Position numbers and translations under genes: made by a program
Part shown: in pieces, positions 1 to 64,000 of the stretch
How the letters are laid out: each line of letters starts with the position of its first letter
How positions within the stretch are numbered: position 1 is the first letter of the stretch
DNA from: an uncultured Caldithrix sp.
GTDB lineage: Bacteria; Calditrichota; Calditrichia; RBG-13-44-9
Direction of reading: 5' to 3'
Length of the DNA stretch: 64,000 nt
Assembly (NCBI GenBank): GCA_964461135.1
Contig: CAYWTB010000001.1
Span: forward strand, 8,082-72,081
Notes under the pieces: generated by a model
The model's input: only the letters and a program-made list of their open reading frames with translations
Database searches by the model: none
What the model was told of the DNA's origin: nothing

Positions 1-708
1 CACCTTGACGTTAAAATTTCCAATAAATCCGGACACATGCTCAATTTCACTGTAAGCTAAAAGCTTTATTCGGGGATGTCGACCGACATCCATCATCTTC
101 GGTCCCAGAATTCATATGGAACAATCCATGGTCGGATAAGTCTTATCCAGTGCCGCCATTATACCACCGATGCTGGGTTCTTTTTCCACCAGGTAAACCT
201 GATGCCCTGCATCTGCCAGATCCAGCGCCGTCTGAATGCCCGCCACGCCTCCACCCACCACCAGCGCGCTTTTTGTCACCGGTACCTCTGCCTCAGTTTG
301 CGGTTCCAGAACCCGGGCGCGAGCCACTGCACTTTTTACCAGATCTTTGGCTTTGGCAGTAGCTGCCTCTCTTTCGTTCTGATGCACCCAGCTACAGTGT
401 TCCCGGATATTGGCCATTTCATACAGGTAGGGATTTAAACCTGCATCCGCCACGCATTGCCTGAAGGTGGGTTCATGAATTTTAGGTGTACAGGAAGCCA
501 CAACCACACGATTCAGTTTGTGTTCCATGATGGCCCGCTTGATTTCATTCTGGCCCGGATCAGCACAGGTGTATTTGTTGCGTACCACTACTACTACATC
601 ATCCAGCGTCTCAGAATATTTTGCCACCTCAGCGCAATCCACCGTGCCGGCAATATTCAGACCGCAATCACATACAAATACACCGATTCGTAATTTTTCT
701 TCATTCAT
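1..708 (-). CDS. hdrA: Heterodisulfide reductase subunit A (HdrA) paralog. Selenoprotein with in-frame UGA at 112..114. 5'-proximal part only; the CDS continues past the window start.
   Basis: Starts [21 protein letters not shown] (HdrA N-terminal 4-Cys domain). An FAD-binding GxGxxG domain follows ([18 protein letters not shown]), ending ...[33 protein letters not shown]. The frame stays open through position 1 after the TGA. The TGA replaces the second Cys of the conserved HdrA DCxxC(I)L(A/G)PK motif. Confidence 0.8.
61..111 (-). promoter_or_regulatory. Candidate SECIS hairpin immediately 3' of the UGA (mRNA GGAUG-UCGGUCGA-CAUCC)
   Basis: An 18-nt stem-loop at 74..91 lies about 20 nt downstream of the UGA. 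The hairpin segment is nucleotide-identical to the one after the second hdrA UGA apart from one loop base. The codons between UGA and hairpin differ at wobble positions. Confidence 0.35.
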
Positions 709-764
709 GGATTAGTTCTCCCGGTTAAGCCCGTATTATTTATTTTAAAGGTAAAACCCGTTTT

Positions 765-1532
765 TTAAATGGGACCCTCCGGATATTGGGTAAATTCGGA
801 AATGGAATCGATCATCTTCCGGACGCGCTTATCATACGGATTTAATTCCAGAGCTTTATTAAGACTGTAGAGCGCCTCATGGTGTCTTTCCAGATTGTTA
901 TAAGCCTTGCCCAGGTGATAATAAGCCGCTTCGTGATCCGGATGAACTTTCAGAAGCCTTCGCAGTACTTTTATGGCCTCTTTATTCTCTCCCATGGTTA
1001 AATAAATGATTGCCAGGTCATATAAGGTAATGAAGGACTGCGGGTCCCTCTTCAGTGAATTCAGCAAAGATTCGATTGCCTGGTGTGTATGGCCTGCCCG
1101 GTAATTCATGAGGCCCAGCCAGTAATATGCCATGCTGAATTCCGGGTCAATTTCCACCACGTGGTGCATGGATTTTATAGCCTGGTTTAGCTGAGCAGAC
1201 CGGAAATAACACAGACTCAAATGATAATGAGCAAGTGCAAAATTGGGATCGATTTCCAGGATTTCCTCAAATGTTGAAATTGCTTTCTTAATGTGGCCTT
1301 TTAAATAATACAGGTGTCCCAGATCATGACGGTATGATATATTTTCAGGTTCCTGGCTGATTTTCTTCTTTATTTTCTCAATTGCATCCTGCAGCTTTAC
1401 GGTATCCGAAAATTTTTCGTTGCCAATTTTAAATTGAGATGATTTTACAGTTTTTTTTGAACTTTTCTTGGCATCAGACAATTTTTTAATCCCCTTTTCC
1501 TTTATCTCAACACAGTCTACAACGGAACACAT
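765..1532 (-). CDS. Tetratricopeptide-repeat (TPR) protein
   Basis: Multiple 34-aa TPR-like repeats (AxxYYxLGxxYxxxGxxxxAIxxFxxALxLxP pattern repeated). Lys-rich C-terminus. Confidence 0.7.
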   Translation of the reverse strand: MCSVVDCVEIKEKGIKKLSDAKKSSKKTVKSSQFKIGNEKFSDTVKLQDAIEKIKKKISQEPENISYRHDLGHLYYLKGHIKKAISTFEEILEIDPNFALAHYHLSLCYFRSAQLNQAIKSMHHVVEIDPEFSMAYYWLGLMNYRAGHTHQAIESLLNSLKRDPQSFITLYDLAIIYLTMGENKEAIKVLRRLLKVHPDHEAAYYHLGKAYNNLERHHEALYSLNKALELNPYDKRVRKMIDSISEFTQYPEGPI

Positions 1533-1906
1533 TTATATCCGTAATGGATAATTCCTGCCGCACCGTCCTCCGAAATACGGCGGAATTCTATTCTTAAGGG
1601 CATTCCGGTGGCCAGTTTTTTCAAATCGCAATCCGAAATCTGTGAAAGAATCTTTACGCCTTCTTTTAAACGCACAATTCCAATGGCATAGGGAACCTGG
1701 TCTGAAAACCGGGAAGGAGCTACATGAATGATGGTATAGGTTTCCAGATTCCCTTCCCTGGAAAGGGTAATGGTTTCAAATTTCCGTTCTCCGCATTCTG
1801 CACAAACCAGCCTTTTCGGGAAATGAACATTTCCGCACTTCCGGCATTTTCCGGCTTCCATTCGGTAGCGATGAGGCATTTCGCGCCAATATTTTGAGAC
1901 TGACAT
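1517..1906 (-). CDS. DUF35 / Zn-ribbon + OB-fold protein (thiolase-HMGCS scaffold partner)
   Basis: CRKCGNVHFPKRLVCAECG zinc-ribbon followed by an OB-fold-like segment, about 129 aa. Translationally coupled to the upstream thiolase by a start/stop overlap at 1906. Confidence 0.75.
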   Translation of the reverse strand: MSVSKYWREMPHRYRMEAGKCRKCGNVHFPKRLVCAECGERKFETITLSREGNLETYTIIHVAPSRFSDQVPYAIGIVRLKEGVKILSQISDCDLKKLATGMPLRIEFRRISEDGAAGIIHYGYKCVPL

Positions 1907-3066
1907 TACACCACCTCCAAAATATGAACAAGAGTACTTCCCCCGCTTCCTCCCATGTTCTGGGAAAGGCCGGTTCGGGCGTTTTCCACCTGCCGGGCAC
2001 CGCCCTCCCCCCGCAGCTGAGTGACAATTTCCACAATCTGAGCAACTCCGGTAGCTCCCACCGGATGACCTTTCGATTTCAATCCTCCGCTCACATTTAC
2101 CGGGATCTTACCTCCCAACCGTGTTGCGCCTGAGGCTGTAGCGTCCCCGCCCTTCCCCCGGGCTGCAAAGCCCAATTCTTCAATCACACATATTTCTGCG
2201 ATGGTAAAACAATCATGAACCTCACACAGGTCAATTTTTTCCGGGGAAGTTTCTGCCATTTTGTAGGCCAGTTGTGCTGCTTTTGCGGTTGCCGGCAGGG
2301 AGGTCAGATCGGATCGGTTGTGTAACGCTATGCTGGCTGTGGCATGACCGAAGCCTTTTATTCTTACCGGAGGTTTTTTGGATATCTTTTTAGCCAGATC
2401 CAGCGGGCACAGGATTATGGCGGCAGCTCCATCGGTTATGGGTGAGCAATCCAGGATTCGGAGGGGATCGGCAATCATAACCGAATTCATAACCTGTTCT
2501 AGGGTTATTTTCTGAGGGTACTGAGCCAGCGGATTCATTGAACCGTGGTAGTGATTTTTCACCGCCACTTCGGCCAGCTGTTCACGGGTAGTACCGTATT
2601 TCAGCATATGAGATCTGGCCATCATAGCGTACAGTCCCGGAAAAGTGATGCCATGATAAACCTCGTAATCCTGGTCGGCAGCGGTAGCCAGTGCATAGGT
2701 AGCTTCATCCGTACCCACATCAGTCATTTTTTCCACCCCACCCACCAAAACCACGTCGCTTAATCCCAGGGCAACATCCATATAACCCATTTTTACAGCC
2801 AGGCCTCCCGATGCACAAGCGGATTCCACCCGGGCTGCCGGAATGGGGGTTACTCCCAGGTAATCTGCCATAAGGGCAGCCAGGTGTTCCTGGCCGGTAA
2901 AAATTCCCGCTGTCATATTACCAATATACATGGAGTCGATCTTATCCACCCCGGCATCATCAATAGCGGATTGTGCAGCCTCCACAAAAATATCCCGCAG
3001 AGAACTCTCCCATAATTCCCCCCATCTGCTCAAACCAATGCCAATCACTGCTACATCACGACTCAC
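1906..3066 (-). CDS. Thiolase family protein (acetoacetyl-CoA thiolase-like, SCP-x/archaeal type)
   Basis: [11 protein letters not shown]...ESACASGG (active-site Cys) ...GHPVGATG. 386 aa, thiolase fold signatures. Confidence 0.85.
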
Positions 3067-3105
3067 ATTCCGCTCCTTGTTTTTGCCTGCTCATATTTAT
3101 TGCCA

Positions 3106-4152
3106 TCAACTGTTTTTAATTATTTTTCGCCGGTATTTCGAATAAAGACCATAATCGAGATATATTTTTTCACCCTGAATGAGATCCCACGTTTTAGGAG
3201 CAGCGTCCCTCACCCTGCTGATTCTGTCGGTAATCTTCCAGATAAAGCCGTCGCTTCCCGCACCCGAGCCGTAAGATACCATAAAGATCAAATCCCCGGG
3301 ATTTGACACATCCAGGATGGCGGTTAGTCCCAGGGGCGACGAACCGGAGTAGGTATTTCCGATTTTAGGGCAGAGTAATCCCTGTGAAATCTGATCCTTG
3401 CTGAAACCCAGCATTTGTCCCACCTTGGTGGGGAATTTTCCGTTGGGCTGATGGAACACGGCATAAGCAAAATCGGATGGTTTCAATCCCGATTTATCCA
3501 GCATTGTTTTACCACACTGATATACGTGCTTAAAATACGCGGGCTCGCCGGTAAAACGGCCACCATGTTGCGGATAGAACTGGTGTTCCCGGCGCCAGAA
3601 GTCCGGTGTATCACTCATGAAGGAAAAGGTGAGTTCACAGCTAGCAATCAAATTATCTTTTCCCATGATAAAAGCCGCCGCACCGGCCGAGGCTGTATAC
3701 TCCAAGGCATCGCCGGGCGCGCCCTGGGAAGTATCCGCCCCCACCGCCAGGGCGTATTTCATGCTGCCGGCCTTTACCAACTGCAGGGCAACAAACATTG
3801 CCTCCGTTCCCGCTTTACAGGCAAATTCAAAATCGGCGCAATGGGCGTCCGGAGTGGCACCGATAGCTTCTCCCAGGGTTGTCCCGCTGGGTTTAACGGC
3901 ATAAGGGTGCGATTCAGAACCCACATAAACCGCTCCGATATCCGAGGCCCGGATACCTGCTCTGGCCAATGCCCGGCGGGACGCTTCCACAGACATGGTA
4001 ATGGTATCCTGATCGGGAGCAGGCACGGACTTTTCCTCTACCATTAATCCCTTACGGTAACTTTCCGCATCTGCCCCCCACTGGCGGGCGATTTCTTCAA
4101 CCCGGATCCGATATTTTGGAACATAACTGCCATATCCAACAATACCAACCAT
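3106..4152 (-). CDS. Hydroxymethylglutaryl-CoA synthase-like condensing enzyme (archaeal type)
   Basis: MVGIVGYGSYVPKYRI...ADFEFACKAGT... 348 aa. Initiation-condensing-enzyme fold with catalytic Cys. Typical of the HMGCS that partners with thiolase and DUF35. Confidence 0.75.
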   Translation of the reverse strand: MVGIVGYGSYVPKYRIRVEEIARQWGADAESYRKGLMVEEKSVPAPDQDTITMSVEASRRALARAGIRASDIGAVYVGSESHPYAVKPSGTTLGEAIGATPDAHCADFEFACKAGTEAMFVALQLVKAGSMKYALAVGADTSQGAPGDALEYTASAGAAAFIMGKDNLIASCELTFSFMSDTPDFWRREHQFYPQHGGRFTGEPAYFKHVYQCGKTMLDKSGLKPSDFAYAVFHQPNGKFPTKVGQMLGFSKDQISQGLLCPKIGNTYSGSSPLGLTAILDVSNPGDLIFMVSYGSGAGSDGFIWKITDRISRVRDAAPKTWDLIQGEKIYLDYGLYSKYRRKIIKNS

Positions 4153-4215
4153 ACCATTCTCCTTGTCTTAAATACAGCCCTGACCAAAGAACTTCAATCT
4201 CTTTGGACCTGAATA

Positions 4216-5469
4216 TCAGGCGATTGCCGGTTTAAAAATAAATGTGGCAACGGTTTTGTCATCGCCGCCCATATTGATCATCATCCCATAAGGTCTCCCG
4301 GATGTTAACGGAACCTGGTACTCCTCCGCCCTTCCGGTCAGTTGCTGCCAGAGATCTACCGCCTGGCGGACACCCGTCCCGCCGGTAGGATGACCAAATC
4401 CGATAAGTCCACCGCTGGCATTTACAGGTATTTGGCCGCCTATAGCCGTCTTTTTTTCACTGATAAAATCCGCAGCTTCCCCTTCCTCCACTATGCAGGC
4501 GGCTTCCAGGGCAAGTAACGCCGTTATGGTAAAACAATCATGAATTTCCATGACACCGATGTCGGACGGTTTCAATCCTGCGCTTTCATAGGCTTTTTCG
4601 ACTGCTTTCTGAGTGGTGGTCAATCGGGTAAGATCTTTTGGCGGTTGCTTAATATCATCAACGGCGATTCCCAGAGATACCAGTTCAATGGCATCCCTGC
4701 GATCAATATTCAGTTTTTTTAAGCCGTCTTCAGAAGCGACAATCAGGGCAGAACCTCCGTCAGTCACTTTGGAGCAATCAAAAACGTTTAAATGCTCAAC
4801 AAAATACTTGGGATTGGGTGGAGTCATACCAGAGGCAAAAAGATCGTCAGTGGAATTATGATATTCCTGGGCCTTGGGATTTTTCCGGGCATTTTGAATC
4901 GCCTGTTCATACCAGTGTGCCATGGCAGTCCGTATTTTTTCCTGGCCGTACTTCCGGTAGCAGGCACCCGCCCTCTGAGAAAATTTGTCAGGAAAGAAAT
5001 GCGCATGACCTTCTTTTCTTTCTCCCTCATAGTACCCTGCCCCGGCCAGAAAATCTGCCCCATATACCGCTTTTACCGAGTTCTGTACCTCAACTCCCAC
5101 TGTCAGGACAACATCGGAAATTCCGGAGAGAACACTTTTTATGGCGGTATAGACACCTAATCCACCCGAACCACAGGCTCCTTCAATACGGGAGCATGGT
5201 TTATACAATAAGGACGGATCAATGGAGGGAATGAAAGCGGCCAGATTGCCCTGACGGTTGAAACGTGCAGCCATAAAATTTGATACCACACCTTCATCGA
5301 TCAGGTCAGCCCGGTTATTAATCCGGGCAATTGCCCCTTTCCCGGCTTCAATGATGTAATAATCAATTCCCGGCCGCGGTTTTTTAGGATGAAATTCTCT
5401 TCGTCCCGATCCTAAAAATACCGTATTATAACCAGCGGTCAGAAATACAGGTTTAGTTAATTTATTCAT
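4216..5469 (-). CDS. Thiolase-like protein (acetyl-CoA C-acyltransferase family)
   Basis: 417 aa. ...CSRIEGACGSGG ... GHPTGGTG ... thiolase N- and C-domain motifs. Confidence 0.75.
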   Translation of the reverse strand: MNKLTKPVFLTAGYNTVFLGSGRREFHPKKPRPGIDYYIIEAGKGAIARINNRADLIDEGVVSNFMAARFNRQGNLAAFIPSIDPSLLYKPCSRIEGACGSGGLGVYTAIKSVLSGISDVVLTVGVEVQNSVKAVYGADFLAGAGYYEGERKEGHAHFFPDKFSQRAGACYRKYGQEKIRTAMAHWYEQAIQNARKNPKAQEYHNSTDDLFASGMTPPNPKYFVEHLNVFDCSKVTDGGSALIVASEDGLKKLNIDRRDAIELVSLGIAVDDIKQPPKDLTRLTTTQKAVEKAYESAGLKPSDIGVMEIHDCFTITALLALEAACIVEEGEAADFISEKKTAIGGQIPVNASGGLIGFGHPTGGTGVRQAVDLWQQLTGRAEEYQVPLTSGRPYGMMINMGGDDKTVATFIFKPAIA

Positions 5470-5515
5470 ATTATCCCCGGTTTTTTAATCACAACTGTAG
5501 CACCTGATATTTTCA

Positions 5516-6856
5516 TTAAATATATTGATTTATGGGTCCATACAGATGATAGAACCCATTGAGCAACACCCCATTTACATCATCTTCCGAGCGGGCGACT
5601 CCGCTCTTCACCAGATTCCCGGCAATTTCCTTACTGTTCCGGAGATAATCCCTGGCCAGCACGGCACCCGGAGTGCCATCGGATTTAAGATTCCGGAAAT
5701 ATTGGGCAAGCTTTTCCTCCTTTTGAGGATCGCTCAGCAGTGCCCTCCAGGGAACAAATCCCAGCGGAGGATTTCCGGTTTTTTCTTCTGTTTTTTGCTT
5801 CCAGTCTCCTTCCTCAAACAGACGGTACCCGGATTTATCCGGATCATATACTCCGGATGGCCGGTTCTTTTCATACTTTAAGAATCCGTCTTTCTGGCTT
5901 CCCTCCGGATTCTGACCTCCCAGAACTTTCTGTTCGACCAGTTCATCAACTACCTTACTGTGCAGCTTCTCCTTTGGAAAATGAGGATTCATGGTTCGGA
6001 GAATACATTGAAACACATCAATTCCCACGTAATCAATTAGTTGAAAAATACCCATGGGGCGGATGAGAAAATCCTGACTGATTCGATTGAGAATATAAAC
6101 CCCCTCTACAAAACCGTATTCTTTCTGCAATTTTTCTACCTGATCCAGAGCATACAACCCATCGCGCATGAAGTGCCCGTTGCCAATAAAACCAGCCACA
6201 TCATTGGATGGAATGAGAGTTTTTCGTAGCCGTTTTCCGAGCTCCAGTCCCAATTCATGAAGCTCCGGATTTAATCCAACGGGCGAAATCACCTCTACCA
6301 GTTTCTGGACTGCCGGCGGATTGTAGAAATGATAACCGATGATTCTGCCACCTAATCCTGCCTGCTTATCCAGGAAACCTATGGGAATTGAGGAGGTGTT
6401 GGTGAGAAAGAACGCATCGTCTGAGCAAATCTTTTTTACTTTTTTCAGCAGAGATATCTTTAAATCCGCATCTTCCAGAACTGCTTCGAATATCATCCGT
6501 GAATTTTTCAACTGGCTCATATCAGTACTGATCCGGATATTCAGGAAAAAATCATTCACAAACTGGTTAATGAACTCATGATTTTCCACCAGTTCCTGAT
6601 GATCCTGGTATGCTTTCCGTAACATCCCGATATTTCTTTCCGCATGCTTGACAGCCTGGGTTCGGAGGTACTGCAGCAATCCTTCCAGCCTGGCGGCATC
6701 AGTATCAATGAGGTGCAATTCGCAGGTATCGTTTTTATGTTCGGGTGACAGACGCTGCATGGTCATTTCCTGGCCCATCAAAAGAGCAATTCCGCTTCCC
6801 ATTTTGCCGGCAGCACCTATTACACCCACATTACAAAGACGTTCATTCAATGTCAT
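5516..6856 (-). CDS. 3-hydroxyacyl-CoA dehydrogenase (long form, NAD-binding)
   Basis: VGVIGAAGKMGSGIA Rossmann motif and HBD-family C-terminal domain. 446 aa. Confidence 0.75.
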   Translation of the reverse strand: MTLNERLCNVGVIGAAGKMGSGIALLMGQEMTMQRLSPEHKNDTCELHLIDTDAARLEGLLQYLRTQAVKHAERNIGMLRKAYQDHQELVENHEFINQFVNDFFLNIRISTDMSQLKNSRMIFEAVLEDADLKISLLKKVKKICSDDAFFLTNTSSIPIGFLDKQAGLGGRIIGYHFYNPPAVQKLVEVISPVGLNPELHELGLELGKRLRKTLIPSNDVAGFIGNGHFMRDGLYALDQVEKLQKEYGFVEGVYILNRISQDFLIRPMGIFQLIDYVGIDVFQCILRTMNPHFPKEKLHSKVVDELVEQKVLGGQNPEGSQKDGFLKYEKNRPSGVYDPDKSGYRLFEEGDWKQKTEEKTGNPPLGFVPWRALLSDPQKEEKLAQYFRNLKSDGTPGAVLARDYLRNSKEIAGNLVKSGVARSEDDVNGVLLNGFYHLYGPINQYI

Positions 6857-6923
6857 GCTCTACCTTTCTGGTATAAAGATTCTGGTATTACAGTTTCATA
6901 CACTTCTATGCAATCTGATTATA

Positions 6924-8066
6924 CTAATTCAGGTTTTCGGCAATAATCTCTGTCAGATCTTTAATTTTAAAGGATATCTCTTCTTTTAACTGCTTATCCA
7001 GAAGAGCACACTGAAAGTGTATCTGGCACTTGGGACAGGAGGTCACCAGAATATCTGATCCGGTTGCCTGAGCTTCCCTTAAACGCCGGGCCTGAATCTG
7101 TTTTGAAATCTGCGAACAGTTCATCCAGCTGCTTACCCCGCAACAGATGGCTCGTTTATGATGGTGAGCCATCTCGGTCAGTGAAAGCCCTTTCAGCTGA
7201 GACAATGCCTGCCGGGGAGCATCATAAATACCCATATGCCTGCCCAGGCGGCAGGGATCCTGAAAACAGGCGGTAAGCGGTTGACCTTTCAATGAAACAG
7301 TGGTTTCGGGGAGCCGTTGTGCTAAAAACTCACTCACATGCTGCACTTCAAAATCAAGCTTTCCGAATAGTCCGGCGTATTCGACTTTCAGGGTGCGATA
7401 ACATTCGGGGCAGGCGGTAATGACGTATTTGGCTCCCGATTTTTTAATCTGTTCAATGTTCTGTTCAGCCAGTTTTCGAAAATTCTTTAAATCCCCGTTC
7501 CAGTAAAAATCATGTCCGCAACATTTTTCATTGGGCAATACCTGGGGTTTAATATCGAAATGATTCAAAATTTTCATCATACTGCGGGCAATATTTAAAG
7601 GCTGGACCTCAAGATCAGAAAACAGCGCCTCATAGTAAGGCAGGCAACCCACAAAGTATAAATAATCTCCAGACGTTGATGTCTGGTATTCTTTGCTTAG
7701 CCAGTCCAGCCGCTGCTGTTTGAGATCGGGTGAGGTCATGATTTTTAGAATTGAATCCAGAATGCCGCCATGGGAGCAGGTACCTTCGCGGTTCTCCACG
7801 CCCATAAATTGCCGCATCAGCTGAATAAACTCGATATATTTTATATGAGACGGGCAGATGGTATCACATTGCTGACAGGTTAAACAGGACCACAAATCCG
7901 CTCCCTTCAGTCCATCAGGATGAGTATTCCTTATGGATCTGATCAGGATAAGCCGTGGAGAAAAAGTCTTCGAATGACGGGAAACCGGGCACACACCGGT
8001 GCATTTGCCACATTCCAGACAGGCAAAGGCATTGGTTTCCTGAATTTGTTTAAAATTAAATTCCAT
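6924..8066 (-). CDS. hdrD: HdrD-like (fused HdrC+HdrB) Fe-S / CCG-domain protein
   Basis: Two 4Fe-4S ferredoxin motifs (CLECGKCTGVCP, CLTCQQCDTICP). Two cysteine-rich CCG domains follow (CCGHD...CPECY; CCGVSS...CPKCQ). Confidence 0.75.
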   Translation of the reverse strand: MEFNFKQIQETNAFACLECGKCTGVCPVSRHSKTFSPRLILIRSIRNTHPDGLKGADLWSCLTCQQCDTICPSHIKYIEFIQLMRQFMGVENREGTCSHGGILDSILKIMTSPDLKQQRLDWLSKEYQTSTSGDYLYFVGCLPYYEALFSDLEVQPLNIARSMMKILNHFDIKPQVLPNEKCCGHDFYWNGDLKNFRKLAEQNIEQIKKSGAKYVITACPECYRTLKVEYAGLFGKLDFEVQHVSEFLAQRLPETTVSLKGQPLTACFQDPCRLGRHMGIYDAPRQALSQLKGLSLTEMAHHHKRAICCGVSSWMNCSQISKQIQARRLREAQATGSDILVTSCPKCQIHFQCALLDKQLKEEISFKIKDLTEIIAENLN

Positions 8067-8092
8067 GTCGAAATTCCACTTTCATTTAATAT

Positions 8093-8572
8093 TTAAGCAT
8101 TGGCGGCAATTTTATCTTTTTGTGCGGAGACGCTGTCTTCCTTAATGGATTTCAGGGGAGTAGGTCCCAGCTTCCTCACCTCTTCCACCATTTCCTTAAC
8201 AACTTTTACAAACTTGGGAAATTCAGCTGCAGAGATGAATTCCTGCCGTATTCTTTCCTTCTCAAATCCCAGCATTCTGACCACTGCCTTCAGTTTTTTA
8301 TATTGTTCCGCCGCCTTGCGGGCACCGAAACTGTAATGGCAATCCTCAAAGTGGCAGCCGGATACCAGTACTCCGTCCGCTCCCATCTCCAGCGCTTTCA
8401 GGACATGTGCGGGATTGACCCGTCCCATGCACATGGTACGAATGATCCGGATATTGGCAGGATACTGCATCCGGTTAATCCCGGCGGAATCAGCCGCGGG
8501 ATAACTGCACCAGTTACAGGCGAATACGACAATCCTCGGTTCAAACTCTTTCTTTGCAGCTTTTCGGGTCAT
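8093..8572 (-). CDS. mvhD: MvhD-like hydrogenase iron-sulfur subunit (HdrA electron-transfer partner)
   Basis: IVVFACNWCSYPAADSAG ... VSGCHFEDCHY: the MvhD signature. Confidence 0.85.
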   Translation of the reverse strand: MTRKAAKKEFEPRIVVFACNWCSYPAADSAGINRMQYPANIRIIRTMCMGRVNPAHVLKALEMGADGVLVSGCHFEDCHYSFGARKAAEQYKKLKAVVRMLGFEKERIRQEFISAAEFPKFVKVVKEMVEEVRKLGPTPLKSIKEDSVSAQKDKIAANA

Positions 8573-8621
8573 GTGTTAGTCTTTCTCCTGTCCGGTTGAA
8601 CTCTCCTGCGGGACTGCATTT

Positions 8622-11600
8622 CTAAACGGCCTCCTCTTCCAGTAAAAATGCCCTGAGCATGGATTCAATCTGGCGATCCCGGAAATGCTGAATGTCAATG
8701 GCACTGGTGGGACAGAAGGTTGCGCAGGTTCCGCATCCTTTGCAGAGGGCTTCATTAACTGTTGCCAGCATAATTCCACCCCTATCCTGCAGAGAGAGTG
8801 CACCGAATTCACACACTTCCACACAGGTACCGCATCCACGACACAAATCCTCCCTCACAGACGAAACCAGTGGTTCCATCAGAATTGTGGATCTGGCCAG
8901 CAAAGCATCTATTTTTGCGGCCACCGCATTAGCCTGTCCGATGGAATCGGAAATATCCTTGGGGCTCTGTACGCATCCGCAGATAAATACTCCTTCAATA
9001 TTGGTTTCCACCGGACCAAACTTGGGATGCTTTTCCAGTAAATATCCGTCCATACCCACCGGAACTTTTATGAACTGCTGGATATGTTCGATTGAGCCGG
9101 AAGAGGGACGCATGCCGACCGACAGGATCAGAAGATCAACCGGAACTTCTATATCGGTTTTCAAAGATGGTTCCCAAAACCGAAGAGTTTCCACATTCTT
9201 ATGGCCGGTCAGCCGCGGAAGATCCTGCGGCGTAAAGCGTACAAACCTGACTCCCAGCTCCCGGGCCTGCCGGTACATGGTTTCAGCTTCATGGTGATAT
9301 ACCCGGATATCACGGTTAAAAACGGTAACTTCTATTCCCCGCTGCCGTAAAGCAATCGACTGCTTAATGGCCGCCTGGCAGCAATATCTTGAACATTCGG
9401 GCAATCCTTCCGGCCCGCGGGACCCCACGCACTGGATAAATGCCACCTGTTTGATTTCTTTTCCGTCAATGGCCAGCAACTGCTCCTTCTTCAAACGATT
9501 TTCCAGTTCCATGTTGGTGATGACATTTTTATATTTGCCATACCCGAACTCATTCTTGACGGGTTCATATAAACTGAATCCGGTTGCCAGAACAATAGCA
9601 CCCACCATGAACGGTTTATTCTCAGACTTTCCGTTAGTGGATTTCAGAGTGACTTCAAAATTCCCCACGAAACCTTTAATATCCTCAATATCGGTATCTG
9701 TAAATATTTTTACTTTGTCTTTATTTAATTCCTGCACTTTACTCCGGATCAGTTCTTTACCGGACATTCCGCTGGGATAAAGGATCTCCAGCTCTTTTAC
9801 CCATCCTCCCAGGGCCTTGTCTTTTTCCACCAGCAGGACGTTGTAATCCCGTTTTCCCAGCTGAAGCGCCGTTTCAATGCCCGAAATTCCGCCACCGATA
9901 ACCAGCACGTCATGTCCGATTTCCATCTCCTTCGGCTCCAGCGGTTCCAGCTGCCGCACCCTGGCCACCGCCATGCGGAGCAGGTCTTTTGCCTTACGCG
10001 TGGCCGCATCCGCAGCCTGCCCATGAACCCAGGAACATTGATCCCGGATATTAGCCATCTCCAGCAGATAAGGATTAAGGCCCACCTTGCGCAAGGTTTC
10101 CCGGAATATCGGTTCATGAGTACGAGGAGTACAGGCAGCCACCACCACCCGGTTAAGACGGTTAGATAATATTTTTTCCTGTATATTCCTTTGAGTACTC
10201 TCGGCACAGGCGAAGAGGAGATCTTCGGAGAATACCACATCCGGCAATCCGAGCGCATAATCCTTGAGAGTTTCCACATCCAGAACACCGGCGATATTGG
10301 ATCCGCAATGGCACACAAAGACGCCTACCCTCGGAGATCCGCTATAGTCGTATTCCGGGATTTCCTCTTTGATTTCGGGCATTTTATGGTGGGTAAGAAA
10401 CTGGGCGGCTCTCACTGCCGCACCCGAAGCCTCTGCAATAGAATCGGTAATATCCTTGGGACCGGTGGTGCATCCACACAGATAAATGCCTTCACGCCGG
10501 GATGATATGGGATCTCCGCAACGGTCTCTGGGAAGGAAAAATCCGCGGCTATCGGTTTTGATCTCCAGAATTTCCGCCAGGCTGTGGGACTCGGCAGCCG
10601 GTACCACCGCTTCCGATAAAATAACCATGCCGGTGCGCAATTTATCCGTCTGTCCGGTTTCCACATTTTCATTGAGAATGACCAGATCTCTGCTGCCGGG
10701 GTCTTCCACAATGCGGGACGGTTTTCCTCTGATAAAATGAATATTTTTATCGTGTAACGCTCTCTGATAAAATTGTTCAAATCCTTTACCAAATGCACGG
10801 ATGTCAATATAAAAAATATCAACACTGGTCTTGGGATACATTTCGCGTATCAGCAGAGCACTTTTTATGGCGTTCATGCAGCATATTCTGCTGCAGTAAG
10901 GTATATCCCGGCGGATACACCGCGATCCCACGCATTGAATGAATGAGACCCGCTTCGGTGGTTTCTGGTCGGTAAACCTGACTAATTGTCCCCCGGAAGG
11001 GCCGCTGGGACTGAGCAGCCGTTCAAGTTCGATGCTGTTTACCACATTTTCGAAACGTGTATATCCGTATTCGCTGGCCTCCCGCGGATCATAATAATCA
11101 ATACCGGTGGCAATAATGACTGCCCCCACATCAATCTCTTCCGTTCTATCCGGCATATCCAGATCAATGCAATTTTTCTGGCAGACGTCCACGCATTTTC
11201 CGCAGGCAATGGGATTGGTACCAAGACAATCATCGGCAGACCGGATATAGGCGGATGGAACGGCTTGTGAAAATGGAGAGTAAATAGCTCGCCGCAGGCA
11301 TAATCCTTCATCAAACTCATTGGGCTGAACTACAGGACAGACGTCCGAACAATCTCCGCAGGCGGTACATTCCGCTTCATTTACAAATCTGGCTTTACGA
11401 AGAATTTTTGCTCGGAAATTTCCGGCCTTGCCTGAAAGTCTAACAAGTTCTGCATTGGTATACAACTGAATTCTGGGATGCCGACCGACATCCATCATCT
11501 TGGGACCGAGAATTCAGATAGCGCAGTCCATGCTGGGAAAAGTCTTGTCCAGCTTGGCCATGGTTCCACCAATACTGGGCTGCTTTTCCAGCAGGTATAC

Positions 11601-11699
11601 CTGGAATTGGGCATCAGCCAGGTCCAGCGCCGCCTGAATTCCGGAAATACCTGCCCCCACAATCAAAGCACCCTTGGGTCTTTCTGATCTGGAAACCAT
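8622..11699 (-). CDS. hdrA: Tandem-domain heterodisulfide reductase subunit A (HdrA). Selenoprotein with in-frame UGA at 11514..11516. About 1024 aa.
   Basis: The ORF track splits it into 11514..11699 and 8622..11498, but ...[27 protein letters not shown]... is in frame. Architecture: FAD domain ([19 protein letters not shown]), then 2x[4Fe-4S] ferredoxin and a 4-Cys [10 protein letters not shown] domain. A second FAD domain ([15 protein letters not shown]) lacking the Cys/Sec motif and a C-terminal 2x[4Fe-4S] ferredoxin follow. Confidence 0.85.
11463..11513 (-). promoter_or_regulatory. Candidate SECIS hairpin 3' of the UGA (mRNA GGAUG-UCGGUCGG-CAUCC)
   Basis: Stem-loop at 11476..11493. The same element is found after the UGA of the hdrA paralog at 112. 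Confidence 0.35.
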
Positions 11700-11809
11700 A
11701 CTTCCCTTTCCATTTGGAATTTACGTTACGTATATGGATAATTATTGGCTATCCGCAAATTTCAAATTTCAGATTTATGATAAATGACAACCAATAATCG
11801 AGCTTTACA

Positions 11810-12379
11810 TCAGGCAACACTTTTTTTAGGAGACTCCAGCAGACTTTTTCCGTATTGAAAACCGGTTTCAAAGGCTTTTAGATTGAGCTCTTCCGTTCCC
11901 GGAGGAACAGATGTTTCAACGGCTTTTTTGGTAGCCTCATAGGACGTAATCCCGGTAACGGCGGAGAAAAATCCCACCATAATAATATTGGTAACAATCT
12001 TGCGGCCCATTTCTTCCGCCAGGCGGGTGGCCGGAATGGCATAGGTGGAGACTTTTTTTGAATTCTTTGCAAGGTGCACCAGATCCTTTTCCACCAGTAA
12101 TATACCATCCTCCGGAATTTCTCCGCTGAATTTGTCATGCGCATCCCGGGACAGGAGGACTCCTATATTAGGTTGAATAAGGTAGGGGTAAAGAATCTGC
12201 GACTCGGAAATGATAACCTGGGCTGAACAGGAACTCCCGCGCGCTTCAGGTCCGAAACTCTGAATCAGGGTGGAATATTTATTATCATAAATAGCTGCTG
12301 CTTTCCCGATAATATAACCCGCCAGGATAATTCCCTGCCCGCCAAATCCGGCGATACGAATTTCACTGTTTTTCTTCAT
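11810..12379 (-). CDS. 2-oxoacid:ferredoxin oxidoreductase, gamma subunit
   Basis: EIRIAGFGGQGIILAG... Por/Vor/Kor gamma family. 190 aa. Confidence 0.8.
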   Translation of the reverse strand: MKKNSEIRIAGFGGQGIILAGYIIGKAAAIYDNKYSTLIQSFGPEARGSSCSAQVIISESQILYPYLIQPNIGVLLSRDAHDKFSGEIPEDGILLVEKDLVHLAKNSKKVSTYAIPATRLAEEMGRKIVTNIIMVGFFSAVTGITSYEATKKAVETSVPPGTEELNLKAFETGFQYGKSLLESPKKSVA

Positions 12380-13286
12380 GCACAACCCCGTAAGGTTTAA
12401 ATTTGTTCCCTAATTTCTTCTGCAGATATTCATTGTACTGATCCAGATAGGAGGGTTTATCTATATCAATAAATTTCCCAACCTTTATTTCTTCCTGAAA
12501 CTGGATAGAAACATCACGAACATCGGCACCATGTGCTATGACAGAATTATCATGATAAAATTTCATCAGATCCAGACCGCTTCCCAGGCGGTTTTTGCGG
12601 GCGTAGAGAGTTGTACAGGGGCAGATTATTTCCACAAAGGAAAAACCCTTTTTATGCAAGGCTTCATTTATAGAGTTGGTGAGCCGCCTGACGTGCAGGG
12701 CGGTCCAGCGGGCCACGTACACCGCACCACAGGAGGCTGCCAGCAACGGAAGATTAAAGGGATTTTCATAACTCCCATAGGGAGCGGTAGTGGCAATTGC
12801 AGTAAGCGGAGTGGTTGGTGCCAGTTGACCACCGGTCATGGCATATATAAAATTATTAATACACAATACAGTGATATCAAGATTGCGCCTGGCGGTATGG
12901 ATGAAGTGATTGCCTCCGATGGAAATCAGGTCACCATCCCCACTAAAAACCACTACCTTCAGTTTTGGCTTGGCCAGTTTCAGGCCCACGGCAAACGGAA
13001 TGGCACGGCCGTGAGTGGTATGAAAGGAATCCAGTTTAATATAACCGGCGATTCGTCCGCTGCAACCGATCCCGGACACAACACTGATATCCTCCTTTGG
13101 AATCTGTGATTTTTTCACTGCTTCAATAAAACAGGTTACCGCTGTTCCAATTCCGCAGGTCGAACACCAGATATGAGGAATCCGATCCATCCGCAGCCAT
13201 TCCGAGAGAGGATGTTCCGCACCGTTCTCCTGTTCTTTTTTAGTTTTTGTCCCGGGCTTGACTTTTTCGATAACTTCGGCTTTCAT
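12363..13286 (-). CDS. 2-oxoacid:ferredoxin oxidoreductase, beta subunit (TPP-binding)
   Basis: WCSTCGIG...GIGCSGR...GDGD TPP-binding motifs. Start ATG overlaps the alpha stop (ATGA). Confidence 0.85.
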   Translation of the reverse strand: MKAEVIEKVKPGTKTKKEQENGAEHPLSEWLRMDRIPHIWCSTCGIGTAVTCFIEAVKKSQIPKEDISVVSGIGCSGRIAGYIKLDSFHTTHGRAIPFAVGLKLAKPKLKVVVFSGDGDLISIGGNHFIHTARRNLDITVLCINNFIYAMTGGQLAPTTPLTAIATTAPYGSYENPFNLPLLAASCGAVYVARWTALHVRRLTNSINEALHKKGFSFVEIICPCTTLYARKNRLGSGLDLMKFYHDNSVIAHGADVRDVSIQFQEEIKVGKFIDIDKPSYLDQYNEYLQKKLGNKFKPYGVVHEEKQ

Positions 13287-14443
13287 TTATGTGCCTCCTT
13301 AATTGCCTCTTGGATACATTCCGGCCTGTGAACCGTTCCACCGCCATGGGGGACAAGTAAAGTCTTACATTGTCCGCCTGTACACCGTTCAACCTCATAA
13401 ACAATCTGGCCGTAATTCATCTCCGGTACCACAAACGCCTTTATTTTGGGAGCCAGCTTCCGAATCAGATTTTCCGGAAACGGCCATACAGTAATGAGAC
13501 GGACATGACCGATTTTTTTAATTCCATCCTCCTGCGCCAGCTGAATTCCTCGCAGCGCAACCCGGGAAGTTATACCATAAGAGATCACCACAATTTCAGC
13601 ATCATTCAGATTTTCTTCTTCGTAAATATAAATATCATCAGCGTTCTTTTTAATTTTATCTATCAGGCGGTGAACACATTTCTCCTGAGTCTGCCAGCTC
13701 ATGTCAGGATATCCCCGTTCATCATGAGTCAGTCCGGTCACATGAAAAAAGTGGCCGCGACCCGCCTCTACCATATCGGGTACCAGGTCTTCTCCCGCTT
13801 CGAAGGGCAGATATTGTCCAGGCTTTTTACTGGTAAATCGACGGGGAAACAACTCAATTTTTTCGGGTTCCGGAATCACCACTTTTTCAGTCATATGGCC
13901 GACGCATTCATCCATCATGAATAAAACCGGTACCCGGTATTTTTCAGATAAATTAAAGGCGGTAATGGTAAGATCGAAGCATTCCTGCGGTGAATTGGGG
14001 CAGAGGGCAATAATTTCGTAGTCTCCGTGTGATCCCCAGCGGGCCTGCATCATATCCGCCTGGCCGGGAAGTGTAGGCAATCCGGTTGAGGGTCCGCCCC
14101 GCTGAACGTTCACCACCACGCATGGAGTTTCCAGCATGACCCCCAGGCCAATATTCTCCATCATTAGTGAGAATCCCGGACCTGAGGTTACCGTCATGGA
14201 TTTTGCCCCTGCCCATGATGCTCCCAGGATAGCCGCCATGGAAGCAAGTTCATCCTCCATCTGAATGAACATACCACCTACCATGGGAAATCGTTCGGAT
14301 ATCCGCTCGGCGACTTCGGTTGAGGGAGTAATCGGATATCCCGCAAAGAACCGGCAGCCTGCCGCCAGACCACCTTCCGCACAGGCCTTATCACCATCCA
14401 GATAATGCATGCCGGTTAATACCCCTGCCGAATCAGCTTTCAT
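13283..14443 (-). CDS. 2-oxoacid:ferredoxin oxidoreductase, alpha subunit
   Basis: GYPITPSTE...VTSGPGFSLM family motifs. Start placed at the internal ATG (MKADSAG) preceded by AAGGAG. The upstream extension in the ORF track overlaps the delta gene. Confidence 0.85.
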   Translation of the reverse strand: MKADSAGVLTGMHYLDGDKACAEGGLAAGCRFFAGYPITPSTEVAERISERFPMVGGMFIQMEDELASMAAILGASWAGAKSMTVTSGPGFSLMMENIGLGVMLETPCVVVNVQRGGPSTGLPTLPGQADMMQARWGSHGDYEIIALCPNSPQECFDLTITAFNLSEKYRVPVLFMMDECVGHMTEKVVIPEPEKIELFPRRFTSKKPGQYLPFEAGEDLVPDMVEAGRGHFFHVTGLTHDERGYPDMSWQTQEKCVHRLIDKIKKNADDIYIYEEENLNDAEIVVISYGITSRVALRGIQLAQEDGIKKIGHVRLITVWPFPENLIRKLAPKIKAFVVPEMNYGQIVYEVERCTGGQCKTLLVPHGGGTVHRPECIQEAIKEAHK

Positions 14444-14714
14444 GTGCTCGCTCCTTTTCGTTCTGAAGTACACAATATATCGCAAATTCCGGGCATAACA
14501 TCTCACACAGCTGACAATGAACACAGATAGTCCCATTCTTTACAATCGGGGGATGGTAACCTTTGGAATTGAATTCTGTGGAAAGTTCTAGAACATCTTT
14601 GGGGCAATATTCCACGCAAAAACCACACCCTTTACATCGTTCCCATAGAATATGAAGCTCTCCGTGAGGAATTTTTACCCGGTCGATATCCAACGGTTTA
14701 CGCCAATATTTCAT
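14433..14714 (-). CDS. 2-oxoacid:ferredoxin oxidoreductase, delta subunit (2x[4Fe-4S] ferredoxin)
   Basis: CKGCGFCVEYCP and CVHCQLCEMLCP motifs. 93 aa. Confidence 0.85.
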   Translation of the reverse strand: MKYWRKPLDIDRVKIPHGELHILWERCKGCGFCVEYCPKDVLELSTEFNSKGYHPPIVKNGTICVHCQLCEMLCPEFAIYCVLQNEKERAHES

Positions 14715-15064
14715 ATATTCCTCAAGCGCTATTTTATTTATTTTGATCTATATTAAGATTTAAAATTAAAATAACATGGTCCAGAAAATTTGGATACTTC
14801 TAAAACCGGTAAAGCCCTTCCAGATGCTGTCCAAAGAGAATTCGCCAGGAACGGGAGTGTGATCTGCGATACTCAGATTGAGAGAGAATTTTTTCCATAG
14901 TCATAAATAATTTATTGAAAAAATGTTCATTACAATCTGAAAATTCAGGATTATTAGAAACAAACAAAATATCCTAATAATCCCGTTTAAAACTTAATAT
15001 CTTTGAGTAAGATTGTCAACACCTTAGTTTTTTCGCCATTGCCGGAAAATGATAGTCTACTTGT

Positions 15065-15088
15065 GTTTTGGACAGTAACCTGTCCAAA
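15065..15088. promoter_or_regulatory. Perfect 10-4-10 palindrome TTTTGGACAG-TAAC-CTGTCCAAAA in the 5' region of the VOR-Hdr supercluster
   Basis: Exact inverted repeat. Related TGTCAAC half-sites occur at about 15014 and about 15102. Confidence 0.3.
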
Positions 15089-15176
15089 ATTTACATGAAA
15101 CCTGTCAACCAAATATACTCTAAGATTGAAAGACGAATTTGGAGGCTGCGGTGGTCGATTAAAAAATGTTCCGCGA

Positions 15177-15761
15177 TCAGTGTGTATCTGCAGTCTTTAA
15201 ATAAAAAACCAGTCTCAGTCGCACCACTTTTTTCATGGAGGTAAAGAGAAACTTTGGCTGGTTAATGTTGAAATCCGTGATATTCAGTTCGAAATTGGAG
15301 GATATTCGATATATATCCCCCATCAGCTGAATTGTTTCTTCCGGGGAAAACTCCATTTCCACCCCATGGATTTTTAACATTCCGCTGGCGGTCACTTCGC
15401 TGCCGTTCTGATCAATTATCCTCCATTGCGAAAGCCTTCCCTCAAAGACCGCCATGGGATATTCAGCAGTATCCAGATACTTATCACGCATATGTGTATT
15501 CCTGAGGCCGATGCCGGAATCCATTGTCCGGAGATCAACTTCAAAATGCACCCTGCCGGTACCCAGTGTATCATTATCCTCCCTGGAAATATATCCTTCA
15601 ATCTCGCTGGTCTTTCCTTCAAAATTTCCCATTGTTGAACCGGCATAAAAAACAACAGAATTATCACGGGTTAAGTCTACTTCCAAAAGTGCAGCATTAC
15701 CCATACCTGACCAAAAGAATAATCCCAATATTATGAATAGTCTGGTCATAATTATGATCAT
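15177..15761 (-). CDS. YceI-like periplasmic (polyisoprenoid-binding) protein
   Basis: Signal peptide followed by YceI-family beta-barrel-like sequence. 194 aa. Confidence 0.6.
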   Translation of the reverse strand: MIIIMTRLFIILGLFFWSGMGNAALLEVDLTRDNSVVFYAGSTMGNFEGKTSEIEGYISREDNDTLGTGRVHFEVDLRTMDSGIGLRNTHMRDKYLDTAEYPMAVFEGRLSQWRIIDQNGSEVTASGMLKIHGVEMEFSPEETIQLMGDIYRISSNFELNITDFNINQPKFLFTSMKKVVRLRLVFYLKTADTH

Positions 15762-15994
15762 AAAGTATAATTCCGTATTTTATTATTGCCCATTCACAAC
15801 CGCCCGGGCACCGGATTCCAAAATTAAAGATAAGAACAGGTTCTCGAAATTTGGACTTCTCCCTGATTAAACAAAATTGGTATTAATTTCATCATAACTT
15901 ACAATTTCTCGGTGCCCCGGAACCTTTGTGGTAAAATTAATGAATTACTCTGGTTAAAAATTTCTTAGGTTTGTTTATACGACCCCAATTCCAT

Positions 15995-17041
15995 TTAATA
16001 TAACTGTTCCCTTGGTGAAACCGGACCTTCCAGGGCTTCCGGTTTTATTTTTCCGGTCAGGGATTTCAGAAAGGCCACAATATGATTTGCTTGGTCGGAG
16101 GACAACTCTTTTCCCAATTGAAGTCTGGCCATCATGGGAACTACCCGGTGCAGGTTATCCACGCTGCCATCGTGGAAATAAGGTGCGGTCATTTCCACAT
16201 TCCGCAGGGGGGGTACCTTGAATACATACAGGTCCGCCGTATCCCCGGTAACAGCAAACCTGCCGGAATCGATTTCGGTACTTCCGATCAGTTTCCAGTA
16301 GGGCTCAATAATGCCAAATTTTTCATACTGCCCGCCACCCACCAATACTCTGTTATGACAATCTTTGCATCCGGTATCCATAAATATTTTCAAACCCTTC
16401 TGTTCTTTTTCCGTAAGGGCATTGGGATGCCGCTTCAAAAACTGATCAAAGCGGGAAGGAGTTACCAGGGTTCTTTCCCAGGCACCAACGGCCAGCCCGA
16501 AATTTCTGGCATTTAAAGGGACAGAGTCATTGGGAAACGCTTCTTTAAACAGTCCCTGATAACCGGCAATGAAATTCATTTTTTCTTCTGCCTGTTCATA
16601 GGATTCCAGACCATAGGAGCCATGTCCCAGCAAAGCTTTCTGTGCCTGATCCTCCACAGATTTACGGTTGCCGATCCAGTGCTGGGATATCTGCAGAGCT
16701 GAATTCAGAACGGTGGGAGCATTTCTGGGATTGAGCCGGTAATTATTCCCGATCGATTTTTTTAATCCGTCGGTGCCATACAGGTTCATCCAGTGACATT
16801 TGAAACAACTGGTTGTACCATCGATGGAAAGGCGGGTATCATAAAACAGCATCTTCCCCAGTTTGGTTTTTTCGGGGGTTATGAGATTATCGCCCGAAAT
16901 CATTTTCCCCGGAAGAACCTGGAAATAATTCCGGGCTTCGCTGACCAGGGAGTTCTTCTTCCCGCAGGTTAATAAAACGCCACTCGAAATGATAAGTACC
17001 ATCATAAAAAGGTAAAAGGTCTTCATCTCGGTTGCCTCCAT
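15995..17041 (-). CDS. Di-heme cytochrome c peroxidase (CCP/MauG family)
   Basis: Two CxxCH heme motifs (CFKCH, CKDCH). Signal peptide. 348 aa. Confidence 0.85.
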   Translation of the reverse strand: MEATEMKTFYLFMMVLIISSGVLLTCGKKNSLVSEARNYFQVLPGKMISGDNLITPEKTKLGKMLFYDTRLSIDGTTSCFKCHWMNLYGTDGLKKSIGNNYRLNPRNAPTVLNSALQISQHWIGNRKSVEDQAQKALLGHGSYGLESYEQAEEKMNFIAGYQGLFKEAFPNDSVPLNARNFGLAVGAWERTLVTPSRFDQFLKRHPNALTEKEQKGLKIFMDTGCKDCHNRVLVGGGQYEKFGIIEPYWKLIGSTEIDSGRFAVTGDTADLYVFKVPPLRNVEMTAPYFHDGSVDNLHRVVPMMARLQLGKELSSDQANHIVAFLKSLTGKIKPEALEGPVSPREQLY

Positions 17042-17134
17042 TAAATGTTATCCCCCAAAAAATTTATGCCGTTCGGCCCGTTCTAGCTTTTTTCACCATA
17101 ATAGCGGATTTTATTTCCAGAATATTATGAAGCT

Positions 17135-19225
17135 TTATTTCTCAACTTTCAGAAACCTGGCATTTACCGCCACAATCACGGTACTCATGGTCATCAGCAC
17201 TGCTCCCATGGCCGGACTCAACAGGATACCCACGCTATAGAGTGCACCCGCTGCCAGAGGAATAGCAATGGCATTGTAACCGGTGGCCCAGACCAGATTC
17301 TGCACCATTTTGCGATATGTTGCTTTCGCGAGCGCAATAATATCCACCGCATCCTGGGGATTACTGCGAACCAGCACAATGTCCGCTGTTTCCACCGCTA
17401 CGTCTGTCCCGGCACCGATGGCAATTCCCACATCGGCCTGTGCCAGCGCCGGTGCATCATTCACACCATCACCGGTCATGGCCACTACCAGCCCGCGGGA
17501 CTGTACTTCTTTAACTTTCGCTGCTTTCTGTTCCGGCAGCACCTCCGCAAAATAATCATCCAGGCTAAGTTCCGCCGCCACATATTCCGCCACCCGTTTA
17601 TTATCCCCGGTAAGCATCATGACCTGGATGCCCATTTCCTTCAGACGGGAAATAGCCTCTCTGGATTCATCGCGGATAATATCTGCCAAAGCGATGGCAC
17701 CCTGCGGTTTATCATCCAGCAGTAAAAATACAACTGTTTTCCCCTGAGAATTCAGTTCCTCTACCTTTCGGTTTTTCACCTCAATACTTTTCTCCTGCAG
17801 GTAGCCGGGACTCACCACCTTTACCAGCTTCCCATCCACCTTTCCCTGTGCTCCTTTTCCAGGGATAGATTTGAAATCAGACACTTTTTTTATATTCCCG
17901 GCCGATTGAACAATTCCTTTGGCGATGGGATGTTCTGAGTTCTGTTCCACCGCTGCGGCATAGGCCAGTATCTGCAAGTCATTCAGGTCCTCCGCCAGCG
18001 CCACTGTATCAGTCACCCTGAAATTACCCTGAGTGAGCGTACCGGTTTTGTCGAAGATTATAGCCTGCAGATTGCGTGCTTTCTCGAAGGCCGCCCGGTT
18101 GCGGATCAGCAGTCCGTTGCGGGCGGAAATGGCGGTTGAGACCGCCACTACCAGCGGTACTGCTAAACCCAGAGCATGTGGGCAGGTAATGACCATCACC
18201 GTTACGGTGCGTTCCAGGGCAAACACAAAATCCTTATGAACAATCACCAGCCACACGAACATGGTTATTGCACCGGCAGAGAGGGCAATAATCGTCAACC
18301 AGAAAGCGGCCCGGTTGGCCAGATCCTGAGTCTTCGATTTGCTTTCCTGGGCCTGGCGAACCAGCTCAACTACCTGCGAAAGATAAGAGTCCTTGCCTGT
18401 TTTTTCCACTTCAATGGTTAGGGATCCTTCACCATTAATGGATCCACCGATTACTTTCCTGCCCGTTTTCTTTGAGACCGGTCTGGATTCACCGGTTATC
18501 ATGGCTTCATTTACCGAACTTTCTCCTTCCACCACTTTTCCATCGGCCGGAATCTTCTCACCCGGTTTGACCAGTACCCGGTCACCTGAGACTAATTCAT
18601 CCAGGGGTACATCTTTTACACTATCATCTTTCATGATTTTATGTGCCTCGGAAGGCATCAGTTTGGCCAGTTCTTCCAGGGCCCGCGAAGCCCCCATAAC
18701 CGATTTCATTTCGATCCAGTGACCGAGCAGCATAATATCAATCAGGGTGGCCAGTTCCCAGAAAAAGATTTTACCTTTTACCCCGAATACCACTGCCGAA
18801 CTGTAGAAATAAGCAACGGCAATGGCCAGCGCAATCAGGGTCATCATCCCCGGATTTTTTTGTCGCAGTTCATCGAATAAACCCTTCAGGAAGGGCCAGC
18901 CCCCGTAGAAAAAAACAGCAGTGGAGAACAGGAAATTGAGAAAAAGATCACCCGAAAATCGGATGCTTTCACCCAAGCCCAGAAATCCCTGAATCATGGG
19001 AGAGAGCAGCAGAATCGGTATGGTAAGAATCAATGAAATCCAGAAACGTTTGCGGAAATCAGCCACCATGTGAGCATGGTGGCCGGCATGATTAGCGTGT
19101 CCGCCATCGCCGGTATGCTCCTCATGCATCACATCATGACCATGATGACTGACATGGCCATTGGGTTTTGTTTTCTCTTTCGCCTGGGTATCCTCTGCCG
19201 GGTGATGATGGTCCTGTTCGGGCAT
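17135..19225 (-). CDS. copB: Copper-translocating P1B-type ATPase, CopB-like (His-rich N-terminus, CPH motif)
   Basis: N-terminal HHHPAEDT...[11 protein letters not shown]...[15 protein letters not shown] motif ([12 protein letters not shown]), DKTGTLT and GDGVNDAP. Confidence 0.85.
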
Positions 19226-19566
19226 TGAAAGTTCCTCCTAAGATGAAAAGATTATTTCAAATCATTCAGTTTTTATCTGACCTCATGCCAGAGTTTTTAT
19301 ACACATAATTATTTTAGCCTTTAGACCATATTTTCAGAAACAGAATTGACAAAAAAGTGAACTGTTTTTATTTAAGGCTCACCTCTCATGCAATTTGCTC
19401 TTTTATTTTCGCGGCTTCACAGAGTATGCTGTTTGAACCTGCATATTATTCAATCCGCAACAATCCATACGTCTTTTCCCATAGCGTTTTTCATTTCTGC
19501 GGGCTATTTCTTCCAGCCATTTTTTTTTACCAAGCATGATAATTATACTCCCAACTGGTGTTGAAA

Positions 19567-20034
19567 CTAACCTCCAGAATTTTTGATTATTTTGCCCATA
19601 AGTAACATACCGGTTGCGGGAGCCCTGCCGGAGATACGGGGTGAAAACCATTTCGACCGTTCTATCCATCTGTTCAGAATATACAGAACCGGTACAGACA
19701 GAAGAAACCCCGCAACCGCTCCCCAGATCCCGCTATTCTGAGATCTGACGATACCTGTCCCTGCAAAATAGCCTGCAATAATAAATAAAATCGGCAACAG
19801 GAATACAATCAATGAGGCCATAATTCTTGGGCTTTCTTTGTATTCCAGGTAAACCATTTCTCCCTGCCGGATACCCTCCACGGTGGGTACTTCAATAAAA
19901 CGGTAATTCGAATTCGGCCCCGCAAACACACAGGCAGTTTTGGCAGCACAGACACTGCATTGTTCTCCCGTATGCAGCTGCACAGTTGTACTTTTTCCGT
20001 CTATTTCGGTAATTTTGCCAATCTCGCGACCCAT
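19567..20034 (-). CDS. RseC/MucC-like protein (Cys-rich N-terminal domain plus 2 TM helices)
   Basis: CSVCAAKTAC motif followed by two hydrophobic helices. 155 aa. Confidence 0.45.
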   Translation of the reverse strand: MGREIGKITEIDGKSTTVQLHTGEQCSVCAAKTACVFAGPNSNYRFIEVPTVEGIRQGEMVYLEYKESPRIMASLIVFLLPILFIIAGYFAGTGIVRSQNSGIWGAVAGFLLSVPVLYILNRWIERSKWFSPRISGRAPATGMLLMGKIIKNSGG

Positions 20035-20481
20035 GTTTTCAACCTCTACTTATTACCCGTCTTTAAACTATATAAACACAAAAATGATGCCATTATCAAT
20101 AATGTTTAAGATTTTATATAATTATTAAAATCCGATTAAATATTCACTTTTTTCCTGTTGAATATTCTACAAAATCAACACGAATCGTAGAATTTTCATC
20201 AGGCATCCCCGGATAATCTTCACAAGGCTTCTTCTTTCAGGCATCTCCACGAATAATAAACGAGAAGCCGGCATATAACTACTTCACCTGAACATTTTGG
20301 AGACTTTCCCTGAATGCCCGGTAAACGTTCTCCCAGGGATGCAGTTTGATATGCACTTCAGTGACTCCGAACGGTTTGACAATGGGCAGGACTACCGGTC
20401 AGAGACTGGCAAACCGGTTAGACGGTAATTTCAAATCCAGCACTACCCAGTGTTTCCCTGCCGCCAGCGAACGGCCGCTAT

Positions 20482-23400
20482 TTATAACGATGCTGCCGAT
20501 ATCCCCTTTACTTCCCGGCTCTTCCACAGGTAGTAGATGGCTGGAATTACCACCAGCGTGAGGATAGTAGAAGTAATCATGCCGCCCACCATGGGCGCAG
20601 CAATACGCTTCATCACCTGCGAACCGGTACCGGTTCCCCACAGGATGGGCAGCAGACCGGCCATAATGGCCGTGACTGTCATAATTTTGGGGCGAACCCG
20701 CTCCACGGCGCCTTCGATGACCGCCGCGTAGAGGTCTGTCATGCTGCGCATCTTTCCGGCAAATTTCCGGTTGTTGTAAGCATGATCGAGATAAATCAGC
20801 ATCACCACACCGGTCTCCGCCGCCACCCCGGCCAGTGCAATAAAACCGACTCCTACCGCCACGCTGAAATTGTATCCCAGGATATACAGAAACCAGATAC
20901 CACCCACCAGCGAGAAGGGCAGGGAAAGCATCACGATCAGGCTTTCCTGGATGTTCTTGAAATTGAAGTACAGCAACAGCAAAATGATCAGCAATGTTAC
21001 CGGAATGACAATACGCAGGCGCTGCTGGGCCCGCTGCATGTATTCGTACTGCCCGCTCCATACAAGGCTGTAACCTTCGGGAAATTTCACCTGTTCATTC
21101 ACAATTTTCTTGGCATTTGCCACGTAGGTTCCTACATCAATGTTCTTGATATCCACATACAGCCAGGCGCTTTTGCGGGCGTTCTCACTTTTGATTACCG
21201 GCGGCCCTTTTTTAATATGCACATCCGCGATATAACTTAAGGGAATCTGTGCGCCTGTCGGGGTGGGAATCAGCACCCGGTTCAGGGAATTTATATTGTC
21301 CCGAAGCTCCCGCGGGTAACGCACGTTCACCGGGTAACGCTCCAGCCCTTCCACCGTGCTGGTCACATTCATTCCACCAATGGCGGACATGATCACATCC
21401 TGCACGTCGCCCACCGTCAACCCGTAACGGGCTGCTTCTTGCCGTTTAATGGTATAATCGAGATAATTTCCACCGACGGTTTTGTCCGGGAAAACACTCA
21501 ACGTTCCCTTCACACCTTTCACTACTGCAGCGATTCGCTGGCCGAGATCGGAAAGCGTCTGCAGGTCCGGTCCCATCAACTTAATTCCCACCGGCGTTTT
21601 AATGCCAGTGGAAAGCATGTCAATCCTGGTTTTTATTGGCATTGTCCAGGCATTGGTTAGTCCCGGAAACCTGATGGCATTATTCAGCTGATCTATTAAT
21701 TTATCCATGGTCATACCTGGACGCCATTCGTTTTCCGGTTTCAGGGTAATCGTCGTCTCAATCATGGACAGAGGCGCCGGATCGGTGGCGCTTTCCGCCC
21801 GCCCGATTTTCCCGAATACATCTTTTACCTCCGGAAAACTCTTGATAATTTTATCAGTCTGCTGCAACAGTTCTTTTGCCTTGGTGATGCTGATGCCCGG
21901 ATCCGTCGTAGGCATATAGAGCAGGTCGCCCTCGTTCAACGGCGGCATAAATTCCGAGCCGATATGCTCCACCGGGAAAATGGAAATGAACAGAATCACC
22001 ACCGCTATAATGATAGTCGTCCATTTGAATCGCAGCACAAGGTTGATCGCCGGGCGGTAAACCCTGATCAGGAAACGGTTGATGGGATTCTTCTCCTCCG
22101 GAATGATTCTTCCCCGGATGAAATAGCCCATCAGCACCGGTACCACGGTGATGGCTAACAAGGCTGAGGCGGCCATTGCATAGGTTTTTGTAAAAGCCAA
22201 TGGTTTGAATAATCGTCCTTCCTGCGCCTGCAGAGTAAAGACTGGAAGAAAGGACAGCGTTATGATAAGTAAGGAGTAGAAAAGCGCCGGGCCAACCTCC
22301 TTCGATGAATCGATTATGATTTGCCAGTGATCTTTTTTGCCGGCGTCACGCTCGATGTGCTTGTGAGCATTCTCAATCATCACGATGGCGGCATCCACCA
22401 TGGCCCCGATGGCAATGGCAATTCCGCTCAATGACATGATATTGGCGTTCAGTTCCTGGAAATACATCACCAGGAATGACATGAGGATGCCCATCGGAAG
22501 TGTAAAGATCGCCACGAAGGCACTGCGGAAGTGCAGCAGAAAAATGATGGTGACCAGGGCCACGATAATGCTTTCTTCTAGCAGCTTATGCTCAAGGTTT
22601 TTAATCGCCCGTTCAATCAGCGATGAGCGGTCGTAGGCCGTTTTGATGGTGACCCCTTCCGGCAAACCCTTTTTCAGTTCTTCGATCTTTTCCTTCACCG
22701 CGTGAATGGTTTTCAGGGCATTTTCACCATAGCGCATAATAATCACACCTCCAACCGTTTCACCCTCCCCGTTCCAGTCCGCCAGACCGCGGCGCAGTTC
22801 GGGACCTATATGCACATTCGCAATGTTTTTAATCAGGACAGGAGTTCCGTTTCCGTCAACACCCACCGGTACATTTTCCACGTCTTCAATGGATTTGATG
22901 TAGCCCAGTCCGCGCACCATAAATTCGGTCTCGCCGGACTCCACCAGGCGGCCTCCCACATCATTGTTACTGCGCTTTATGGCCATTCTGACTTTTGAAA
23001 GCGAAATGTTGTAGGCATCCAGTTTGTTGGGATCGACCTCCACCTGATATTGCTTGACATAGCCGCCAATGCTGGCCACTTCGGATACACCGGGTACGCT
23101 GGTTAATTCATAGCGAAGATACCAATCCTGAATAGAACGGAGCTGCTGCAAATCATATTTATCGCCTCCGTCCAGAGTATATTCATACACCCAGCCCACA
23201 CCGGTGGCATCCGGTCCCAGGGTTGGCGTTACTCCCTGCGGTAAGCGATTGGCGACGTAGTTCAGGTATTCGAGCACCCGGCTGCGCGCCCAGTAAAGGT
23301 CGGTTCCGTCTTCAAAAATGATATAAACAAATGAAAGACCGAAAAAAGAATATCCCCGTACCACTTTGGCGTACGGTACGGCAAGCATCGCCGTGGTGAG

Positions 23401-23637
23401 CGGGTAAGTAACCTGGTCTTCCACCACCTGCGGGGCCTGTCCGGGATATTCCGTGAGTATTATTACCTGAACATCACTCAAATCGGGGATAGCGTCGACT
23501 GGCGTCCGGAACATAATATACAGGCCGGCTAAACCGATAATTACCGTAAAGATGATGATCAGGAATCGGTTGTTCACCGAAGCTTCTATGATTCTTTCTA
23601 ACATGAAATTATCTCCATCTTCCTTTTCATAAATCAA
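20482..23637 (-). CDS. cusA: CusA/CzcA-family heavy-metal efflux RND pump
   Basis: 1051 aa, 12-TM RND architecture. The N-terminus matches CusA. The true start is probably the internal Met at about 23604 (MLERIIEASVNNRFL). Confidence 0.9.
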   Translation of the reverse strand: MIYEKEDGDNFMLERIIEASVNNRFLIIIFTVIIGLAGLYIMFRTPVDAIPDLSDVQVIILTEYPGQAPQVVEDQVTYPLTTAMLAVPYAKVVRGYSFFGLSFVYIIFEDGTDLYWARSRVLEYLNYVANRLPQGVTPTLGPDATGVGWVYEYTLDGGDKYDLQQLRSIQDWYLRYELTSVPGVSEVASIGGYVKQYQVEVDPNKLDAYNISLSKVRMAIKRSNNDVGGRLVESGETEFMVRGLGYIKSIEDVENVPVGVDGNGTPVLIKNIANVHIGPELRRGLADWNGEGETVGGVIIMRYGENALKTIHAVKEKIEELKKGLPEGVTIKTAYDRSSLIERAIKNLEHKLLEESIIVALVTIIFLLHFRSAFVAIFTLPMGILMSFLVMYFQELNANIMSLSGIAIAIGAMVDAAIVMIENAHKHIERDAGKKDHWQIIIDSSKEVGPALFYSLLIITLSFLPVFTLQAQEGRLFKPLAFTKTYAMAASALLAITVVPVLMGYFIRGRIIPEEKNPINRFLIRVYRPAINLVLRFKWTTIIIAVVILFISIFPVEHIGSEFMPPLNEGDLLYMPTTDPGISITKAKELLQQTDKIIKSFPEVKDVFGKIGRAESATDPAPLSMIETTITLKPENEWRPGMTMDKLIDQLNNAIRFPGLTNAWTMPIKTRIDMLSTGIKTPVGIKLMGPDLQTLSDLGQRIAAVVKGVKGTLSVFPDKTVGGNYLDYTIKRQEAARYGLTVGDVQDVIMSAIGGMNVTSTVEGLERYPVNVRYPRELRDNINSLNRVLIPTPTGAQIPLSYIADVHIKKGPPVIKSENARKSAWLYVDIKNIDVGTYVANAKKIVNEQVKFPEGYSLVWSGQYEYMQRAQQRLRIVIPVTLLIILLLLYFNFKNIQESLIVMLSLPFSLVGGIWFLYILGYNFSVAVGVGFIALAGVAAETGVVMLIYLDHAYNNRKFAGKMRSMTDLYAAVIEGAVERVRPKIMTVTAIMAGLLPILWGTGTGSQVMKRIAAPMVGGMITSTILTLVVIPAIYYLWKSREVKGISAASL

Positions 23638-23752
23638 TAGTCATTCATTCAATGTCTGGTGTCGGTTGTTTGCGATCCGCAGCCGGCTTCCTTTCAATCA
23701 CCGCTTCAAAATCGGCAATCCGGAAGGGCCGGGACTACGGACCCTATAAAAC

Positions 23753-25327
23753 TTACATTTTCATACCCTGCTTCTGATCATGCTGCATGTCCGGCATTCC
23801 CTGCCCGGCTTCATGATCTTTGCCCGGCATCGCTTCTTTCTGGTTCTTCTCGGGCGTTTCCATGGACCGGGGCTTTTGCTGCCGTTCTTTCAACATTTTC
23901 TGAATCGCTTCCTGCAAGCGGCTTTCACTGTCCAGCATGAATTGACCGGAAGTCACAATCTTTTCGCCTTCCAGGAGACCGGATAGAACCTGCACATAAT
24001 CGTTCCCGGGACCGCCGGTTTCCCCTGTTTTTATATCGCGCGGTTCAAATTTTCCTTCACCCCGCGTAACAAAAACCACATTCCTGCTGCCGGTCCTGAT
24101 AATCGCTTCATTGGGAATGACCAGCGCATTGGGAACTGTCTTCCCTTGCAAATAAACATTGGCATACATGCCCGGCTTCAAATCCAGGTCGGGATTGCGA
24201 AATTGCAAACGGATTTTGACTGTGCGAGCTTTTTCATCCAGATAGGGATAGACATACGAAACTTTTCCCTCATATTTCTTATCGGGGAGATAAGAAAGTT
24301 CAGCATTGGCCTTCTGCCCCTCCTGTATCCACGGTAGTTCATAATCGTAAATGCTTGCTTCAATCCACACCGTGGAAAGATCGGCAATTTTGTAGAGATC
24401 CATCCCAGACAGCACATGCAATCCATCAACCGCATTTTTGTGCACTACCACACCGGTGGCCGGTGCATCCAGACGCAATGTTTTTCTCACTTCTCCGGTG
24501 CTCTCCAGGCGCTCAATTTCGGACGAGGGTATGTCCCAGTAATCTAGTCGTTGCCGGGTAGATTTTAAGAGCGACTCTGCGCTCTCGCGTATGGACTCAA
24601 ACTTGCTCTGACTCACTGCTTTTTTATTGTTGAGAGCTAACAGGTATTCTTCCTGTGTCGTGACCAGGTCAGGTGAGTAAATTTCCAGCAGCGGCTGTCC
24701 TTTTTGCACCATTTGACCGGTAAAATCAACATACAGTTTTTCGATCCAGCCGGAAATTTTAGTGTTCACGGTATACAGATTCTCTTCGTTATAATCAATA
24801 AGCCCGACCGCCCGGATTTCCCGGCTGAAATCCATTCGCTGCACAGTGGTGTAACGCACATTCATGTTCTGGACCGTTACCGGATCGATGACCACGCTCC
24901 CGCCCTCCCCGGCTGCTTCATCGTCATATACCGGAACCAGGTCCATGCCCATTCTGGATTTACCGGGATGGTCATAAATTTCGCTGGGATCCATAGGAGC
25001 CTTCCAATAGAGAATTTTGCGATCCTTTTGCTTCCCTTCTATACCTTGCATATCTCCGTGATCATGTTCCTGCACTATCGCGGTTTGCTTCACCGGAACT
25101 AGGTCCATACCGCACTTTGGGCACTGGCCGGGTTCCTCCATAATTACTTCAGGATGCATACCGCATGTCCAGAGTTGGGAATCCAGTCCTGCAGAGCCGG
25201 ACGAAACAGATTTATCTGGGTCACCGGATCCTTTCAACAGTAAAAATCCAACCACGAGGGCGATAATCAGTACTACACCAACGGTTATATTGAGACCCGC
25301 TTTTCGATTCATGTTATTCCTCCACAA
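23753..25327 (-). CDS. cusB: CusB-like RND efflux periplasmic adaptor with N-terminal CxxC heavy-metal-binding motifs
   Basis: CGMHPEV...CPKCGMDLVPV and a second MDLVPV repeat. Membrane-fusion-protein domains. Met/His-rich C-terminal tail. Confidence 0.8.
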   Translation of the reverse strand: MWRNNMNRKAGLNITVGVVLIIALVVGFLLLKGSGDPDKSVSSGSAGLDSQLWTCGMHPEVIMEEPGQCPKCGMDLVPVKQTAIVQEHDHGDMQGIEGKQKDRKILYWKAPMDPSEIYDHPGKSRMGMDLVPVYDDEAAGEGGSVVIDPVTVQNMNVRYTTVQRMDFSREIRAVGLIDYNEENLYTVNTKISGWIEKLYVDFTGQMVQKGQPLLEIYSPDLVTTQEEYLLALNNKKAVSQSKFESIRESAESLLKSTRQRLDYWDIPSSEIERLESTGEVRKTLRLDAPATGVVVHKNAVDGLHVLSGMDLYKIADLSTVWIEASIYDYELPWIQEGQKANAELSYLPDKKYEGKVSYVYPYLDEKARTVKIRLQFRNPDLDLKPGMYANVYLQGKTVPNALVIPNEAIIRTGSRNVVFVTRGEGKFEPRDIKTGETGGPGNDYVQVLSGLLEGEKIVTSGQFMLDSESRLQEAIQKMLKERQQKPRSMETPEKNQKEAMPGKDHEAGQGMPDMQHDQKQGMKM

Positions 25328-25356
25328 ATAAAATTATATTTTAAAATTCTCTTTTT

Positions 25357-26655
25357 TCATTTCTGATTTAAATTGACGCCGGTTGCAGCTTCCAGTTCGG
25401 CTTGCTCTTTGCTGAAGTCGGACAAAAACCGGTAATAATCCAGTTCGAAATTGAACAGTGAAATTTCATTATTCAGAAGTGTTAGAAAATCGACCTTATC
25501 AGTCTGGTAACCCGCAATGGCCGAGTTCAACGACTGGGTTGCCTGGGGAATGATGCCATTTTCATACAATTGGATCAGGTGTAAATTTTTGGTCACATCA
25601 CTCAACGTTTTGTCCAGGTCAGAGTACACCTGGTTTTGCACATTCCGGTAACTCTCCTGCACCATCTCATGAGTATAACGGGATTCTTCCACATTTTTGT
25701 TCTGCTTACGCCAAAAATAGAGCGGAACATCCACCGTAACCAGACCGGATAGGAAATCCATTCCGCCGGTGCCATTCTGAAGTCGATCCCGCTGGGTGTA
25801 AGCCACTCCAAGCCTGAAATCCGGTAAATACCCTTTCTTTGCCAGGCTGATTTTCTTATCGCTCTGCTGCAGCATGGCCTGCCAGGCTTTGAACAAAGGG
25901 CGGTTCTGATCCGCCATCTCCTTTACCTGCGGCAAATTGTATTGCAAAGAATCAATTACCGGTTCCACTGTTTTTCCCACCGGCGTGCCGACCGGACGGT
26001 TCAGCAGGGAATTCAACCGGGCAGCAATGGCATCTCGTTTTTGCTGCAGGGTTACCGACCGCTCTTCCATTTTGGACAATTCCACCTGCGCCTTTAAAAC
26101 ATCCTGCTGCAAGCCTTCCCCCACCGAGTAACGGGATTCCGCAATGCGGGTAAAATCCTTCAGAATACCGGTGTTCTTCTCGACTGTCTCTAAGGATTTA
26201 TCAATAAAAAAAATATCGTAGTAGGACAATTTTATATTTTTAATCAATTGATTTTTTAGTTCCTGGTATTTTGCTTGCGAAATCCCGGCACCTGCGACGG
26301 CAATATCTTCACGCAGACCCAATTTCCCGGGAAATGGGAACATCTGCATCAACGCTACCTGCTTTCCCGTCATCGGTTCCTGATCGAAAGCAAAACTATT
26401 TACCGGGAGGTTTAGAAGATTTAAACTTAACTGGGGATCCGGCAATGCACCGGCCTGCGGAATTTTAGCCCGGTCAGCCTGCCAGTTTTCAAAACCGGCC
26501 TTTAAATCGGGATTATTCGATAAACCTTCCTGGATGATTCTGGCTAAATCTTCAGTTGAACCCGCCTTCTGCCCTGTAAGCAATGAGGGTATTGCCAGAA
26601 ATATCAGTATGAGACTTAATAATCTTGTTTTCTTCATCTTGTAGAAATCCTCCAA
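25357..26655 (-). CDS. cusC: TolC-family outer-membrane efflux protein (CusC-like)
   Basis: Signal peptide, two OEP repeats, 432 aa. Co-oriented with cusBA. Confidence 0.8.
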   Translation of the reverse strand: MEDFYKMKKTRLLSLILIFLAIPSLLTGQKAGSTEDLARIIQEGLSNNPDLKAGFENWQADRAKIPQAGALPDPQLSLNLLNLPVNSFAFDQEPMTGKQVALMQMFPFPGKLGLREDIAVAGAGISQAKYQELKNQLIKNIKLSYYDIFFIDKSLETVEKNTGILKDFTRIAESRYSVGEGLQQDVLKAQVELSKMEERSVTLQQKRDAIAARLNSLLNRPVGTPVGKTVEPVIDSLQYNLPQVKEMADQNRPLFKAWQAMLQQSDKKISLAKKGYLPDFRLGVAYTQRDRLQNGTGGMDFLSGLVTVDVPLYFWRKQNKNVEESRYTHEMVQESYRNVQNQVYSDLDKTLSDVTKNLHLIQLYENGIIPQATQSLNSAIAGYQTDKVDFLTLLNNEISLFNFELDYYRFLSDFSKEQAELEAATGVNLNQK

Positions 26656-26684
26656 ATTTTCTCAGGGAAAATTCCATTCCCGGA

Positions 26685-27083
26685 TTATGGATCTGTCTTG
26701 TTAAATTTATGAGTTGCTTTTTTTCGGTTTTTCATCACAGAAAAATAGACAATCAAGGCACATAAGAAGAGACTTCCCCACCAGAAAAAAGCATAATGCT
26801 GCAAATATATATCGATTAACCCTGCGGAATCGGAGCGTTCATCCACCGGTTCTCCATCAGATTCATCTGTCATTTCAGTGACTGTTTGGTTAGCGTTTTG
26901 ACTCCCGGTAAATATTTGAGGGTAAAAATCTCCACCGTCAAATAACTTGTGATAAAGACAGGTATAATACGAATTAATCTTTACCGGAAAAAACAACACT
27001 GTTCCTGCAATTCCCAAAATAGTAATGACTAATAATACTGGTTTTGTTATTCTCATCCGATTATACAATTTTAATAATTTCAT
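26685..27083 (-). CDS. Hypothetical membrane protein
   Basis: Two predicted TM segments, acidic central region. No recognisable domain. Confidence 0.4.
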   Translation of the reverse strand: MKLLKLYNRMRITKPVLLVITILGIAGTVLFFPVKINSYYTCLYHKLFDGGDFYPQIFTGSQNANQTVTEMTDESDGEPVDERSDSAGLIDIYLQHYAFFWWGSLFLCALIVYFSVMKNRKKATHKFNKTDP

Positions 27084-27428
27084 GCCACTATTTCATTTCA
27101 TTTTTTATAGACAATTATCATACCAGAATTATAAACCCATTTACTCATACAACATAACCCACGTGTATCTAATTGATTATTAAGCAATTAGAAAATAATT
27201 GTATCACAAAATTAATTTACTTTAGTTTTTAAAATCAGAAAATATTCGGAGTATTGTAGAATATCCTACAATAAATGGTGTAGAATATTCTTCATTTTTT
27301 CTTTTCCCCTCCGAAGAATCAGGCCGGATATCCGATGAACACCAATCAGTTTTGTTTTTTATATTGTGAAAAACAGGCGGCTTTTCTTATTTTTAGTATC
27401 TGGAATTCACAAAAAGGAGAGCAGATAG

Positions 27429-28217
27429 ATGAATCTGGGTTTGAAAGGTAAAAATGTGCTGGTACTGGCCTCCAGTGATGGTATCGGCAAGGGAATAGCC
27501 CTGGAATTCGCACGTGAGGGGTCAAATGTGATGCTGTTCGCCAGGCGGGAGGATAAACTTAAGGAAGTAAAAAAAGAAATTGAGGATCAGAACGGCGGAA
27601 AAGCCGAGTATATGGTGGGAGACATCACAAACCCGCAGGATATAGAGCGCGTGGTAGATAAGATATTGACCGAATTCGGGTCTATTTTTGTCCTGATCAA
27701 CAATACCGGCGGACCTCCCGCCGGCACATTTGATAAATTTGATGACGACGCCTGGTTGCAGGCTTTTAACCTCACTCTGTTAAGTTACATCCGCAGCATC
27801 CGGGCAGTCCTTCCATCCATGCAGAAAAATAAACAGGGTCGCATTGTAAATATTGCCTCCTCTTCCGTCAAAATCATCCTGGACAATCTAATACTATCCA
27901 ATACCTTTCGCATGGGCATTGTGGGACTGTCTAAGACCCTGGCCAGTGAACTCGGGCCTTATAATATTATGGTTAATGTGCTGGGACCCGGTAAAATTCT
28001 GACGGACCGGGTGGAGCACCTGGACGGTATCCGTGCCGGGCGGGCGGGTGTCTCAAAAGTTGAATACCAGAAAAAAGTACAGGATGGTATCCCGCTGGGC
28101 CGCTATGGTTTACCTGAGGAATTTGCAAAAATGGCTGTTTTCCTGTGTTCGCAGGCCAACACCTACATCACCGGACAGACCATTATGGTTGACGGCGGAC
28201 ATATCAGGGCTTATTAA
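27429..28217 (+). CDS. SDR-family oxidoreductase (FabG-like)
   Basis: VLVLASSDGIGKGIA Rossmann motif. YxxxK-type SDR core. 262 aa. Confidence 0.8.
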   Translation: MNLGLKGKNVLVLASSDGIGKGIALEFAREGSNVMLFARREDKLKEVKKEIEDQNGGKAEYMVGDITNPQDIERVVDKILTEFGSIFVLINNTGGPPAGTFDKFDDDAWLQAFNLTLLSYIRSIRAVLPSMQKNKQGRIVNIASSSVKIILDNLILSNTFRMGIVGLSKTLASELGPYNIMVNVLGPGKILTDRVEHLDGIRAGRAGVSKVEYQKKVQDGIPLGRYGLPEEFAKMAVFLCSQANTYITGQTIMVDGGHIRAY

Positions 28218-28707
28218 ACCGGGACCGGATACAGAAGGATTGGACAGCTGAAATCCGAAAAAATTCCGCTTTATAAGGTTTCCGGCAGCCAAAGTTTCCT
28301 GTTTTACTACCACTCCGGAGGATTTTACCTTAGAGGTATTGCACAAGACAAGTTTCAATACTCACAATGCTAAAACACAAGATCCGATTCATCATACCCC
28401 GGCAAACCGGTAAAAAATGATTTTCTCATTAAATATATTATTTCACAAATCCGAATTATCTTGCCTCGTCAGTAAAATTACACTAATTTTACCGACGTTT
28501 TAGAGAAGGATGGTGACGCCAAAAATCCTAACGGTCAATAAATGAATTATCATGGCCAGACGGATGTAATATAAAAGACAGACATTTCTTTAAACCTTTC
28601 ATATAAAATTTTTGCAACTCAAACAGATGAGATGTGTCCCTGCCACCCGAAAAGGATAGCGCAGTCAACATTTAAAACAATGTTCATAAAATAAAAGGAG
28701 AATCCAT

Positions 28708-29575
28708 ATGAATAGAATATTAATATTTTTCACTGGCCTGGCTATGGTTGTGATGATATCGGCCGCTTTCAGTCAGATTCCTAATTCCGGCTTCGAACAA
28801 TGGGCAGCCGGCAATCCGGTGGGTTGGGCAACTCCCAATTCACCCGGCTTTTTTGTTCCCATTACTCAATCCACTGATGCCCACTCAGGAACATATGCCG
28901 TTAAGGGGCAAGTGGTGAATTTTGTTGGACTGGCCATTTCTCCCAGCCTGGTATCCGGTGATTCTCTCGGAGGTTTCAGCTTTAACCAGCGGCCGGCAGC
29001 ATTGCAGGGTTATTACAAGTACTCTCCGGTGGGGGGAGATCTTTTCTTTGCCACTGCCATATTTTATTCACAGGGGATGGGGATTGCCTTTGGCGAGATA
29101 TTAATTTCCAATACTGCCACAGGTTATACTCAGTTTACGGTCAATCTCGATTATTTCAGTAATGACCTCCCGGACACCTGCTACCTCCATATTCTTTATT
29201 GCAGATACAGCCACGGGTGAATCCCACGTAGGATCCACCTTCTGGCTGGATGACCTTTCGTTCTCCGGGACGGTGGGTATTGCTGATAACCAGCCTGCGC
29301 CGGTACCTGCCGGGTATGTTCTTTTCCAGAACTTTCCTAACCCGTTCAATCCCTCCACTACCATCTCTTTTAATCTGCCGGAGCCGTCAAATGTGACTCT
29401 GGTAATCTATAACAGCATCGGTCAGGAAGTAAGCCGTCCGATCAATCACGAAATACTTGGCACGGGAAACCATTCCGTCAATTGGTCTGCCCAGGATTTA
29501 CCCAGTGGAATCTATTTTTACCATCTGATCAGCGAAGCAGGCATGCTCAACCGCAGGATGATTCTGATGAAATAA
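28708..29575 (+). pseudogene. Secreted protein with T9SS C-terminal sorting domain, split by a +1 frameshift near 29185-29200
   Basis: Signal peptide at 28708. Frame 1 ends at 29220 and frame 2 continues from 29162 through FQNFPNPFNPSTTISFNLP...GIYFYHLI (T9SS CTD). Confidence 0.6.
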
Positions 29576-29735
29576 AAAAATTATTAACTCTGAATACGGA
29601 TTTTGATGTCCTGTGAGCGGCTGTTTTTAAGAATCGTTTCGTCTGTAGTTGATAAACGATCGCATGAAATCCCTGACCTGAATCTCTTGTGCGAGTGAGA
29701 TATAATCCTTTTCCCGGGGATTTGAAAAATATGGG

Positions 29736-30422
29736 TTACAATGGCTCAATTTCCCTGGTGAGAAATCCGGAAGTGCTCACTAATACCACGTACTGTTTGG
29801 CATCATCCGATGCCTGAAAAACGGCATTTCCATAAACGCTGTTTACGAACGGTAATTCCGGTCCATATTCATAAAGATATCTCCACAGGGGATCATTTTC
29901 CTTTTTAACCAGCGAATAAATAGTCGGTTGCCGGTTGATTTCATCTTCCGTACTAAGATACCTGCCACGAAGCCGGGTTAAGCGGTAGCGTGTCCCCAGA
30001 CCCATGAAATTCATCCAGTTATCCCATTTCAAAATATCACCTTCCAGAACCCATTGATCTCCCCGGATTAAGTACTGGCTGGTGATCTGGGAATCGGGAG
30101 AAAAGTACTGGATAAGCGTTAAACGGCTGGTGTGGTCATCAGTTACCGGTTCAACGATTACCCGGGCAACCGCCCTCTCCAATGTAAACGAATGGTAGGC
30201 CTGCAGAAAAAATCCGGCGAACATCACTACTGAAAAAACTGAAATCCAGAGAACCAGCAGGATTAAATTCCGAAAGCCGGCCAGTATTTTGGGGGAACCA
30301 GCTTTTTTCCTTCGAATTACCTTCAACATCCATCTTAATCGCCGGTACAACAGAAAAAATATGGATAATACTCCCAGAAGCAAACCGGCCATTCCGATAT
30401 AAACATAATTATCTGGAGCCAT
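29736..30422 (-). CDS. Hypothetical membrane protein
   Basis: N-terminal TM helix plus a second TM. No recognisable domain. Confidence 0.4.
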   Translation of the reverse strand: MAPDNYVYIGMAGLLLGVLSIFFLLYRRLRWMLKVIRRKKAGSPKILAGFRNLILLVLWISVFSVVMFAGFFLQAYHSFTLERAVARVIVEPVTDDHTSRLTLIQYFSPDSQITSQYLIRGDQWVLEGDILKWDNWMNFMGLGTRYRLTRLRGRYLSTEDEINRQPTIYSLVKKENDPLWRYLYEYGPELPFVNSVYGNAVFQASDDAKQYVVLVSTSGFLTREIEPL

Positions 30423-30573
30423 GATATGTATAATCCTATATTTAAATAACTTTCGAAAATATATCCTCCGGATTAAAGCCGGTTAATTCATCCGGAAGAC
30501 GAACCTGCAAGAAATTTTGTTATTACAAAATTACATTGATTTCTATTATAAGCAATAATAAATTTTCTTTACA

Positions 30574-30738
30574 CCGTTGGGGGTGGGAGTGACTGATTCT
30601 ATTAAGGATAACAATGACTCCAGGTATTAACTCGGTTTGAAGGTCCCCGCTTGGAAATAAATCCTGACTTTTGCATCAGTCTCCCCTGAGAAAATACCCC
30701 TCGAACCTGATCCGGATAACACCGGCGGAGGGAAACGG
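30574..30738 (+). promoter_or_regulatory. TPP (THI-box) riboswitch with extended P3 stem
   Basis: CCGTT P1 strand, GGGGGTG, long P3 insert, ...CCCTGAGAAAATACCCCTCGAACCTGATCCGGATAACACCGGCGGAGGGAA, AACGG closing P1. Confidence 0.8.
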
Positions 30739-30768
30739 GCATCGTTTACCGATTTTCCCGATAAATGA

Positions 30769-30799
30769 AACCGTTCCCGGCCATGAACGGTTTTTTTGT
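30769..30799 (+). terminator. Intrinsic terminator (riboswitch expression platform)
   Basis: AACCGTTC-ccggccat-GAACGGTT followed by TTTTTTT. Confidence 0.75.
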
Positions 30800-30825
30800 T
30801 TTATAAAAAAGAGGAGGAAGAAGTG

Positions 30826-31884
30826 AAACAGCTACCGGATATCGGCAAGGTCTCTTCGGAGATTTTTGACGAAATCATCTTACCACAGCTGGGACGCAAG
30901 CGTCCCGAGGTAATAGTAGGCCCCAGGCATGGGGTGGATGTCGGCGTCACGGATCTGGGCCATAATCAGGTAATGGTTACCACCACCGATCCTGTATTTG
31001 TGGTACCTCCTTACGGATGGGAACGCTCGGGGTGGTTTGCAATTCATATTCTGGCTTCGGATGCCGCCACATCCGGCTTACCCCCCCGATACATCACCAT
31101 GGATCTCAATTTGCCCTTATCCATAACCCGCAATGAATTCGAGTCCCTGTGGCAGGTGATGCACCGTGAGTGTGACAAGATCGGGATGGCGGTAATTTCC
31201 GGACATACCGGGCGCTACGAGGGCTGTGATTACCCGATGATCGGGGGGGCTACCGTCATATGTACCGGGCCCAGAGAAGGCTATGTCACTCCCGAAATGG
31301 CCCGGACGGGAGATCAGATTATCGTTACCAAAGGGGCTGCCATCGAAGCCGCAGGATTATTTGCAGTTACTTTTACAGAAAAAGTGGCTCAAAAATATGA
31401 CCAGCAAACAGCCAGAGAGGCAGAGGACATCTTCTGGCAGATGTCGGTGGTGGAAGATGCGCTCACTGCCGTTCAGGCTGGAGTGCGGGAAAAGGGCGTG
31501 ACGGCAATGCATGATGCCACCGAATGCGGCGTATGGGGAGGGCTGGTGGAAGTTGCCCAGGCATCAAATGTGGGGATGGTGATAGACAAAGATAAAATCA
31601 TTGTGCAGGATGTTGTGAGGAAGGTATGCAATCTGTTCGCTATAGATCCTTTCAGTTCCATCAGTGAGGGAACACTGATAATTACCTGCAGGCCTGAGAA
31701 AGCCAGGGAAGTGGTGGATCGCCTGGCGGACCGCAATATCATCTCCAGCATTATCGGGGAAATCGTTGAACCGCAAAAGGGACTTCATTATTATCAACAG
31801 GGAAAAGAACATGAACTGGTCCATCCCCGGGTAGATCCGTTCTGGTCAGCGTTTGGCAAGGCTGCCTCTCAAGCTGGCAAGTAA
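30826..31884 (+). CDS. AIR-synthase-related (PurM-like) protein of unknown function. First gene of the thiamin operon.
   Basis: PurM-like N- and C-domains (GVDVGVTDLG..., ...GHTGRYEG...). GTG start placed after AAGAGGAGGAAGAA, since the upstream MFYKKEEEE extension overlaps the RBS. Confidence 0.6.
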   Translation, partial: KQLPDIGKVSSEIFDEIILPQLGRKRPEVIVGPRHGVDVGVTDLGHNQVMVTTTDPVFVVPPYGWERSGWFAIHILASDAATSGLPPRYITMDLNLPLSITRNEFESLWQVMHRECDKIGMAVISGHTGRYEGCDYPMIGGATVICTGPREGYVTPEMARTGDQIIVTKGAAIEAAGLFAVTFTEKVAQKYDQQTAREAEDIFWQMSVVEDALTAVQAGVREKGVTAMHDATECGVWGGLVEVAQASNVGMVIDKDKIIVQDVVRKVCNLFAIDPFSSISEGTLIITCRPEKAREVVDRLADRNIISSIIGEIVEPQKGLHYYQQGKEHELVHPRVDPFWSAFGKAASQAGK

Positions 31885-31924
31885 GAACAAATTAAATTTT
31901 TCATATTCCATATTGGAGGCAAGC

Positions 31925-32614
31925 ATGAGTAATGCAGAGTATTACCAGCAGATTCGTAAACGATCCGATAAATTATGGCAGGCCATATTCAGCCATCCCT
32001 TTGTCCGGGGGATCGGAGACGGTTCCCTGTCCCGGAAACGCTATGAGTTCTATCTGAAACAGGATTATGTTTATTTGATTGATTTCAGCCGGGTTTTTGC
32101 CCTGGCCAGCGCCAAGGCCTGGATTCTGGAGGATATGGGCTATTTTGCCACCTTGCTGAATGCCACACTCACCATGGAAATGGATCTGCATCGCAAAACC
32201 TGCGCTTCTTTCGGCATTTCTTCAGGAACTCTTGAAAAAACAGAAAAGAGCATGATCACCTCTGCCTATTCCAATCTCCTGGTACGGACCTGTTATGAAG
32301 GAAACATGGCAGATATTTTAGCGGTTTTGTTACCCTGTGCCACTGGTTATATTGAGATTGGTAAGCAGCTGAATGCCGCAGGGCTTTCGGAGAATGAATT
32401 TTACCGGAACTGGATTCTGACCTATTCTTCACAGGAATTTGAAGATCTGACCAACTGGCTGATAAACAGAATGAATCAGTTTGCAGTAGCGGCCCCGCAA
32501 AACAGGAAAGAATACTGGTATAAGCTCTATCGGGCCAGCACGCGATTCGAATATCTGTTTTTTGACATGAGCTGGAATATGCATTTATGGCCGAAGGCAA
32601 TTATCAGCGATTAA
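31925..32614 (+). CDS. tenA: TenA-family thiaminase II / aminopyrimidine aminohydrolase
   Basis: TenA/THI-4 family helical bundle sequence. ATG preceded by GGAGG. Confidence 0.7.
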   Translation: MSNAEYYQQIRKRSDKLWQAIFSHPFVRGIGDGSLSRKRYEFYLKQDYVYLIDFSRVFALASAKAWILEDMGYFATLLNATLTMEMDLHRKTCASFGISSGTLEKTEKSMITSAYSNLLVRTCYEGNMADILAVLLPCATGYIEIGKQLNAAGLSENEFYRNWILTYSSQEFEDLTNWLINRMNQFAVAAPQNRKEYWYKLYRASTRFEYLFFDMSWNMHLWPKAIISD

Positions 32615-32626
32615 TATCATACTAAA

Positions 32627-33292
32627 ATGAATTACGGAAATAATATTTCTGCTTTCGTGCGAACCTGGCACCTCTATGTCATCACCGATGAACATCTCGG
32701 CCAGGGGAAATCACATCTGGAAATCGCCCGGGAATCCCTGGCGGGTGGAGCGGATGTCATCCAATTGCGCGATAAATCCGCCGGTGGATTACAACTGTAC
32801 CAGACCGGTAAGGCACTGAGAGATTTAACCCGCCGTGTAGGAGCCCATTTTATTGTGAATGATCGCATTGATATTGCCCTGGCCACCGATGCCGACGGTG
32901 TGCATGTGGGACAGGCCGATCTGCCGGCCCGGGTTGCCCGCCGATTGATTGGTCCCGGGAAAATCCTGGGAGTATCCGCATCATCACTGGAAGAAGCTCT
33001 TCGGGCCAGGGATGATGGTGCAGATTATCTGGGCGTAGGTCCGGTCTTTGAGGCCAGGAGTACAAAATCAGATGCCGGGAATCCACTGGGATTGTCCCTT
33101 ATATCCAGTATCCGGCAACAGTGTGATCTGCCCATCGTTGCTATTGGAGGTATAAATGCGGATAACCTGCCCGATGTGCTGCAGGCAGGTGCTGACGCGG
33201 TTGCTGTAGTTTCCGCTGTGGTTGCTTCGCAGGATATCCCGGAAACCGCCCGCAAACTTAAAGAAATCATTCTCTCCTGGAAAGGCCGATGA
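32627..33292 (+). CDS. thiE: Thiamine-phosphate synthase
   Basis: HLYVITD...GADVIQLRDK...GVGPVF...IGGI ThiE TIM-barrel motifs. Confidence 0.85.
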   Translation: MNYGNNISAFVRTWHLYVITDEHLGQGKSHLEIARESLAGGADVIQLRDKSAGGLQLYQTGKALRDLTRRVGAHFIVNDRIDIALATDADGVHVGQADLPARVARRLIGPGKILGVSASSLEEALRARDDGADYLGVGPVFEARSTKSDAGNPLGLSLISSIRQQCDLPIVAIGGINADNLPDVLQAGADAVAVVSAVVASQDIPETARKLKEIILSWKGR

Positions 33293-34329
33293 TGAAATTA
33301 CTGAACAAACCGGTATCCAGCATGGGTGAATTTACGCTCATCGACCGAATTAAGAAAATCCTTCCTGAGGTGGATAGTCCGGAAATCCTTCTGGGGATGG
33401 GAGATGATTGTGCAGTGATCCGCCTTGACGATAACAGGGCCATGCTTCTTACCTGTGATATTCAGATGGAAAACCGGCATTTCCGGCGGCAGTTCATTAC
33501 CTTTTATCAACTGGGACATCGGGCCGTGGCGGTAAATCTCAGTGATATTGCCTCCATGGGAGGAAGGCCTACTTACGCGCTGGTGTCCCTGGGCCTGCCG
33601 CAGGATATGACCGTAAAAGAGTATGATATGCTTTTCCAAGGAATGCGGGATGAGCTTGAAACTTACCATACCATAATCGTGGGCGGAAATCTGGCTCAAT
33701 CGGAAAACGGACTCATCATTGATATTACCCTGCTGGGAGAAGTACGGGTATCCCAATATGTAACCAGAAGCGGTGCCAGGCCGGGAGACAAAATATATAT
33801 TACCGGCCAAACCGGCGCCTCCGGGGCGGGACTCATTATCCTTCAGAGATACGGTAAAAATTACCCCGTAAAATATAAAGATCTGGTGGCTGCCCATTTG
33901 AATCCACGGCCACGGGTGGAGATTGGTCAGGTCATCGCCAGACTGGGACTGGCGTCCGCCATGATTGATGTGAGCGACGGCATTGCCGGTGACCTCCACC
34001 ATATCTGCAGCATGAGCCGAACAGGGGCTGATATTTATCAGGAAAAACTGCCTTTTGCCGACATATTAAATGAGGTTGCCGGAGAAACCGGCCATTCTGT
34101 CCTGGATATGGTGCTGCACAGCGGTGAAGATTATGAACTGCTGTTTACTGCCAACCCGGACCAGTCAGATAAAATCCAAAACCACATTTGTAAACCATTC
34201 TCCATTCCTGTTACCGAGATCGGACAGATTCTGCCCGCAGACAATGGCTATTGTATTGTTACCCCGGATAATCAGCGACATGATCTGGAAGCAAGAGGAT
34301 GGGATCATTTCAAGGCCAATCAAGGCTGA
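33289..34329 (+). CDS. thiL: Thiamine-monophosphate kinase
   Basis: GEFTLIDRI...GDDCAV ThiL N-terminus. PurM-like fold. Confidence 0.8.
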   Translation: MMKLLNKPVSSMGEFTLIDRIKKILPEVDSPEILLGMGDDCAVIRLDDNRAMLLTCDIQMENRHFRRQFITFYQLGHRAVAVNLSDIASMGGRPTYALVSLGLPQDMTVKEYDMLFQGMRDELETYHTIIVGGNLAQSENGLIIDITLLGEVRVSQYVTRSGARPGDKIYITGQTGASGAGLIILQRYGKNYPVKYKDLVAAHLNPRPRVEIGQVIARLGLASAMIDVSDGIAGDLHHICSMSRTGADIYQEKLPFADILNEVAGETGHSVLDMVLHSGEDYELLFTANPDQSDKIQNHICKPFSIPVTEIGQILPADNGYCIVTPDNQRHDLEARGWDHFKANQG

Positions 34330-34345
34330 GAAGGGAGAAGTGAAC

Positions 34346-35146
34346 ATGATAAAAAAAGCATTGACAATTGCGGGATCAGACAGCGGCGGAGGGGCCGGGA
34401 TACAGGCGGATCTGAAAACGTTCACGGTCTTCGGTGTCTATGGCATGTCCGCCATAACCGCTTTAACGGCACAAAACACAGTGGGAGTACAAGGAATTTT
34501 TGAAATTACCCCTCAATTTGTGCATGAACAGATCAAAAGCATCATGACGGATATCGGCACCGATGCAGCCAAGACCGGCATGCTCTCCAGCGAGGAAATT
34601 GTTCACACAGTCGCCAAAGCTGTCAAGAAATTTAATATTCCCAACCTGGTAGTGGATCCGGTGATGGTCGCCAAGAGTGGTGATTCCTTGCTTTCCGAAA
34701 ATGCCCGGAAAGCCGTTTACCAGGAACTTCTGCCCCTGGCCAGAGTAATTACACCCAACATTTTTGAGGCTGAGGCACTTCTGGAAAAGAAAATTGAGAA
34801 TCTGGAAGCGATGAAGCAGGCCGCCGCCGATCTGAAAACCGTTGGTTGTGAATGGGTTGTGTTGAAAGGGGGGCATCTTGATATTCAGTCCCAGGCGATT
34901 GATGTTGTCTATAACGGATCGGAATTCAATCTGCTTAAATCCGTCCGTTTTGATTCCAAAAATACTCACGGTACCGGTTGTACCTTCGCTTCTGCCATTG
35001 CAGCGGGGCTGGCAAAAGGCAAAGAACCATTGCAAGCCATAAAAACAGCCAAAGAGTATATTACCGAAGCCATACGTAGCGGATTGCCCCTGGGAAAAGG
35101 CCACGGACCCGCCAATCATCTGGTGGGGATTAAATCCCGCTGGTAA
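34346..35146 (+). CDS. thiD: Hydroxymethylpyrimidine/phosphomethylpyrimidine kinase
   Basis: ALTIAGSDSGGGAGIQADLKT ThiD signature. ATG at 34346 after AAGGGAGAAG. Confidence 0.85.
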   Translation: MIKKALTIAGSDSGGGAGIQADLKTFTVFGVYGMSAITALTAQNTVGVQGIFEITPQFVHEQIKSIMTDIGTDAAKTGMLSSEEIVHTVAKAVKKFNIPNLVVDPVMVAKSGDSLLSENARKAVYQELLPLARVITPNIFEAEALLEKKIENLEAMKQAAADLKTVGCEWVVLKGGHLDIQSQAIDVVYNGSEFNLLKSVRFDSKNTHGTGCTFASAIAAGLAKGKEPLQAIKTAKEYITEAIRSGLPLGKGHGPANHLVGIKSRW

Positions 35147-35198
35147 TACAGGATGATAGAACATCCGGAAGACTTGTCACACTGGAGAGATCATTACA

Positions 35199-35894
35199 AT
35201 GAAAAACCGTTCTGCATTGCTTGCCGGCGCTACTGGCCTTGTGGGCGGCCACTGTCTGACTTTCCTGCAGGAAATGCCCGATATTGCAGAGATCAGGGTT
35301 CTCACCCGCCGGCCGTTAACCGTTAATCATCCCAAAATCAGGGAACATGTAGTCGATTTTAACCATCTGGATCAATACAGAGACATCATTACGGCAGACC
35401 ATATCTTCTGCTGCCTGGGAACTACCATAAAAAAGGCTGGTAGCCGTGAAGCATTCCAACTGGTCGATTATGATTATCCCTACCGGATAGCGGAAATTGC
35501 TGCCAAGAATGGTGCCGAAAATTTTCTGCTGGTATCAGCACTGGGTGCAAATCCGAAATCAAAAATTTTTTACAACCGGGTAAAGGGGGAACTGGAGAAG
35601 GCTGTTTCCTCTTTACCGTTTGCCGGTATTTTGATCTTTCACCCTTCTCTTCTACTTGGCCAGCGGGAGGAGTTTCGTGCCGGTGAAAAAGCGGGGGCAT
35701 TTCTGTTCAGGCTGGTCAGTCCCTTTCTGGCCGGAAAACTGACAAAATATCGTCCAATCCAGGCGCAAGCGGTTGCCAAAGCCATGGTTTATATGGCTCC
35801 GACACGATTAAAGGGCGTGCATATTTTTGAATCCGACCAGATTAAGTTCTTTGCAAATCGATTAAGCAATGCGCAGAGAATGGAACACCGTTAA
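35199..35894 (+). CDS. NAD(P)H-binding atypical SDR / HTATIP2-like oxidoreductase
   Basis: LLAGATGLVGGH Rossmann motif. 231 aa. Confidence 0.6.
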   Translation: MKNRSALLAGATGLVGGHCLTFLQEMPDIAEIRVLTRRPLTVNHPKIREHVVDFNHLDQYRDIITADHIFCCLGTTIKKAGSREAFQLVDYDYPYRIAEIAAKNGAENFLLVSALGANPKSKIFYNRVKGELEKAVSSLPFAGILIFHPSLLLGQREEFRAGEKAGAFLFRLVSPFLAGKLTKYRPIQAQAVAKAMVYMAPTRLKGVHIFESDQIKFFANRLSNAQRMEHR

Positions 35895-36146
35895 TATTCT
35901 TCCATTCTTTTCCGATTCCAAAAGATTGACCCGATTTTTCATTCGGTACAAATATTTTCTAATCTGCTTAGTTCATAAAAAACCAAATCGTGAATATAAG
36001 TTATTATATCCTGATGCCCTGCCCTTCAGGTCAGGGGAATAAGGAGCCCAATATTTGCAGGCTTTAGCCCCGGCCCGTGAATAAAGCAGGCTAACAGACA
36101 TTCAAATTCGCGCCCATATTTCCGGAATACGATAATATACATCCGG

Positions 36147-36407
36147 TTATTTGTCCGGTCCTTCAGATTTCAGTTGCTTCACCGGCCCGGCGGAAGGTTT
36201 TTTTGACATATCTTCCTCGAATACCTGTTTAATATCAGACAAATTAGTATTTACTGCCTTTTTGAACTCGAAAATGCTGTTTCCCATGGCACGGGCGATT
36301 TCAGGTAATCTTTTTGCACCGAAAAGTAATAAAATGACCAGCAAAATAACCATCATTTCACCAATACCTATTCCACCGATCATAGCTGTTATCTCCTTAA
36401 TTGTCAA
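36147..36407 (-). CDS. tatA: Twin-arginine translocase subunit TatA/E
   Basis: MIGGIGIGEMMVILLVILLLFGAKRLPEIARAMG: TatA TM helix plus amphipathic helix. Confidence 0.8.
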   Translation of the reverse strand: MTIKEITAMIGGIGIGEMMVILLVILLLFGAKRLPEIARAMGNSIFEFKKAVNTNLSDIKQVFEEDMSKKPSAGPVKQLKSEGPDK

Positions 36408-36416
36408 ATTCGGAAT

Positions 36417-36737
36417 TTAATCCGGGTAAAATCGCCGAAAAATAAAGTCTGTGAATAGAAACGCCTCATGATCCCTGAGGTTTATATTTTGCTTATTGAA
36501 TTCTTCCTCAATCATCCTAAAAGAATCTGTCCAGTTTCCGATGCTGTCCAGTTTCTGAAGGAATTTCCGGTAGTGTTCTGTATTATCATCAAACAATTTC
36601 TTTATGAAGATCTTTTGCTTTTTACCGGAAATCAAAGAATTGACAGAAGGCATCTGAACCATTTTCCTAACTGTATTTTTTTTCTTCTCAGAATAAATTT
36701 CAAATTCCGGATCAGAGCGTCTCTCCAAAAATCTCAT
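36417..36737 (-). CDS. Hypothetical protein
   Basis: 106 aa. No recognisable motif. Immediately upstream of tatA. Confidence 0.35.
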   Translation of the reverse strand: MRFLERRSDPEFEIYSEKKKNTVRKMVQMPSVNSLISGKKQKIFIKKLFDDNTEHYRKFLQKLDSIGNWTDSFRMIEEEFNKQNINLRDHEAFLFTDFIFRRFYPD

Positions 36738-36870
36738 GATATAACCCCCGGGCTTTTCCTAAGTTTTTAAAATATTTACATTCATTTTACTTAAAATGTT
36801 AATTCAGTCGAGGAGTGGAACACCAGAATCATCAGCAACAGGTGAACCATTCACTCACATTCAACAAACC

Positions 36871-37056
36871 TCAGTTCTGGCCTGCCAGCTTCGATTTGGA
36901 ACCTTTCTTTGATAGTTTCTTTCCGGAATCTCCCGGGTCCGGCTTTTTATAATGTTCATCCTTGGAGGTAAGAACCAGATAAAAACTATATACCAGCATG
37001 CCGAGCAATAATCCTCCCAAAACTATTATCGCAACATATGAAAACAGGGATGTCAT
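36871..37056 (-). CDS. Small membrane protein (hypothetical)
   Basis: Single TM helix and a Lys-rich tail. 61 aa. Confidence 0.3.
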   Translation of the reverse strand: MTSLFSYVAIIVLGGLLLGMLVYSFYLVLTSKDEHYKKPDPGDSGKKLSKKGSKSKLAGQN

Positions 37057-37187
37057 ATAATATCCTCATTTCCTTTAATTGTGTTATAACCTGATCAGCG
37101 GAAAGAACCGCTGATTGTAAATTTTTAAACCAGTTAATTAATAAGGACGCCGCTTATCCTTCAAGCGGCTGTTCTGAAGGGAGGTTA

Positions 37188-37586
37188 TCAGCCCTCTTCG
37201 CTGAGTTCAGTGAGGGGAGACTTATAACAAAGATGAGGGAAATTAAAGTGTAAAAAAAGATTATTTTGCAGATAAGTGCGCACAGATTCCCTTGAGACTT
37301 GTGACTCTGGTAATGCCTTATTAAGGTAACCTGTCTGAACCATTTGAGAAATATTCTGGTTAATGCCACTCAGTTGTTTCGTATTTAAGTAGAAAATGTC
37401 CTGAAATTCATCGGCAGACACCCAGAAATAAGAATGTGATGATTCGTTAAAGGTTAGTGCTGAAACTTCGTGCTGGAAGGAAAAAAATAGCAAAACCAGA
37501 TAAAGAAACAGAAAAAGTATATTTCTAAATTTAAAACAGTTTTTCATAAAGCCGGAAAACCTCTGCATGGATAATCCATACAACAC
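37188..37586 (-). CDS. Hypothetical secreted protein
   Basis: Signal-peptide-like N-terminal region. 132 aa. Confidence 0.35.
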   Translation of the reverse strand: MLYGLSMQRFSGFMKNCFKFRNILFLFLYLVLLFFSFQHEVSALTFNESSHSYFWVSADEFQDIFYLNTKQLSGINQNISQMVQTGYLNKALPESQVSRESVRTYLQNNLFLHFNFPHLCYKSPLTELSEEG

Positions 37587-38127
37587 AATTTAAAACTGAT
37601 TTTTACATTTTAAAAGCTAAATTTATCAACATATTTACACAATATTATACATGTGTGCTCACAAAATGTATTAAGAAATTATCTTTACTGAAAGTTTGCA
37701 TATCTTTTCTGAATCGAACCATCCGGGCGGTACAGAAACACCTCACTGGATATCAATTCATCGATGTAGACATGAGCAGCTTTCTCAGCATCTTCACGGC
37801 TGTAAAAGATCTTCAATACTTCGCCATTTTTTAGGATATGCCATTTTTCCCTCCTTTCCTTTACTTGATTATTGTGCGGATCTTTTATTACATTCTCATG
37901 ACACTGTTGTTACATTTAAAAGTTTTTTTTTTAGCGGTCTGGCATTAATGGCCGCCATTTCATCTTTAAATTTATGAAAATCTTCTTTTAATGCCGGGGG
38001 CTATCCAAAGCCGTTCGGACCTTAAAATTTGTACCGTGTTGACCGGAGTTTGCCCTCTTTTTTTCCGCTTGATTACATTTTCTAAAATTCTTAAATTTTA
38101 TAAATATTTATAAAATAATAAATAAAG

Positions 38128-39135
38128 TTGTTTTTTATGCCGGAACTCCGCAAAGACCCAGTTATTGGAAGATGGGTTATCATTTCCACCGAAAGAGGTA
38201 AAAGACCATCAGATTTCGCTGACACCCAGGTAAAGAAAGAAGGGGGATTCTGTCCGTTCTGCTATAATAACGAAGACAAAACACCTCCGGAGATATTTGC
38301 CATTCGCCCTGATAAATCCCAGCGCGATAAACCGGGATGGACCTTGCGTGTTGTGCCTAATAAATTCCCGGCTTTACGCGTGGAAGGTCAGCTCAACAGA
38401 CAGGGTGAAGGAATTTACGATAAAATGAATGGTGTTGGAGCTCATGAAGTGGTGATTGAGACACCCGATCATTTCAAGGATCTGGAAGATCTTGAAATCC
38501 CGACCATCCGCGATGTCTTCTGGGTTTTCCGCGAGAGGATGCTGGATTTGAAGAAAGATATCCGTTTAAAATATGTAATGGTCTTCAAAAATTATGGCCA
38601 GGCAGCCGGAGCATCTCTGGAGCATACTCATTCTCAGCTGATTGCTACTCCCATCATTCCAAAGACCGTCATCGAAGAAATGGAAGGATCAAGAGCATAT
38701 TTTGGTTTTAAGGATCGCTGTATTTTCTGTGACATTATTCGCCAGGAGATTACATCCAATGCACGGGTGGTATGCGATGATGAATTTTTCATTGCCCTGG
38801 AACCTTATGCTCCGCGTTTTCCATTCGAAACATGGATTTTACCCAAACAACATTTTTCTCATTATGAAACTATTTCCGATGACCTACTGCAACACCTGGC
38901 CCTGATCATGAAAGAAATACTCGGCCGGATAAACATGGCATTGAATCATCCGCCTTATAATTTTGTGATTCATACCTCGCCCTTACAGGACGAACCGGAT
39001 GAATCCTATCACTGGCATATTGAATTTATGCCGAAACTTACCCGTGTGGCCGGTTTTGAATGGGGTACCGGATTTTATATCAATCCCACCAGCCCGGAAG
39101 ATGCCGCTCAGTATTTAAAACAGATTACTCTTTAA
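38128..39135 (+). CDS. galT: Galactose-1-phosphate uridylyltransferase (HIT family, type 1)
   Basis: CPFC zinc motif. HTHSQL (HxHxQ) active site. Confidence 0.85.
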   Translation: MFFMPELRKDPVIGRWVIISTERGKRPSDFADTQVKKEGGFCPFCYNNEDKTPPEIFAIRPDKSQRDKPGWTLRVVPNKFPALRVEGQLNRQGEGIYDKMNGVGAHEVVIETPDHFKDLEDLEIPTIRDVFWVFRERMLDLKKDIRLKYVMVFKNYGQAAGASLEHTHSQLIATPIIPKTVIEEMEGSRAYFGFKDRCIFCDIIRQEITSNARVVCDDEFFIALEPYAPRFPFETWILPKQHFSHYETISDDLLQHLALIMKEILGRINMALNHPPYNFVIHTSPLQDEPDESYHWHIEFMPKLTRVAGFEWGTGFYINPTSPEDAAQYLKQITL

Positions 39136-39149
39136 TCTCGAGGTAAATA

Positions 39150-40628
39150 ATGAGACAATTAAAAATATGTTATGTTTCATCGGAAGTCGTGCCATTTGCC
39201 AAGACCGGGGGATTAGCCGACGTGGCAGGGGCACTTCCCGTCGCTCTCAAAGATATGGATCTGGATATCCGTGTGATGATGGCAAATTATAAATCAATAA
39301 ATGAACGAAAGTTCGTATTGCGTGAAGTGATCCGCTTGAAGGAGGTAAAAGTAAGCCTCAATGATGACACAAAGATAATTGATGGTAAGACCGCTTTTTT
39401 ACCCAATTCAAAAGTCCATGTCTATTTTTTACATATTCCCGATTATTTTGACCGCAAAGAACTTTATGTGGATCCCGCAACCGGCAAGGATTTTGAAGAT
39501 AATGCGGAAAGATTTGCATTTTTTAGTAAAGCCACACTGGAAACTTTAAAACTTCTTTACTGGCAACCCGATATTATTCACTGCAATGAATGGCAAACCG
39601 CTCTTATCCCCTATTATCTTAAAACCCTTTATAAAGATGACGAGTTTTTTAAAAATAGCCGGACTGTCCTCACACTTCATAATCTGGCCTACCAGGGCAG
39701 TTTCCCGCTGGAAAAAGCGAAAAAAATAGGGATTAGTGATGAATATTTAAAACCCGGAAGAGAATTTGAATTTTACGGAAACCTGAATCTGCTTAAGGGT
39801 GGTATTCTGTTTTCAGATGTATTGAATACAGTCAGTGAAAAATATGCAGAAGAAATCACCGAGAGTCCCGAATTCGGCTTTGGATTTGAGAAAATCCTGG
39901 CCAGCCGTAAACAGGATCTTGTGGGTATATTGAATGGGGTGGATTATGAGCAATGGAATCCGGAGACGGATAATCTGATTGCAAAGAATTACTCACCAGA
40001 CTCCCTGGAAGAAAAAAGTAAAAATAAAAAAGCCCTGTGTAAACAAAATAATCTGACCTACCGGGAAGACGTTCCGGTTATTGGGATAATTTCACGCCTG
40101 ACGGATCAGAAAGGATTTGATCTGATTGCCGAAGCAGTAGACGATATTATGAAAATGAACCTTCAGTTGGTTATACTGGGAAACGGGGAACCCCGGTATC
40201 ACAGACTCCTGGAGAAACTGGCTAAAAACTCTCCCGAGAAACTGGCGGTAAATTTGCGTTTCGATAATAAACTGGCACACCTTATTGAAGCGGGTGCTGA
40301 TATGTTTTTAATGCCGTCTCATTTCGAACCCTGCGGTTTAAATCAGATGTACAGTCTGAAATACGGAACCGTTCCCATTGTAAGGGAAACCGGGGGATTG
40401 GCAGATACCATTGAGAACTATGATCCCAAAACAGGATCCGGAACCGGTTTCACATTTAAAAAATATGATGCCAAAGAAATGCTCAAAGCCATCCGCAGGG
40501 CTGTCAAGACTCTCCAGGATAAAAAATCCTGGAGAAAAATTCAGAAAGCGGGCATGGCAAAAGATTTTTCATGGGCCCAATCCGCCCGCAAATATCACGA
40601 ACTTTACGAAAAGGCTTTAAAAAAATAA
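39150..40628 (+). CDS. glgA: Glycogen/starch synthase (GT5)
   Basis: ICYVSSEVVPFAKTGGLADV N-terminal signature. 492 aa. Confidence 0.9.
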   Translation: MRQLKICYVSSEVVPFAKTGGLADVAGALPVALKDMDLDIRVMMANYKSINERKFVLREVIRLKEVKVSLNDDTKIIDGKTAFLPNSKVHVYFLHIPDYFDRKELYVDPATGKDFEDNAERFAFFSKATLETLKLLYWQPDIIHCNEWQTALIPYYLKTLYKDDEFFKNSRTVLTLHNLAYQGSFPLEKAKKIGISDEYLKPGREFEFYGNLNLLKGGILFSDVLNTVSEKYAEEITESPEFGFGFEKILASRKQDLVGILNGVDYEQWNPETDNLIAKNYSPDSLEEKSKNKKALCKQNNLTYREDVPVIGIISRLTDQKGFDLIAEAVDDIMKMNLQLVILGNGEPRYHRLLEKLAKNSPEKLAVNLRFDNKLAHLIEAGADMFLMPSHFEPCGLNQMYSLKYGTVPIVRETGGLADTIENYDPKTGSGTGFTFKKYDAKEMLKAIRRAVKTLQDKKSWRKIQKAGMAKDFSWAQSARKYHELYEKALKK

Positions 40629-40696
40629 GAGTCTACTTCACCTAATCCACAGGCCTCCAATGATACTGACGGAGGCTTTTCATCTACTGACGAAAT

Positions 40697-41290
40697 ATGA
40701 TTTACGAAGGTAATGCCGGGAAATCTGCTTTTTTTCTTGACCGTGACGGTACAGTTTGCGAAGAGGTGGGATATATAAAAGATGTGGACCAACTTCAGCT
40801 TATTGAGGGCTCAGCCGAGGCCATACGGATCATCAACCGGCACGGGTGGAAAACCATCATCATCAGCAATCAATCGGGGATTGCCCGAGGCTTCATGGAT
40901 GAAAGCGATGTAGATGCGGTCAATAATGCCCTGCTTGCCAGGCTCAACCATCAAAATGCTTATATAGAGCGAATTTATTATTGCCCCCATCACCCACAAG
41001 GTAATGCACCGTATAACATATCCTGTGATTGTCGCAAACCGGCCGGGGGCATGCTTCTTCAGGCAGCAACAGAACTGGATATAGATCTGAAGCAATCCCT
41101 GGTAATAGGGGACAAATTAACCGATGTTGAGACCGCTAACCGTCTGGACATTCCGGGCATCCTGGTACTGACCGGTTTCGGTGCCGAAGAAAGCAAATCC
41201 ATGCATAATCCGATTCTGACCAGGGCACCGGCACATATCGCTAGGAATTTATTGGACGCTGTACGCTGGTGGTTTTCACATAATAATTAA
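40697..41290 (+). CDS. gmhB: D,D-heptose 1,7-bisphosphate phosphatase (HAD, histidinol-phosphatase-like)
   Basis: FLDRDGT ... CxH...CxC Zn motif (CPHHP...CDCRKP). Confidence 0.8.
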   Translation: MIYEGNAGKSAFFLDRDGTVCEEVGYIKDVDQLQLIEGSAEAIRIINRHGWKTIIISNQSGIARGFMDESDVDAVNNALLARLNHQNAYIERIYYCPHHPQGNAPYNISCDCRKPAGGMLLQAATELDIDLKQSLVIGDKLTDVETANRLDIPGILVLTGFGAEESKSMHNPILTRAPAHIARNLLDAVRWWFSHNN

Positions 41291-41419
41291 GCGGACCCTT
41301 AAACAGCGGACTTTAAACAATGTTTCTAAATACCTAATCCCAAACTGCTTGATTTTTTTTAAGGTAATTATTACTTTAGATTCATAAAATACCCAGCGTA
41401 GAACAAGAGCTAATGATAA

Positions 41420-42169
41420 ATGAAAACCATTACGTATGAAAAAATACTTTCATTTGCCCGGGAAAAACGGGCCGGATTTATAATGCTTATGGACCCGGAC
41501 CGCCTGCCTCTGGACCAGGTAAGTTCCACCGTTATCCAGGCCAGGGAAAACGGGGTAGACATATTTTTTGTGGGGGGCACACTGCTTTTGAGCCGCAATT
41601 TCGATGATTTCGTCCGCCTGGTAAAAGAAGCTGCCGGAGATATACCGGTGATTCTCTTTCCGGGAAGTGTCTTCCAGGTATCCAAATTCGCCGATGCTAT
41701 TCTGTATTTGTCCATCATCAGCGGAAGAAATCCGGCCTATCTTATCGATAACCAGGTTCTTGCAGCACCCATTGTATGGCAGCTTCAGGTGGAGGCCATA
41801 TCCTGCGGATATATGCTGATAGAGTCCGGACAAATGACCAGTGCGGAATTCATGAGCAATTCACATCCCATTCCCCGCCATAAACCGGATCTGGCGCTGG
41901 CTCATGCACTGGCCGCCCAGTACCTGGGATTTAAAGTGGTTTATCTGGAGGGGGGCAGTGGCGCCCAGCTGTCTGTACCGGAAGAAATGATTATGGCTGT
42001 CAGTAAAACTATTTCCATTCCCGTAATTGTCGGTGGAGGTATCCGGACACCGGAAATGGCACAGAAAAAAGTTCAGGCGGGAGCGTCCTTCGTGGTTATA
42101 GGCAATCATTTTGAAGATCCCGACAATTTTGAAAAAATCAAAGAATTCGCCGAGGCTATTCATCAGTAA
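41420..42169 (+). CDS. Geranylgeranylglyceryl-phosphate synthase / PcrB-family prenyl-glyceryl phosphate synthase
   Basis: IMLMDPD, GVDIFFVGGT, ILFPGS, GRNPAY, YLEGGSGA, VGGGIRT: all hallmark GGGPS/PcrB TIM-barrel motifs. Confidence 0.8.
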   Translation: MKTITYEKILSFAREKRAGFIMLMDPDRLPLDQVSSTVIQARENGVDIFFVGGTLLLSRNFDDFVRLVKEAAGDIPVILFPGSVFQVSKFADAILYLSIISGRNPAYLIDNQVLAAPIVWQLQVEAISCGYMLIESGQMTSAEFMSNSHPIPRHKPDLALAHALAAQYLGFKVVYLEGGSGAQLSVPEEMIMAVSKTISIPVIVGGGIRTPEMAQKKVQAGASFVVIGNHFEDPDNFEKIKEFAEAIHQ

Positions 42170-42194
42170 TCTCGGGCAAAGACTGGATTCAGGT

Positions 42195-42803
42195 ATGAAT
42201 AATTCAAAACGAAATGCAGACTGGCACAAGATTCTGGAACAGAATGTCCAGGAAAATATCGAAGTTAAGATGGAACTGCTGGCCCACACCGAAGAGACCA
42301 TCCTGCATGCCATCCATCAACTGAAAAAAACCATAGAAAAGGACGGGAAAATTCTGTTGTGCGGTAATGGCGGCAGTGCAGCCGATGCCCAGCATATTGC
42401 CGCTGAACTGGTAGTCCGCCTGAAAAGCACTTACGACCGGCCTGCTATTGCGGCTCAATCACTAACTGTTGATACCTCTATCATTACGGCCAGCGGAAAT
42501 GATTACGGTTTTCGATTTATATTTGCCAGACAGATTGAAGCACTGGGAAGACATGGTGATACTCTAATCGCTATCAGCACCAGCGGAAATTCCGAAAATG
42601 TAATCGAGGCCGTCAACATGGCACATGAAAGGGGGTTGTATGTCATCGGGCTGCTGGGCCGTGACGGTGGGAAACTGCATGAGCTTGTAGATCTGGCAGT
42701 AATTGTTCCTTCTAAAAATACCGCCCGGATTCAGGAATGTCATTCCCTGATCGGGCACATTATCTGCGAAATTCTGGAAAAAGAACTCTTTCCTCTGCAA
42801 TAA
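42195..42803 (+). CDS. gmhA: Sedoheptulose-7-phosphate isomerase (SIS domain)
   Basis: LLCGNGGSAADAQHIAAEL ... AISTSGNS motifs. Start taken at the ATG at 42195, since the longer ORF overlaps the previous gene. Confidence 0.8.
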   Translation: MNNSKRNADWHKILEQNVQENIEVKMELLAHTEETILHAIHQLKKTIEKDGKILLCGNGGSAADAQHIAAELVVRLKSTYDRPAIAAQSLTVDTSIITASGNDYGFRFIFARQIEALGRHGDTLIAISTSGNSENVIEAVNMAHERGLYVIGLLGRDGGKLHELVDLAVIVPSKNTARIQECHSLIGHIICEILEKELFPLQ

Positions 42804-42967
42804 AATCCGAATAAATCTCTTTCCCTTACATTCAATTGCATGATGCCGGGATCCTGCAGGTGGCCTGATTCATCTTAATTAACAGCAACCTATGCTCCGG
42901 CAATTTACGGCATTTATTTCAGAACAGACAGACAACGAATTAGGGATCGACCCGCATCTTTTTCAGG

Positions 42968-44095
42968 CTATGAGGCAATTATTTTGTCTATCACCTGAAT
43001 ATGTTGCTGTGCGGACTCCTGCCAGTTAAAATGAGCCGTTCGATGGAGCCCTTTTTCTTTTAATTCACTACAGAGTGCACGATCCGAAAGCAGTTTACCT
43101 ATGCTATCCGCAATAGCATTCACATCAAGAGGATCCGCATAGTATGCGGCGTCCTCACAAATTTCCCGCATGATATCAATATCGGATACCAGCGCCGGAC
43201 AACCGCAGGCCATGGCTTCCAGGGGGGGGAGTCCGAATCCCTCATAAAGGGAAGGAAAAATAAAAAGGGTTGCCAGATTATAAAGCAGGGCCAGATCCTG
43301 TTCAGGCAGCCAAGAGGTAAATATCACCCGATCTTTTAAAAAGGGATCATCTTTGATAAGTACGGCTGATTCCCGGTCCGTCGTGATCAGCCCTTCTTTC
43401 TTTCCCGCCAGAAACAACTTAATATCCTCTCCATCCTGCAGGAATTTTCGGAAAGCCAGTAACAGGCGTTTCAAATTTTTATGCGGTTTGATGCTTCCCA
43501 CGGAGAGGATATATCGTTCCGGTAATTGATATTTGTTCCGGATTTGCTTAAGAACACCACCGTTACTTTCAATCCTGAATAATTTCCTGTTCACGCCGTT
43601 GTAGATCACCGCAATATTCTCCCGGGAAGCACCGGTATAGCGGCAAATCTCCTCCCGGGAGGTGTTTGAAACGGTTATAATCTTATCTGATTTTTTTACC
43701 GCCCGGCGAAACATGTACCGCGCATATAGTTTTTGCATCAACGGTAACAGATCATAAAAGGCGAGGTGATAGACATCATGAATGGTAACGATGCGTTTTT
43801 TTGCCCGCACCGGTAAAAGAGGAATATTAAAGTGGGGAGACCAGAAAACGTCAGTTCGGGGTATTTTGCGGGACAGTTCCAGCTGCTCACTGACCGAGTA
43901 AATGGAGCTTCCGGTTTCAATAATTTCCACCTGATTTATCCAGTTAAATTCCTGCAGATTTTCTCCGGAGGCCAGCAGAAATACTCTATAATGGTCCAGA
44001 ATCAGCGGAATAAGATTTCGGATATAAGTACCAATCCCGGCATGGTGAATCATCCGGACATCAACCGTCAGTATTTTTTTTGAGGGTCTGCTCAA
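42968..44095 (-). CDS. Glycosyltransferase family 4
   Basis: GT4 C-terminal domain (EGFGLPPLEAMACGCP). Confidence 0.8.
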   Translation of the reverse strand: MSRPSKKILTVDVRMIHHAGIGTYIRNLIPLILDHYRVFLLASGENLQEFNWINQVEIIETGSSIYSVSEQLELSRKIPRTDVFWSPHFNIPLLPVRAKKRIVTIHDVYHLAFYDLLPLMQKLYARYMFRRAVKKSDKIITVSNTSREEICRYTGASRENIAVIYNGVNRKLFRIESNGGVLKQIRNKYQLPERYILSVGSIKPHKNLKRLLLAFRKFLQDGEDIKLFLAGKKEGLITTDRESAVLIKDDPFLKDRVIFTSWLPEQDLALLYNLATLFIFPSLYEGFGLPPLEAMACGCPALVSDIDIMREICEDAAYYADPLDVNAIADSIGKLLSDRALCSELKEKGLHRTAHFNWQESAQQHIQVIDKIIAS

Positions 44096-45114
44096 AGTTG
44101 TTTCCCCATTTTGCCCCTGAAGCAGTCGGATATTCCCCGGATGCCGGCCAGAAATCCCCTGAAATGTAAATTTATTATTCTTTTCAATATACGCAGGCAG
44201 ATATACAGGAAATTGAACGGTAAATACTTTCTGAAATATTTAAGATTCAAAAAAAGATTATTGCGAATACCATAATAATCTTTCAGAATGCTGGAGGCCG
44301 CCTGCCCTTCACGGTGAAAAACAACTGAATCCAGAGCTGCAGCTACTCTAAAACCATGGCAGGCGGCATTTAAACAGTAATCCACATCATCTGAATAAAC
44401 AAAAAAATCTTCACTAAGAAGCCCGGTTTTTAGAATACACTTTTTCGAGATCAGAAATGAAGCTCCCACAATATAATTCATCTTCACAAGGTCTTTTTCT
44501 TTCAGCACATGACGGCTGCTACCCCACACCGGACTGACAATACCGCCACCCAGCGCCTGAAATATCTCCGGATGGTTATAGGTCATCAGACTGGAACCAG
44601 TAATGCCGATTTTATCATCACCATTCGCTTTCTCCACCAATCTGGTAAGAGCATCCTCCGCCACCACCGTATCATTATTCAACAACCAGATAAAATCGTA
44701 ATTATTGTAGTGCATGGCAAAACGTATGCCCACATTATTTCCACCCGTGAAACCCAGGTTTTCATCCGACCTGATCAGAATAAAGTTGTTTTTATTCCGG
44801 ATTTTCAGTTCCGGTTTATTTTTCCTGGTTTCCGGGGAATCGAATTTCTTAAATCCTTTGGCAGATAAATGCATATATTTCAGTGGTTTTTTTAAGGGGG
44901 GTTGCGTAAGGTACCTTAAGGGATTAGAAGGACTTAACCAGTGATCCAGTTTCCCTTCAGCCCAGTTTCTGATAAGTTCCGGCGAGTTGTCAGCAGAGCC
45001 ATTTTCCACCAGTACTACTTCAAAATCAGGATAATCCATTCTCAGAAGGCTCTCCAGGCATTCGATGGTATCGGCCCAGCCGTTATAATTCAGAATGATA
45101 ATACATACCTTCAA
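44092..45114 (-). CDS. Glycosyltransferase family 2
   Basis: CIIILNYNGWADT...DFEVVLVENGSAD GT2 motifs. Confidence 0.8.
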   Translation of the reverse strand: MKVCIIILNYNGWADTIECLESLLRMDYPDFEVVLVENGSADNSPELIRNWAEGKLDHWLSPSNPLRYLTQPPLKKPLKYMHLSAKGFKKFDSPETRKNKPELKIRNKNNFILIRSDENLGFTGGNNVGIRFAMHYNNYDFIWLLNNDTVVAEDALTRLVEKANGDDKIGITGSSLMTYNHPEIFQALGGGIVSPVWGSSRHVLKEKDLVKMNYIVGASFLISKKCILKTGLLSEDFFVYSDDVDYCLNAACHGFRVAAALDSVVFHREGQAASSILKDYYGIRNNLFLNLKYFRKYLPFNFLYICLRILKRIINLHFRGFLAGIRGISDCFRGKMGKQL

Positions 45115-45143
45115 TCTATTCTCTTCACCGGATTTAAATTATA

Positions 45144-45980
45144 CTATTCTATGGCCTTGTTCATAAAAACTGGAAATAACAGTGATTGCCTGTGGACGGC
45201 AACAACATTTTGATACCCAAAAATTTCACGATAAACCGGATGGCTGTTATCCAGCAGAACCCATCCGTCGGTCAGTAATCTGTAAAAGGAATACTGTGGC
45301 AACAGTTTCATGAAATCGTTCATGAAAACCTCACTGACAGCATTAAGCTCACCGAACTCAAACTGGATGCACTGTATCCGCCCTTCACTTAACGTCTTAC
45401 GGGCCCCCTTCAATACATTTAGTTCATTCCCCTCCGTATCGATTTTTAACAGATCAATTTGCCTGATCTGATGTTCCTTCGCAAAATGATCGATAGTATC
45501 TATGTCTACCAGGTGTCTGATCGCTTTTCCGTGATGAATATTCTCAATTACCTCCCTGTAGAGGGAAGCATGGGTTGAACCATCCTGATTGATATAGTCA
45601 TACAGGGCCGATTGCTTTTCTTCTTCTCCAAACCCGATGTTAAATGATTCAAACTGATACCTCTCGGCGACTTTTTCTAATTTTTTATAGGTTTTGGGAT
45701 GGGGTTCAAACGCGTAGATCTGCATACAGGTGGATACGCTTTTTATCATTTTGGCATAAAATCCCTGATTGGCACCAATGTCAAAAACCACCGCTGCCGG
45801 TAAATGTTTGCAAACGGTTTGCAGGAAAAATTTTTCACCACTGGCCCCGGGAGTGATGGAATTAAACATTCCCATGCCATGAAGACTGAGCATATAGATT
45901 CTCCGGTTGAAGCGATAAAATTTTCGATTGCCAAAAAAAGAGACATACCATTCTAACAAACGATGCTTTAATTTCTCCAT
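45144..45980 (-). CDS. FkbM-family methyltransferase
   Basis: FDIGANQGFY...YAFEP motifs. Start trimmed to an internal Met to avoid overlap with the upstream GT4. Confidence 0.7.
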   Translation of the reverse strand: MEKLKHRLLEWYVSFFGNRKFYRFNRRIYMLSLHGMGMFNSITPGASGEKFFLQTVCKHLPAAVVFDIGANQGFYAKMIKSVSTCMQIYAFEPHPKTYKKLEKVAERYQFESFNIGFGEEEKQSALYDYINQDGSTHASLYREVIENIHHGKAIRHLVDIDTIDHFAKEHQIRQIDLLKIDTEGNELNVLKGARKTLSEGRIQCIQFEFGELNAVSEVFMNDFMKLLPQYSFYRLLTDGWVLLDNSHPVYREIFGYQNVVAVHRQSLLFPVFMNKAIE

Positions 45981-46011
45981 GACAGTTTTTCTCAATAACT
46001 TGTTCTCAGGG

Positions 46012-47118
46012 TTAACGGAGATGTCTGCCAAGTATATCATCCCACTTTTCAGACAACTTTTTTGCAGTATAATTTTGTGCAAGTTGAATCGACTTTTTCT
46101 TCCTCTCAATCAGTTCAGAGTGGTTTTCAAACAAGTCCTTAAGAATAATAGAGGCATCCCGGCAGAATACCGTTTCATTCAATAAGAAACCTGTCCCACT
46201 ATTCTGCAGAATCTCCCGGGGCCCGGCAAGACTGCTGGCAATGACAACCGTTCCACAGGCCATTGCTTCGATGATAACCATGCCGAAAGTTTCTTCCCAA
46301 CGGGGAGTTTTCCGGCTGGGCAGCAAAAGAACATCACTCTCCCGGTAAATACCCGCCAGTTTTGCGGGATCATCAATGAAACTTTGCCAGTGCACATTTT
46401 TGCAATGCCGGGTTTTTTCAATGATATGCGGTTTTAAATTACCTTCCCCGATAAACCAGAAATCAAAATTATCCTTCGGCAGCCGCTCGGAAAGGGTCAA
46501 AATATCATCAATTCCTTTTTCTTTGACCAGGCGTCCCACATATAAACAGTTTAACTTGGATTTACCTGCCTCAGAATAAAGCTGTTGGTTATCCGTATGG
46601 AATATTTTTTCTTCAAATGAATGCATTACAACAGTGGCAGGACATGATATCCGGTATTTCTGCCGAAGACTGTTTAAGGCTGTTTGTGTAATGGCGAAAA
46701 GACCGGCAACCTCTTCCTCCAGAAAACGTTTCCAGGTATTCTGCACAAGTCTGATTCCTCCCAATCGCGGTTTCGGGAAGTGAGTACCCTGCCAGTTTGC
46801 CCAGGAGGTAAAATAAAACACTTGGTGGTGTTTCAATATTCCGCAAAGATCCAGCATACGAAAATCATAAGGCGCCATTCCCAGTATAACAACTTTGTTT
46901 TTAGAGAAGAAAAGCCAAAAAAAAGTATAAAGGTTCTTCGGCACCTTTTTTAAGGAGCGAAAAGATTTTTCTTTAATGATCCTCTTAAAAAAGCCGGACA
47001 GGGAATATTCACGGTAATACAAACGGACCTGCGGGTATCTTTTTTTCAGCAGATATTCCAGAGCCCGGAAGTGACGTTTCTCACCATATTCATGTAAAAC
47101 GATCAGTTCTTTACTCAT
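46012..47118 (-). CDS. Glycosyltransferase family 4
   Basis: GT4 C-terminal EX7E-type region (ETFGMVIIEAMACGT). Confidence 0.75.
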   Translation of the reverse strand: MSKELIVLHEYGEKRHFRALEYLLKKRYPQVRLYYREYSLSGFFKRIIKEKSFRSLKKVPKNLYTFFWLFFSKNKVVILGMAPYDFRMLDLCGILKHHQVFYFTSWANWQGTHFPKPRLGGIRLVQNTWKRFLEEEVAGLFAITQTALNSLRQKYRISCPATVVMHSFEEKIFHTDNQQLYSEAGKSKLNCLYVGRLVKEKGIDDILTLSERLPKDNFDFWFIGEGNLKPHIIEKTRHCKNVHWQSFIDDPAKLAGIYRESDVLLLPSRKTPRWEETFGMVIIEAMACGTVVIASSLAGPREILQNSGTGFLLNETVFCRDASIILKDLFENHSELIERKKKSIQLAQNYTAKKLSEKWDDILGRHLR

Positions 47119-48413
47119 ATCAATTCCGGAGCTGACAACATGTTTATTTTGTGTTTTTGAAGAGTGAGATATCCCAGGCTGATAATGGTTGTCTGGGCTA
47201 ATACATTGGAAAGTGCAACACCATTGGCCCCAAAATGAAAAATGACCAGGAAGAGGAATAGCATCACAAAATTTGTCAGCGCCCCGCTGACGTAAATGGC
47301 TGAAAAATATTTATCCAATTTAAATGAGAGCAGTGCCACATTAAAAACAAGGTAAGACAACGGCGTAATAACGACCAGAAAGGAAAAAATCCGGAAGATG
47401 GGCACTGCCGGGAGATATTCGCTCCCCAGTACCACCAGTACGATTTGCTTTGCACCGCCAAAAATGACTATCCATCCCAGCACGGCGAATATCAGGGTAT
47501 AACGATTAATTTTACGTATGAATTCGATGGCCTTTTGCCGGGCAGTCTCCGCCAGCTGGGCACAGTGAGGATAAATGGCCTGGTAAAGGGGATTGGGCAT
47601 AAATTTAATGGCCTGAATAATTTTTTCCGCCGAGGTATAATAACCGACGATGGTATTAGTGGTAACCAGTCCCAGAATAAGAGTATTTGTAGTGGTGTAC
47701 AGGCTGATGGAAATCTGGCTGATAAAAATATACCAGCCTTCCCTGAACTGCCTTTTAACTATTCTTAGGGCCGGAAAATGAAATTTCACTTTAAAGCGTG
47801 CCAAAACCGTAATAACCGCAATCACTCCACCGCTGATGAAGCCCAGAGAATTCAACAGCGGGACATAAATGTAATCTGACGGTCTTGTAATAAATATAAA
47901 AATAGATAACGTAAACAGCAATTTGGCAGTCAGATTGATGACGGTCTGATATTTCATTTTTTCAATCCCCTGGAAAAACCACAGCGGGAATAAAACCTGT
48001 CCGATCACAATTCCAAATGTCAGATAATAGAGCGGCCAATCCGGGGAGAATCTTTCAAATCCGAATACAATAATGGTCATAATCCCTAAAGATAAGAGAG
48101 TTAAAGTGAGTTTGATGAGCATTACGCTGCTGTATATCTGAGAGAGACGATTCCGGTCATTTCGAGCCAGGGAAATGGCCCGGGTAGCTGAAAGGTTAAA
48201 TCCGAAATCAGTGACCACAATAAAATGCCATATAAATGCCTGAGCAAACATTACCAATCCGAATTTTTCCACTCCCAGCACACGTACCAGGTAGGGGAGC
48301 GTAATGAGGGCCAGCAGGTAGTTGGCACCCTGTAAAAAGGAAAGAGAAAAGAAATTTTCGGCTATTTTTTTCTTATTCCTGTCCTGGAAAAAATTTTGCA
48401 GCCGTTTTTTCAT
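47115..48413 (-). CDS. wzx: Polysaccharide flippase (Wzx/MOP superfamily)
   Basis: About 12 predicted TM helices. N-terminus typical of O-unit flippases. Confidence 0.75.
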   Translation of the reverse strand: MKKRLQNFFQDRNKKKIAENFFSLSFLQGANYLLALITLPYLVRVLGVEKFGLVMFAQAFIWHFIVVTDFGFNLSATRAISLARNDRNRLSQIYSSVMLIKLTLTLLSLGIMTIIVFGFERFSPDWPLYYLTFGIVIGQVLFPLWFFQGIEKMKYQTVINLTAKLLFTLSIFIFITRPSDYIYVPLLNSLGFISGGVIAVITVLARFKVKFHFPALRIVKRQFREGWYIFISQISISLYTTTNTLILGLVTTNTIVGYYTSAEKIIQAIKFMPNPLYQAIYPHCAQLAETARQKAIEFIRKINRYTLIFAVLGWIVIFGGAKQIVLVVLGSEYLPAVPIFRIFSFLVVITPLSYLVFNVALLSFKLDKYFSAIYVSGALTNFVMLFLFLVIFHFGANGVALSNVLAQTTIISLGYLTLQKHKINMLSAPELI

Positions 48414-48886
48414 GGGATACCGGATTCTTGCTGGCGGTTTCTTCTTCTGATTTCACATATTTAACGCGCTAAAATAACAAATTCGTTTAACAAAACCAAC
48501 GCCGAAACCATATAAACGCCTTTCTGCCTGATAATTGACAGGTCATTCTCCCTGTTCCGAGAAAGGAAAGATTAACGTAAAGCAGGAATCCGACGCAAGT
48601 ACAAATATTTGATCCTGAATTGACACTCAGCCACTGCCAGCTGAAACAATAACAGGATAAATTAGAAAATGGAACATCAGCAGATTTCGAAAACGGTATC
48701 TAAATAAGGGCAGACGACAGACTACCAGTGGGAATATAATTAGAAGCGATATAAATTTACAGGATGGCTGTAGAAACGATAACTATTCCAGCCTTCACAA
48801 GACAACTTTCATAACCTGATCCTGGACAAAAATTCAGGTGGAATTTCTCATTTTCCGGGACGCAGTACCTCTGAAGCGGGCTATTT

Positions 48887-49921
48887 TTATTTCGCCAGAT
48901 TGGACAGATTGTAACCTTTCAGGGAAATTTCATTCAGGTGTTCTTTTATAAAATCTTGAATATTTTCCGAGGAGACAATGAAGGTAATACCATAGTTAAT
49001 ATTTCTGTCCAGGTTTATATAAACATCGCCATTATAGGGAATACGGGGATCATAACCAAGCCGGGTGACATCTTCCGGAGGAACAATCGTATAATCAAAA
49101 TCTGCTGAGGCTGAACTGGCCAGTCCCACCAGTTCAAAATTCGGTACACCGTCTTTAATGGCCAGCACAATACCGCCGCTGAATCCCCGGTTAAATAGAG
49201 CATCCACCAGGAACGATCCGTTTCTATCCCGGTCAGGCTGACTGACAATACCACGGGTTACCATTTCATATCCCTTAGGATATCCCATTAAGTAAACAAA
49301 TGAGCCCCATTCCAGATTTTTAGCTTTCCCCAATGGATAATCAAAAACCGGGATAGGAAAGCGCGTATTACCGTTAAATGTCTTACCGAGGAGGGTAATA
49401 TCAAGCTCCGTGTCTACGGCCAGAATCTCAAGCTCACCCTTTTCCGGCAGATCAGCCACAAAATTGTTCTGTTTTTCTTTAAAAGCGACACTCTGCAAAT
49501 AAGTGGTGGGGTTGCGGTTCTCATCTGTATAATAGGTATAGAGTGTATCGTCGAAATCAATGATATGAGCACAGGTGAGTAAAACCAGCTGTCTTCCCGA
49601 ATAGCTGACTACTGTGGCAGAACCAATCACCGAATTGTTAAAGAAAATTTCCTTTTCCGCCAAATTGCGGTACTTTTTGCTCGTTATCTTATCTCTGGTC
49701 ACCATCTTTTCCCTGGGAAAAACATAGGATTTGTAGTAGGCAATAGCCGACAGTTTCCTCACCGTCTGAGAAATTTTATTCAATTCAGCAGAACAACTTT
49801 TATAGGGAAACTCGGTGTCATACTTGCCGTCGTTTAAAGTGGGATACGCCACCTGATAGATGCGACGGGAACAGCCGGTAAAAAGAAGGAATAGAAGCAA
49901 AGTTAAAATATATTTTTTCAT
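48887..49921 (-). CDS. Trypsin-like (S1) serine protease lipoprotein
   Basis: Lipobox LLFTGC. TCAHII (His) ... GFSGG (Ser). Start taken at the internal Met (MKKYILTLLLF). Confidence 0.65.
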   Translation of the reverse strand: MKKYILTLLLFLLFTGCSRRIYQVAYPTLNDGKYDTEFPYKSCSAELNKISQTVRKLSAIAYYKSYVFPREKMVTRDKITSKKYRNLAEKEIFFNNSVIGSATVVSYSGRQLVLLTCAHIIDFDDTLYTYYTDENRNPTTYLQSVAFKEKQNNFVADLPEKGELEILAVDTELDITLLGKTFNGNTRFPIPVFDYPLGKAKNLEWGSFVYLMGYPKGYEMVTRGIVSQPDRDRNGSFLVDALFNRGFSGGIVLAIKDGVPNFELVGLASSASADFDYTIVPPEDVTRLGYDPRIPYNGDVYINLDRNINYGITFIVSSENIQDFIKEHLNEISLKGYNLSNLAK

Positions 49922-50314
49922 AGTATGAATCCAGTATTTTTTAATCTGTTTAATATTAGAAAAAAATAAAAATTTTTTCAAGTTATACTTAATCCGGATA
50001 ATCAGATTATTTAATCTGAACTTATGCCGGATTATTTCCTCAAATTAAATCTCATGTCTGTTCTTACGGTCTGAAACTCTAATAGATTCAAGGCAGATAT
50101 TATTTTATGATGCGACTTTAAAGAGAAGTTTGAACCCATATCAGGAAATAAAAAATAAAAATTATTGAATAGCAAAATAATTATTCTAAATTGACGGTCT
50201 GAATTTAACTAGCTGAGACCTGTAAGACTGAGTTAACAGATTCATTCTGTTCCTATATTATAAGATAATGGTTCTACTTTTCAAAAAGCATATTGAAGAT
50301 AATCAGGAGTATTC

Positions 50315-52432
50315 ATGAATCTGGACGGATTCCTTTATCCTTCTTCCATTGCTATTATCGGGGCATCCCGCAGAGAAGGAAGCCTGGGTCGTGTATTTTT
50401 TGATAAATTAGTGAATTACGGATATACCGGCAAGATATGGCCGGTAAATCCTCAGGCAGCCGATATAAATGGAATTCCCTGCTATCCCTCGATTGAGGAC
50501 CTTCCCGGAACACCTGATCTGGGTGTTATAATGGTTAGAAAAGACCTGGCAGTTGAAGCAGCAGAGTTGTGCGGAAAAAAAGGTATCAGGAATATTATCA
50601 TGATCACGGCGGGATTTCGCGAGGTTGGGGGAGAGGGAATAAAACGGGAGAAGGAACTCATGAAGGTCGTCAGGAGATTCGGCATGAAGCTGGTCGGTCC
50701 GAATTGTATGGGTATAATCAATACCGATCCGCAAGTCAGCATGAATGCCAGCTTTTCTCCAATCGATCCTTTCCGGGGGAATGTGGCATTTCTTTCTCAG
50801 TCCGGGGCACTGGGCGTGGCGGTGCTGGAGATGAGCAAATCTCTGCGCCTTGGATTTTCCGTATTCATCAGTGAAGGAAACAAGGCAGACCTGGTGGATC
50901 ATCATTTTCTTGACTATCTGGCCACCCATAACAACACTCGGGTTATCACTCTTTACATGGAAAGTATTGAAGATACGGCCAAATTTCGTAAGAGTGCTTC
51001 CCGCCTGGGCAGACAGAAACCTGTTATTGCGTTGAAGGCTGGTACCAGCGAGGGGGGTGCGAAAGCGGCTTCCTCCCACACTGGAGCTCTCGCCAGCCCG
51101 GCCCGGGCAACCAGTGCCTTATTCAAGCAGTGTGGTATTATCCGGGCAGAAACCGTGGAGGATATGTTTAATTTCGCACTGGCATTTTCGAATCAGCCCA
51201 CGCCAGGAGGAAACCGGGTGGCCATTATCACCAATGCCGGAGGGCCTGCCATTCTGGCCACCGATGCCGTGGAAAAATTCGACCTTAAAATGGCGTCATT
51301 ATCAGACAAAACAAAAAATCAGCTTCAGACCTTTCTGCCGGAAGAAGCATCTGTAGATAATCCGGTGGATATGATTGCCAGTGCTAATGAAAAAACCTAT
51401 CAGAAAACTCTGGTAACAATTCTGAAAGATCCCGGCGTGGATGCGGTATTTGTCATCATTGTAAGACCACCGGTAAACACCACCCCCCAAATGATTGCCC
51501 GGGAATTCGGGGAGGTATTATCCGGGGAACGGCCCGGAAAACCCGTCTTCATCGTCCTGATGGCAGAAAAAGATGAAAATTGCGGTCTGACGTTATTCCA
51601 GGAACTCAGGCTCCCTGTATATGCCTATCCCGAAGCTGCTGTCAACAGTTTAGCCGCCATGCTCCATTATGAGCAATGGCGCAAAAAATCCCTAGGCAGG
51701 ATTATCAAGATCAATGCGGACCGTGCTGGCTTGAAGCATATCTTTGAAGCCGCACGGGCAGAGAAAAGGGAATATCTTGCCATTCAGGAGGTGCTGAATA
51801 TTCTGTATGCTTACGGATTTCCCATGGCGAAGGGAAAAGTGATTCAATCTACCGCCGAAGCGGTGACATTTTTGCGGGAAGTCTCCGGGCCGGTTGCCAT
51901 GAAAATAGAATCTGAGGATATAATCCATAAATCAGACAGTGGTTGTGTACAGATAAATCTGCAAGAACCAGAACAAATAGCCGCAGCATATGATAAAATC
52001 ATGGAAAATGCGTTACGCGTAACCACTCCTGACAGGATTTCCGGGATGTTTGTACAGGAAATGATTATCGGCGAACATGAATTAGCCCTTGGCATGAAAA
52101 GGGATTCCAACTACGGACCCATAATTATGTTCGGAATGGGGGGTATTTTCATCGAAATTTTTAATGATACCAGCTTCAGGATCGCTCCCCTTACCGATAA
52201 AGATGCGCGGGAAATGATACAGGACATCAGAGGATTTTCGGTGCTAAAAGGATTCCGGGGACAATCCGGTGCTAATCTTGAGATTATTGAGGAGGCTCTG
52301 CTCAAATTATCACAGCTGGCTTTGGACTTTCCACAAATTTTTGAACTGGACCTTAATCCCTTTATTGTTGCGCCTGATAGAAAAAATTGTAAAATTGTAG
52401 ATGCAAGAATGAGGATTAATTTAAAAAAGTAG
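50315..52432 (+). CDS. ADP-forming acyl-CoA synthetase (fused alpha/beta; CoA-binding plus ATP-grasp)
   Basis: SIAIIGASRREGSLGRVF CoA-binding N-terminus, succinyl-CoA-synthetase-like domains, C-terminal ATP-grasp. 705 aa. Confidence 0.85.
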   Translation: MNLDGFLYPSSIAIIGASRREGSLGRVFFDKLVNYGYTGKIWPVNPQAADINGIPCYPSIEDLPGTPDLGVIMVRKDLAVEAAELCGKKGIRNIIMITAGFREVGGEGIKREKELMKVVRRFGMKLVGPNCMGIINTDPQVSMNASFSPIDPFRGNVAFLSQSGALGVAVLEMSKSLRLGFSVFISEGNKADLVDHHFLDYLATHNNTRVITLYMESIEDTAKFRKSASRLGRQKPVIALKAGTSEGGAKAASSHTGALASPARATSALFKQCGIIRAETVEDMFNFALAFSNQPTPGGNRVAIITNAGGPAILATDAVEKFDLKMASLSDKTKNQLQTFLPEEASVDNPVDMIASANEKTYQKTLVTILKDPGVDAVFVIIVRPPVNTTPQMIAREFGEVLSGERPGKPVFIVLMAEKDENCGLTLFQELRLPVYAYPEAAVNSLAAMLHYEQWRKKSLGRIIKINADRAGLKHIFEAARAEKREYLAIQEVLNILYAYGFPMAKGKVIQSTAEAVTFLREVSGPVAMKIESEDIIHKSDSGCVQINLQEPEQIAAAYDKIMENALRVTTPDRISGMFVQEMIIGEHELALGMKRDSNYGPIIMFGMGGIFIEIFNDTSFRIAPLTDKDAREMIQDIRGFSVLKGFRGQSGANLEIIEEALLKLSQLALDFPQIFELDLNPFIVAPDRKNCKIVDARMRINLKK

Positions 52433-52436
52433 AATA

Positions 52437-54698
52437 ATGTTTAAAATCTTTTTTTATCCATACAGAATTGCCTGTCTAGTCTTTTTCATATTGTTCAGCT
52501 CCCCTTTCTCAGGAAAAAGTCAGAACTATCTCTGGCCGACAGATGCCAGTAAATTGTTAACCAGCAGCTTTTGTGAATTTCGTCCGCGTCACTATCATGC
52601 GGCAATCGATATTAAGACCTGGAACCGCACAGGTTATCGCATATATGCCATTGAAGATGGGTATATTATGCGCGCACGGATATCCGCTTTCGGTTACGGA
52701 AAGGCTGTTTATCTCAAATTGAAAGACGGTAACATTGTAATCTATGCACATCTCAACAGGTTCTGGCCGGAACTGGAAAACTACCTGGATAACATCCGGC
52801 GAAAAAATAAAACTTACCAGCTTGATTTACAATTTCCCGGCACACAATTCCCGGTAAAACAGGGACAAGTATTGGGATATACCGGAAAAACAGGTATTGG
52901 TTATCCTCACCTTCATTTTGAAATCCGAAATTCCCGTAATATGCCCATTAATCCGCTTCAGTTTTATCCCGGCCAGGTTAAAGACAATATCCCTCCGGGT
53001 TTATATGACGTCGCACTTTTTCCCATGGATTACCAGTCCCTTATCAACCAGCACTGCGATACTCTCTTTCACTCCCTCACGGGACATACTTTTACATTGC
53101 CTGATACACCTGTGGTTTCAGGCAGGATTGGTGTGGCCGTAAAATCATACGACCAGGCGGAAGGTGCCGGAAACCAGTATTCTTTCTATCAGGCTCACAT
53201 GTGGATCGATGACTCCCTGGTGTATTCAGTGAAATATGACCGTTTCTCTTACGCCCGATCAGATAAAGTGGAACTGGATAAAAATTTTTCCCTGTGGCGA
53301 AAAGGCGACGGTATCTTCCATAATTTTTTCCTGCATCCGGAAAATCACCTGCCCCACTATGAGGATACCCCGGCGAATGGCGGGATACTCAACAGTGATT
53401 TGTTAAGAGAGGGAATTCATCATTTGAAGATCGAACTGGATGATTACTCCGGAAATCAGGCCCTGTTTGAAATGAACTTCCGCTCCGGGAATATGCTCAA
53501 ACTGAATTATGACCTGTTCAGGTGGCTCGATGAAGATCTGTATCTTCGCGTGGAAACAACTGAAAATCTCGACACCCTGTTCATTGAGAGTACGGGAGAC
53601 GGAAAAAACTGGACACAAGAACCTGTACGGCGTGGTATCGCTGCCTCAAATCATGATGGGATCTATCAGTATACCTTTTCGGTGTCTCCCGGGGCTACGG
53701 AGGCAAAGTGGTTGAAAATCCTGGGTAAAAGATCTTGCGGAATTCCCACTCTCCCGCTTTTCCTTCCCCTTTCGAAGGAAGCGCAATCACGGCAGGAATC
53801 CCGCCTGATAGTACTTCACAGTATTCAGTTAAAAAAAGACTGGCTTGAGTTTGTATTTGATCTGAACTTCGCTCAGCCGTTGAAGTTTTTTTCTCGACTG
53901 AAGGAAGAAATTCCCCAGATATTCTGGTTTCCGCGCGGGGAGCGGACATTTCAGATTAACTGGCCTATTGAAGTTGCTTTGTCCCAGCAGTTGGTTCTGG
54001 AAAAACTGTTCCAGCTGGATCTCCAGAATAATGCTTTCATTCGGAAGAGTCAGGAAACCACAATCTCCTCTGATGATGGTTTTTTCAAAGCATTTTTTCC
54101 GGAAAATGCCTTTTATGATGATATGGCTGTCAGTGTCAGAACCGAACAGCATATCCCCGAGGAAATAGCAGTACCACCTCCCTATCAGGAGGTGGGGAGT
54201 ATTTATGAAATGCAGCCTTTTGACCAGCCCGTGAATGAAGGTGTATGGATAACACTTATACCGTCCGTTGAAGCACCTTCGGCAGAGGGAACAGGCTTAT
54301 ATTACTGGGATAATAAAAAAGGATGGCTGTTTATACCCACCCATAATCGTGACGGAGAAGGGGCATATTCTGCACGGGTAACCAGCCTTGAAAAATTCAT
54401 CCTCATCCGGGATACCATACCTCCTGTTATGCTACCTTTACAGCAGATTACGGGGAATGTCATTAACAGTCAAAATGGATTTCTTTCTTTTCAGATAAAG
54501 GATGAAATGTCCGGAATACAAAAAGAATCACAAATTAATGCATACATAAACGGAGAATGGCAGCTGTTCGAGTTTGATCCGGAGGAGGATCAGCTTACCA
54601 TCAGATTACCTGAAAAATCCGTCACACCGGCTGCACTGTTAATCACAGCGGAAGATAATGTGGGAAATTCTGTTACAAAAGAATACATGATAAAGTAA
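52437..54698 (+). CDS. M23-family metallopeptidase with a large (about 570 aa) C-terminal region of unknown function
   Basis: HYHAAID (HxxxD) and GYPHLHFE (HxH) M23 motifs near the N-terminus. Signal peptide. Starts 5 nt after the ACD stop. Confidence 0.7.
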   Translation: MFKIFFYPYRIACLVFFILFSSPFSGKSQNYLWPTDASKLLTSSFCEFRPRHYHAAIDIKTWNRTGYRIYAIEDGYIMRARISAFGYGKAVYLKLKDGNIVIYAHLNRFWPELENYLDNIRRKNKTYQLDLQFPGTQFPVKQGQVLGYTGKTGIGYPHLHFEIRNSRNMPINPLQFYPGQVKDNIPPGLYDVALFPMDYQSLINQHCDTLFHSLTGHTFTLPDTPVVSGRIGVAVKSYDQAEGAGNQYSFYQAHMWIDDSLVYSVKYDRFSYARSDKVELDKNFSLWRKGDGIFHNFFLHPENHLPHYEDTPANGGILNSDLLREGIHHLKIELDDYSGNQALFEMNFRSGNMLKLNYDLFRWLDEDLYLRVETTENLDTLFIESTGDGKNWTQEPVRRGIAASNHDGIYQYTFSVSPGATEAKWLKILGKRSCGIPTLPLFLPLSKEAQSRQESRLIVLHSIQLKKDWLEFVFDLNFAQPLKFFSRLKEEIPQIFWFPRGERTFQINWPIEVALSQQLVLEKLFQLDLQNNAFIRKSQETTISSDDGFFKAFFPENAFYDDMAVSVRTEQHIPEEIAVPPPYQEVGSIYEMQPFDQPVNEGVWITLIPSVEAPSAEGTGLYYWDNKKGWLFIPTHNRDGEGAYSARVTSLEKFILIRDTIPPVMLPLQQITGNVINSQNGFLSFQIKDEMSGIQKESQINAYINGEWQLFEFDPEEDQLTIRLPEKSVTPAALLITAEDNVGNSVTKEYMIK

Positions 54699-54866
54699 CT
54701 CTCTCTTATTATCCCCCATAATCGAATTAAAAAAACCTATTGTTATTCAATGTTTTATTCAAATCGAGAGGGAATCAAAAAGTCACTAATGAATCACCAT
54801 GTTAAACCGATAATTTTTATAATCTGAACGGTCCATAGTTAATAATTGAAAGTTACGAGTGTCTAA

Positions 54867-56948
54867 ATGCGTTTCATTAATATACTTCTGCTGGTTTCTT
54901 TGTTTTTCATATTTTCCCTGAATTGTACTATTGACAAACCGGTCCTTCCACGCTGGACAACCCATATTCTGGTACCATTGATTAAAGAAAAAATTGAATT
55001 TGCGGACAGGTTCGCCAATGACAGTACTATTGTTGTGAAAGGAGACAGCCTGTTTCTGGAGCTGTCCGGTGATTTTGATCCGGATACCCTTACATCCGCA
55101 GATCTGAATCTGCCGGGAGTAGATTCCACCACCAGTTTTTCACTGAAAAAAATTCAACTCGATTCACTGAATACTATCTCAACCGGGGAGATCAATGTTA
55201 CCGAACTGTTGCCTTTCCTGAGCATGCGGATAGGGCAGACCGTAACCGTTCCCGATACCACCATCGGATCCGACATCATCCTTAATGACTCCAGCGCCTT
55301 TAAATCCATGAAGGTGAAGAACGGAACCGTTACACTGACCATTTATAATAATCTTCCGATTACCATCGCTCCAACATCACCCTCCGGAAGCAGTATTGAT
55401 ATTGCAGTCTACAATGCGGCAACCGGGACGCATGTGACTGACATTTCCATAACCGATACCATACCACCGGGCGGCTCTGGCAGCGGGACGGGGCCCCTGG
55501 GATCCGGGGATGGCTGGATTCGCATCCCTTTGAGGCTGGATTACCAGATTCATTTATTGTCCGGTACAATATTTATTTCCCAGAGCGCCCTCGATTCCTG
55601 GAATTTTCAGGTGGATCTGTCCTTTAGAAACCTGGAAGTAGAAGAAATTACCGGGCGGGTTACCTCCCAGTCCTTTGACAATACCCTCCGTATCGGGGTG
55701 GAACAGGAAGACCAGGTGATTGAAGCGGTTATTGACAGCGGTTCAATTGAGCTGAAATTCTATAATCAGTTACCGATTGTTGCCCGGGTTACCTGCACAG
55801 TTCCTGACATCCGCAATGAAAATACCGGACTACCCCTGCAAAAAACACTAGAAATACAACCCAATGACAGCAGTATTCAAAATATTCAGAATTTGCATGG
55901 TTACCGAATTTACAACTCCCGGAATCACGGGCAGCCTATAGACACATTAACTATTATTACGCAAGCTTCATCTGATACCGGATATGTTACATTAAAAGAA
56001 ACCGATGAAATTGCCGTAAGAGTACAGGTGTCCAAAATCCTTTTCAGCTACCTGAAAGGGATTTTATCGCCGGACTCCCTGGCACTGGATCCTCTGGTAG
56101 TGAATGACATTGTGGATTACGATGGATTTAATCAGGGGTTTGAACTGAAAGGCGTTCAGCTAATTCTGGGGTTGCAGAACGGTTTAAATATAGAAAACCT
56201 CGTTTTAACCGGCAGAATTGCAGGCTACCGGAAAGATGCTGCCGGCCAGTATGTTGACTCTGCATTTGTGACCATCGATCCCGAGAGAATTATTTTTGGA
56301 AATAATTCCATTTTACTGAGCGGACCGGCGGTAGATGCACTGGTAAATCTCCTTCCCAATGATCTGAAGGCGGAAGCAAATCTTGCATACAGTGGGCAGG
56401 CAGAGGTGGCCGGCGGCGACCGCATTGCCGGAAATTATCTGTTTACTTCACCCTTCCAGGTCCGCATATCCCAGCCGACAAGCATTGAACTTGACCCCGA
56501 TACTTTAAGTGAAGTGGATCCGAATTTCCGGGAAGCTGCCCGCGAAAATATTCAGCAGGCACTGCTGAGCGCAACAGTATTAAATGCTGCTCCTCTGAAT
56601 GGACAATTTCAGCTGTTTGTCAGCCGGAACTTCACCCGAAAAGACCTTTATGATACCACCGGAAATTTTAACCCAAATCTGGAATTCATAAAAGAAATTG
56701 ACATACCCCCGGCCCAGGTGGATCCGGCGACTGGTTTTGTCATACAACCTGCCGAACAGGAATTCAGCTTTCCATTGAGTCAGGAAGAAATTGCTCTGTT
56801 CGGCCATCCACCTCTCCGCCTGGGATTACTTTTAAAACTGGATAATACCAACGGTTTTGTGGTTTTACGGGGAAGTGATTATGTGGAATTTTCCGGTAAT
56901 ATTATAACTGAACTGTTAATTAAAGACAATTCCTATGAGTACAAATGA
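54867..56948 (+). CDS. Large hypothetical secreted/lipoprotein (693 aa)
   Basis: Signal peptide with possible lipobox (FSLNC). Gly/Ser/Thr-rich segments. No recognisable domain. Confidence 0.45.
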   Translation: MRFINILLLVSLFFIFSLNCTIDKPVLPRWTTHILVPLIKEKIEFADRFANDSTIVVKGDSLFLELSGDFDPDTLTSADLNLPGVDSTTSFSLKKIQLDSLNTISTGEINVTELLPFLSMRIGQTVTVPDTTIGSDIILNDSSAFKSMKVKNGTVTLTIYNNLPITIAPTSPSGSSIDIAVYNAATGTHVTDISITDTIPPGGSGSGTGPLGSGDGWIRIPLRLDYQIHLLSGTIFISQSALDSWNFQVDLSFRNLEVEEITGRVTSQSFDNTLRIGVEQEDQVIEAVIDSGSIELKFYNQLPIVARVTCTVPDIRNENTGLPLQKTLEIQPNDSSIQNIQNLHGYRIYNSRNHGQPIDTLTIITQASSDTGYVTLKETDEIAVRVQVSKILFSYLKGILSPDSLALDPLVVNDIVDYDGFNQGFELKGVQLILGLQNGLNIENLVLTGRIAGYRKDAAGQYVDSAFVTIDPERIIFGNNSILLSGPAVDALVNLLPNDLKAEANLAYSGQAEVAGGDRIAGNYLFTSPFQVRISQPTSIELDPDTLSEVDPNFREAARENIQQALLSATVLNAAPLNGQFQLFVSRNFTRKDLYDTTGNFNPNLEFIKEIDIPPAQVDPATGFVIQPAEQEFSFPLSQEEIALFGHPPLRLGLLLKLDNTNGFVVLRGSDYVEFSGNIITELLIKDNSYEYK

Positions 56949-58210
56949 AAAAATATAATCTTATATCACTGCTATTATTGATTTTGATACCTGGATATCT
57001 TGTATTTGGTCAGGATATTTATAACGCCCGCAGTCTGGGCATGGCGGGAAGTAATGTAGCCATTACAGAAGCCAATGAGTATATAGGGAATAATCCGGCC
57101 GTTCTTGCTCTCAAAAACAGCTTTAATTTCGAGCTTCAACTGGCTTCGGCACATATTATGCTCCATAATAACAGTTACTCATTAACCGAATATGACAAAT
57201 ATTTTACCACCGGAGACTCTCTTACCCAGACGGATATAAATAATATTTTCTCCAAAATTCCCGATAAAGGATGGCGGGGGGATTTTATGCTGGGAGCCCG
57301 GGCATTATCCATTTATTCCCGACCCTTCAGCCTGACGGTGGGAGGTGGAGGCAACGGCTATCTGAATTTCCCCAAGGACCCTCTCAAATTCCCTTTTTAT
57401 GGTAACGCCACAGGCGAGGTATATAAAATTGATGACCTGGAAAGCGAAGCCTGGGCTGGAGGTTCGGTCGATTTTGGCTTCGCTCTTCCGATAACTCAGT
57501 GGACACCCGCTGAATTCGATTTCTTTTCCGTGGGCATCACTGCAAAATATATTGTGGGTGTGGAATATTTTAATATAGAACATTCGGAAGGCACGGTTAT
57601 AACCACAAGTGACTATCTACTGGCCGATGCCCGGGTGGAGAGCCGCAGAAGTGAGGGAGGGAGAGGTTTCGGAATCGATGTAGGTATCCTGGGAATCTAT
57701 GAAAAAAAATGGAACATATCATTTCACCTGACAAATGTGCTGGGAAATATCAGCTGGAACCGTAACAACGAAATGAATATTTTTTATTATAAATCTGATT
57801 CTCTATTTAAACTGAATGATATCGGAGATCTTTCTCAGGCGGATATGGACACAACTTTTTCCATCACTAAATTCCATACAGCATTACCCCGCAAGGCAAC
57901 TTTTGCCGTGGGTTACCTGTATGCACCCAACCTGGTTTTCACTGCCGCATACAAACAGGGATTGAATGAGGCATATGGCAACAGTATTGTTCCCCTGCTG
58001 TCGGCAGGAACAGAATATTCACCCCTGCCTTATCTTCCCCTGAGAGCGGGCATAGCGGTGGGTGGCAAATATGGATTTGCCCTGGGTCTGGGACTGGGGT
58101 TGGATCTCAAGTACTGGCAATTGAATCTGGGTTATCTCAATCACAACTTCCGCTGGTTCCGGGGCGCAAGGAGTATTGATTTAGCCCTCACAACCCAACT
58201 CCGATTTTAA
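56945..58210 (+). CDS. Outer-membrane beta-barrel protein, FadL/PorV-like
   Basis: Signal peptide. N-terminal A..A....NPA motif, C-terminal aromatic (…QLRF), alternating amphipathic pattern. 4-nt overlap with the upstream gene. Confidence 0.45.
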   Translation: MKKYNLISLLLLILIPGYLVFGQDIYNARSLGMAGSNVAITEANEYIGNNPAVLALKNSFNFELQLASAHIMLHNNSYSLTEYDKYFTTGDSLTQTDINNIFSKIPDKGWRGDFMLGARALSIYSRPFSLTVGGGGNGYLNFPKDPLKFPFYGNATGEVYKIDDLESEAWAGGSVDFGFALPITQWTPAEFDFFSVGITAKYIVGVEYFNIEHSEGTVITTSDYLLADARVESRRSEGGRGFGIDVGILGIYEKKWNISFHLTNVLGNISWNRNNEMNIFYYKSDSLFKLNDIGDLSQADMDTTFSITKFHTALPRKATFAVGYLYAPNLVFTAAYKQGLNEAYGNSIVPLLSAGTEYSPLPYLPLRAGIAVGGKYGFALGLGLGLDLKYWQLNLGYLNHNFRWFRGARSIDLALTTQLRF

Positions 58211-58305
58211 TATCATTTCCCGTGAATTCACATCAATAAAGACCAGCTGACAGTTCTCCCCGCCGGCCTTATCTTTAATGCTCAGGAAGGTAAGATTGTC
58301 TGATT

Positions 58306-59511
58306 TTACCCAACTTCTCTTCTGCCGGGATAAACCTTTAACGCTTCCCGCAGAATTTGCATGGAACGTCTCATGGATTCCACATTCAGAACGAAGGCTA
58401 TTCTCACTTCATCCATACCTTTTCCGGGTGTTGCATAAAATCCATTTGCCGGAGCCAGCATGATAGTTTCCCTGTCAAGATTAAAATCTTTAAGAAGCCA
58501 GACCGAAAATTTATCCGCATCATCCACCGGCAGTTTTACAATAGTATAAAACGCCCCCTGCGGTTTCAGTGCAATCACACCGGGAATATCAGAAAGTTCC
58601 TCAAAAACCGCATCCCGCCGGGCTCGGTACTCCTGCACTACCTCATCAAAATACGAAGCCGGAGTATTTACTGCAGCCTTGGCTGCAATCTGTTCCATGG
58701 TAGGTGGACAAAGGCGAGCCTGCCCCAGCCTGAGACCGGCATCCAGTATCTTTTTGTTATGCGTTACCAGACAACCGATCCGCGCCCCGCATACGCTGTA
58801 TCTTTTGGAGATACTATCCAGTAATATCGCACGATCTTCAATTTCCGCCAGGTGCATCACAGAGGTATAAATGGCATCATCATAAATGAACTCCCGATAC
58901 ACTTCGTCGGAAAATAAAAAAAGATCATAATCCCTCACCAGATTCTTCAGGTCCAGCATTTCCTGCTTGGTATACACATAGCCAGTTGGATTATTGGGTG
59001 TGCATATCATAATGGCTTTGGTACGGGGACTCATTTTGTGTTCTATCTCTGAAGTAGGAGGCAATTTAAAACCATTCTCGATGCGACTGGTAACCGGTAT
59101 TATCTTAACTCCGGCTTCCCGTGCAAAACCATTGTAGTTGGTATAAAATGGCTCAGGTATGATGATTTCATCTCCCGGGTCCATGGTAGTCATCATGGCA
59201 AAGATAATCGCTTCACTGCCCCCATTCGTTACCAGAATTTCATCGCTGGCCACATGAATATCAAAGCGGGTATAATATTTTACCAGTTCCTCCCGGTAAT
59301 CCCACAAGCCGGCAGAATGACCATAGGGCAGAATGTCAAGTGTATGATTCCGGAAAGCATCGAGAAAAGCCCGGGGCGAATGGATGTCCGGTTGACCGAT
59401 ATTAATATTATAGACATGAATCCCCATCCGGTTTGCTTCCTCCGCAAACGGTACCAGTTTGCGAATGGGAGAGGAGGGCATCAGGTGCGCACGTTCTGAT
59501 AAATCAGGCAT
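58306..59511 (-). CDS. Class I/II PLP-dependent aminotransferase (aspartate/aromatic type)
   Basis: 401 aa. SPIRKL N-terminal motif. SxSKxxxxxGxR-type Lys region (SISKRYSVCGARIG). Confidence 0.8.
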   Translation of the reverse strand: MPDLSERAHLMPSSPIRKLVPFAEEANRMGIHVYNINIGQPDIHSPRAFLDAFRNHTLDILPYGHSAGLWDYREELVKYYTRFDIHVASDEILVTNGGSEAIIFAMMTTMDPGDEIIIPEPFYTNYNGFAREAGVKIIPVTSRIENGFKLPPTSEIEHKMSPRTKAIMICTPNNPTGYVYTKQEMLDLKNLVRDYDLFLFSDEVYREFIYDDAIYTSVMHLAEIEDRAILLDSISKRYSVCGARIGCLVTHNKKILDAGLRLGQARLCPPTMEQIAAKAAVNTPASYFDEVVQEYRARRDAVFEELSDIPGVIALKPQGAFYTIVKLPVDDADKFSVWLLKDFNLDRETIMLAPANGFYATPGKGMDEVRIAFVLNVESMRRSMQILREALKVYPGRREVG

Positions 59512-59530
59512 TCCATTCTCCTTATTTGCT

Positions 59531-60568
59531 TTAATACTTCGACATGCCGTTTAGTTCTACCGGTTCCAGATATCTCTTTACTTCCTCAGGGCTGGCATAC
59601 ACATAGCTTAACCACTGATTATATTGAGGGTCTTTTCCCCGGACAACATCCGAATATTTGGCCGAAAGCTGCCGAGTGATTTTGCCGGGCCGGCCATTAC
59701 CCATTTTATATTCCTTCCACTGGGAAGGATTCTTGTTCTGATCCCGGCCATCAGTTACGCAACAGATAGGGGTAACTTCCGCCGCCGTACCGGTAAAAAA
59801 CAGTTCATCGGCATTCAGAAATTCATCCAGAGTAACAGGCCCTATGGTAACATCATAACCCAGGTCTCGGGCCAGTTCCATTATGGTCCGACTGGTAATC
59901 CCCGGTAAAACAGATTCTGTTTCATCATTCGTTTTCAGTTTATTATTTTTCACGGCGATGATATTTTCTCCCGGTCCCTCAGCCACACGTCCTTCCAGAT
60001 TCAGAAAAATCGCCTCATCATATCCCAAGGAGCGGGCATAACTTCCGGCGATATTGGACTGGGCATACATTCCACCGATCTTGGCTCTCATGTCGATCTG
60101 GGTGGGATGGATTCTCTTACTGGTAACAATAAGGGTGCGTACACCTTTTTCCTGGCTTTCTTCACCCAGATACGCACCCCAGGCCCAGCAACCAACGGTC
60201 AACTCAACTGGTGATGCCTTGGGGACCAGTCCCAGATTACCATATCCGAAAAACAGATTCGGCCTGATGTAAGCTGCTCTCAGACGGTTTTCCTTCATCA
60301 CCAGTTTTATGCTATCAATTATTTCTCCTTTGGTATATGGGGCTTTCATATTGAGAACCATTGCCGAAATAAAAAATCGATCGATATGATCTTTTAACCT
60401 GAAAACAGCCGGACCGGCTTCGGTGTCATAAGCACGGATTCCTTCAAAAACAGAGCTACCATAGTGCAGTGCATGGCTCATTACATGTATATTAGCAGTA
60501 TCCCAATCATACATTGTTCCCATGTGCCAGAATTTCTTTGCACCCGGAAAAAACTTGGTATCAAACAT
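59531..60568 (-). CDS. ilvE: Branched-chain amino acid aminotransferase (class IV)
   Basis: SSVFEGIRAY ... class IV fold. Start taken at the internal ATG preceded by GGAGGTG. Confidence 0.8.
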   Translation of the reverse strand: MFDTKFFPGAKKFWHMGTMYDWDTANIHVMSHALHYGSSVFEGIRAYDTEAGPAVFRLKDHIDRFFISAMVLNMKAPYTKGEIIDSIKLVMKENRLRAAYIRPNLFFGYGNLGLVPKASPVELTVGCWAWGAYLGEESQEKGVRTLIVTSKRIHPTQIDMRAKIGGMYAQSNIAGSYARSLGYDEAIFLNLEGRVAEGPGENIIAVKNNKLKTNDETESVLPGITSRTIMELARDLGYDVTIGPVTLDEFLNADELFFTGTAAEVTPICCVTDGRDQNKNPSQWKEYKMGNGRPGKITRQLSAKYSDVVRGKDPQYNQWLSYVYASPEEVKRYLEPVELNGMSKY

Positions 60569-60829
60569 TACCACCTCCGCCAGTTTTCTTAAATTCAAAA
60601 GATAAAAAAACCCGGCGTGCCAACCGGGTCCAGAAAAAATTATAGTCTTGGTAAAGTCAATAAATACAAGAATAACATTCTGCTTCCCTATTAAAATCAC
60701 ATAAAAATTTTACTTAGGGTGCCATATGAAGTCAAGACAAATAAAAATTTGTAGAGATGCTGAGCGTATGATTGGCACTCTGCCAATTTCTATTGAAGGT
60801 AAGGAAAATCTGGAAATTAAACCGATGCC

Positions 60830-61669
60830 TCAGATGGATTTTTTCTTTCCTGATTCCCGTAATTCTGCAAATTGATCAATAAAATCCAGTGCTCTTCCGA
60901 TGCCTTTGCCCAGCCAGGCACCTCCATCAATGGTCAGACATTCGCCGGTAATATAAGACGCGTAAGGAGATAAGAGGTAAATAACAGCATCCGTCACCTC
61001 ACTGGTAGTGGCAAAGCGCCCCATGGGAATTTCTTCTATAATTTTTTGGGCAATTTCGGTGGTGGGCCATAACCTTTGCCGGGCACCGGGTGTATCAAAA
61101 GGCCCTGGTGCAACTGCATTGATTCTGATACCATAGCGGGCCCATTCCACTGCCAGAGTTCTGGTCATAGCCAGGACACCCGCCTTGGCACTGGCACTGT
61201 GAATGGTACCCGGTCCACCCGTCCAGGCATAAGTGGCTAGAATATTCAAAATGTTTCCCCGTTTCTGCCTGATCATCTCCAGTCCGAAAATCTGGGAACA
61301 ATAGAAAGATCCATTCAACACAATATCTATTACCGATTTCCAGCCACGCAGGGGTAGTTTTTCTGCAGGATAGATAAAATTTCCGGCGGCATTATTTATC
61401 AGAATATCGATTTGACCGTACATCTCCAATATCTGTGCCTTCACACTTCTGATCTGATCGGGCTCCCGGATATCACAAGTCTTGCTGATGACATCAGGAG
61501 TAATCTGCCTGATTTCTTTCTCCCCCTCCTGCAGATGTTCTTGATTGCGGCTTATGATCGCAATTTTTGCTCCCAGGCCGGCCAACTTTTTTGCGATTTC
61601 CTTACCCAAACCGGTTCCACCACCGGTGATGACCGCCACCTTCTGTGAAAAAATTTTATTCTGAAACAT
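60830..61669 (-). CDS. SDR-family oxidoreductase (2,4-dienoyl-CoA reductase-like)
   Basis: VAVITGGGTGLGKEIA Rossmann motif. SDR core. 279 aa. Confidence 0.7.
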   Translation of the reverse strand: MFQNKIFSQKVAVITGGGTGLGKEIAKKLAGLGAKIAIISRNQEHLQEGEKEIRQITPDVISKTCDIREPDQIRSVKAQILEMYGQIDILINNAAGNFIYPAEKLPLRGWKSVIDIVLNGSFYCSQIFGLEMIRQKRGNILNILATYAWTGGPGTIHSASAKAGVLAMTRTLAVEWARYGIRINAVAPGPFDTPGARQRLWPTTEIAQKIIEEIPMGRFATTSEVTDAVIYLLSPYASYITGECLTIDGGAWLGKGIGRALDFIDQFAELRESGKKKSI

Positions 61670-62033
61670 AACCCCTCACCATAATTATTTTGTATATTGT
61701 TTAAAATGAATTATTGTCAAACTGAAGAGTTTTAATTATTAAAATTTATTGTATGATAATATCAATTTAAAAAATCAAATTTCAAAATATTACCCTAATC
61801 TGGCACAATTTTATTTACAAAATATACTTCAATATTTATGAAAAAAATCATTTAAGCACAGAAGAATGCTCAAAACATAAATAAAGTAAGTGTTTTTGAC
61901 ATTTTTAATTTTCAAAAATTCATTGACATTTCAAGCTTATTTTATTAAACTTTTCATTATCTTTACCTGATTTTACGCCATGTAAGTCTAAAAAAATTGG
62001 AAACTTACAAATATTAAATCATGCGGAGGCAAA

Positions 62034-63731
62034 ATGGCTGCTAAAGGTTCTAAAGGGTCTATTATTCTGGAGATCCTTATTATTCTGATGGCCTTATTGT
62101 TGGTAGCGGTGATTATTGTGCCCAATCAGATCTGGGAGAAGGAAAATCGGATTACATCTGGGTGCAGACACAACATGAATTCACTTTATGAAGCGGAACG
62201 ATTTTATTATCAGAAAAATAATATATATACAGATTCTCTCTCAAAAGTGTTAAACTTTATTCAAGCGGATTCGGGGCTCAATAGACTGCAGACTCTTGTT
62301 TCATTAACCAACAGTTTTACCAAAGTACTTAACAATATTCTGACCATCCCAAGTATTGAAAATATTTCCATAATTTCGCAGGCGTCATCGGAAATCAGGC
62401 AGGATCTGATCGGTAATGAAAGATATTTTCGTAAATACGCGGATATTGATTCCACCAGCAGTCAAATAGTGCGTGAAATATCCAGGCTGGATTCCAGCAG
62501 CATTCTTCCGAATTTCTCACGAGTCAAATTGTTTGTGGATTCCTTGAGAGATCTCAAAGAATCCGTAAGTGACCATTCGTTGCAGGTAGCCATTTTAAGA
62601 GCCATAAACTCGGTTGATTCATTATCACTTTACTATCCCAAAATTGAAAAAACCGCATTTAATGAATTCTGGCAGGGAGAAAATAACAAGATAAACAACT
62701 TCATCAGCAGAATCCGGACAACAGACATCAGTACCGTATCCACTGTACCGGAGCGGTTAAAAAAATTCATTGAACAAATTAATAACAACGAAAAGCTTCT
62801 GAATACGTCAAATGAGCAAAATGACAAGGAAAAACTGGATGTGGAACGGCAAAATCTGACTGAACTGCATCAGAAATTCCTTTCACCTGAATATTTCATG
62901 ATTACAAAACGGTACAGTCTAACCAAACTTAACGAGACCGATTCAATCTTAATTAATCTCTCCCAGGAAAACTTCACCTGCCCGGATGCCAAAACCATTT
63001 ATATGATTGACACCACCAACAACCGGTTGACGGTTGAATGTCCGAACTTACTGAATACCTTTCATGAATGGTTCATGAATGATGTAGAACCTATTCGGAA
63101 CAGGCCGGTATATGGTCAGATGGACAGCATCAACTCCATCATTCAGCAAACCAAGGCTGTTCTTGATCAAAACAGAGGATTGTTAAGGAGGTATACTGAA
63201 GTACTTTTAATGATTAAGGAGCTATCAGTTGAAATGGATCAGATGGATGATGTTACTTTTTACCGCTATGTCATTACCACCCAATCATTCATTCAGCTGG
63301 TGGAAAAAGATAAACGGTTATCCATTTTGAAATCGTCAATTGAAGACATGTTGAATCCACTGGACACTCTGGCTGCAAGGATCCAGCACAGAAACATCTC
63401 TGACCTGGAACAACAGCTGAATTATTTCAAGGGTAAACTTCAGGCTCTGGATTCCACTATTAACGATATGAGGTTACCGGCAAGTATCCGTAGACGGGTT
63501 GTGAGCAACGATGAGCCTTTCCAACCGGTTTTCGGTATTATGACCGAGATGAAGAACGGTTTCGATCCCGCCCATGGTGCAGTTTATGCACAGGTATCTG
63601 ACAAACTTGAGAAAGATCTGTTGCACGCCATGGAAGGAATAAGTGAATCGGTATATGTCATTTTTAAAGAAGTACACATAAATCACGGTTATATATTCAA
63701 TAGCGAAAAGAGCTGGGAACAAGAGCAATGA
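62034..63731 (+). CDS. Prepilin-type N-terminal cleavage/methylation domain protein with large C-terminal domain (565 aa)
   Basis: MAAKGSKG|SIILEILIILMALLLVAVIIV: basic leader ending in Gly, Glu at +5, about 20-residue hydrophobic helix. Confidence 0.55.
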   Translation: MAAKGSKGSIILEILIILMALLLVAVIIVPNQIWEKENRITSGCRHNMNSLYEAERFYYQKNNIYTDSLSKVLNFIQADSGLNRLQTLVSLTNSFTKVLNNILTIPSIENISIISQASSEIRQDLIGNERYFRKYADIDSTSSQIVREISRLDSSSILPNFSRVKLFVDSLRDLKESVSDHSLQVAILRAINSVDSLSLYYPKIEKTAFNEFWQGENNKINNFISRIRTTDISTVSTVPERLKKFIEQINNNEKLLNTSNEQNDKEKLDVERQNLTELHQKFLSPEYFMITKRYSLTKLNETDSILINLSQENFTCPDAKTIYMIDTTNNRLTVECPNLLNTFHEWFMNDVEPIRNRPVYGQMDSINSIIQQTKAVLDQNRGLLRRYTEVLLMIKELSVEMDQMDDVTFYRYVITTQSFIQLVEKDKRLSILKSSIEDMLNPLDTLAARIQHRNISDLEQQLNYFKGKLQALDSTINDMRLPASIRRRVVSNDEPFQPVFGIMTEMKNGFDPAHGAVYAQVSDKLEKDLLHAMEGISESVYVIFKEVHINHGYIFNSEKSWEQEQ

Positions 63732-63740
63732 GGTAAAACA

Positions 63741-64000
63741 GTGTCAGATATTGCCGCTATTTCTTTAAGAGAGGACTCCCTCCTGTGGGCGGAGATCTCA
63801 CACAGCAACCATATAATTCAGATTAAAAAGGCAGTGTTTGAAACACTGCCTGTATTTATAAATCACAAGACTATCCAGGAGAGAAGTACTCTCCCCACTC
63901 TGGTTTCTTTCCTGAAAGAGCTGGTAAAAAAAAACAACCTGACTACCGGTATAGTTCATCTAACTATACCCGGTCGCTTCGCCATTATTAAAAAAATTGC
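63741..64000 (+). CDS. PilM-like pilus assembly protein, N-terminal fragment (runs off the window)
   Basis: GTG start after TGAGGT. DIAAISLREDSLLWAEI and VHLTIPGRFAIIKKI resemble PilM N-terminal motifs. A weak call. Confidence 0.3.
   Translation, partial: MSDIAAISLREDSLLWAEISHSNHIIQIKKAVFETLPVFINHKTIQERSTLPTLVSFLKELVKKNNLTTGIVHLTIPGRFAIIKKI

Follow-up and report, generated by a model that had tools for sequence, protein, structure and literature searches.

A thiamin-linked family of PurM-superfamily proteins, represented by the first gene of a thiamin operon in an uncultured Caldithrix sp.

Introduction

Why should a thiamin operon that already encodes a bona fide thiamine-monophosphate kinase (ThiL) begin with the gene of another, divergent protein of the PurM superfamily? 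The operon in question lies on a stretch of 64,000 nucleotides from an uncultured Caldithrix sp., which was analysed as a whole and which we refer to as the window. It comprises five genes, X, TenA, ThiE, ThiL and ThiD, of which X is the first. An earlier note, made from the sequence alone, had attributed to X an undescribed ATP-dependent step in thiamin salvage, such as that of a kinase for the thiazole or pyrimidine moiety in place of a missing ThiM.

How thiamin is made and salvaged is regarded as largely settled. The family of X nevertheless has no assigned function, although it comprises thousands of proteins, is controlled by TPP riboswitches and is in some cases fused to the coupling enzyme. 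Full-text searches found no description of it in the literature. As detailed below, we are confident that X has a role in thiamin metabolism, and it is best explained as the founding example of an uncharacterised, thiamin-dedicated clade of the PurM/ThiL/HypE/SelD superfamily.

Results and Discussion

Gene X and its operon

X (30823–31884, forward strand) encodes a protein of 353 residues with four characteristic motifs: an N-terminal GK, GHTG, MHDATE(C/G)G and a C-terminal DP(F/Y)W. The earlier note had placed the gene at 30826–31884; the gene is real, but its start is likely the GTG at 30823, one codon further 5′, which is preceded at a distance of 5 nt by the Shine-Dalgarno sequence AGGAGG (30812–30817, forward strand). 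The public gene call for an identical protein (P0001) also has 353 residues, and a start at 30826 is therefore one codon short.

The remaining genes follow on the same strand: TenA, a thiaminase II or aminopyrimidine aminohydrolase (31925–32614; PF03070 145 bits, TIGR04306 169.5 bits with a cut-off of 130), the thiamine-phosphate synthase ThiE (32627–33292; PF02581 210 bits, TIGR00693 207.6 against 145.1), ThiL (33289–34329; TIGR01379 298.7 against 184.15), whose gene overlaps the thiE stop by 4 nt, and the HMP/HMP-P kinase ThiD (34343–35146; PF08543 336 bits, TIGR00097 351.8 against 204.95). These scores bear out the earlier identification of ThiL and of a co-operonic thiaminase II, thiE and thiD. 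No ThiM was found within the 64-kb window.

Relationship of X to the PurM superfamily

X matched the Pfam families AIRS (PF00586, 43.3 bits, cut-off 24) and AIRS_C (PF02769, 87.6 bits, cut-off 23.1), both above the gathering score. Its AF2 model (pLDDT 94.8) has a predicted two-domain PurM fold, and Foldseek searches with this model retrieved HypE, ThiL, SelD and PurM, all with a probability of 1.0. X is thus a member of the PurM superfamily, and the divergence that the earlier note had ascribed to it is evident from the NCBIfam equivalogs, none of which it passes (HypE 86.3 against 251.6 bits, ThiL 82.6 against 184.15, SelD 56.5 against 125). No PurM model was among the NCBIfam matches at E ≤ 0.01, the PurM match in a sequence search of the PDB reached only E 0.45, and PurM ranked below HypE, ThiL and SelD in Foldseek. 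We considered and rejected a dedicated AIR synthase feeding ThiC, X being far from PurM, fused to ThiN and found in operons without ThiC. The Pfam search yielded no match to the HK family (PF02110), to which ThiM belongs.

JGI annotations label X homologues "hydrogenase expression/formation protein HypE", and HypE tops both the PDB sequence search and the Foldseek search, as would be expected if X were an orthologue of HypE or SelD without any connection to thiamin. However, the equivalog scores lie far under their cut-offs and the signature residues are missing at both ends of the protein. In an alignment with E. coli HypE, the C-terminal end of X (...DPFWSAFGKAASQAGK) has no equivalent of the PRIC cysteine, which carries the carbamoyl or cyano group, and Cys17 and Cys19 of SelD are without counterpart in X, whose N-terminal loop contains neither Cys nor Sec. 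The earlier note had been right on the absence of these cysteines, although K9 of X still aligns with a SelD lysine (see last section). Further, no Hyp or Sel partner family is among the 25 Pfam families met most often in 150 operon mates of X, no selenium-utilisation genes were found near X in its loci, and TPP riboswitch control and linkage to ThiE and ThiN are pervasive. The orthology that could have overturned the proposal of the earlier note is rejected on these three grounds of score, signature residues and neighbours, and we count this reading as refuted.

No cysteine is conserved across the family: ThiN fusions and distant members have neither C135 nor C235. We considered the cysteines of X as a persulfide or Fe-S site and dropped the idea, as they are confined to the core clade.

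The active site resembles that of ThiL. An hhalign comparison (99.8%) places D39, D56, D80, D231, T233 and E234 of X onto D39, D57, D86, D227, S229 and D230 of ThiL, and the C-terminal DPFW of X onto the DHF of ThiL; the catalytic aspartate constellation and the D-x-S-D motif of ThiL are both matched in X. A structural study of A. baumannii ThiL offered no acceptor-site residues that could be carried over to X. ThiL being among its nearest relatives by sequence and by fold, X might be a second, divergent TMP kinase, and in ThiE-X and ThiN-X pairs the two enzymes could then catalyse consecutive steps. This ThiL isozyme is nevertheless very improbable: X scores far below the ThiL equivalog, has GHTG in place of the ThiL GGN and possesses an extra N-terminal GK loop, and a bona fide ThiL occurs in the same operon or cluster at 12 loci, including the window and an archaeal locus (L087, 194.6 bits). 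With a separate ThiL alongside at these 12 loci, X is not a replacement of ThiL.

The leader of the window operon

Upstream of X, the leader contains a variant TPP (THI-box) aptamer (30641–30751, forward strand). It scored 36.4 bits with RF00059 (E 2e-5 in 701 nt), short of the gathering score of 54.3 bits, and a scan at the gathering score accordingly gave no match in the window leader. A canonical CUGAGA and P4/P5 3′ half (41 bits with an nhmmer profile of the 3′ half) are combined with an aberrant P2/P3 5′ half that carries a 30-nt insertion. The ligand-binding core (CUGAGA; ACCUGAUCYGGAUAAURCCRGCG...GGGA) is intact and is followed by an expression platform, in which an intrinsic terminator (30767–30804, forward strand) was located by a terminator scan and an MFE fold; it consists of a 10-bp stem with an 8-nt loop (30767–30794) and a T-tract. 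The window leader aligns with those of three other loci (L004, L102, L118; Rfam 70–76 bits), retaining the 3′ half, the CUGAGA and the terminator, and the terminator stem and T-tract are conserved across six orthologous leaders. Of the TPP control proposed in the earlier note, the assignment by Rfam score thus fails for the window leader, whereas the core and the terminator are kept in common with orthologous leaders that pass Rfam.

Judged from base complementarity, the 5′ arm of the terminator (AAACCGTTCC) could alternatively pair with the 3′ strand of aptamer P1 (GGGAAACGG), forming a putative antiterminator. Such alternative pairing would make the leader a putative TPP "OFF" attenuator, whose switching is uncertain given the aberrant P2/P3. 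Two overlapping, weak sigma-70-like promoter candidates lie upstream of the leader (30522–30559, forward strand; consensus scan, 9/12 matches each); as the count of such matches does not exceed the shuffled expectation, they are candidates only.

Spread of the family and its TPP control

The X family comprises more than 5,000 proteins from many phyla, among them Calditrichia, Deltaproteobacteria, Planctomycetota, Chloroflexota, Actinomycetota, Omnitrophota, WOR-3, Elusimicrobia, Ignavibacteriota and Bacillota, as well as from some archaea (DPANN). We sampled 179 X-centred loci (1.89 Mb), of which 167 were scanned for TPP aptamers and 160 near-full ones were used for the analysis of partners. 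Due to the variability of P3, aptamers were detected with an nhmmer profile of the invariant 3′ half, supplemented by Rfam spot checks. Genes were called by a conservation-weighted choice, since longest-ORF calls gave antisense shadow genes at high GC.

The scan found 58 TPP aptamer cores in the 167 loci, all on the strand of X and upstream of X or its operon, and none elsewhere in these loci; 17 of 20 sampled loci passed the Rfam check, with 55–76 bits. The comparative genomics that the earlier note had recommended, namely of PurM-like genes behind TPP riboswitches, therefore speaks for it. The commonest architecture behind the riboswitch is X alone. The genes downstream of such solitary units were inspected as possible transporters and discarded as unrelated: they belong to a lysine-aminomutase/ATP-grasp cluster (L025, L132), to an RND efflux system (L038) or to MacB/FtsX ABC systems (L030, L036). 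Even distant members of the family (28–42% identity) are linked to ThiE, ThiT and MTH1187-type thiamine-binding proteins.

Neighbours and fusions of X

In the 160 near-full loci, X is accompanied by ThiE (51), ThiD (19), TenA (14), ThiL (12), ThiN (6) and ThiC (5). ThiE (19) also leads when the 150 operon mates are sorted by Pfam family, with true ThiD at 7, TenA at 6 and ThiC at 3; NifS is another recurrent partner in this count. The ThiN cases are mostly fusions to X, in both domain orders (P0126, P0184, P0147, L081), while X adjoins a separate ThiN in L046. Of the 12 loci with ThiL, 7 have ThiD and 9 have ThiE as well. X is also found in de novo operons with ThiC (L037, L053, L056, L087); while the link to thiamin that the earlier note had drawn stands, "salvage" is too narrow a term for it.

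ThiM, ThiG, ThiS and ThiH were absent from all 179 loci, and no thiazole transporter was seen adjoining X in the loci examined. Weak phmmer matches to "ThiG" proved to be TIM-barrel cross-matches to ThiE and PdxS. Operons that combine X with ThiD and ThiL therefore have all steps to TPP except a source of thiazole phosphate.

A different place in the pathway, that of an HMP-P kinase (HMP-P to HMP-PP) linking ThiC to ThiE or ThiN by a phosphate-to-diphosphate transfer of the ThiL type, is suggested by two loci (L087, L089), in which ThiC-ThiL faces X-ThiN and X occupies the usual place of ThiD, with no ThiD within 8 kb. X also adjoins ThiC in L037 and L056, the genes that share its operons all belong to the pyrimidine branch if ThiE and ThiL are set aside, and the acidic E234, aligned to D230 of ThiL, would suit a Mg-bridged anionic acceptor. 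We nonetheless hold this role to be improbable, since the window and 18 other loci each have, in one operon with X, a full-length ThiD scoring above the cut-off of the equivalog for the bifunctional HMP/HMP-P kinase, which would leave X redundant.

Other partners are less easily placed. In 34 of the 160 loci, spread over at least three phyla, X has NifS or NifU as a neighbour, with a TPP riboswitch separating the two in L026, L031, L131 and L149. The NifS-linked copies of X come essentially from one Dehalococcoidia-like clade and from Omnitrophota, and the remaining genes around them serve generic Fe-S or sulfur housekeeping; much of this linkage may be inherited synteny. Two SAM-methyltransferase families and a Trm112-like protein occur in X operons of very distant clades, the methyltransferases in only about 12 loci, and MnmA follows a ThiN-X fusion in L086. 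A simple kinase role leaves the recurrent NifS/NifU, methyltransferase and Trm112-like partners unexplained. A PfkB kinase downstream of ThiE-X in Actinomycetota was dropped as a candidate aminoimidazole-riboside or HMP kinase; it co-occurs with Indigoidine_A/PsuG, best matches ribokinase-type models and probably phosphorylates pseudouridine or a sugar.

Proposed function

With riboswitches at 58 of 167 loci and with fusion or adjacency to ThiN and ThiE, the core claim of the earlier note, an undescribed ATP-dependent step of thiamin metabolism, is supported. For the reaction itself we infer kinase chemistry and a substrate by elimination. X shares operons with bona fide ThiD at 19 loci and with bona fide ThiL at 12, and is therefore unlikely to duplicate either; their presence, together with the absence of ThiM, is the pattern expected for a ThiM stand-in. 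Our preferred, though tentative, candidate is an ATP-dependent kinase that converts 4-methyl-5-(2-hydroxyethyl)thiazole (HET) to thiazole phosphate (THZ-P), and possibly also thiamin to TMP. That the coupling enzyme is the main partner of X (ThiE 51 and ThiN 6 loci, against 12 for ThiL) may be likened to thiM-thiE pairs.

Such a kinase would bind ATP and Mg2+ through its ThiL-like aspartate constellation and move the γ-phosphate onto the hydroxyethyl group of the thiazole moiety, yielding what ThiE or ThiN takes as its second substrate. The enzyme would fill the place of ThiM without being homologous to it and might accept thiamin too, and TPP would shut off its expression through the riboswitch-terminator leader. 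The window operon would then encode a route from salvage to cofactor, in which TenA produces HMP from the aminopyrimidine, ThiD converts HMP to HMP-PP, X converts HET to THZ-P, ThiE couples the two, and ThiL phosphorylates TMP to TPP.

Known acceptors in the PurM superfamily are an amide carbonyl oxygen, phosphate and selenide; none of its members is known to phosphorylate an alcohol. Beside the lack of an adjoining thiazole transporter and the recurrent partners that a simple kinase does not explain, two further observations count against HET as the substrate: the position of X in L087 and L089, near ThiC and ThiL, is that of ThiD in archaeal ThiD-ThiN fusions, and the location of X directly after the thiamine transporter ThiT (YuaJ) in L178, along with the 12 loci near ThiL, suits thiamin as substrate at least as well.

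X would in the latter case be a thiamin kinase (thiamin + ATP to TMP + ADP), a non-homologous counterpart of enterobacterial ThiK that feeds ThiL in the salvage of imported thiamin. The acceptor hydroxyl is identical to that of HET, and the ThiL catalytic residues and C-terminal motif make a pocket for the thiamin skeleton plausible. X-ThiL-ThiD operons without ThiE (L001, L009), an MTH1187/YkoF-type thiamine-binding protein adjoining X in at least four loci, and the presence of X in reduced-genome lineages (DPANN archaea, Omnitrophota, WOR-3, Dehalococcoidia) point in the same direction. Yet ThiE and ThiN dominate (57 loci including fusions) over ThiL (12 loci, 9 of them with ThiE), and a thiamin kinase would act in parallel to the coupling enzyme, not in series with it. 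Further, ThiT in L178 is the single transporter link found, and such a function would not account for the complete absence of genes of the thiazole branch near X. We consider this function unlikely.

The same absence, in conjunction with the sulfur-related neighbours, would accord with a novel reaction in which X uses ATP to act on the thiazole or thiazolium part, for example a cyclodehydration or a sulfur-dependent thiazole step. PurM, PurL and HypE all use ATP to activate an amide or formyl oxygen, X retains the SelD-like K9 and GH(T/S), and the NifS/NifU, MnmA, methyltransferase and Trm112-like partners described above would find a place. On the other hand, a persulfide acceptor is unlikely in a family without a conserved cysteine, NifS-linked X is nearly a single clade whose signal may be inherited, the methyltransferases are few, and there is no established candidate substrate. 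We find such a reaction doubtful, and rather doubtful also the wider view of X as no simple kinase but an enzyme for the synthesis or repair of the vitamin's sulfur-containing half. In the form of repair, one may picture X reclosing, in the manner of PurM, a thiazole or thiazolium whose ring was opened by degradation, as in the N-formyl-thiol. In the form of synthesis, a third route to thiazole phosphate, independent of ThiG and Thi4, might take its sulfur from the neighbouring cysteine desulfurase and use the co-operonic methyltransferase. Methyltransferase, Trm112-like or cysteine-desulfurase partners may cooperate with X in a reaction of this kind.

Implications

Once assigned, the reaction of X would close a gap in the reconstructions of the vitamin B1 pathway from which auxotrophy and cross-feeding are predicted, be it in sediments, in groundwater or in anaerobic communities. 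The assignment would also mend a systematic annotation error, the widespread mislabelling as HypE, and widen the chemistry of the PurM superfamily, either by its first alcohol kinase or by something newer.

Comparison with known systems

HypE, the carbamoyl dehydratase of [NiFe]-hydrogenase maturation (TIGR02124; 2Z1E, 3WJP), is the closest match to X in sequence (E 6e-11) and in fold (Foldseek E 8e-23, TM about 0.75). The two have a similar xDATxGG motif and the stretch VCxL(F/L)GxDP in common, but X has Glu for the Arg of HypE in DAT(E/R)GG and GHTG for GDTK, is under TPP control and lacks hyp neighbours. With the selenide water dikinase SelD (TIGR00476; 3U0O), X shares a GH(T/S) motif and a lysine, K9, which aligns with K20 of SelD; its recurrent NifS-type neighbour recalls how NifS-like lyases deliver selenium to SelD.

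ThiL (TIGR01379; 3C9T, 5CM7) resembles X in its two-domain PurM fold (Foldseek TM 0.65–0.78), its catalytic constellation, its aromatic C-terminal motif, its pathway and often its operon, but is only about 22–26% identical to it, besides the differences in the GHTG motif and the GK loop.

The hydroxyethylthiazole kinase ThiM, with its unrelated, ribokinase-like fold (PF02110), can be a functional analogue of X only, the activity of X on HET being putative. X has the usual operon position of thiM and its partners tenA, thiD and thiE, yet it is found together with ThiC too, and in reduced genomes as a solitary gene behind a riboswitch. In S. aureus, thiM lies in a tenA-thiM-thiD-thiE operon (PMC2766623). 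The position of thiM next to thiD in E. coli thiMD is also like that of X.

Archaeal ThiD-ThiN proteins (PRK08573), whose C-terminal domain is matched by the ThiN domain of L087 and L089, likewise join ThiN to a thiamin-pathway enzyme that depends on ATP, but their partner is a ThiD of ribokinase fold in place of the PurM-fold X, which is fused to ThiN in both orders. Yeast THI6 is a fusion of ThiE and ThiM, and to it the X-ThiN fusions form a parallel.

The PurM-superfamily protein and its operon

The first gene of the thiamin operon encodes a protein, X, with both domains of the PurM superfamily (Pfam AIRS, 43 bits; AIRS_C, 88 bits). Its open reading frame had been flagged in the earlier note and is real, but its start is most likely not at 30826: a GTG at 30823, with AGGAGG in front of it (30812-30817), gives 353 residues (30823-31884, + strand), the length in the public gene call of an identical protein (P0001). 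X is followed in the same orientation, at junctions that are short or overlap, by TenA (thiaminase II; 31925-32614; TIGR04306, 169.5), ThiE (32627-33292; TIGR00693, 207.6), ThiL (33289-34329; TIGR01379, 298.7) and ThiD (34343-35146; TIGR00097, 351.8), just as the earlier note had read them, including the genuine nature of ThiL. X is only 25% identical to this ThiL and falls below every NCBIfam equivalog cut-off (HypE, 86.3 vs 251.6; ThiL, 82.6 vs 184.15; SelD, 56.5 vs 125), with no match to PurM in the same scan. These scores speak against orthology to HypE or SelD, a possibility that had been raised against a new function.

Beyond thiD, after 53 nt, lies the gene of a 231-residue NmrA/epimerase-type NAD(P)-binding protein (35199-35894, + strand). 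It is separated from thiD by no terminator match and may be co-transcribed with the operon; no other X locus contains a homologue and, as far as Pfam shows, the protein is not of the classical-SDR OarX type (PMC11223231). Divergent from the operon is the gene of a 228-residue predicted membrane protein without Pfam match (29736-30422, − strand), of which a 67%-identical copy occupies the equivalent place in the orthologous locus L004. Two overlapping reading frames of 170 and 137 residues (28708-29575, + strand), the second with a Por_Secre_tail (T9SS sorting) domain, are either one frameshifted gene or two short genes; the split is also seen in an independent Logan contig (L003).

TPP riboswitches

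In gathering mode, Rfam gave no match in the window, and a focused scan placed a TPP aptamer (RF00059) at 30641-30751 with 36.4 bits (cut-off 54.3, E 2e-5). Its CUGAGA element and P4/P5 are canonical, whereas P2/P3 on the 5' side is aberrant and carries an insertion of 30 nt. The 5' arm of the terminator (30767-30804, + strand; a 10-bp hairpin plus T-tract) is complementary to the 3' strand of P1, which we read as the usual layout of a TPP 'OFF' attenuator. The aligned leaders of five close orthologues (L004, L001, L102, L103, L118) share the 3' half of the aptamer and the terminator, AAACCGTTCC...GGAACGGTTTTTTT; three of these leaders score 70.8-74.1 bits, demonstrating riboswitch control of orthologous loci at the Rfam level. 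Judged from this conservation and from the orthologous leaders that pass Rfam, the window operon is probably riboswitch-controlled as well; the riboswitch claimed for it earlier has an intact aptamer core and is followed by a terminator, but its score is sub-threshold.

The comparison of PurM-like genes behind TPP riboswitches, which the earlier note had suggested, drew on 179 X loci (1.89 Mb; 80 from named genomes, 80 from metagenomes and about 20 via exact-protein look-ups). Scanning 167 loci with an nhmmer profile built on the invariant half of the aptamer yielded 58 cores, all on the strand of X and upstream of it or of the operon containing it, and none elsewhere in these loci; Rfam confirmed 17 of 20 sampled loci at gathering score (55-76 bits). 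Most commonly, X stands alone behind the riboswitch. The closest relatives with a bare X-ThiE pair (L090-L098, 77-79% identity to the window protein) have no detectable core upstream of it, in contrast to both the window and the loci of the X-TenA-ThiE-ThiL-ThiD type.

Family and active site

Relatives of X number more than 5,486 at E ≤ 1e-10; after 50% clustering, there are 365 representatives at ≤ 1e-30. The best 120 of the former are 74-84% identical, come from Calditrichia, Deltaproteobacteria, Deferrimicrobiaceae and KSB1, and carry no label other than 'AIR synthase family protein' or an automatic 'HypE'. The confident AlphaFold model of X (pLDDT 94.8) is about equally distant from HypE, ThiL and SelD in Foldseek (TM 0.65-0.79, 17-22% identity), with PurM more remote; a PDB sequence search found no closer structure, and full-text literature searches no description of the family. 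The family is a separate and widely distributed branch of an established superfamily, and its role in a known pathway is probably new. A Dehalococcoidales MAG carries tandem copies with identical tblastn scores (L028:8978-10015 and 11360-12397), which could be a true duplication or an assembly repeat.

An alignment of 34 sequences, down to 28% identity, shows K9, D39, D56-P57, D80, H128 (GHTG), H230-D231, E234, G236, D338 and W341 to be invariant. When the profile of X is aligned with that of the co-operonic ThiL proteins (99.8% probability), D39, D56, D80 and D231 superimpose onto ThiL D39, D57, D86 and D227, T233 onto S229, E234 onto D230, and the C-terminal D338-P-F-W341 onto D339-H340-F341. 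HypE has an arginine in place of E234, and GHTG corresponds to GDTK in HypE, GGN in ThiL and GGHS in SelD. K9 aligns with SelD K20, but Cys17 and Cys19 of SelD have no counterpart in X, nor does the terminal PRIC cysteine of HypE, so that X indeed lacks the signature cysteines of both.

Four other cysteines (C117, C135, C235, C269) are conserved in a core clade (112 of 160 sequences) and may make up a redox or metal site peculiar to that clade; two of them flank active-site motifs. The ThiN fusions P0147 and P0184 and most of the distant members lack C135 and C235, and the cysteines are therefore not essential for the thiamin-linked function. Among TPP/ThiE-linked copies that show the CCGC pattern, most have glycine at position 235.

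Thiamin genes next to X

Within 2.5 kb of X, the 160 loci with a near-full X encode ThiE (51 loci), NifS or NifU (34), ThiD (19), TenA (14), ThiL (12), ThiN (6), ThiC (5) and a methyltransferase detected by the type B probe (4), and the order was the same in an unbiased count of the Pfam families of 150 operon mates. The window-type order X-TenA-ThiE-ThiL-ThiD occurs in at least 8 loci; X-ThiE, X-ThiL-ThiD, X-ThiE-ThiD-TenA and, across Actinomycetota, [TPP]-ThiE-X are recurrent, and cultured Rosettibacter primus has [TPP]-ThiC-X-ThiD-ThiE. We consider it very likely that X works in thiamin metabolism. In six Actinomycetota loci (L052, L055, L062, L066, L074, L083) a PfkB-family kinase follows [TPP]-ThiE-X, and some such loci also have an Indigoidine_A/PsuG gene; the two are probably a pseudouridine kinase/glycosidase pair unrelated to thiamin.

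X is also fused to ThiN, as X-ThiN in P0126 and P0184 and as ThiN-X in P0147 (L086) and a Micrarchaeota locus (L081); in L046 a separate ThiN gene follows X. The coupling enzyme thus dominates among the partners, whether adjacent to X or fused to it in either order, which points to an action of X directly before or after coupling. In two archaeal-looking loci (L087, L089), X-ThiN faces ThiC and a ThiL scoring above the equivalog cut-off (194.6 vs 184.15). That X takes the place of ThiD in a ThiN fusion next to ThiC would suit an HMP-P kinase, and the presence of ThiL among the nearest relatives of X would suit a ThiL isozyme. Yet ThiD and ThiL are themselves encoded beside X, both of them in 7 loci, which makes an HMP(-P) kinase improbable and a second TMP kinase more improbable still.

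Searches with E. coli ThiM, ThiG, ThiS and ThiH (tblastn and phmmer) gave no genuine match in any of the loci or the window, their weak matches being cross-matches to ThiD, ThiE or PdxS; the one ThiF/MoeB-like gene is in L024, 9 kb away from X. Of the steps leading to TPP, the only one missing from these X operons is the supply of thiazole phosphate.

Sulfur, methyltransferase and thiamine-binding partners

The cysteine desulfurase beside X (Aminotran_5, often with NifU; also in L023) is very frequent in one Dehalococcoidia-like clade and occurs in Omnitrophota and Aminicenantes. NifS-NifU-X is found in L020, L021, L024, L026, L031-L033, L126, L130, L136, L137, L141, L151, L154 and L155, and NifS-X-BirA in Omnitrophota (L058, L061, L070). 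Other neighbors in this clade are generic Fe-S and sulfur housekeeping genes (NifU, PP-loop ATPase, FdhD, MOSC, NadA, ferredoxin). By neighbor-joining ordering, the TPP/ThiE-linked L026, L031, L128, L131, L149 and L150 nest within the clade, and L026, L031, L131 and L149 have a bona fide TPP riboswitch between NifS/NifU and X. We take most of this adjacency to be inherited synteny, though it may instead reflect an actual connection to sulfur, and chiefly on its account we keep a sulfur-related role of X open.

Distant members (L170-L174, L181; 28-34% identity) show the order methyltransferase-X-ThiE-Trm112-like, and L178 (42% identity to the window protein) ThiT(YuaJ)-X-Trm112-like; one sampled member, P0144 (36% identity), has no thiamin neighbor. 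The class-I SAM-methyltransferases directly upstream of X belong to two unrelated families, 27% identical to each other: type A in L170-L174 and L181, type B in L011, L017, L104, L106 and L002. Their stop often overlaps the start of X, and a TPP riboswitch precedes the pair in L011, L104 and L106. We know of no methylation step in thiamin synthesis or salvage. The Trm112-like zinc-ribbon protein (about 90 residues, CPxD...CxxCxRYYPI; L171:4495-4767, L178:3036-3311, L181:8642-8917) is encoded last in the operons of the distant clade, in L178 without a methyltransferase; such proteins are activator partners of methyltransferases. Together with NifS/NifU, the methyltransferase and Trm112 partners would fit a new ATP-dependent thiazole chemistry, a reading that we regard as less likely than the kinase for the thiazole moiety proposed below and about as likely as a thiamin kinase. 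In L002, a cyanate lyase gene (CynS; L002:7530-7976) lies 24 nt upstream of X in a window-type operon, a single occurrence, curious in light of the cyanide chemistry of HypE.

The only transporter link among X loci is the ThiT/YuaJ thiamine-transporter S-component gene directly upstream of X in L178 (L178:1345-1887). An MTH1187/YkoF-type thiamine-binding protein (TIGR00106) adjoins X divergently in L175-L177, L015:3562-3849 and L120:2-139, and is near it in L002:12912-13190; several of these loci are unrelated.

Function of X

On the most economical reading, X would phosphorylate the hydroxyethyl group of the thiazole moiety in place of ThiM; we propose this reaction tentatively, at somewhat below even chances. 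Thiamin itself, a larger substrate with the same acceptor hydroxyl, is a less likely alternative, to which the ThiT, ThiL and MTH1187 links and the ThiL-like pocket would point. Both proposals are weakened because no PurM-superfamily enzyme is known to act as a kinase on a hydroxyl group. The main thrust of the earlier note, an undescribed ATP-dependent step, is supported, but not its restriction to salvage.

If X stands in for ThiM, its association with ThiD mirrors thiMD of E. coli, and X operons mirror the tenA-thiM-thiD-thiE operon of S. aureus (PMC2766623).

Follow-up and report, generated by a model that had tools for sequence, protein, structure and literature searches.

A predicted group II geranylgeranylglyceryl phosphate synthase of an uncultured Caldithrix sp. 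and the pairing of its gene with gmhA in FCB bacteria

Group II geranylgeranylglyceryl phosphate synthase (GGGPS) is documented throughout the FCB superphylum, and its homologues have been crystallised and assayed, so that another example of the enzyme itself adds little. A survey of twelve FCB phyla, 'Caldithrix' among them, reported GGGPS and DGGGPS in every one, and no G1PDH for 'Caldithrix' (PMC6431249). The group II enzymes of Bacteroidetes and Cloacimonetes form geranylgeranylglyceryl phosphate (GGGP) from sn-glycerol-1-phosphate (G1P) in vitro (PMC7852524, PMC7888582). The GGGPS of F. johnsoniae (Fj) is a characterised GGGP-forming enzyme (PMC7888582), and the Cloacimonetes enzyme also takes G3P (PMC7852524). 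The genome of Ca. Cloacimonetes NIOZ-UU3 carries the normal genes for fatty-acid lipids together with genes for acetoacetyl-CoA thiolase and HMG-CoA synthase, and lacks G1PDH (PMC7852524). PcrB, another member of the superfamily, owes its specificity for C35 chains to a limiter helix of another kind; its product undergoes dephosphorylation and acetylation (PMC9179154). The preliminary description of the present locus referred to a G1P-based ether-lipid potential of FCB bacteria, which has indeed been proposed (PMC7852524, PMC6431249).

The window, that is, the whole 64-kb stretch of DNA analysed here, contains the following features:

1517-1906, minus strand: DUF35 protein of the HMGCS trio (OB_ChsH2_C and zinc ribbon)
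1906-3066, minus strand: thiolase of the HMGCS trio (NF004720, 552.4 against a cut-off of 420)
3106-4152, minus strand: archaeal-type HMG-CoA synthase (TIGR00748, 537.7 against 353.35; NF003274, 542.6 against 244)
38128-39135, plus strand: galT-like HIT-family transferase, heading the gene run (profile searches)
39150-40628, plus strand: glycogen synthase glgA (profile searches)
40697-41290, plus strand: gmhB-like HAD-IIIA phosphatase, 197 aa, upstream of GGGPS, lineage-specific (GmhB best matches)
41420-42169, plus strand: predicted group II (FCB-type) GGGPS, 249 aa (PF01884, NF003198, TIGR01769, PDB 4JEJ 2e-53, structure model)
42195-42803, plus strand: gmhA-like SIS-domain sedoheptulose-7-phosphate isomerase, 202 aa, downstream of GGGPS (GmhA best matches)
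42968-48413, minus strand: convergent polysaccharide-synthesis cluster comprising GT4, GT2, FkbM methyltransferase, GT4 and Wzx-type flippase genes (Pfam)

The gene at 41420-42169 is an ATG-to-stop ORF of 249 aa, and the public gene call P0001 is the same 249 aa, with 100% identity. It is confirmed as a genuine gene, as first observed, and all six motifs quoted for it (LMDPD, VGGT, ILFPGS, GRNPAY, YLEGGSGA and VGGGIRT) are present in the translation. Pfam PF01884 (PcrB family) covers residues 16-246 (1.4e-36, 126.6 against a cut-off of 23.9), and this match, like that of NF003198 below, lies well outside the range of chance. The ORF passed the cut-offs of NF003198 (5e-81, 271.5 against 247), TIGR01769 (197.5 against 161.55) and TIGR01768 (160.2 against 113.25), but failed those of the PcrB-like profile NF003199 (46.5 against 169) and of the A. 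fulgidus-type, group Ia profile TIGR04146 (27.6 against 320). In phmmer searches of the PDB, group II GGGPS proteins were matched at 2e-53 to 3e-36 and heptaprenylglyceryl phosphate synthase (4NAF/4NAE) at only 1.5e-3. The earlier assignment to either GGGPS or PcrB thus stands as to the family; profiles and PDB matches narrow it to group II GGGPS and remove PcrB.

An AlphaFold model of the protein (pLDDT 88.3, pTM 0.89) is a (beta-alpha)8 barrel in which an additional helix at the N-terminus, alpha-0 (residues 4-15), precedes the strand at 19-24, a trait of group II. Foldseek aligned it with the group II structures 4JEJ, 4MM1, 6JO3 and 6NKE at TM 0.86-0.90, with PcrB and AfGGGPS at 0.67-0.76, and with the group Ia structures 2F6U/8RUW at 0.67-0.70; superposition on 4JEJ and 4MM1 gave 2.3-2.5 A. 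Residue criteria for group II were taken from PMC9385802. Tyr131, Tyr175 and Glu177 align with the Tyr/Tyr/Glu triad of the Fj and M. thermautotrophicus (Mt) enzymes, as do the phosphate-binding loops beta-alpha 6, 7 and 8 (Ser180-Gly181, Gly205-207 and Gly228). Asn229 occupies a column in which Thr is typical of group II and Asn is the group I residue (A. fulgidus N216; PMC9385802); Asn is found there in 48 of 76 FCB loci and in 69 of 131 representatives. Val87 lies in the column of the proposed chain-length limiter (Mt V86, Fj I90), filled among the FCB loci by Val (39), Ile (30) or Leu (7), and this small aliphatic side chain implies a predicted specificity for C20. Phe144 corresponds to Mt W141 (Ala in the 5NF1 variant) and to an Arg of Fj. 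The column holds Phe or Tyr in 76 of 76 FCB loci, and an aromatic anchor (Trp, Tyr, Phe or His) at the ring interface is a hallmark of hexamers (PMC9385802). Because Phe144 fills this anchor position, the window enzyme is probably a hexamer.

Taken together, profiles, structural matches and model assign the product to group II GGGPS of the bacterial FCB clade, rather than to PcrB. A PcrB-type heptaprenylglyceryl phosphate synthase producing C35 chains, as in Bacillales, is extremely improbable here. It would share the Pfam family PF01884, and the generic PGAP name given to relatives spans both activities, but the failed NF003199 profile, the contrast between 1.5e-3 and 2e-53 in the PDB search, TM values of 0.70-0.76 at 15-23% identity, and Val in the limiter column, as in the C20-specific Mt enzyme (PMC9385802), all speak against it.

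The residues that contact G1P are conserved across the 76 FCB loci: Tyr131 and Ser180 are invariant, Tyr175 is present in 74, and position 177 is Glu or Asp. This conservation weighs against the suggestion that GGGPS, in a lineage without G1PDH, helps to salvage or break down archaeal lipids from the environment, or takes G3P in place of G1P. Such a role would fit the survey result for 'Caldithrix', whose authors named a reverse, catabolic function as one possibility (PMC6431249), the promiscuity of the Cloacimonetes enzyme for G3P (PMC7852524), and the absence of a G1PDH-like (Fe-ADH family) gene from the window. E. coli, however, provides G1P without G1PDH (PMC7852524), and the housekeeping-like surroundings of the gene (alaS, gmhA) argue for a constitutive biosynthetic role; we consider salvage or G3P use very unlikely.

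The window itself comes from a Calditrichota MAG. The closest homologues of its GGGPS are proteins from Calditrichota MAGs, and the GC content of the gene, 0.485, is similar to that of neighbouring genes. Recent horizontal acquisition was rejected, since the nearest relatives follow taxonomy and the gene resembles its neighbours in GC. The identical protein is already in NCBI and GGGPS surveys cover the FCB phyla including Caldithrix; the window GGGPS is therefore an ordinary example of a known enzyme type.

As the preliminary description stated, GGGPS is flanked by gmhB-like and gmhA-like heptose genes, the best matches of the upstream protein being GmhB and those of the downstream SIS protein GmhA. 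The gmhB-like protein passes the HAD-IIIA profile TIGR01662 (104.7 against a cut-off of 44.6) and stays below the cut-offs of NF006506 (164.2 against 178) and TIGR00213 (140.1 against 149.6). It matches the E. coli GmhB structure 3L8E at 1e-33 and HisB at 2e-16. Its sequence carries CPHH...CDC, which we take to be the Cys-x-His...Cys-x-Cys zinc loop. Translation of gmhA most likely begins with the ATG at 42195 and not with the TTG at 42111, in agreement with the 202-aa database gene call. Its product matches PDB phosphoheptose isomerases at 6e-50 to 3e-38 and DiaA at 5e-35, and scores below the cut-offs of TIGR00441 (188.8 against 209.45) and NF010546 (214.9 against 276). The motifs GGSAADAQH..AAE, STSGNS and RIQE.H....H, common with solved GmhAs and presumably comprising the GmhA active-site residues, recur in at least 90% of the 58 homologues linked to GGGPS.

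The SIS protein was also considered as a source of G1P, and rejected on chemical reasoning. SIS/GmhA enzymes catalyse aldose-ketose isomerisation, and neither reduce DHAP nor invert glycerol phosphate; the protein, moreover, keeps the GmhA motifs.

Only 25 nt separate the GGGPS stop codon from the gmhA start at 42195. No terminator-like site lies between the two genes; promoter and terminator sites in the scanned region 37400-43200 are fewer than in shuffled sequence, so that the scan is uninformative on operon structure. Neither a tRNA scan nor an Rfam scan had a hit in the window.

Genes for the subsequent steps of archaeal-type lipid synthesis were sought in scanned window ORFs 120 aa or longer, among them every ORF above 300 aa: no G1PDH, DGGGPS, polyprenyl/GGPP synthase or HMG-CoA reductase was found among them. 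Neither G1PDH, DGGGPS, polyprenyl synthase nor geranylgeranyl reductase adjoins GGGPS in 80 related loci. A tblastn search of the window and 86 loci (942 kb) with E. coli UbiA and IspA gave no match, a weak result, as these queries are approximate and distant from DGGGPS. The HMGCS trio (1517-4152, minus strand), which the preliminary description took together with GGGPS as a hint of mixed archaeal-like lipid chemistry, is, judged from its profile scores and domains, a genuine archaeal-type set. It is located 37 kb from GGGPS, unlinked to it, within a cluster of genes for Hdr-like proteins, 3-hydroxyacyl-CoA dehydrogenase and 2-oxoacid:ferredoxin oxidoreductase, and later mevalonate-pathway genes are absent from the 64-kb window.

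These findings bear on the possibility of a full archaeal-type pathway, with DGGGPS and the CDP-archaeol route, leading to a membrane of mixed archaeal and bacterial type such as has been suggested for Ca. Cloacimonetes; isoprenoid precursors would then come from the HMGCS trio. The joint occurrence of GGGPS and DGGGPS in all twelve surveyed phyla, 'Caldithrix' among them (PMC6431249), the archaeal-type lipids that Cloacimonetes GGGPS and DGGGPS yield in E. coli (PMC7852524), and the presence of the genuine archaeal-type HMGCS trio in the window are all in line with it. We nevertheless regard it as possible but doubtful. DGGGPS, polyprenyl synthase, G1PDH and geranylgeranyl reductase were found neither in the window nor beside GGGPS in the 80 loci, the trio lies among redox and acyl-CoA genes with no later mevalonate genes in the window, and a literature search found no isoprenoid ether lipids from a Calditrichota culture. 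Nor are thiolase and HMG-CoA synthase proof of a mevalonate route, because in Cloacimonetes they coexist with a complete MEP pathway (PMC7852524).

Comparison with relatives was based on 76 informative species-level loci from Calditrichota, Ignavibacteria, Zixibacteria, KSB1, Chlorobi and "Bacteroidota" MAGs. In 61 of them gmhA adjoins GGGPS on the same strand. The pair is present in most sampled Calditrichota, Ignavibacteria and Zixibacteria, in the sampled KSB1, and in one of the two Chlorobi loci sampled. The distance matrices of GGGPS and the SIS protein co-vary (Mantel r 0.80, a value reached in 0 of 2000 permutations). GGGPS and gmhA are an ancestral pair retained over several FCB phyla. 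In contrast, the six closest Calditrichaceae loci are the only ones in which gmhB, accompanied by glgA, precedes GGGPS: the galT-like, glgA and HAD genes occur together in L002, L004, L005, L006 and L009, and glgA and HAD only in L011, whose 5' end is cut. The preliminary description had GGGPS inserted between gmhB and gmhA, which reverses the history: the GGGPS-gmhA pair is old and gmhB is the later addition.

Farther along, a WcaJ-type (polyprenyl-phosphate) glycosylphosphotransferase gene follows the pair in 23 loci, and Wzx-like flippase and GT genes follow it in Calditrichia. The gene alaS is conserved beside GGGPS in 39 loci. In 11 loci without gmhA, the neighbours of GGGPS are chemotaxis genes, beta-lactamase, TPR proteins, Wzx-like flippase and GHMP kinase, with no DGGGPS or prenyl synthase among them.

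It is conceivable that this pairing reflects a shared pathway, in which an envelope glycoconjugate containing heptose has the prenylglyceryl (phosphate) product as its lipid anchor or acceptor, instead of or besides the use of that product for archaeal-type diether phospholipids. The pair persists in 61 of 76 loci and several phyla while every other neighbour changes, gmhB has been recruited beside it in Calditrichaceae, and polysaccharide genes follow it in different phyla, as the WcaJ-type genes, the Wzx/GT genes of Calditrichia and the cluster of the window illustrate. DGGGPS and polyprenyl synthase, moreover, are not co-localised with GGGPS here, unlike in Cloacimonetes (PMC7852524). Against these points, slow-evolving synteny alone could explain the pair, because alaS, a housekeeping gene with no credible connection to it, keeps its place beside GGGPS as well. 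The best 150 of 1315 representatives include no GGGPS-SIS fusion, gmhA does not adjoin GGGPS in F. johnsoniae, and the scanned ORFs of the 64-kb window include no heptose-pathway kinase, nucleotidyltransferase or GT9 heptosyltransferase. We know of no prenylglyceryl lipid bearing a heptose glycan. On balance the shared pathway appears unlikely. Its wider form would see an operon of great age in the deep-branching members of the FCB group (Calditrichota, Ignavibacteria, Zixibacteria, KSB1 and some Chlorobi), with GGGPS and GmhA joined because they act in one envelope pathway, e.g., with a geranylgeranylglyceryl(-phosphate) lipid that carries or anchors a heptose-containing glycan; this is speculative and distinctly unlikely.

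The reading that we favour, and hold to be highly probable as a whole, is that 41420-42169 encodes an FCB group II GGGPS, an old, vertically inherited gene probably co-transcribed with gmhA. The protein is a cytoplasmic (beta-alpha)8-barrel prenyltransferase of the bacterial FCB branch of group II, probably assembled into hexamers through Phe144 at the anchor position. By homology, it would bind Mg2+-geranylgeranyl diphosphate and G1P, ionise the diphosphate and then attach the C20 chain to glycerol phosphate at its C3 hydroxyl. The expected product, GGGP, would bear the first ether bond of archaeal-type lipids. The 25-nt spacing and the conservation of the pair suggest that GGGPS and gmhA share one transcript. 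DGGGPS elsewhere in the genome is the default expectation from the literature.

The presence of GGGPS in FCB bacteria is already known; the new lead is its persistence beside gmhA across several phyla. A literature search found no paper linking GGGPS with gmhA or phosphoheptose isomerase, and likewise no mention of the phosphopantetheinyl-transferase-GGGPS fusions of another branch. Among the best 150 of 1315 representatives, the long GGGPS proteins are ACPS-GGGPS or GGGPS-deaminase fusions or have unannotated extensions. The pair and the phosphopantetheinyl-transferase fusions are leads to what bacteria do with GGGPS, and cheap, testable ones, because there are cultured organisms expected to carry the pair: Ignavibacterium album, Melioribacter roseus and Caldithrix abyssi. 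If true, the single envelope pathway would for the first time give a bacterial group II GGGPS a physiological role, one distinct from the idea of a mixed archaeal membrane.

Among known enzymes, the best solved match is the bacterial group IIb GGGPS of F. johnsoniae (4JEJ; phmmer 2e-53, TM 0.87/0.90, rmsd 2.4 A). It resembles the window enzyme in the barrel, the Tyr/Tyr/Glu residues, the phosphate loops and the aliphatic limiter (Ile90 against Val87), although identity is only 42%. It has Arg in the anchor column and is a dimer (PMC7888582), where the window enzyme has Phe144, and Thr in the column of Asn229. In place of gmhA, an ACPS-type phosphopantetheinyl transferase gene is located 1.5 kb upstream of the F. 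johnsoniae gene.

The archaeal group IIa hexamer of M. thermautotrophicus (4MM1; phmmer 3.6e-47, TM 0.88-0.92) shares with the window enzyme the Val limiter and an aromatic anchor (Trp141 against Phe144). It differs in overall sequence (40% identity), in having Thr and not Asn at the beta-alpha-8 phosphate-binding position, and in its host, an archaeon with a complete ether-lipid pathway, unlike the bacterium of the window. The PcrB enzymes of Bacillus/Geobacillus (group Ib; 1VIZ, 3VZX, 4NAF) have in common with it the superfamily, the barrel and the G1P-prenylating chemistry (PMC9385802), but are far more distant, with phmmer values of about 1e-3 besides the low identity and TM values given above.

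The GGGP synthase of Ca. Cloacimonetes NIOZ-UU3, to judge from its published description, is an FCB bacterial GGGPS like that of the window (PMC7852524). The two differ in gene surroundings: in Cloacimonetes the DGGGPS gene is co-localised with that of GGGPS, and a polyprenyl synthase gene lies in the same scaffold region (PMC7852524), whereas in the window and the 80 related loci, where neither of these is nearby, the conserved neighbour is gmhA.

A gene on the forward strand of the window (41420..42169, ATG start) encodes a 249-aa geranylgeranylglyceryl-phosphate synthase (GGGPS). Its position and the six motifs cited in the preliminary description (LMDPD, VGGT, ILFPGS, GRNPAY, YLEGGSGA and VGGGIRT) match the translation exactly. 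The product matches the Pfam PcrB family at 1.4e-36 and NCBIfam NF003198 at 5e-81, and the family assignment is far beyond chance. The GC content of the gene (0.485) is like that of its neighbours, and the gene is a vertically inherited FCB gene. An identical product is already public (NCBI, JGI, Logan), on a 154,747-bp contig.

The GGGPS/PcrB superfamily comprises two groups, group I with Firmicutes PcrB and a few Euryarchaeota, and group II with most Archaea and the Bacteroidetes/FCB bacteria (PMC7888582, PMC9385802). Three independent tests (HMMs, sequences of solved structures and fold) assign the window protein to group II. Among curated HMMs it passes NF003198 (bit score/cut-off 271.5/247), the GGGP equivalog TIGR01769 (197.5/161.55) and TIGR01768 (160.2/113.25), but not the PcrB-like NF003199 (46.5/169) or the Archaeoglobus-type TIGR04146 (27.6/320). 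Its best solved relatives are the enzymes of Flavobacterium johnsoniae (4JEJ, 2e-53; 42% identity), Methanothermobacter thermautotrophicus (4MM1, 3.6e-47; 40% identity) and Thermoplasma (6JO3, 3e-41; 6NKE, 3e-36), with heptaprenylglyceryl phosphate synthase (4NAF/4NAE) at about 1.5e-3 at best. An AlphaFold model built from a 48-sequence alignment (pLDDT 88.3, pTM 0.89), in which an N-terminal helix precedes strand 1, superimposes on group II structures with TM 0.86-0.90 and rmsd 2.3-2.5 A; PcrB and A. fulgidus GGGPS give TM 0.67-0.76, and MoeO5 gives 0.79. The initial choice between GGGPS and PcrB is thus narrowed to GGGPS of the group II FCB clade, and the PcrB option is dropped on its NF003199 and 4NAF/4NAE scores.

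Active-site and interface residues were examined by criteria from PMC9385802 and PMC7888582, in alignments with the F. johnsoniae and M. thermautotrophicus sequences, 76 FCB homologues and 131 library representatives. The Tyr/Tyr/Glu triad (Y131, Y175, E177) and the phosphate-binding loops (S180-G181, G205-G207, G228) align. The column proposed to limit chain length in group II has Val87 (V86 in M. thermautotrophicus, I90 in F. johnsoniae), in keeping with a C20 substrate. [quoted passage not shown] Overall, the protein belongs to the group II FCB clade and is predicted to be a C20-specific hexamer. Two codons specify G1P-site positions:

41948-41950, forward strand, codon of residue 177
42104-42106, forward strand, codon of residue 229

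Residue 229 is Asn at a position given as conserved Thr in group II; the group I enzyme of A. fulgidus has Asn at the matching position. Since Asn occurs here in 48/76 FCB loci and 69/131 representatives, it marks a sub-clade and is no anomaly. The two positions co-vary among the 76 FCB homologues (loci L004-L083): Asn229 with Glu177 in 48, Thr with Asp in 21, Thr with Glu in seven and Asn with Asp in none. The Asn/Glu type is also found in all 10 alignable loci without an adjacent gmhA.

The closest homologues (57-87% identity) are metagenomic, those named being Calditrichaeota/Calditrichia MAGs. The best loci in genome collections belong to Calditrichota, followed by KSB1, Ignavibacteria, "Bacteroidota" MAGs, Chlorobi, Zixibacteria and Latescibacterota. 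Two peptide patterns alone retrieve relatives from at least 575 stretches of GTDB species representatives, and the family comprises 1315 representatives (50% clustering, E <= 1e-3). GGGPS and DGGGPS were reported in 12/12 surveyed FCB phyla, with "Caldithrix" tabulated, and G1PDH only in Fibrobacteres and Cloacimonetes among them, with none recorded for the phylum of the window (Coleman et al., 2019; PMC6431249). The window GGGPS therefore adds a member to a known kind of enzyme in a phylum already on record.

The genes around GGGPS are arranged as follows:

38128-39135, forward strand, galT-like HIT transferase
39150-40628, forward strand, glycogen synthase glgA
40697-41290, forward strand, gmhB-like HAD-IIIA phosphatase, followed by a 129-nt gap
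41420-42169, forward strand, GGGPS, followed by a 25-nt gap
42195-42803, forward strand, gmhA-like SIS protein
42968-48413, reverse strand (convergent), polysaccharide cluster of GT4, GT2, FkbM methyltransferase, GT4 and Wzx flippase

The description of the flanking genes as LPS heptose genes agrees with their best solved relatives, E. coli GmhB (1e-33, vs 2e-16 for HisB) and several GmhA structures (6e-50 to 3e-38; DiaA, 5e-35), although both proteins score slightly under the NCBIfam equivalog cut-offs. The gmhA-like protein keeps the motifs common to solved GmhAs, which we take to be active-site residues. The galT-like gene, which also matches DUF4921, lies directly upstream of glgA (38128-40628), and this pair is kept in the Calditrichaceae relatives L002, L004, L005, L006 and L009. 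No glgC is present in the 64-kb window; the galT-like protein could act with GlgA as a nucleotide-sugar phosphorylase or transferase. For the two large ORFs 54867-56948 (693 aa) and 62034-63731 (565 aa), Pfam gives no hit at E <= 1e-5.

To compare gene order, the window proteins were searched by tblastn against 79 distinct loci at species level, and all neighbouring ORFs were put through unbiased clustering. In 61 loci GGGPS is directly followed by a gmhA-like gene on the same strand, and in four this gene lies slightly further downstream; it is absent in 11, and three loci are truncated.

Informative loci with gmhA adjacent to GGGPS:
Calditrichota, 12/13
Ignavibacteria including Melioribacteraceae, 27/32
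"Bacteroidota" MAGs, 12/16
Zixibacteria, 5/5
KSB1, 1/1
Chlorobi, 1/2
Latescibacterota, 0/1

The pair is kept at a mean amino-acid divergence of 45%, and the GGGPS and SIS distance matrices co-vary (Mantel r 0.80, reached in 0/2000 permutations). GGGPS of F. johnsoniae has no gmhA neighbour, and the pair is therefore not universal. The pair spans phyla, whereas an upstream gmhB-like gene, like glgA, is confined to six loci, the closest Calditrichaceae, of which five also hold the galT-like gene; GGGPS-gmhA is the old unit, to which gmhB was added later. GGGPS was thus not "inserted" between two heptose genes, as first described. No searchable paper was found in which GGGPS is named alongside gmhA or phosphoheptose isomerase.

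In other Calditrichia the upstream place is taken instead by an NMD3-like zinc-ribbon gene. The order in Ignavibacteria and allies is alaS, GGGPS, gmhA and a WcaJ-type polyprenyl-phosphate glycosylphosphotransferase (TIGR03023, 466.7/410.75). The pairing may simply reflect slow-evolving synteny of housekeeping envelope genes, given that alaS, for which no link is plausible, is also kept beside GGGPS in 39 loci. A shared pathway, tying a prenylglyceryl lipid to a heptose-containing glycan, is favoured by the change of all other neighbours between phyla, the recruitment of gmhB in one lineage and the polysaccharide genes following the pair in several phyla; against it, no GGGPS-SIS fusion occurs among the best 150 of the 1315 representatives, and the window lacks the rest of the heptose pathway. 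We consider this explanation unlikely.

A longer conserved block in Ignavibacteria and allied MAGs (L022, L024, L035, L039, L045, L048, L051, L059 and others) comprises icd, clpS, alaS, GGGPS, gmhA, the wcaJ-like gene and a small membrane protein, and ends with tonB/exbD/exbB, which have the opposite orientation; labels for icd, clpS, alaS and TonB/Exb were assigned by reading representative sequences rather than by HMM. Adjacency of alaS and GGGPS is also seen in Zixibacteria, Chlorobi and Latescibacterota loci. In Candidatus Thermochlorobacter aerophilum (L031) the usual neighbours are replaced by a 289-aa GHMP-family kinase (5068-5937) directly upstream on the same strand, of a size fitting IspE or a mevalonate-pathway kinase.

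Four library representatives of 426-458 aa (P0271, P0308, P0365, P0369) carry an N-terminal 4'-phosphopantetheinyl transferase (PF01648) fused to a C-terminal GGGPS, and in F. johnsoniae (L086, 5873-6523) GGGPS is preceded, at a distance of 1.5 kb, by a separate ACPS-family gene. ACPS-GGGPS is a second, distinct recurrent association of bacterial group II GGGPS. In P0346, GGGPS is fused to a C-terminal TadA-like cytidine/deoxycytidylate deaminase domain.

The HMGCS trio, which the preliminary description had connected with GGGPS, is real: it consists of an archaeal HMG-CoA synthase (TIGR00748, 537.7/353), a thiolase (NF004720, 552/420) and a DUF35 protein. It lies 37 kb from GGGPS, in a reverse-strand run (1517-14536) with a second thiolase-like gene, a 446-aa 3-hydroxyacyl-CoA dehydrogenase, HdrD-like (CCG), MvhD/FlpD and HdrA-like (958 aa) proteins and a three-subunit 2-oxoacid:ferredoxin oxidoreductase. 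This setting points more to an electron-bifurcating acyl-CoA module than to a plain mevalonate operon, and nothing ties the trio to GGGPS. At the window edge (1-708), reverse-strand ORF 112..708 encodes the N-terminal portion of a FAD/FeS protein like HdrA, in which Cys and Sec are equivalent. The apparent stop of this ORF, a TGA (112-114), lies in frame within a motif; the frame is open to the window edge, and a hairpin (GACCGA, 12 nt, TCGGTC) begins about 10 nt past the TGA. The TGA is thus a candidate for a selenocysteine codon, and the hairpin for its bacterial SECIS element.

No UbiA-type DGGGPS, polyprenyl synthase, Fe-ADH/G1PDH-like or later mevalonate enzyme was found among those ORFs of the window that reach 120 aa and lie outside longer ORFs, a scan including every ORF above 300 aa and leaving out short ORFs 76-438, 29162-29575 and 37188-37586, nor in the neighbour clusters of 80 related loci. 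An exploratory tblastn of the window and 86 loci with E. coli UbiA and IspA queries, which are distant from DGGGPS, gave no match.

G1P-type ether-lipid potential has indeed been proposed for the FCB group, as mixed membranes, and Cloacimonetes GGGPS is active (Villanueva et al., 2021; PMC7852524); the biological function of bacterial ether lipids is still unknown (Kropp et al., 2021; PMC7888582). The GGGPS-gmhA pair and the ACPS-GGGPS fusions of another branch offer testable leads on the purpose of bacterial group II GGGPS. With neither DGGGPS nor polyprenyl synthase near GGGPS, the window and its related loci differ from Cloacimonetes, where all three are encoded in one scaffold region (PMC7852524).
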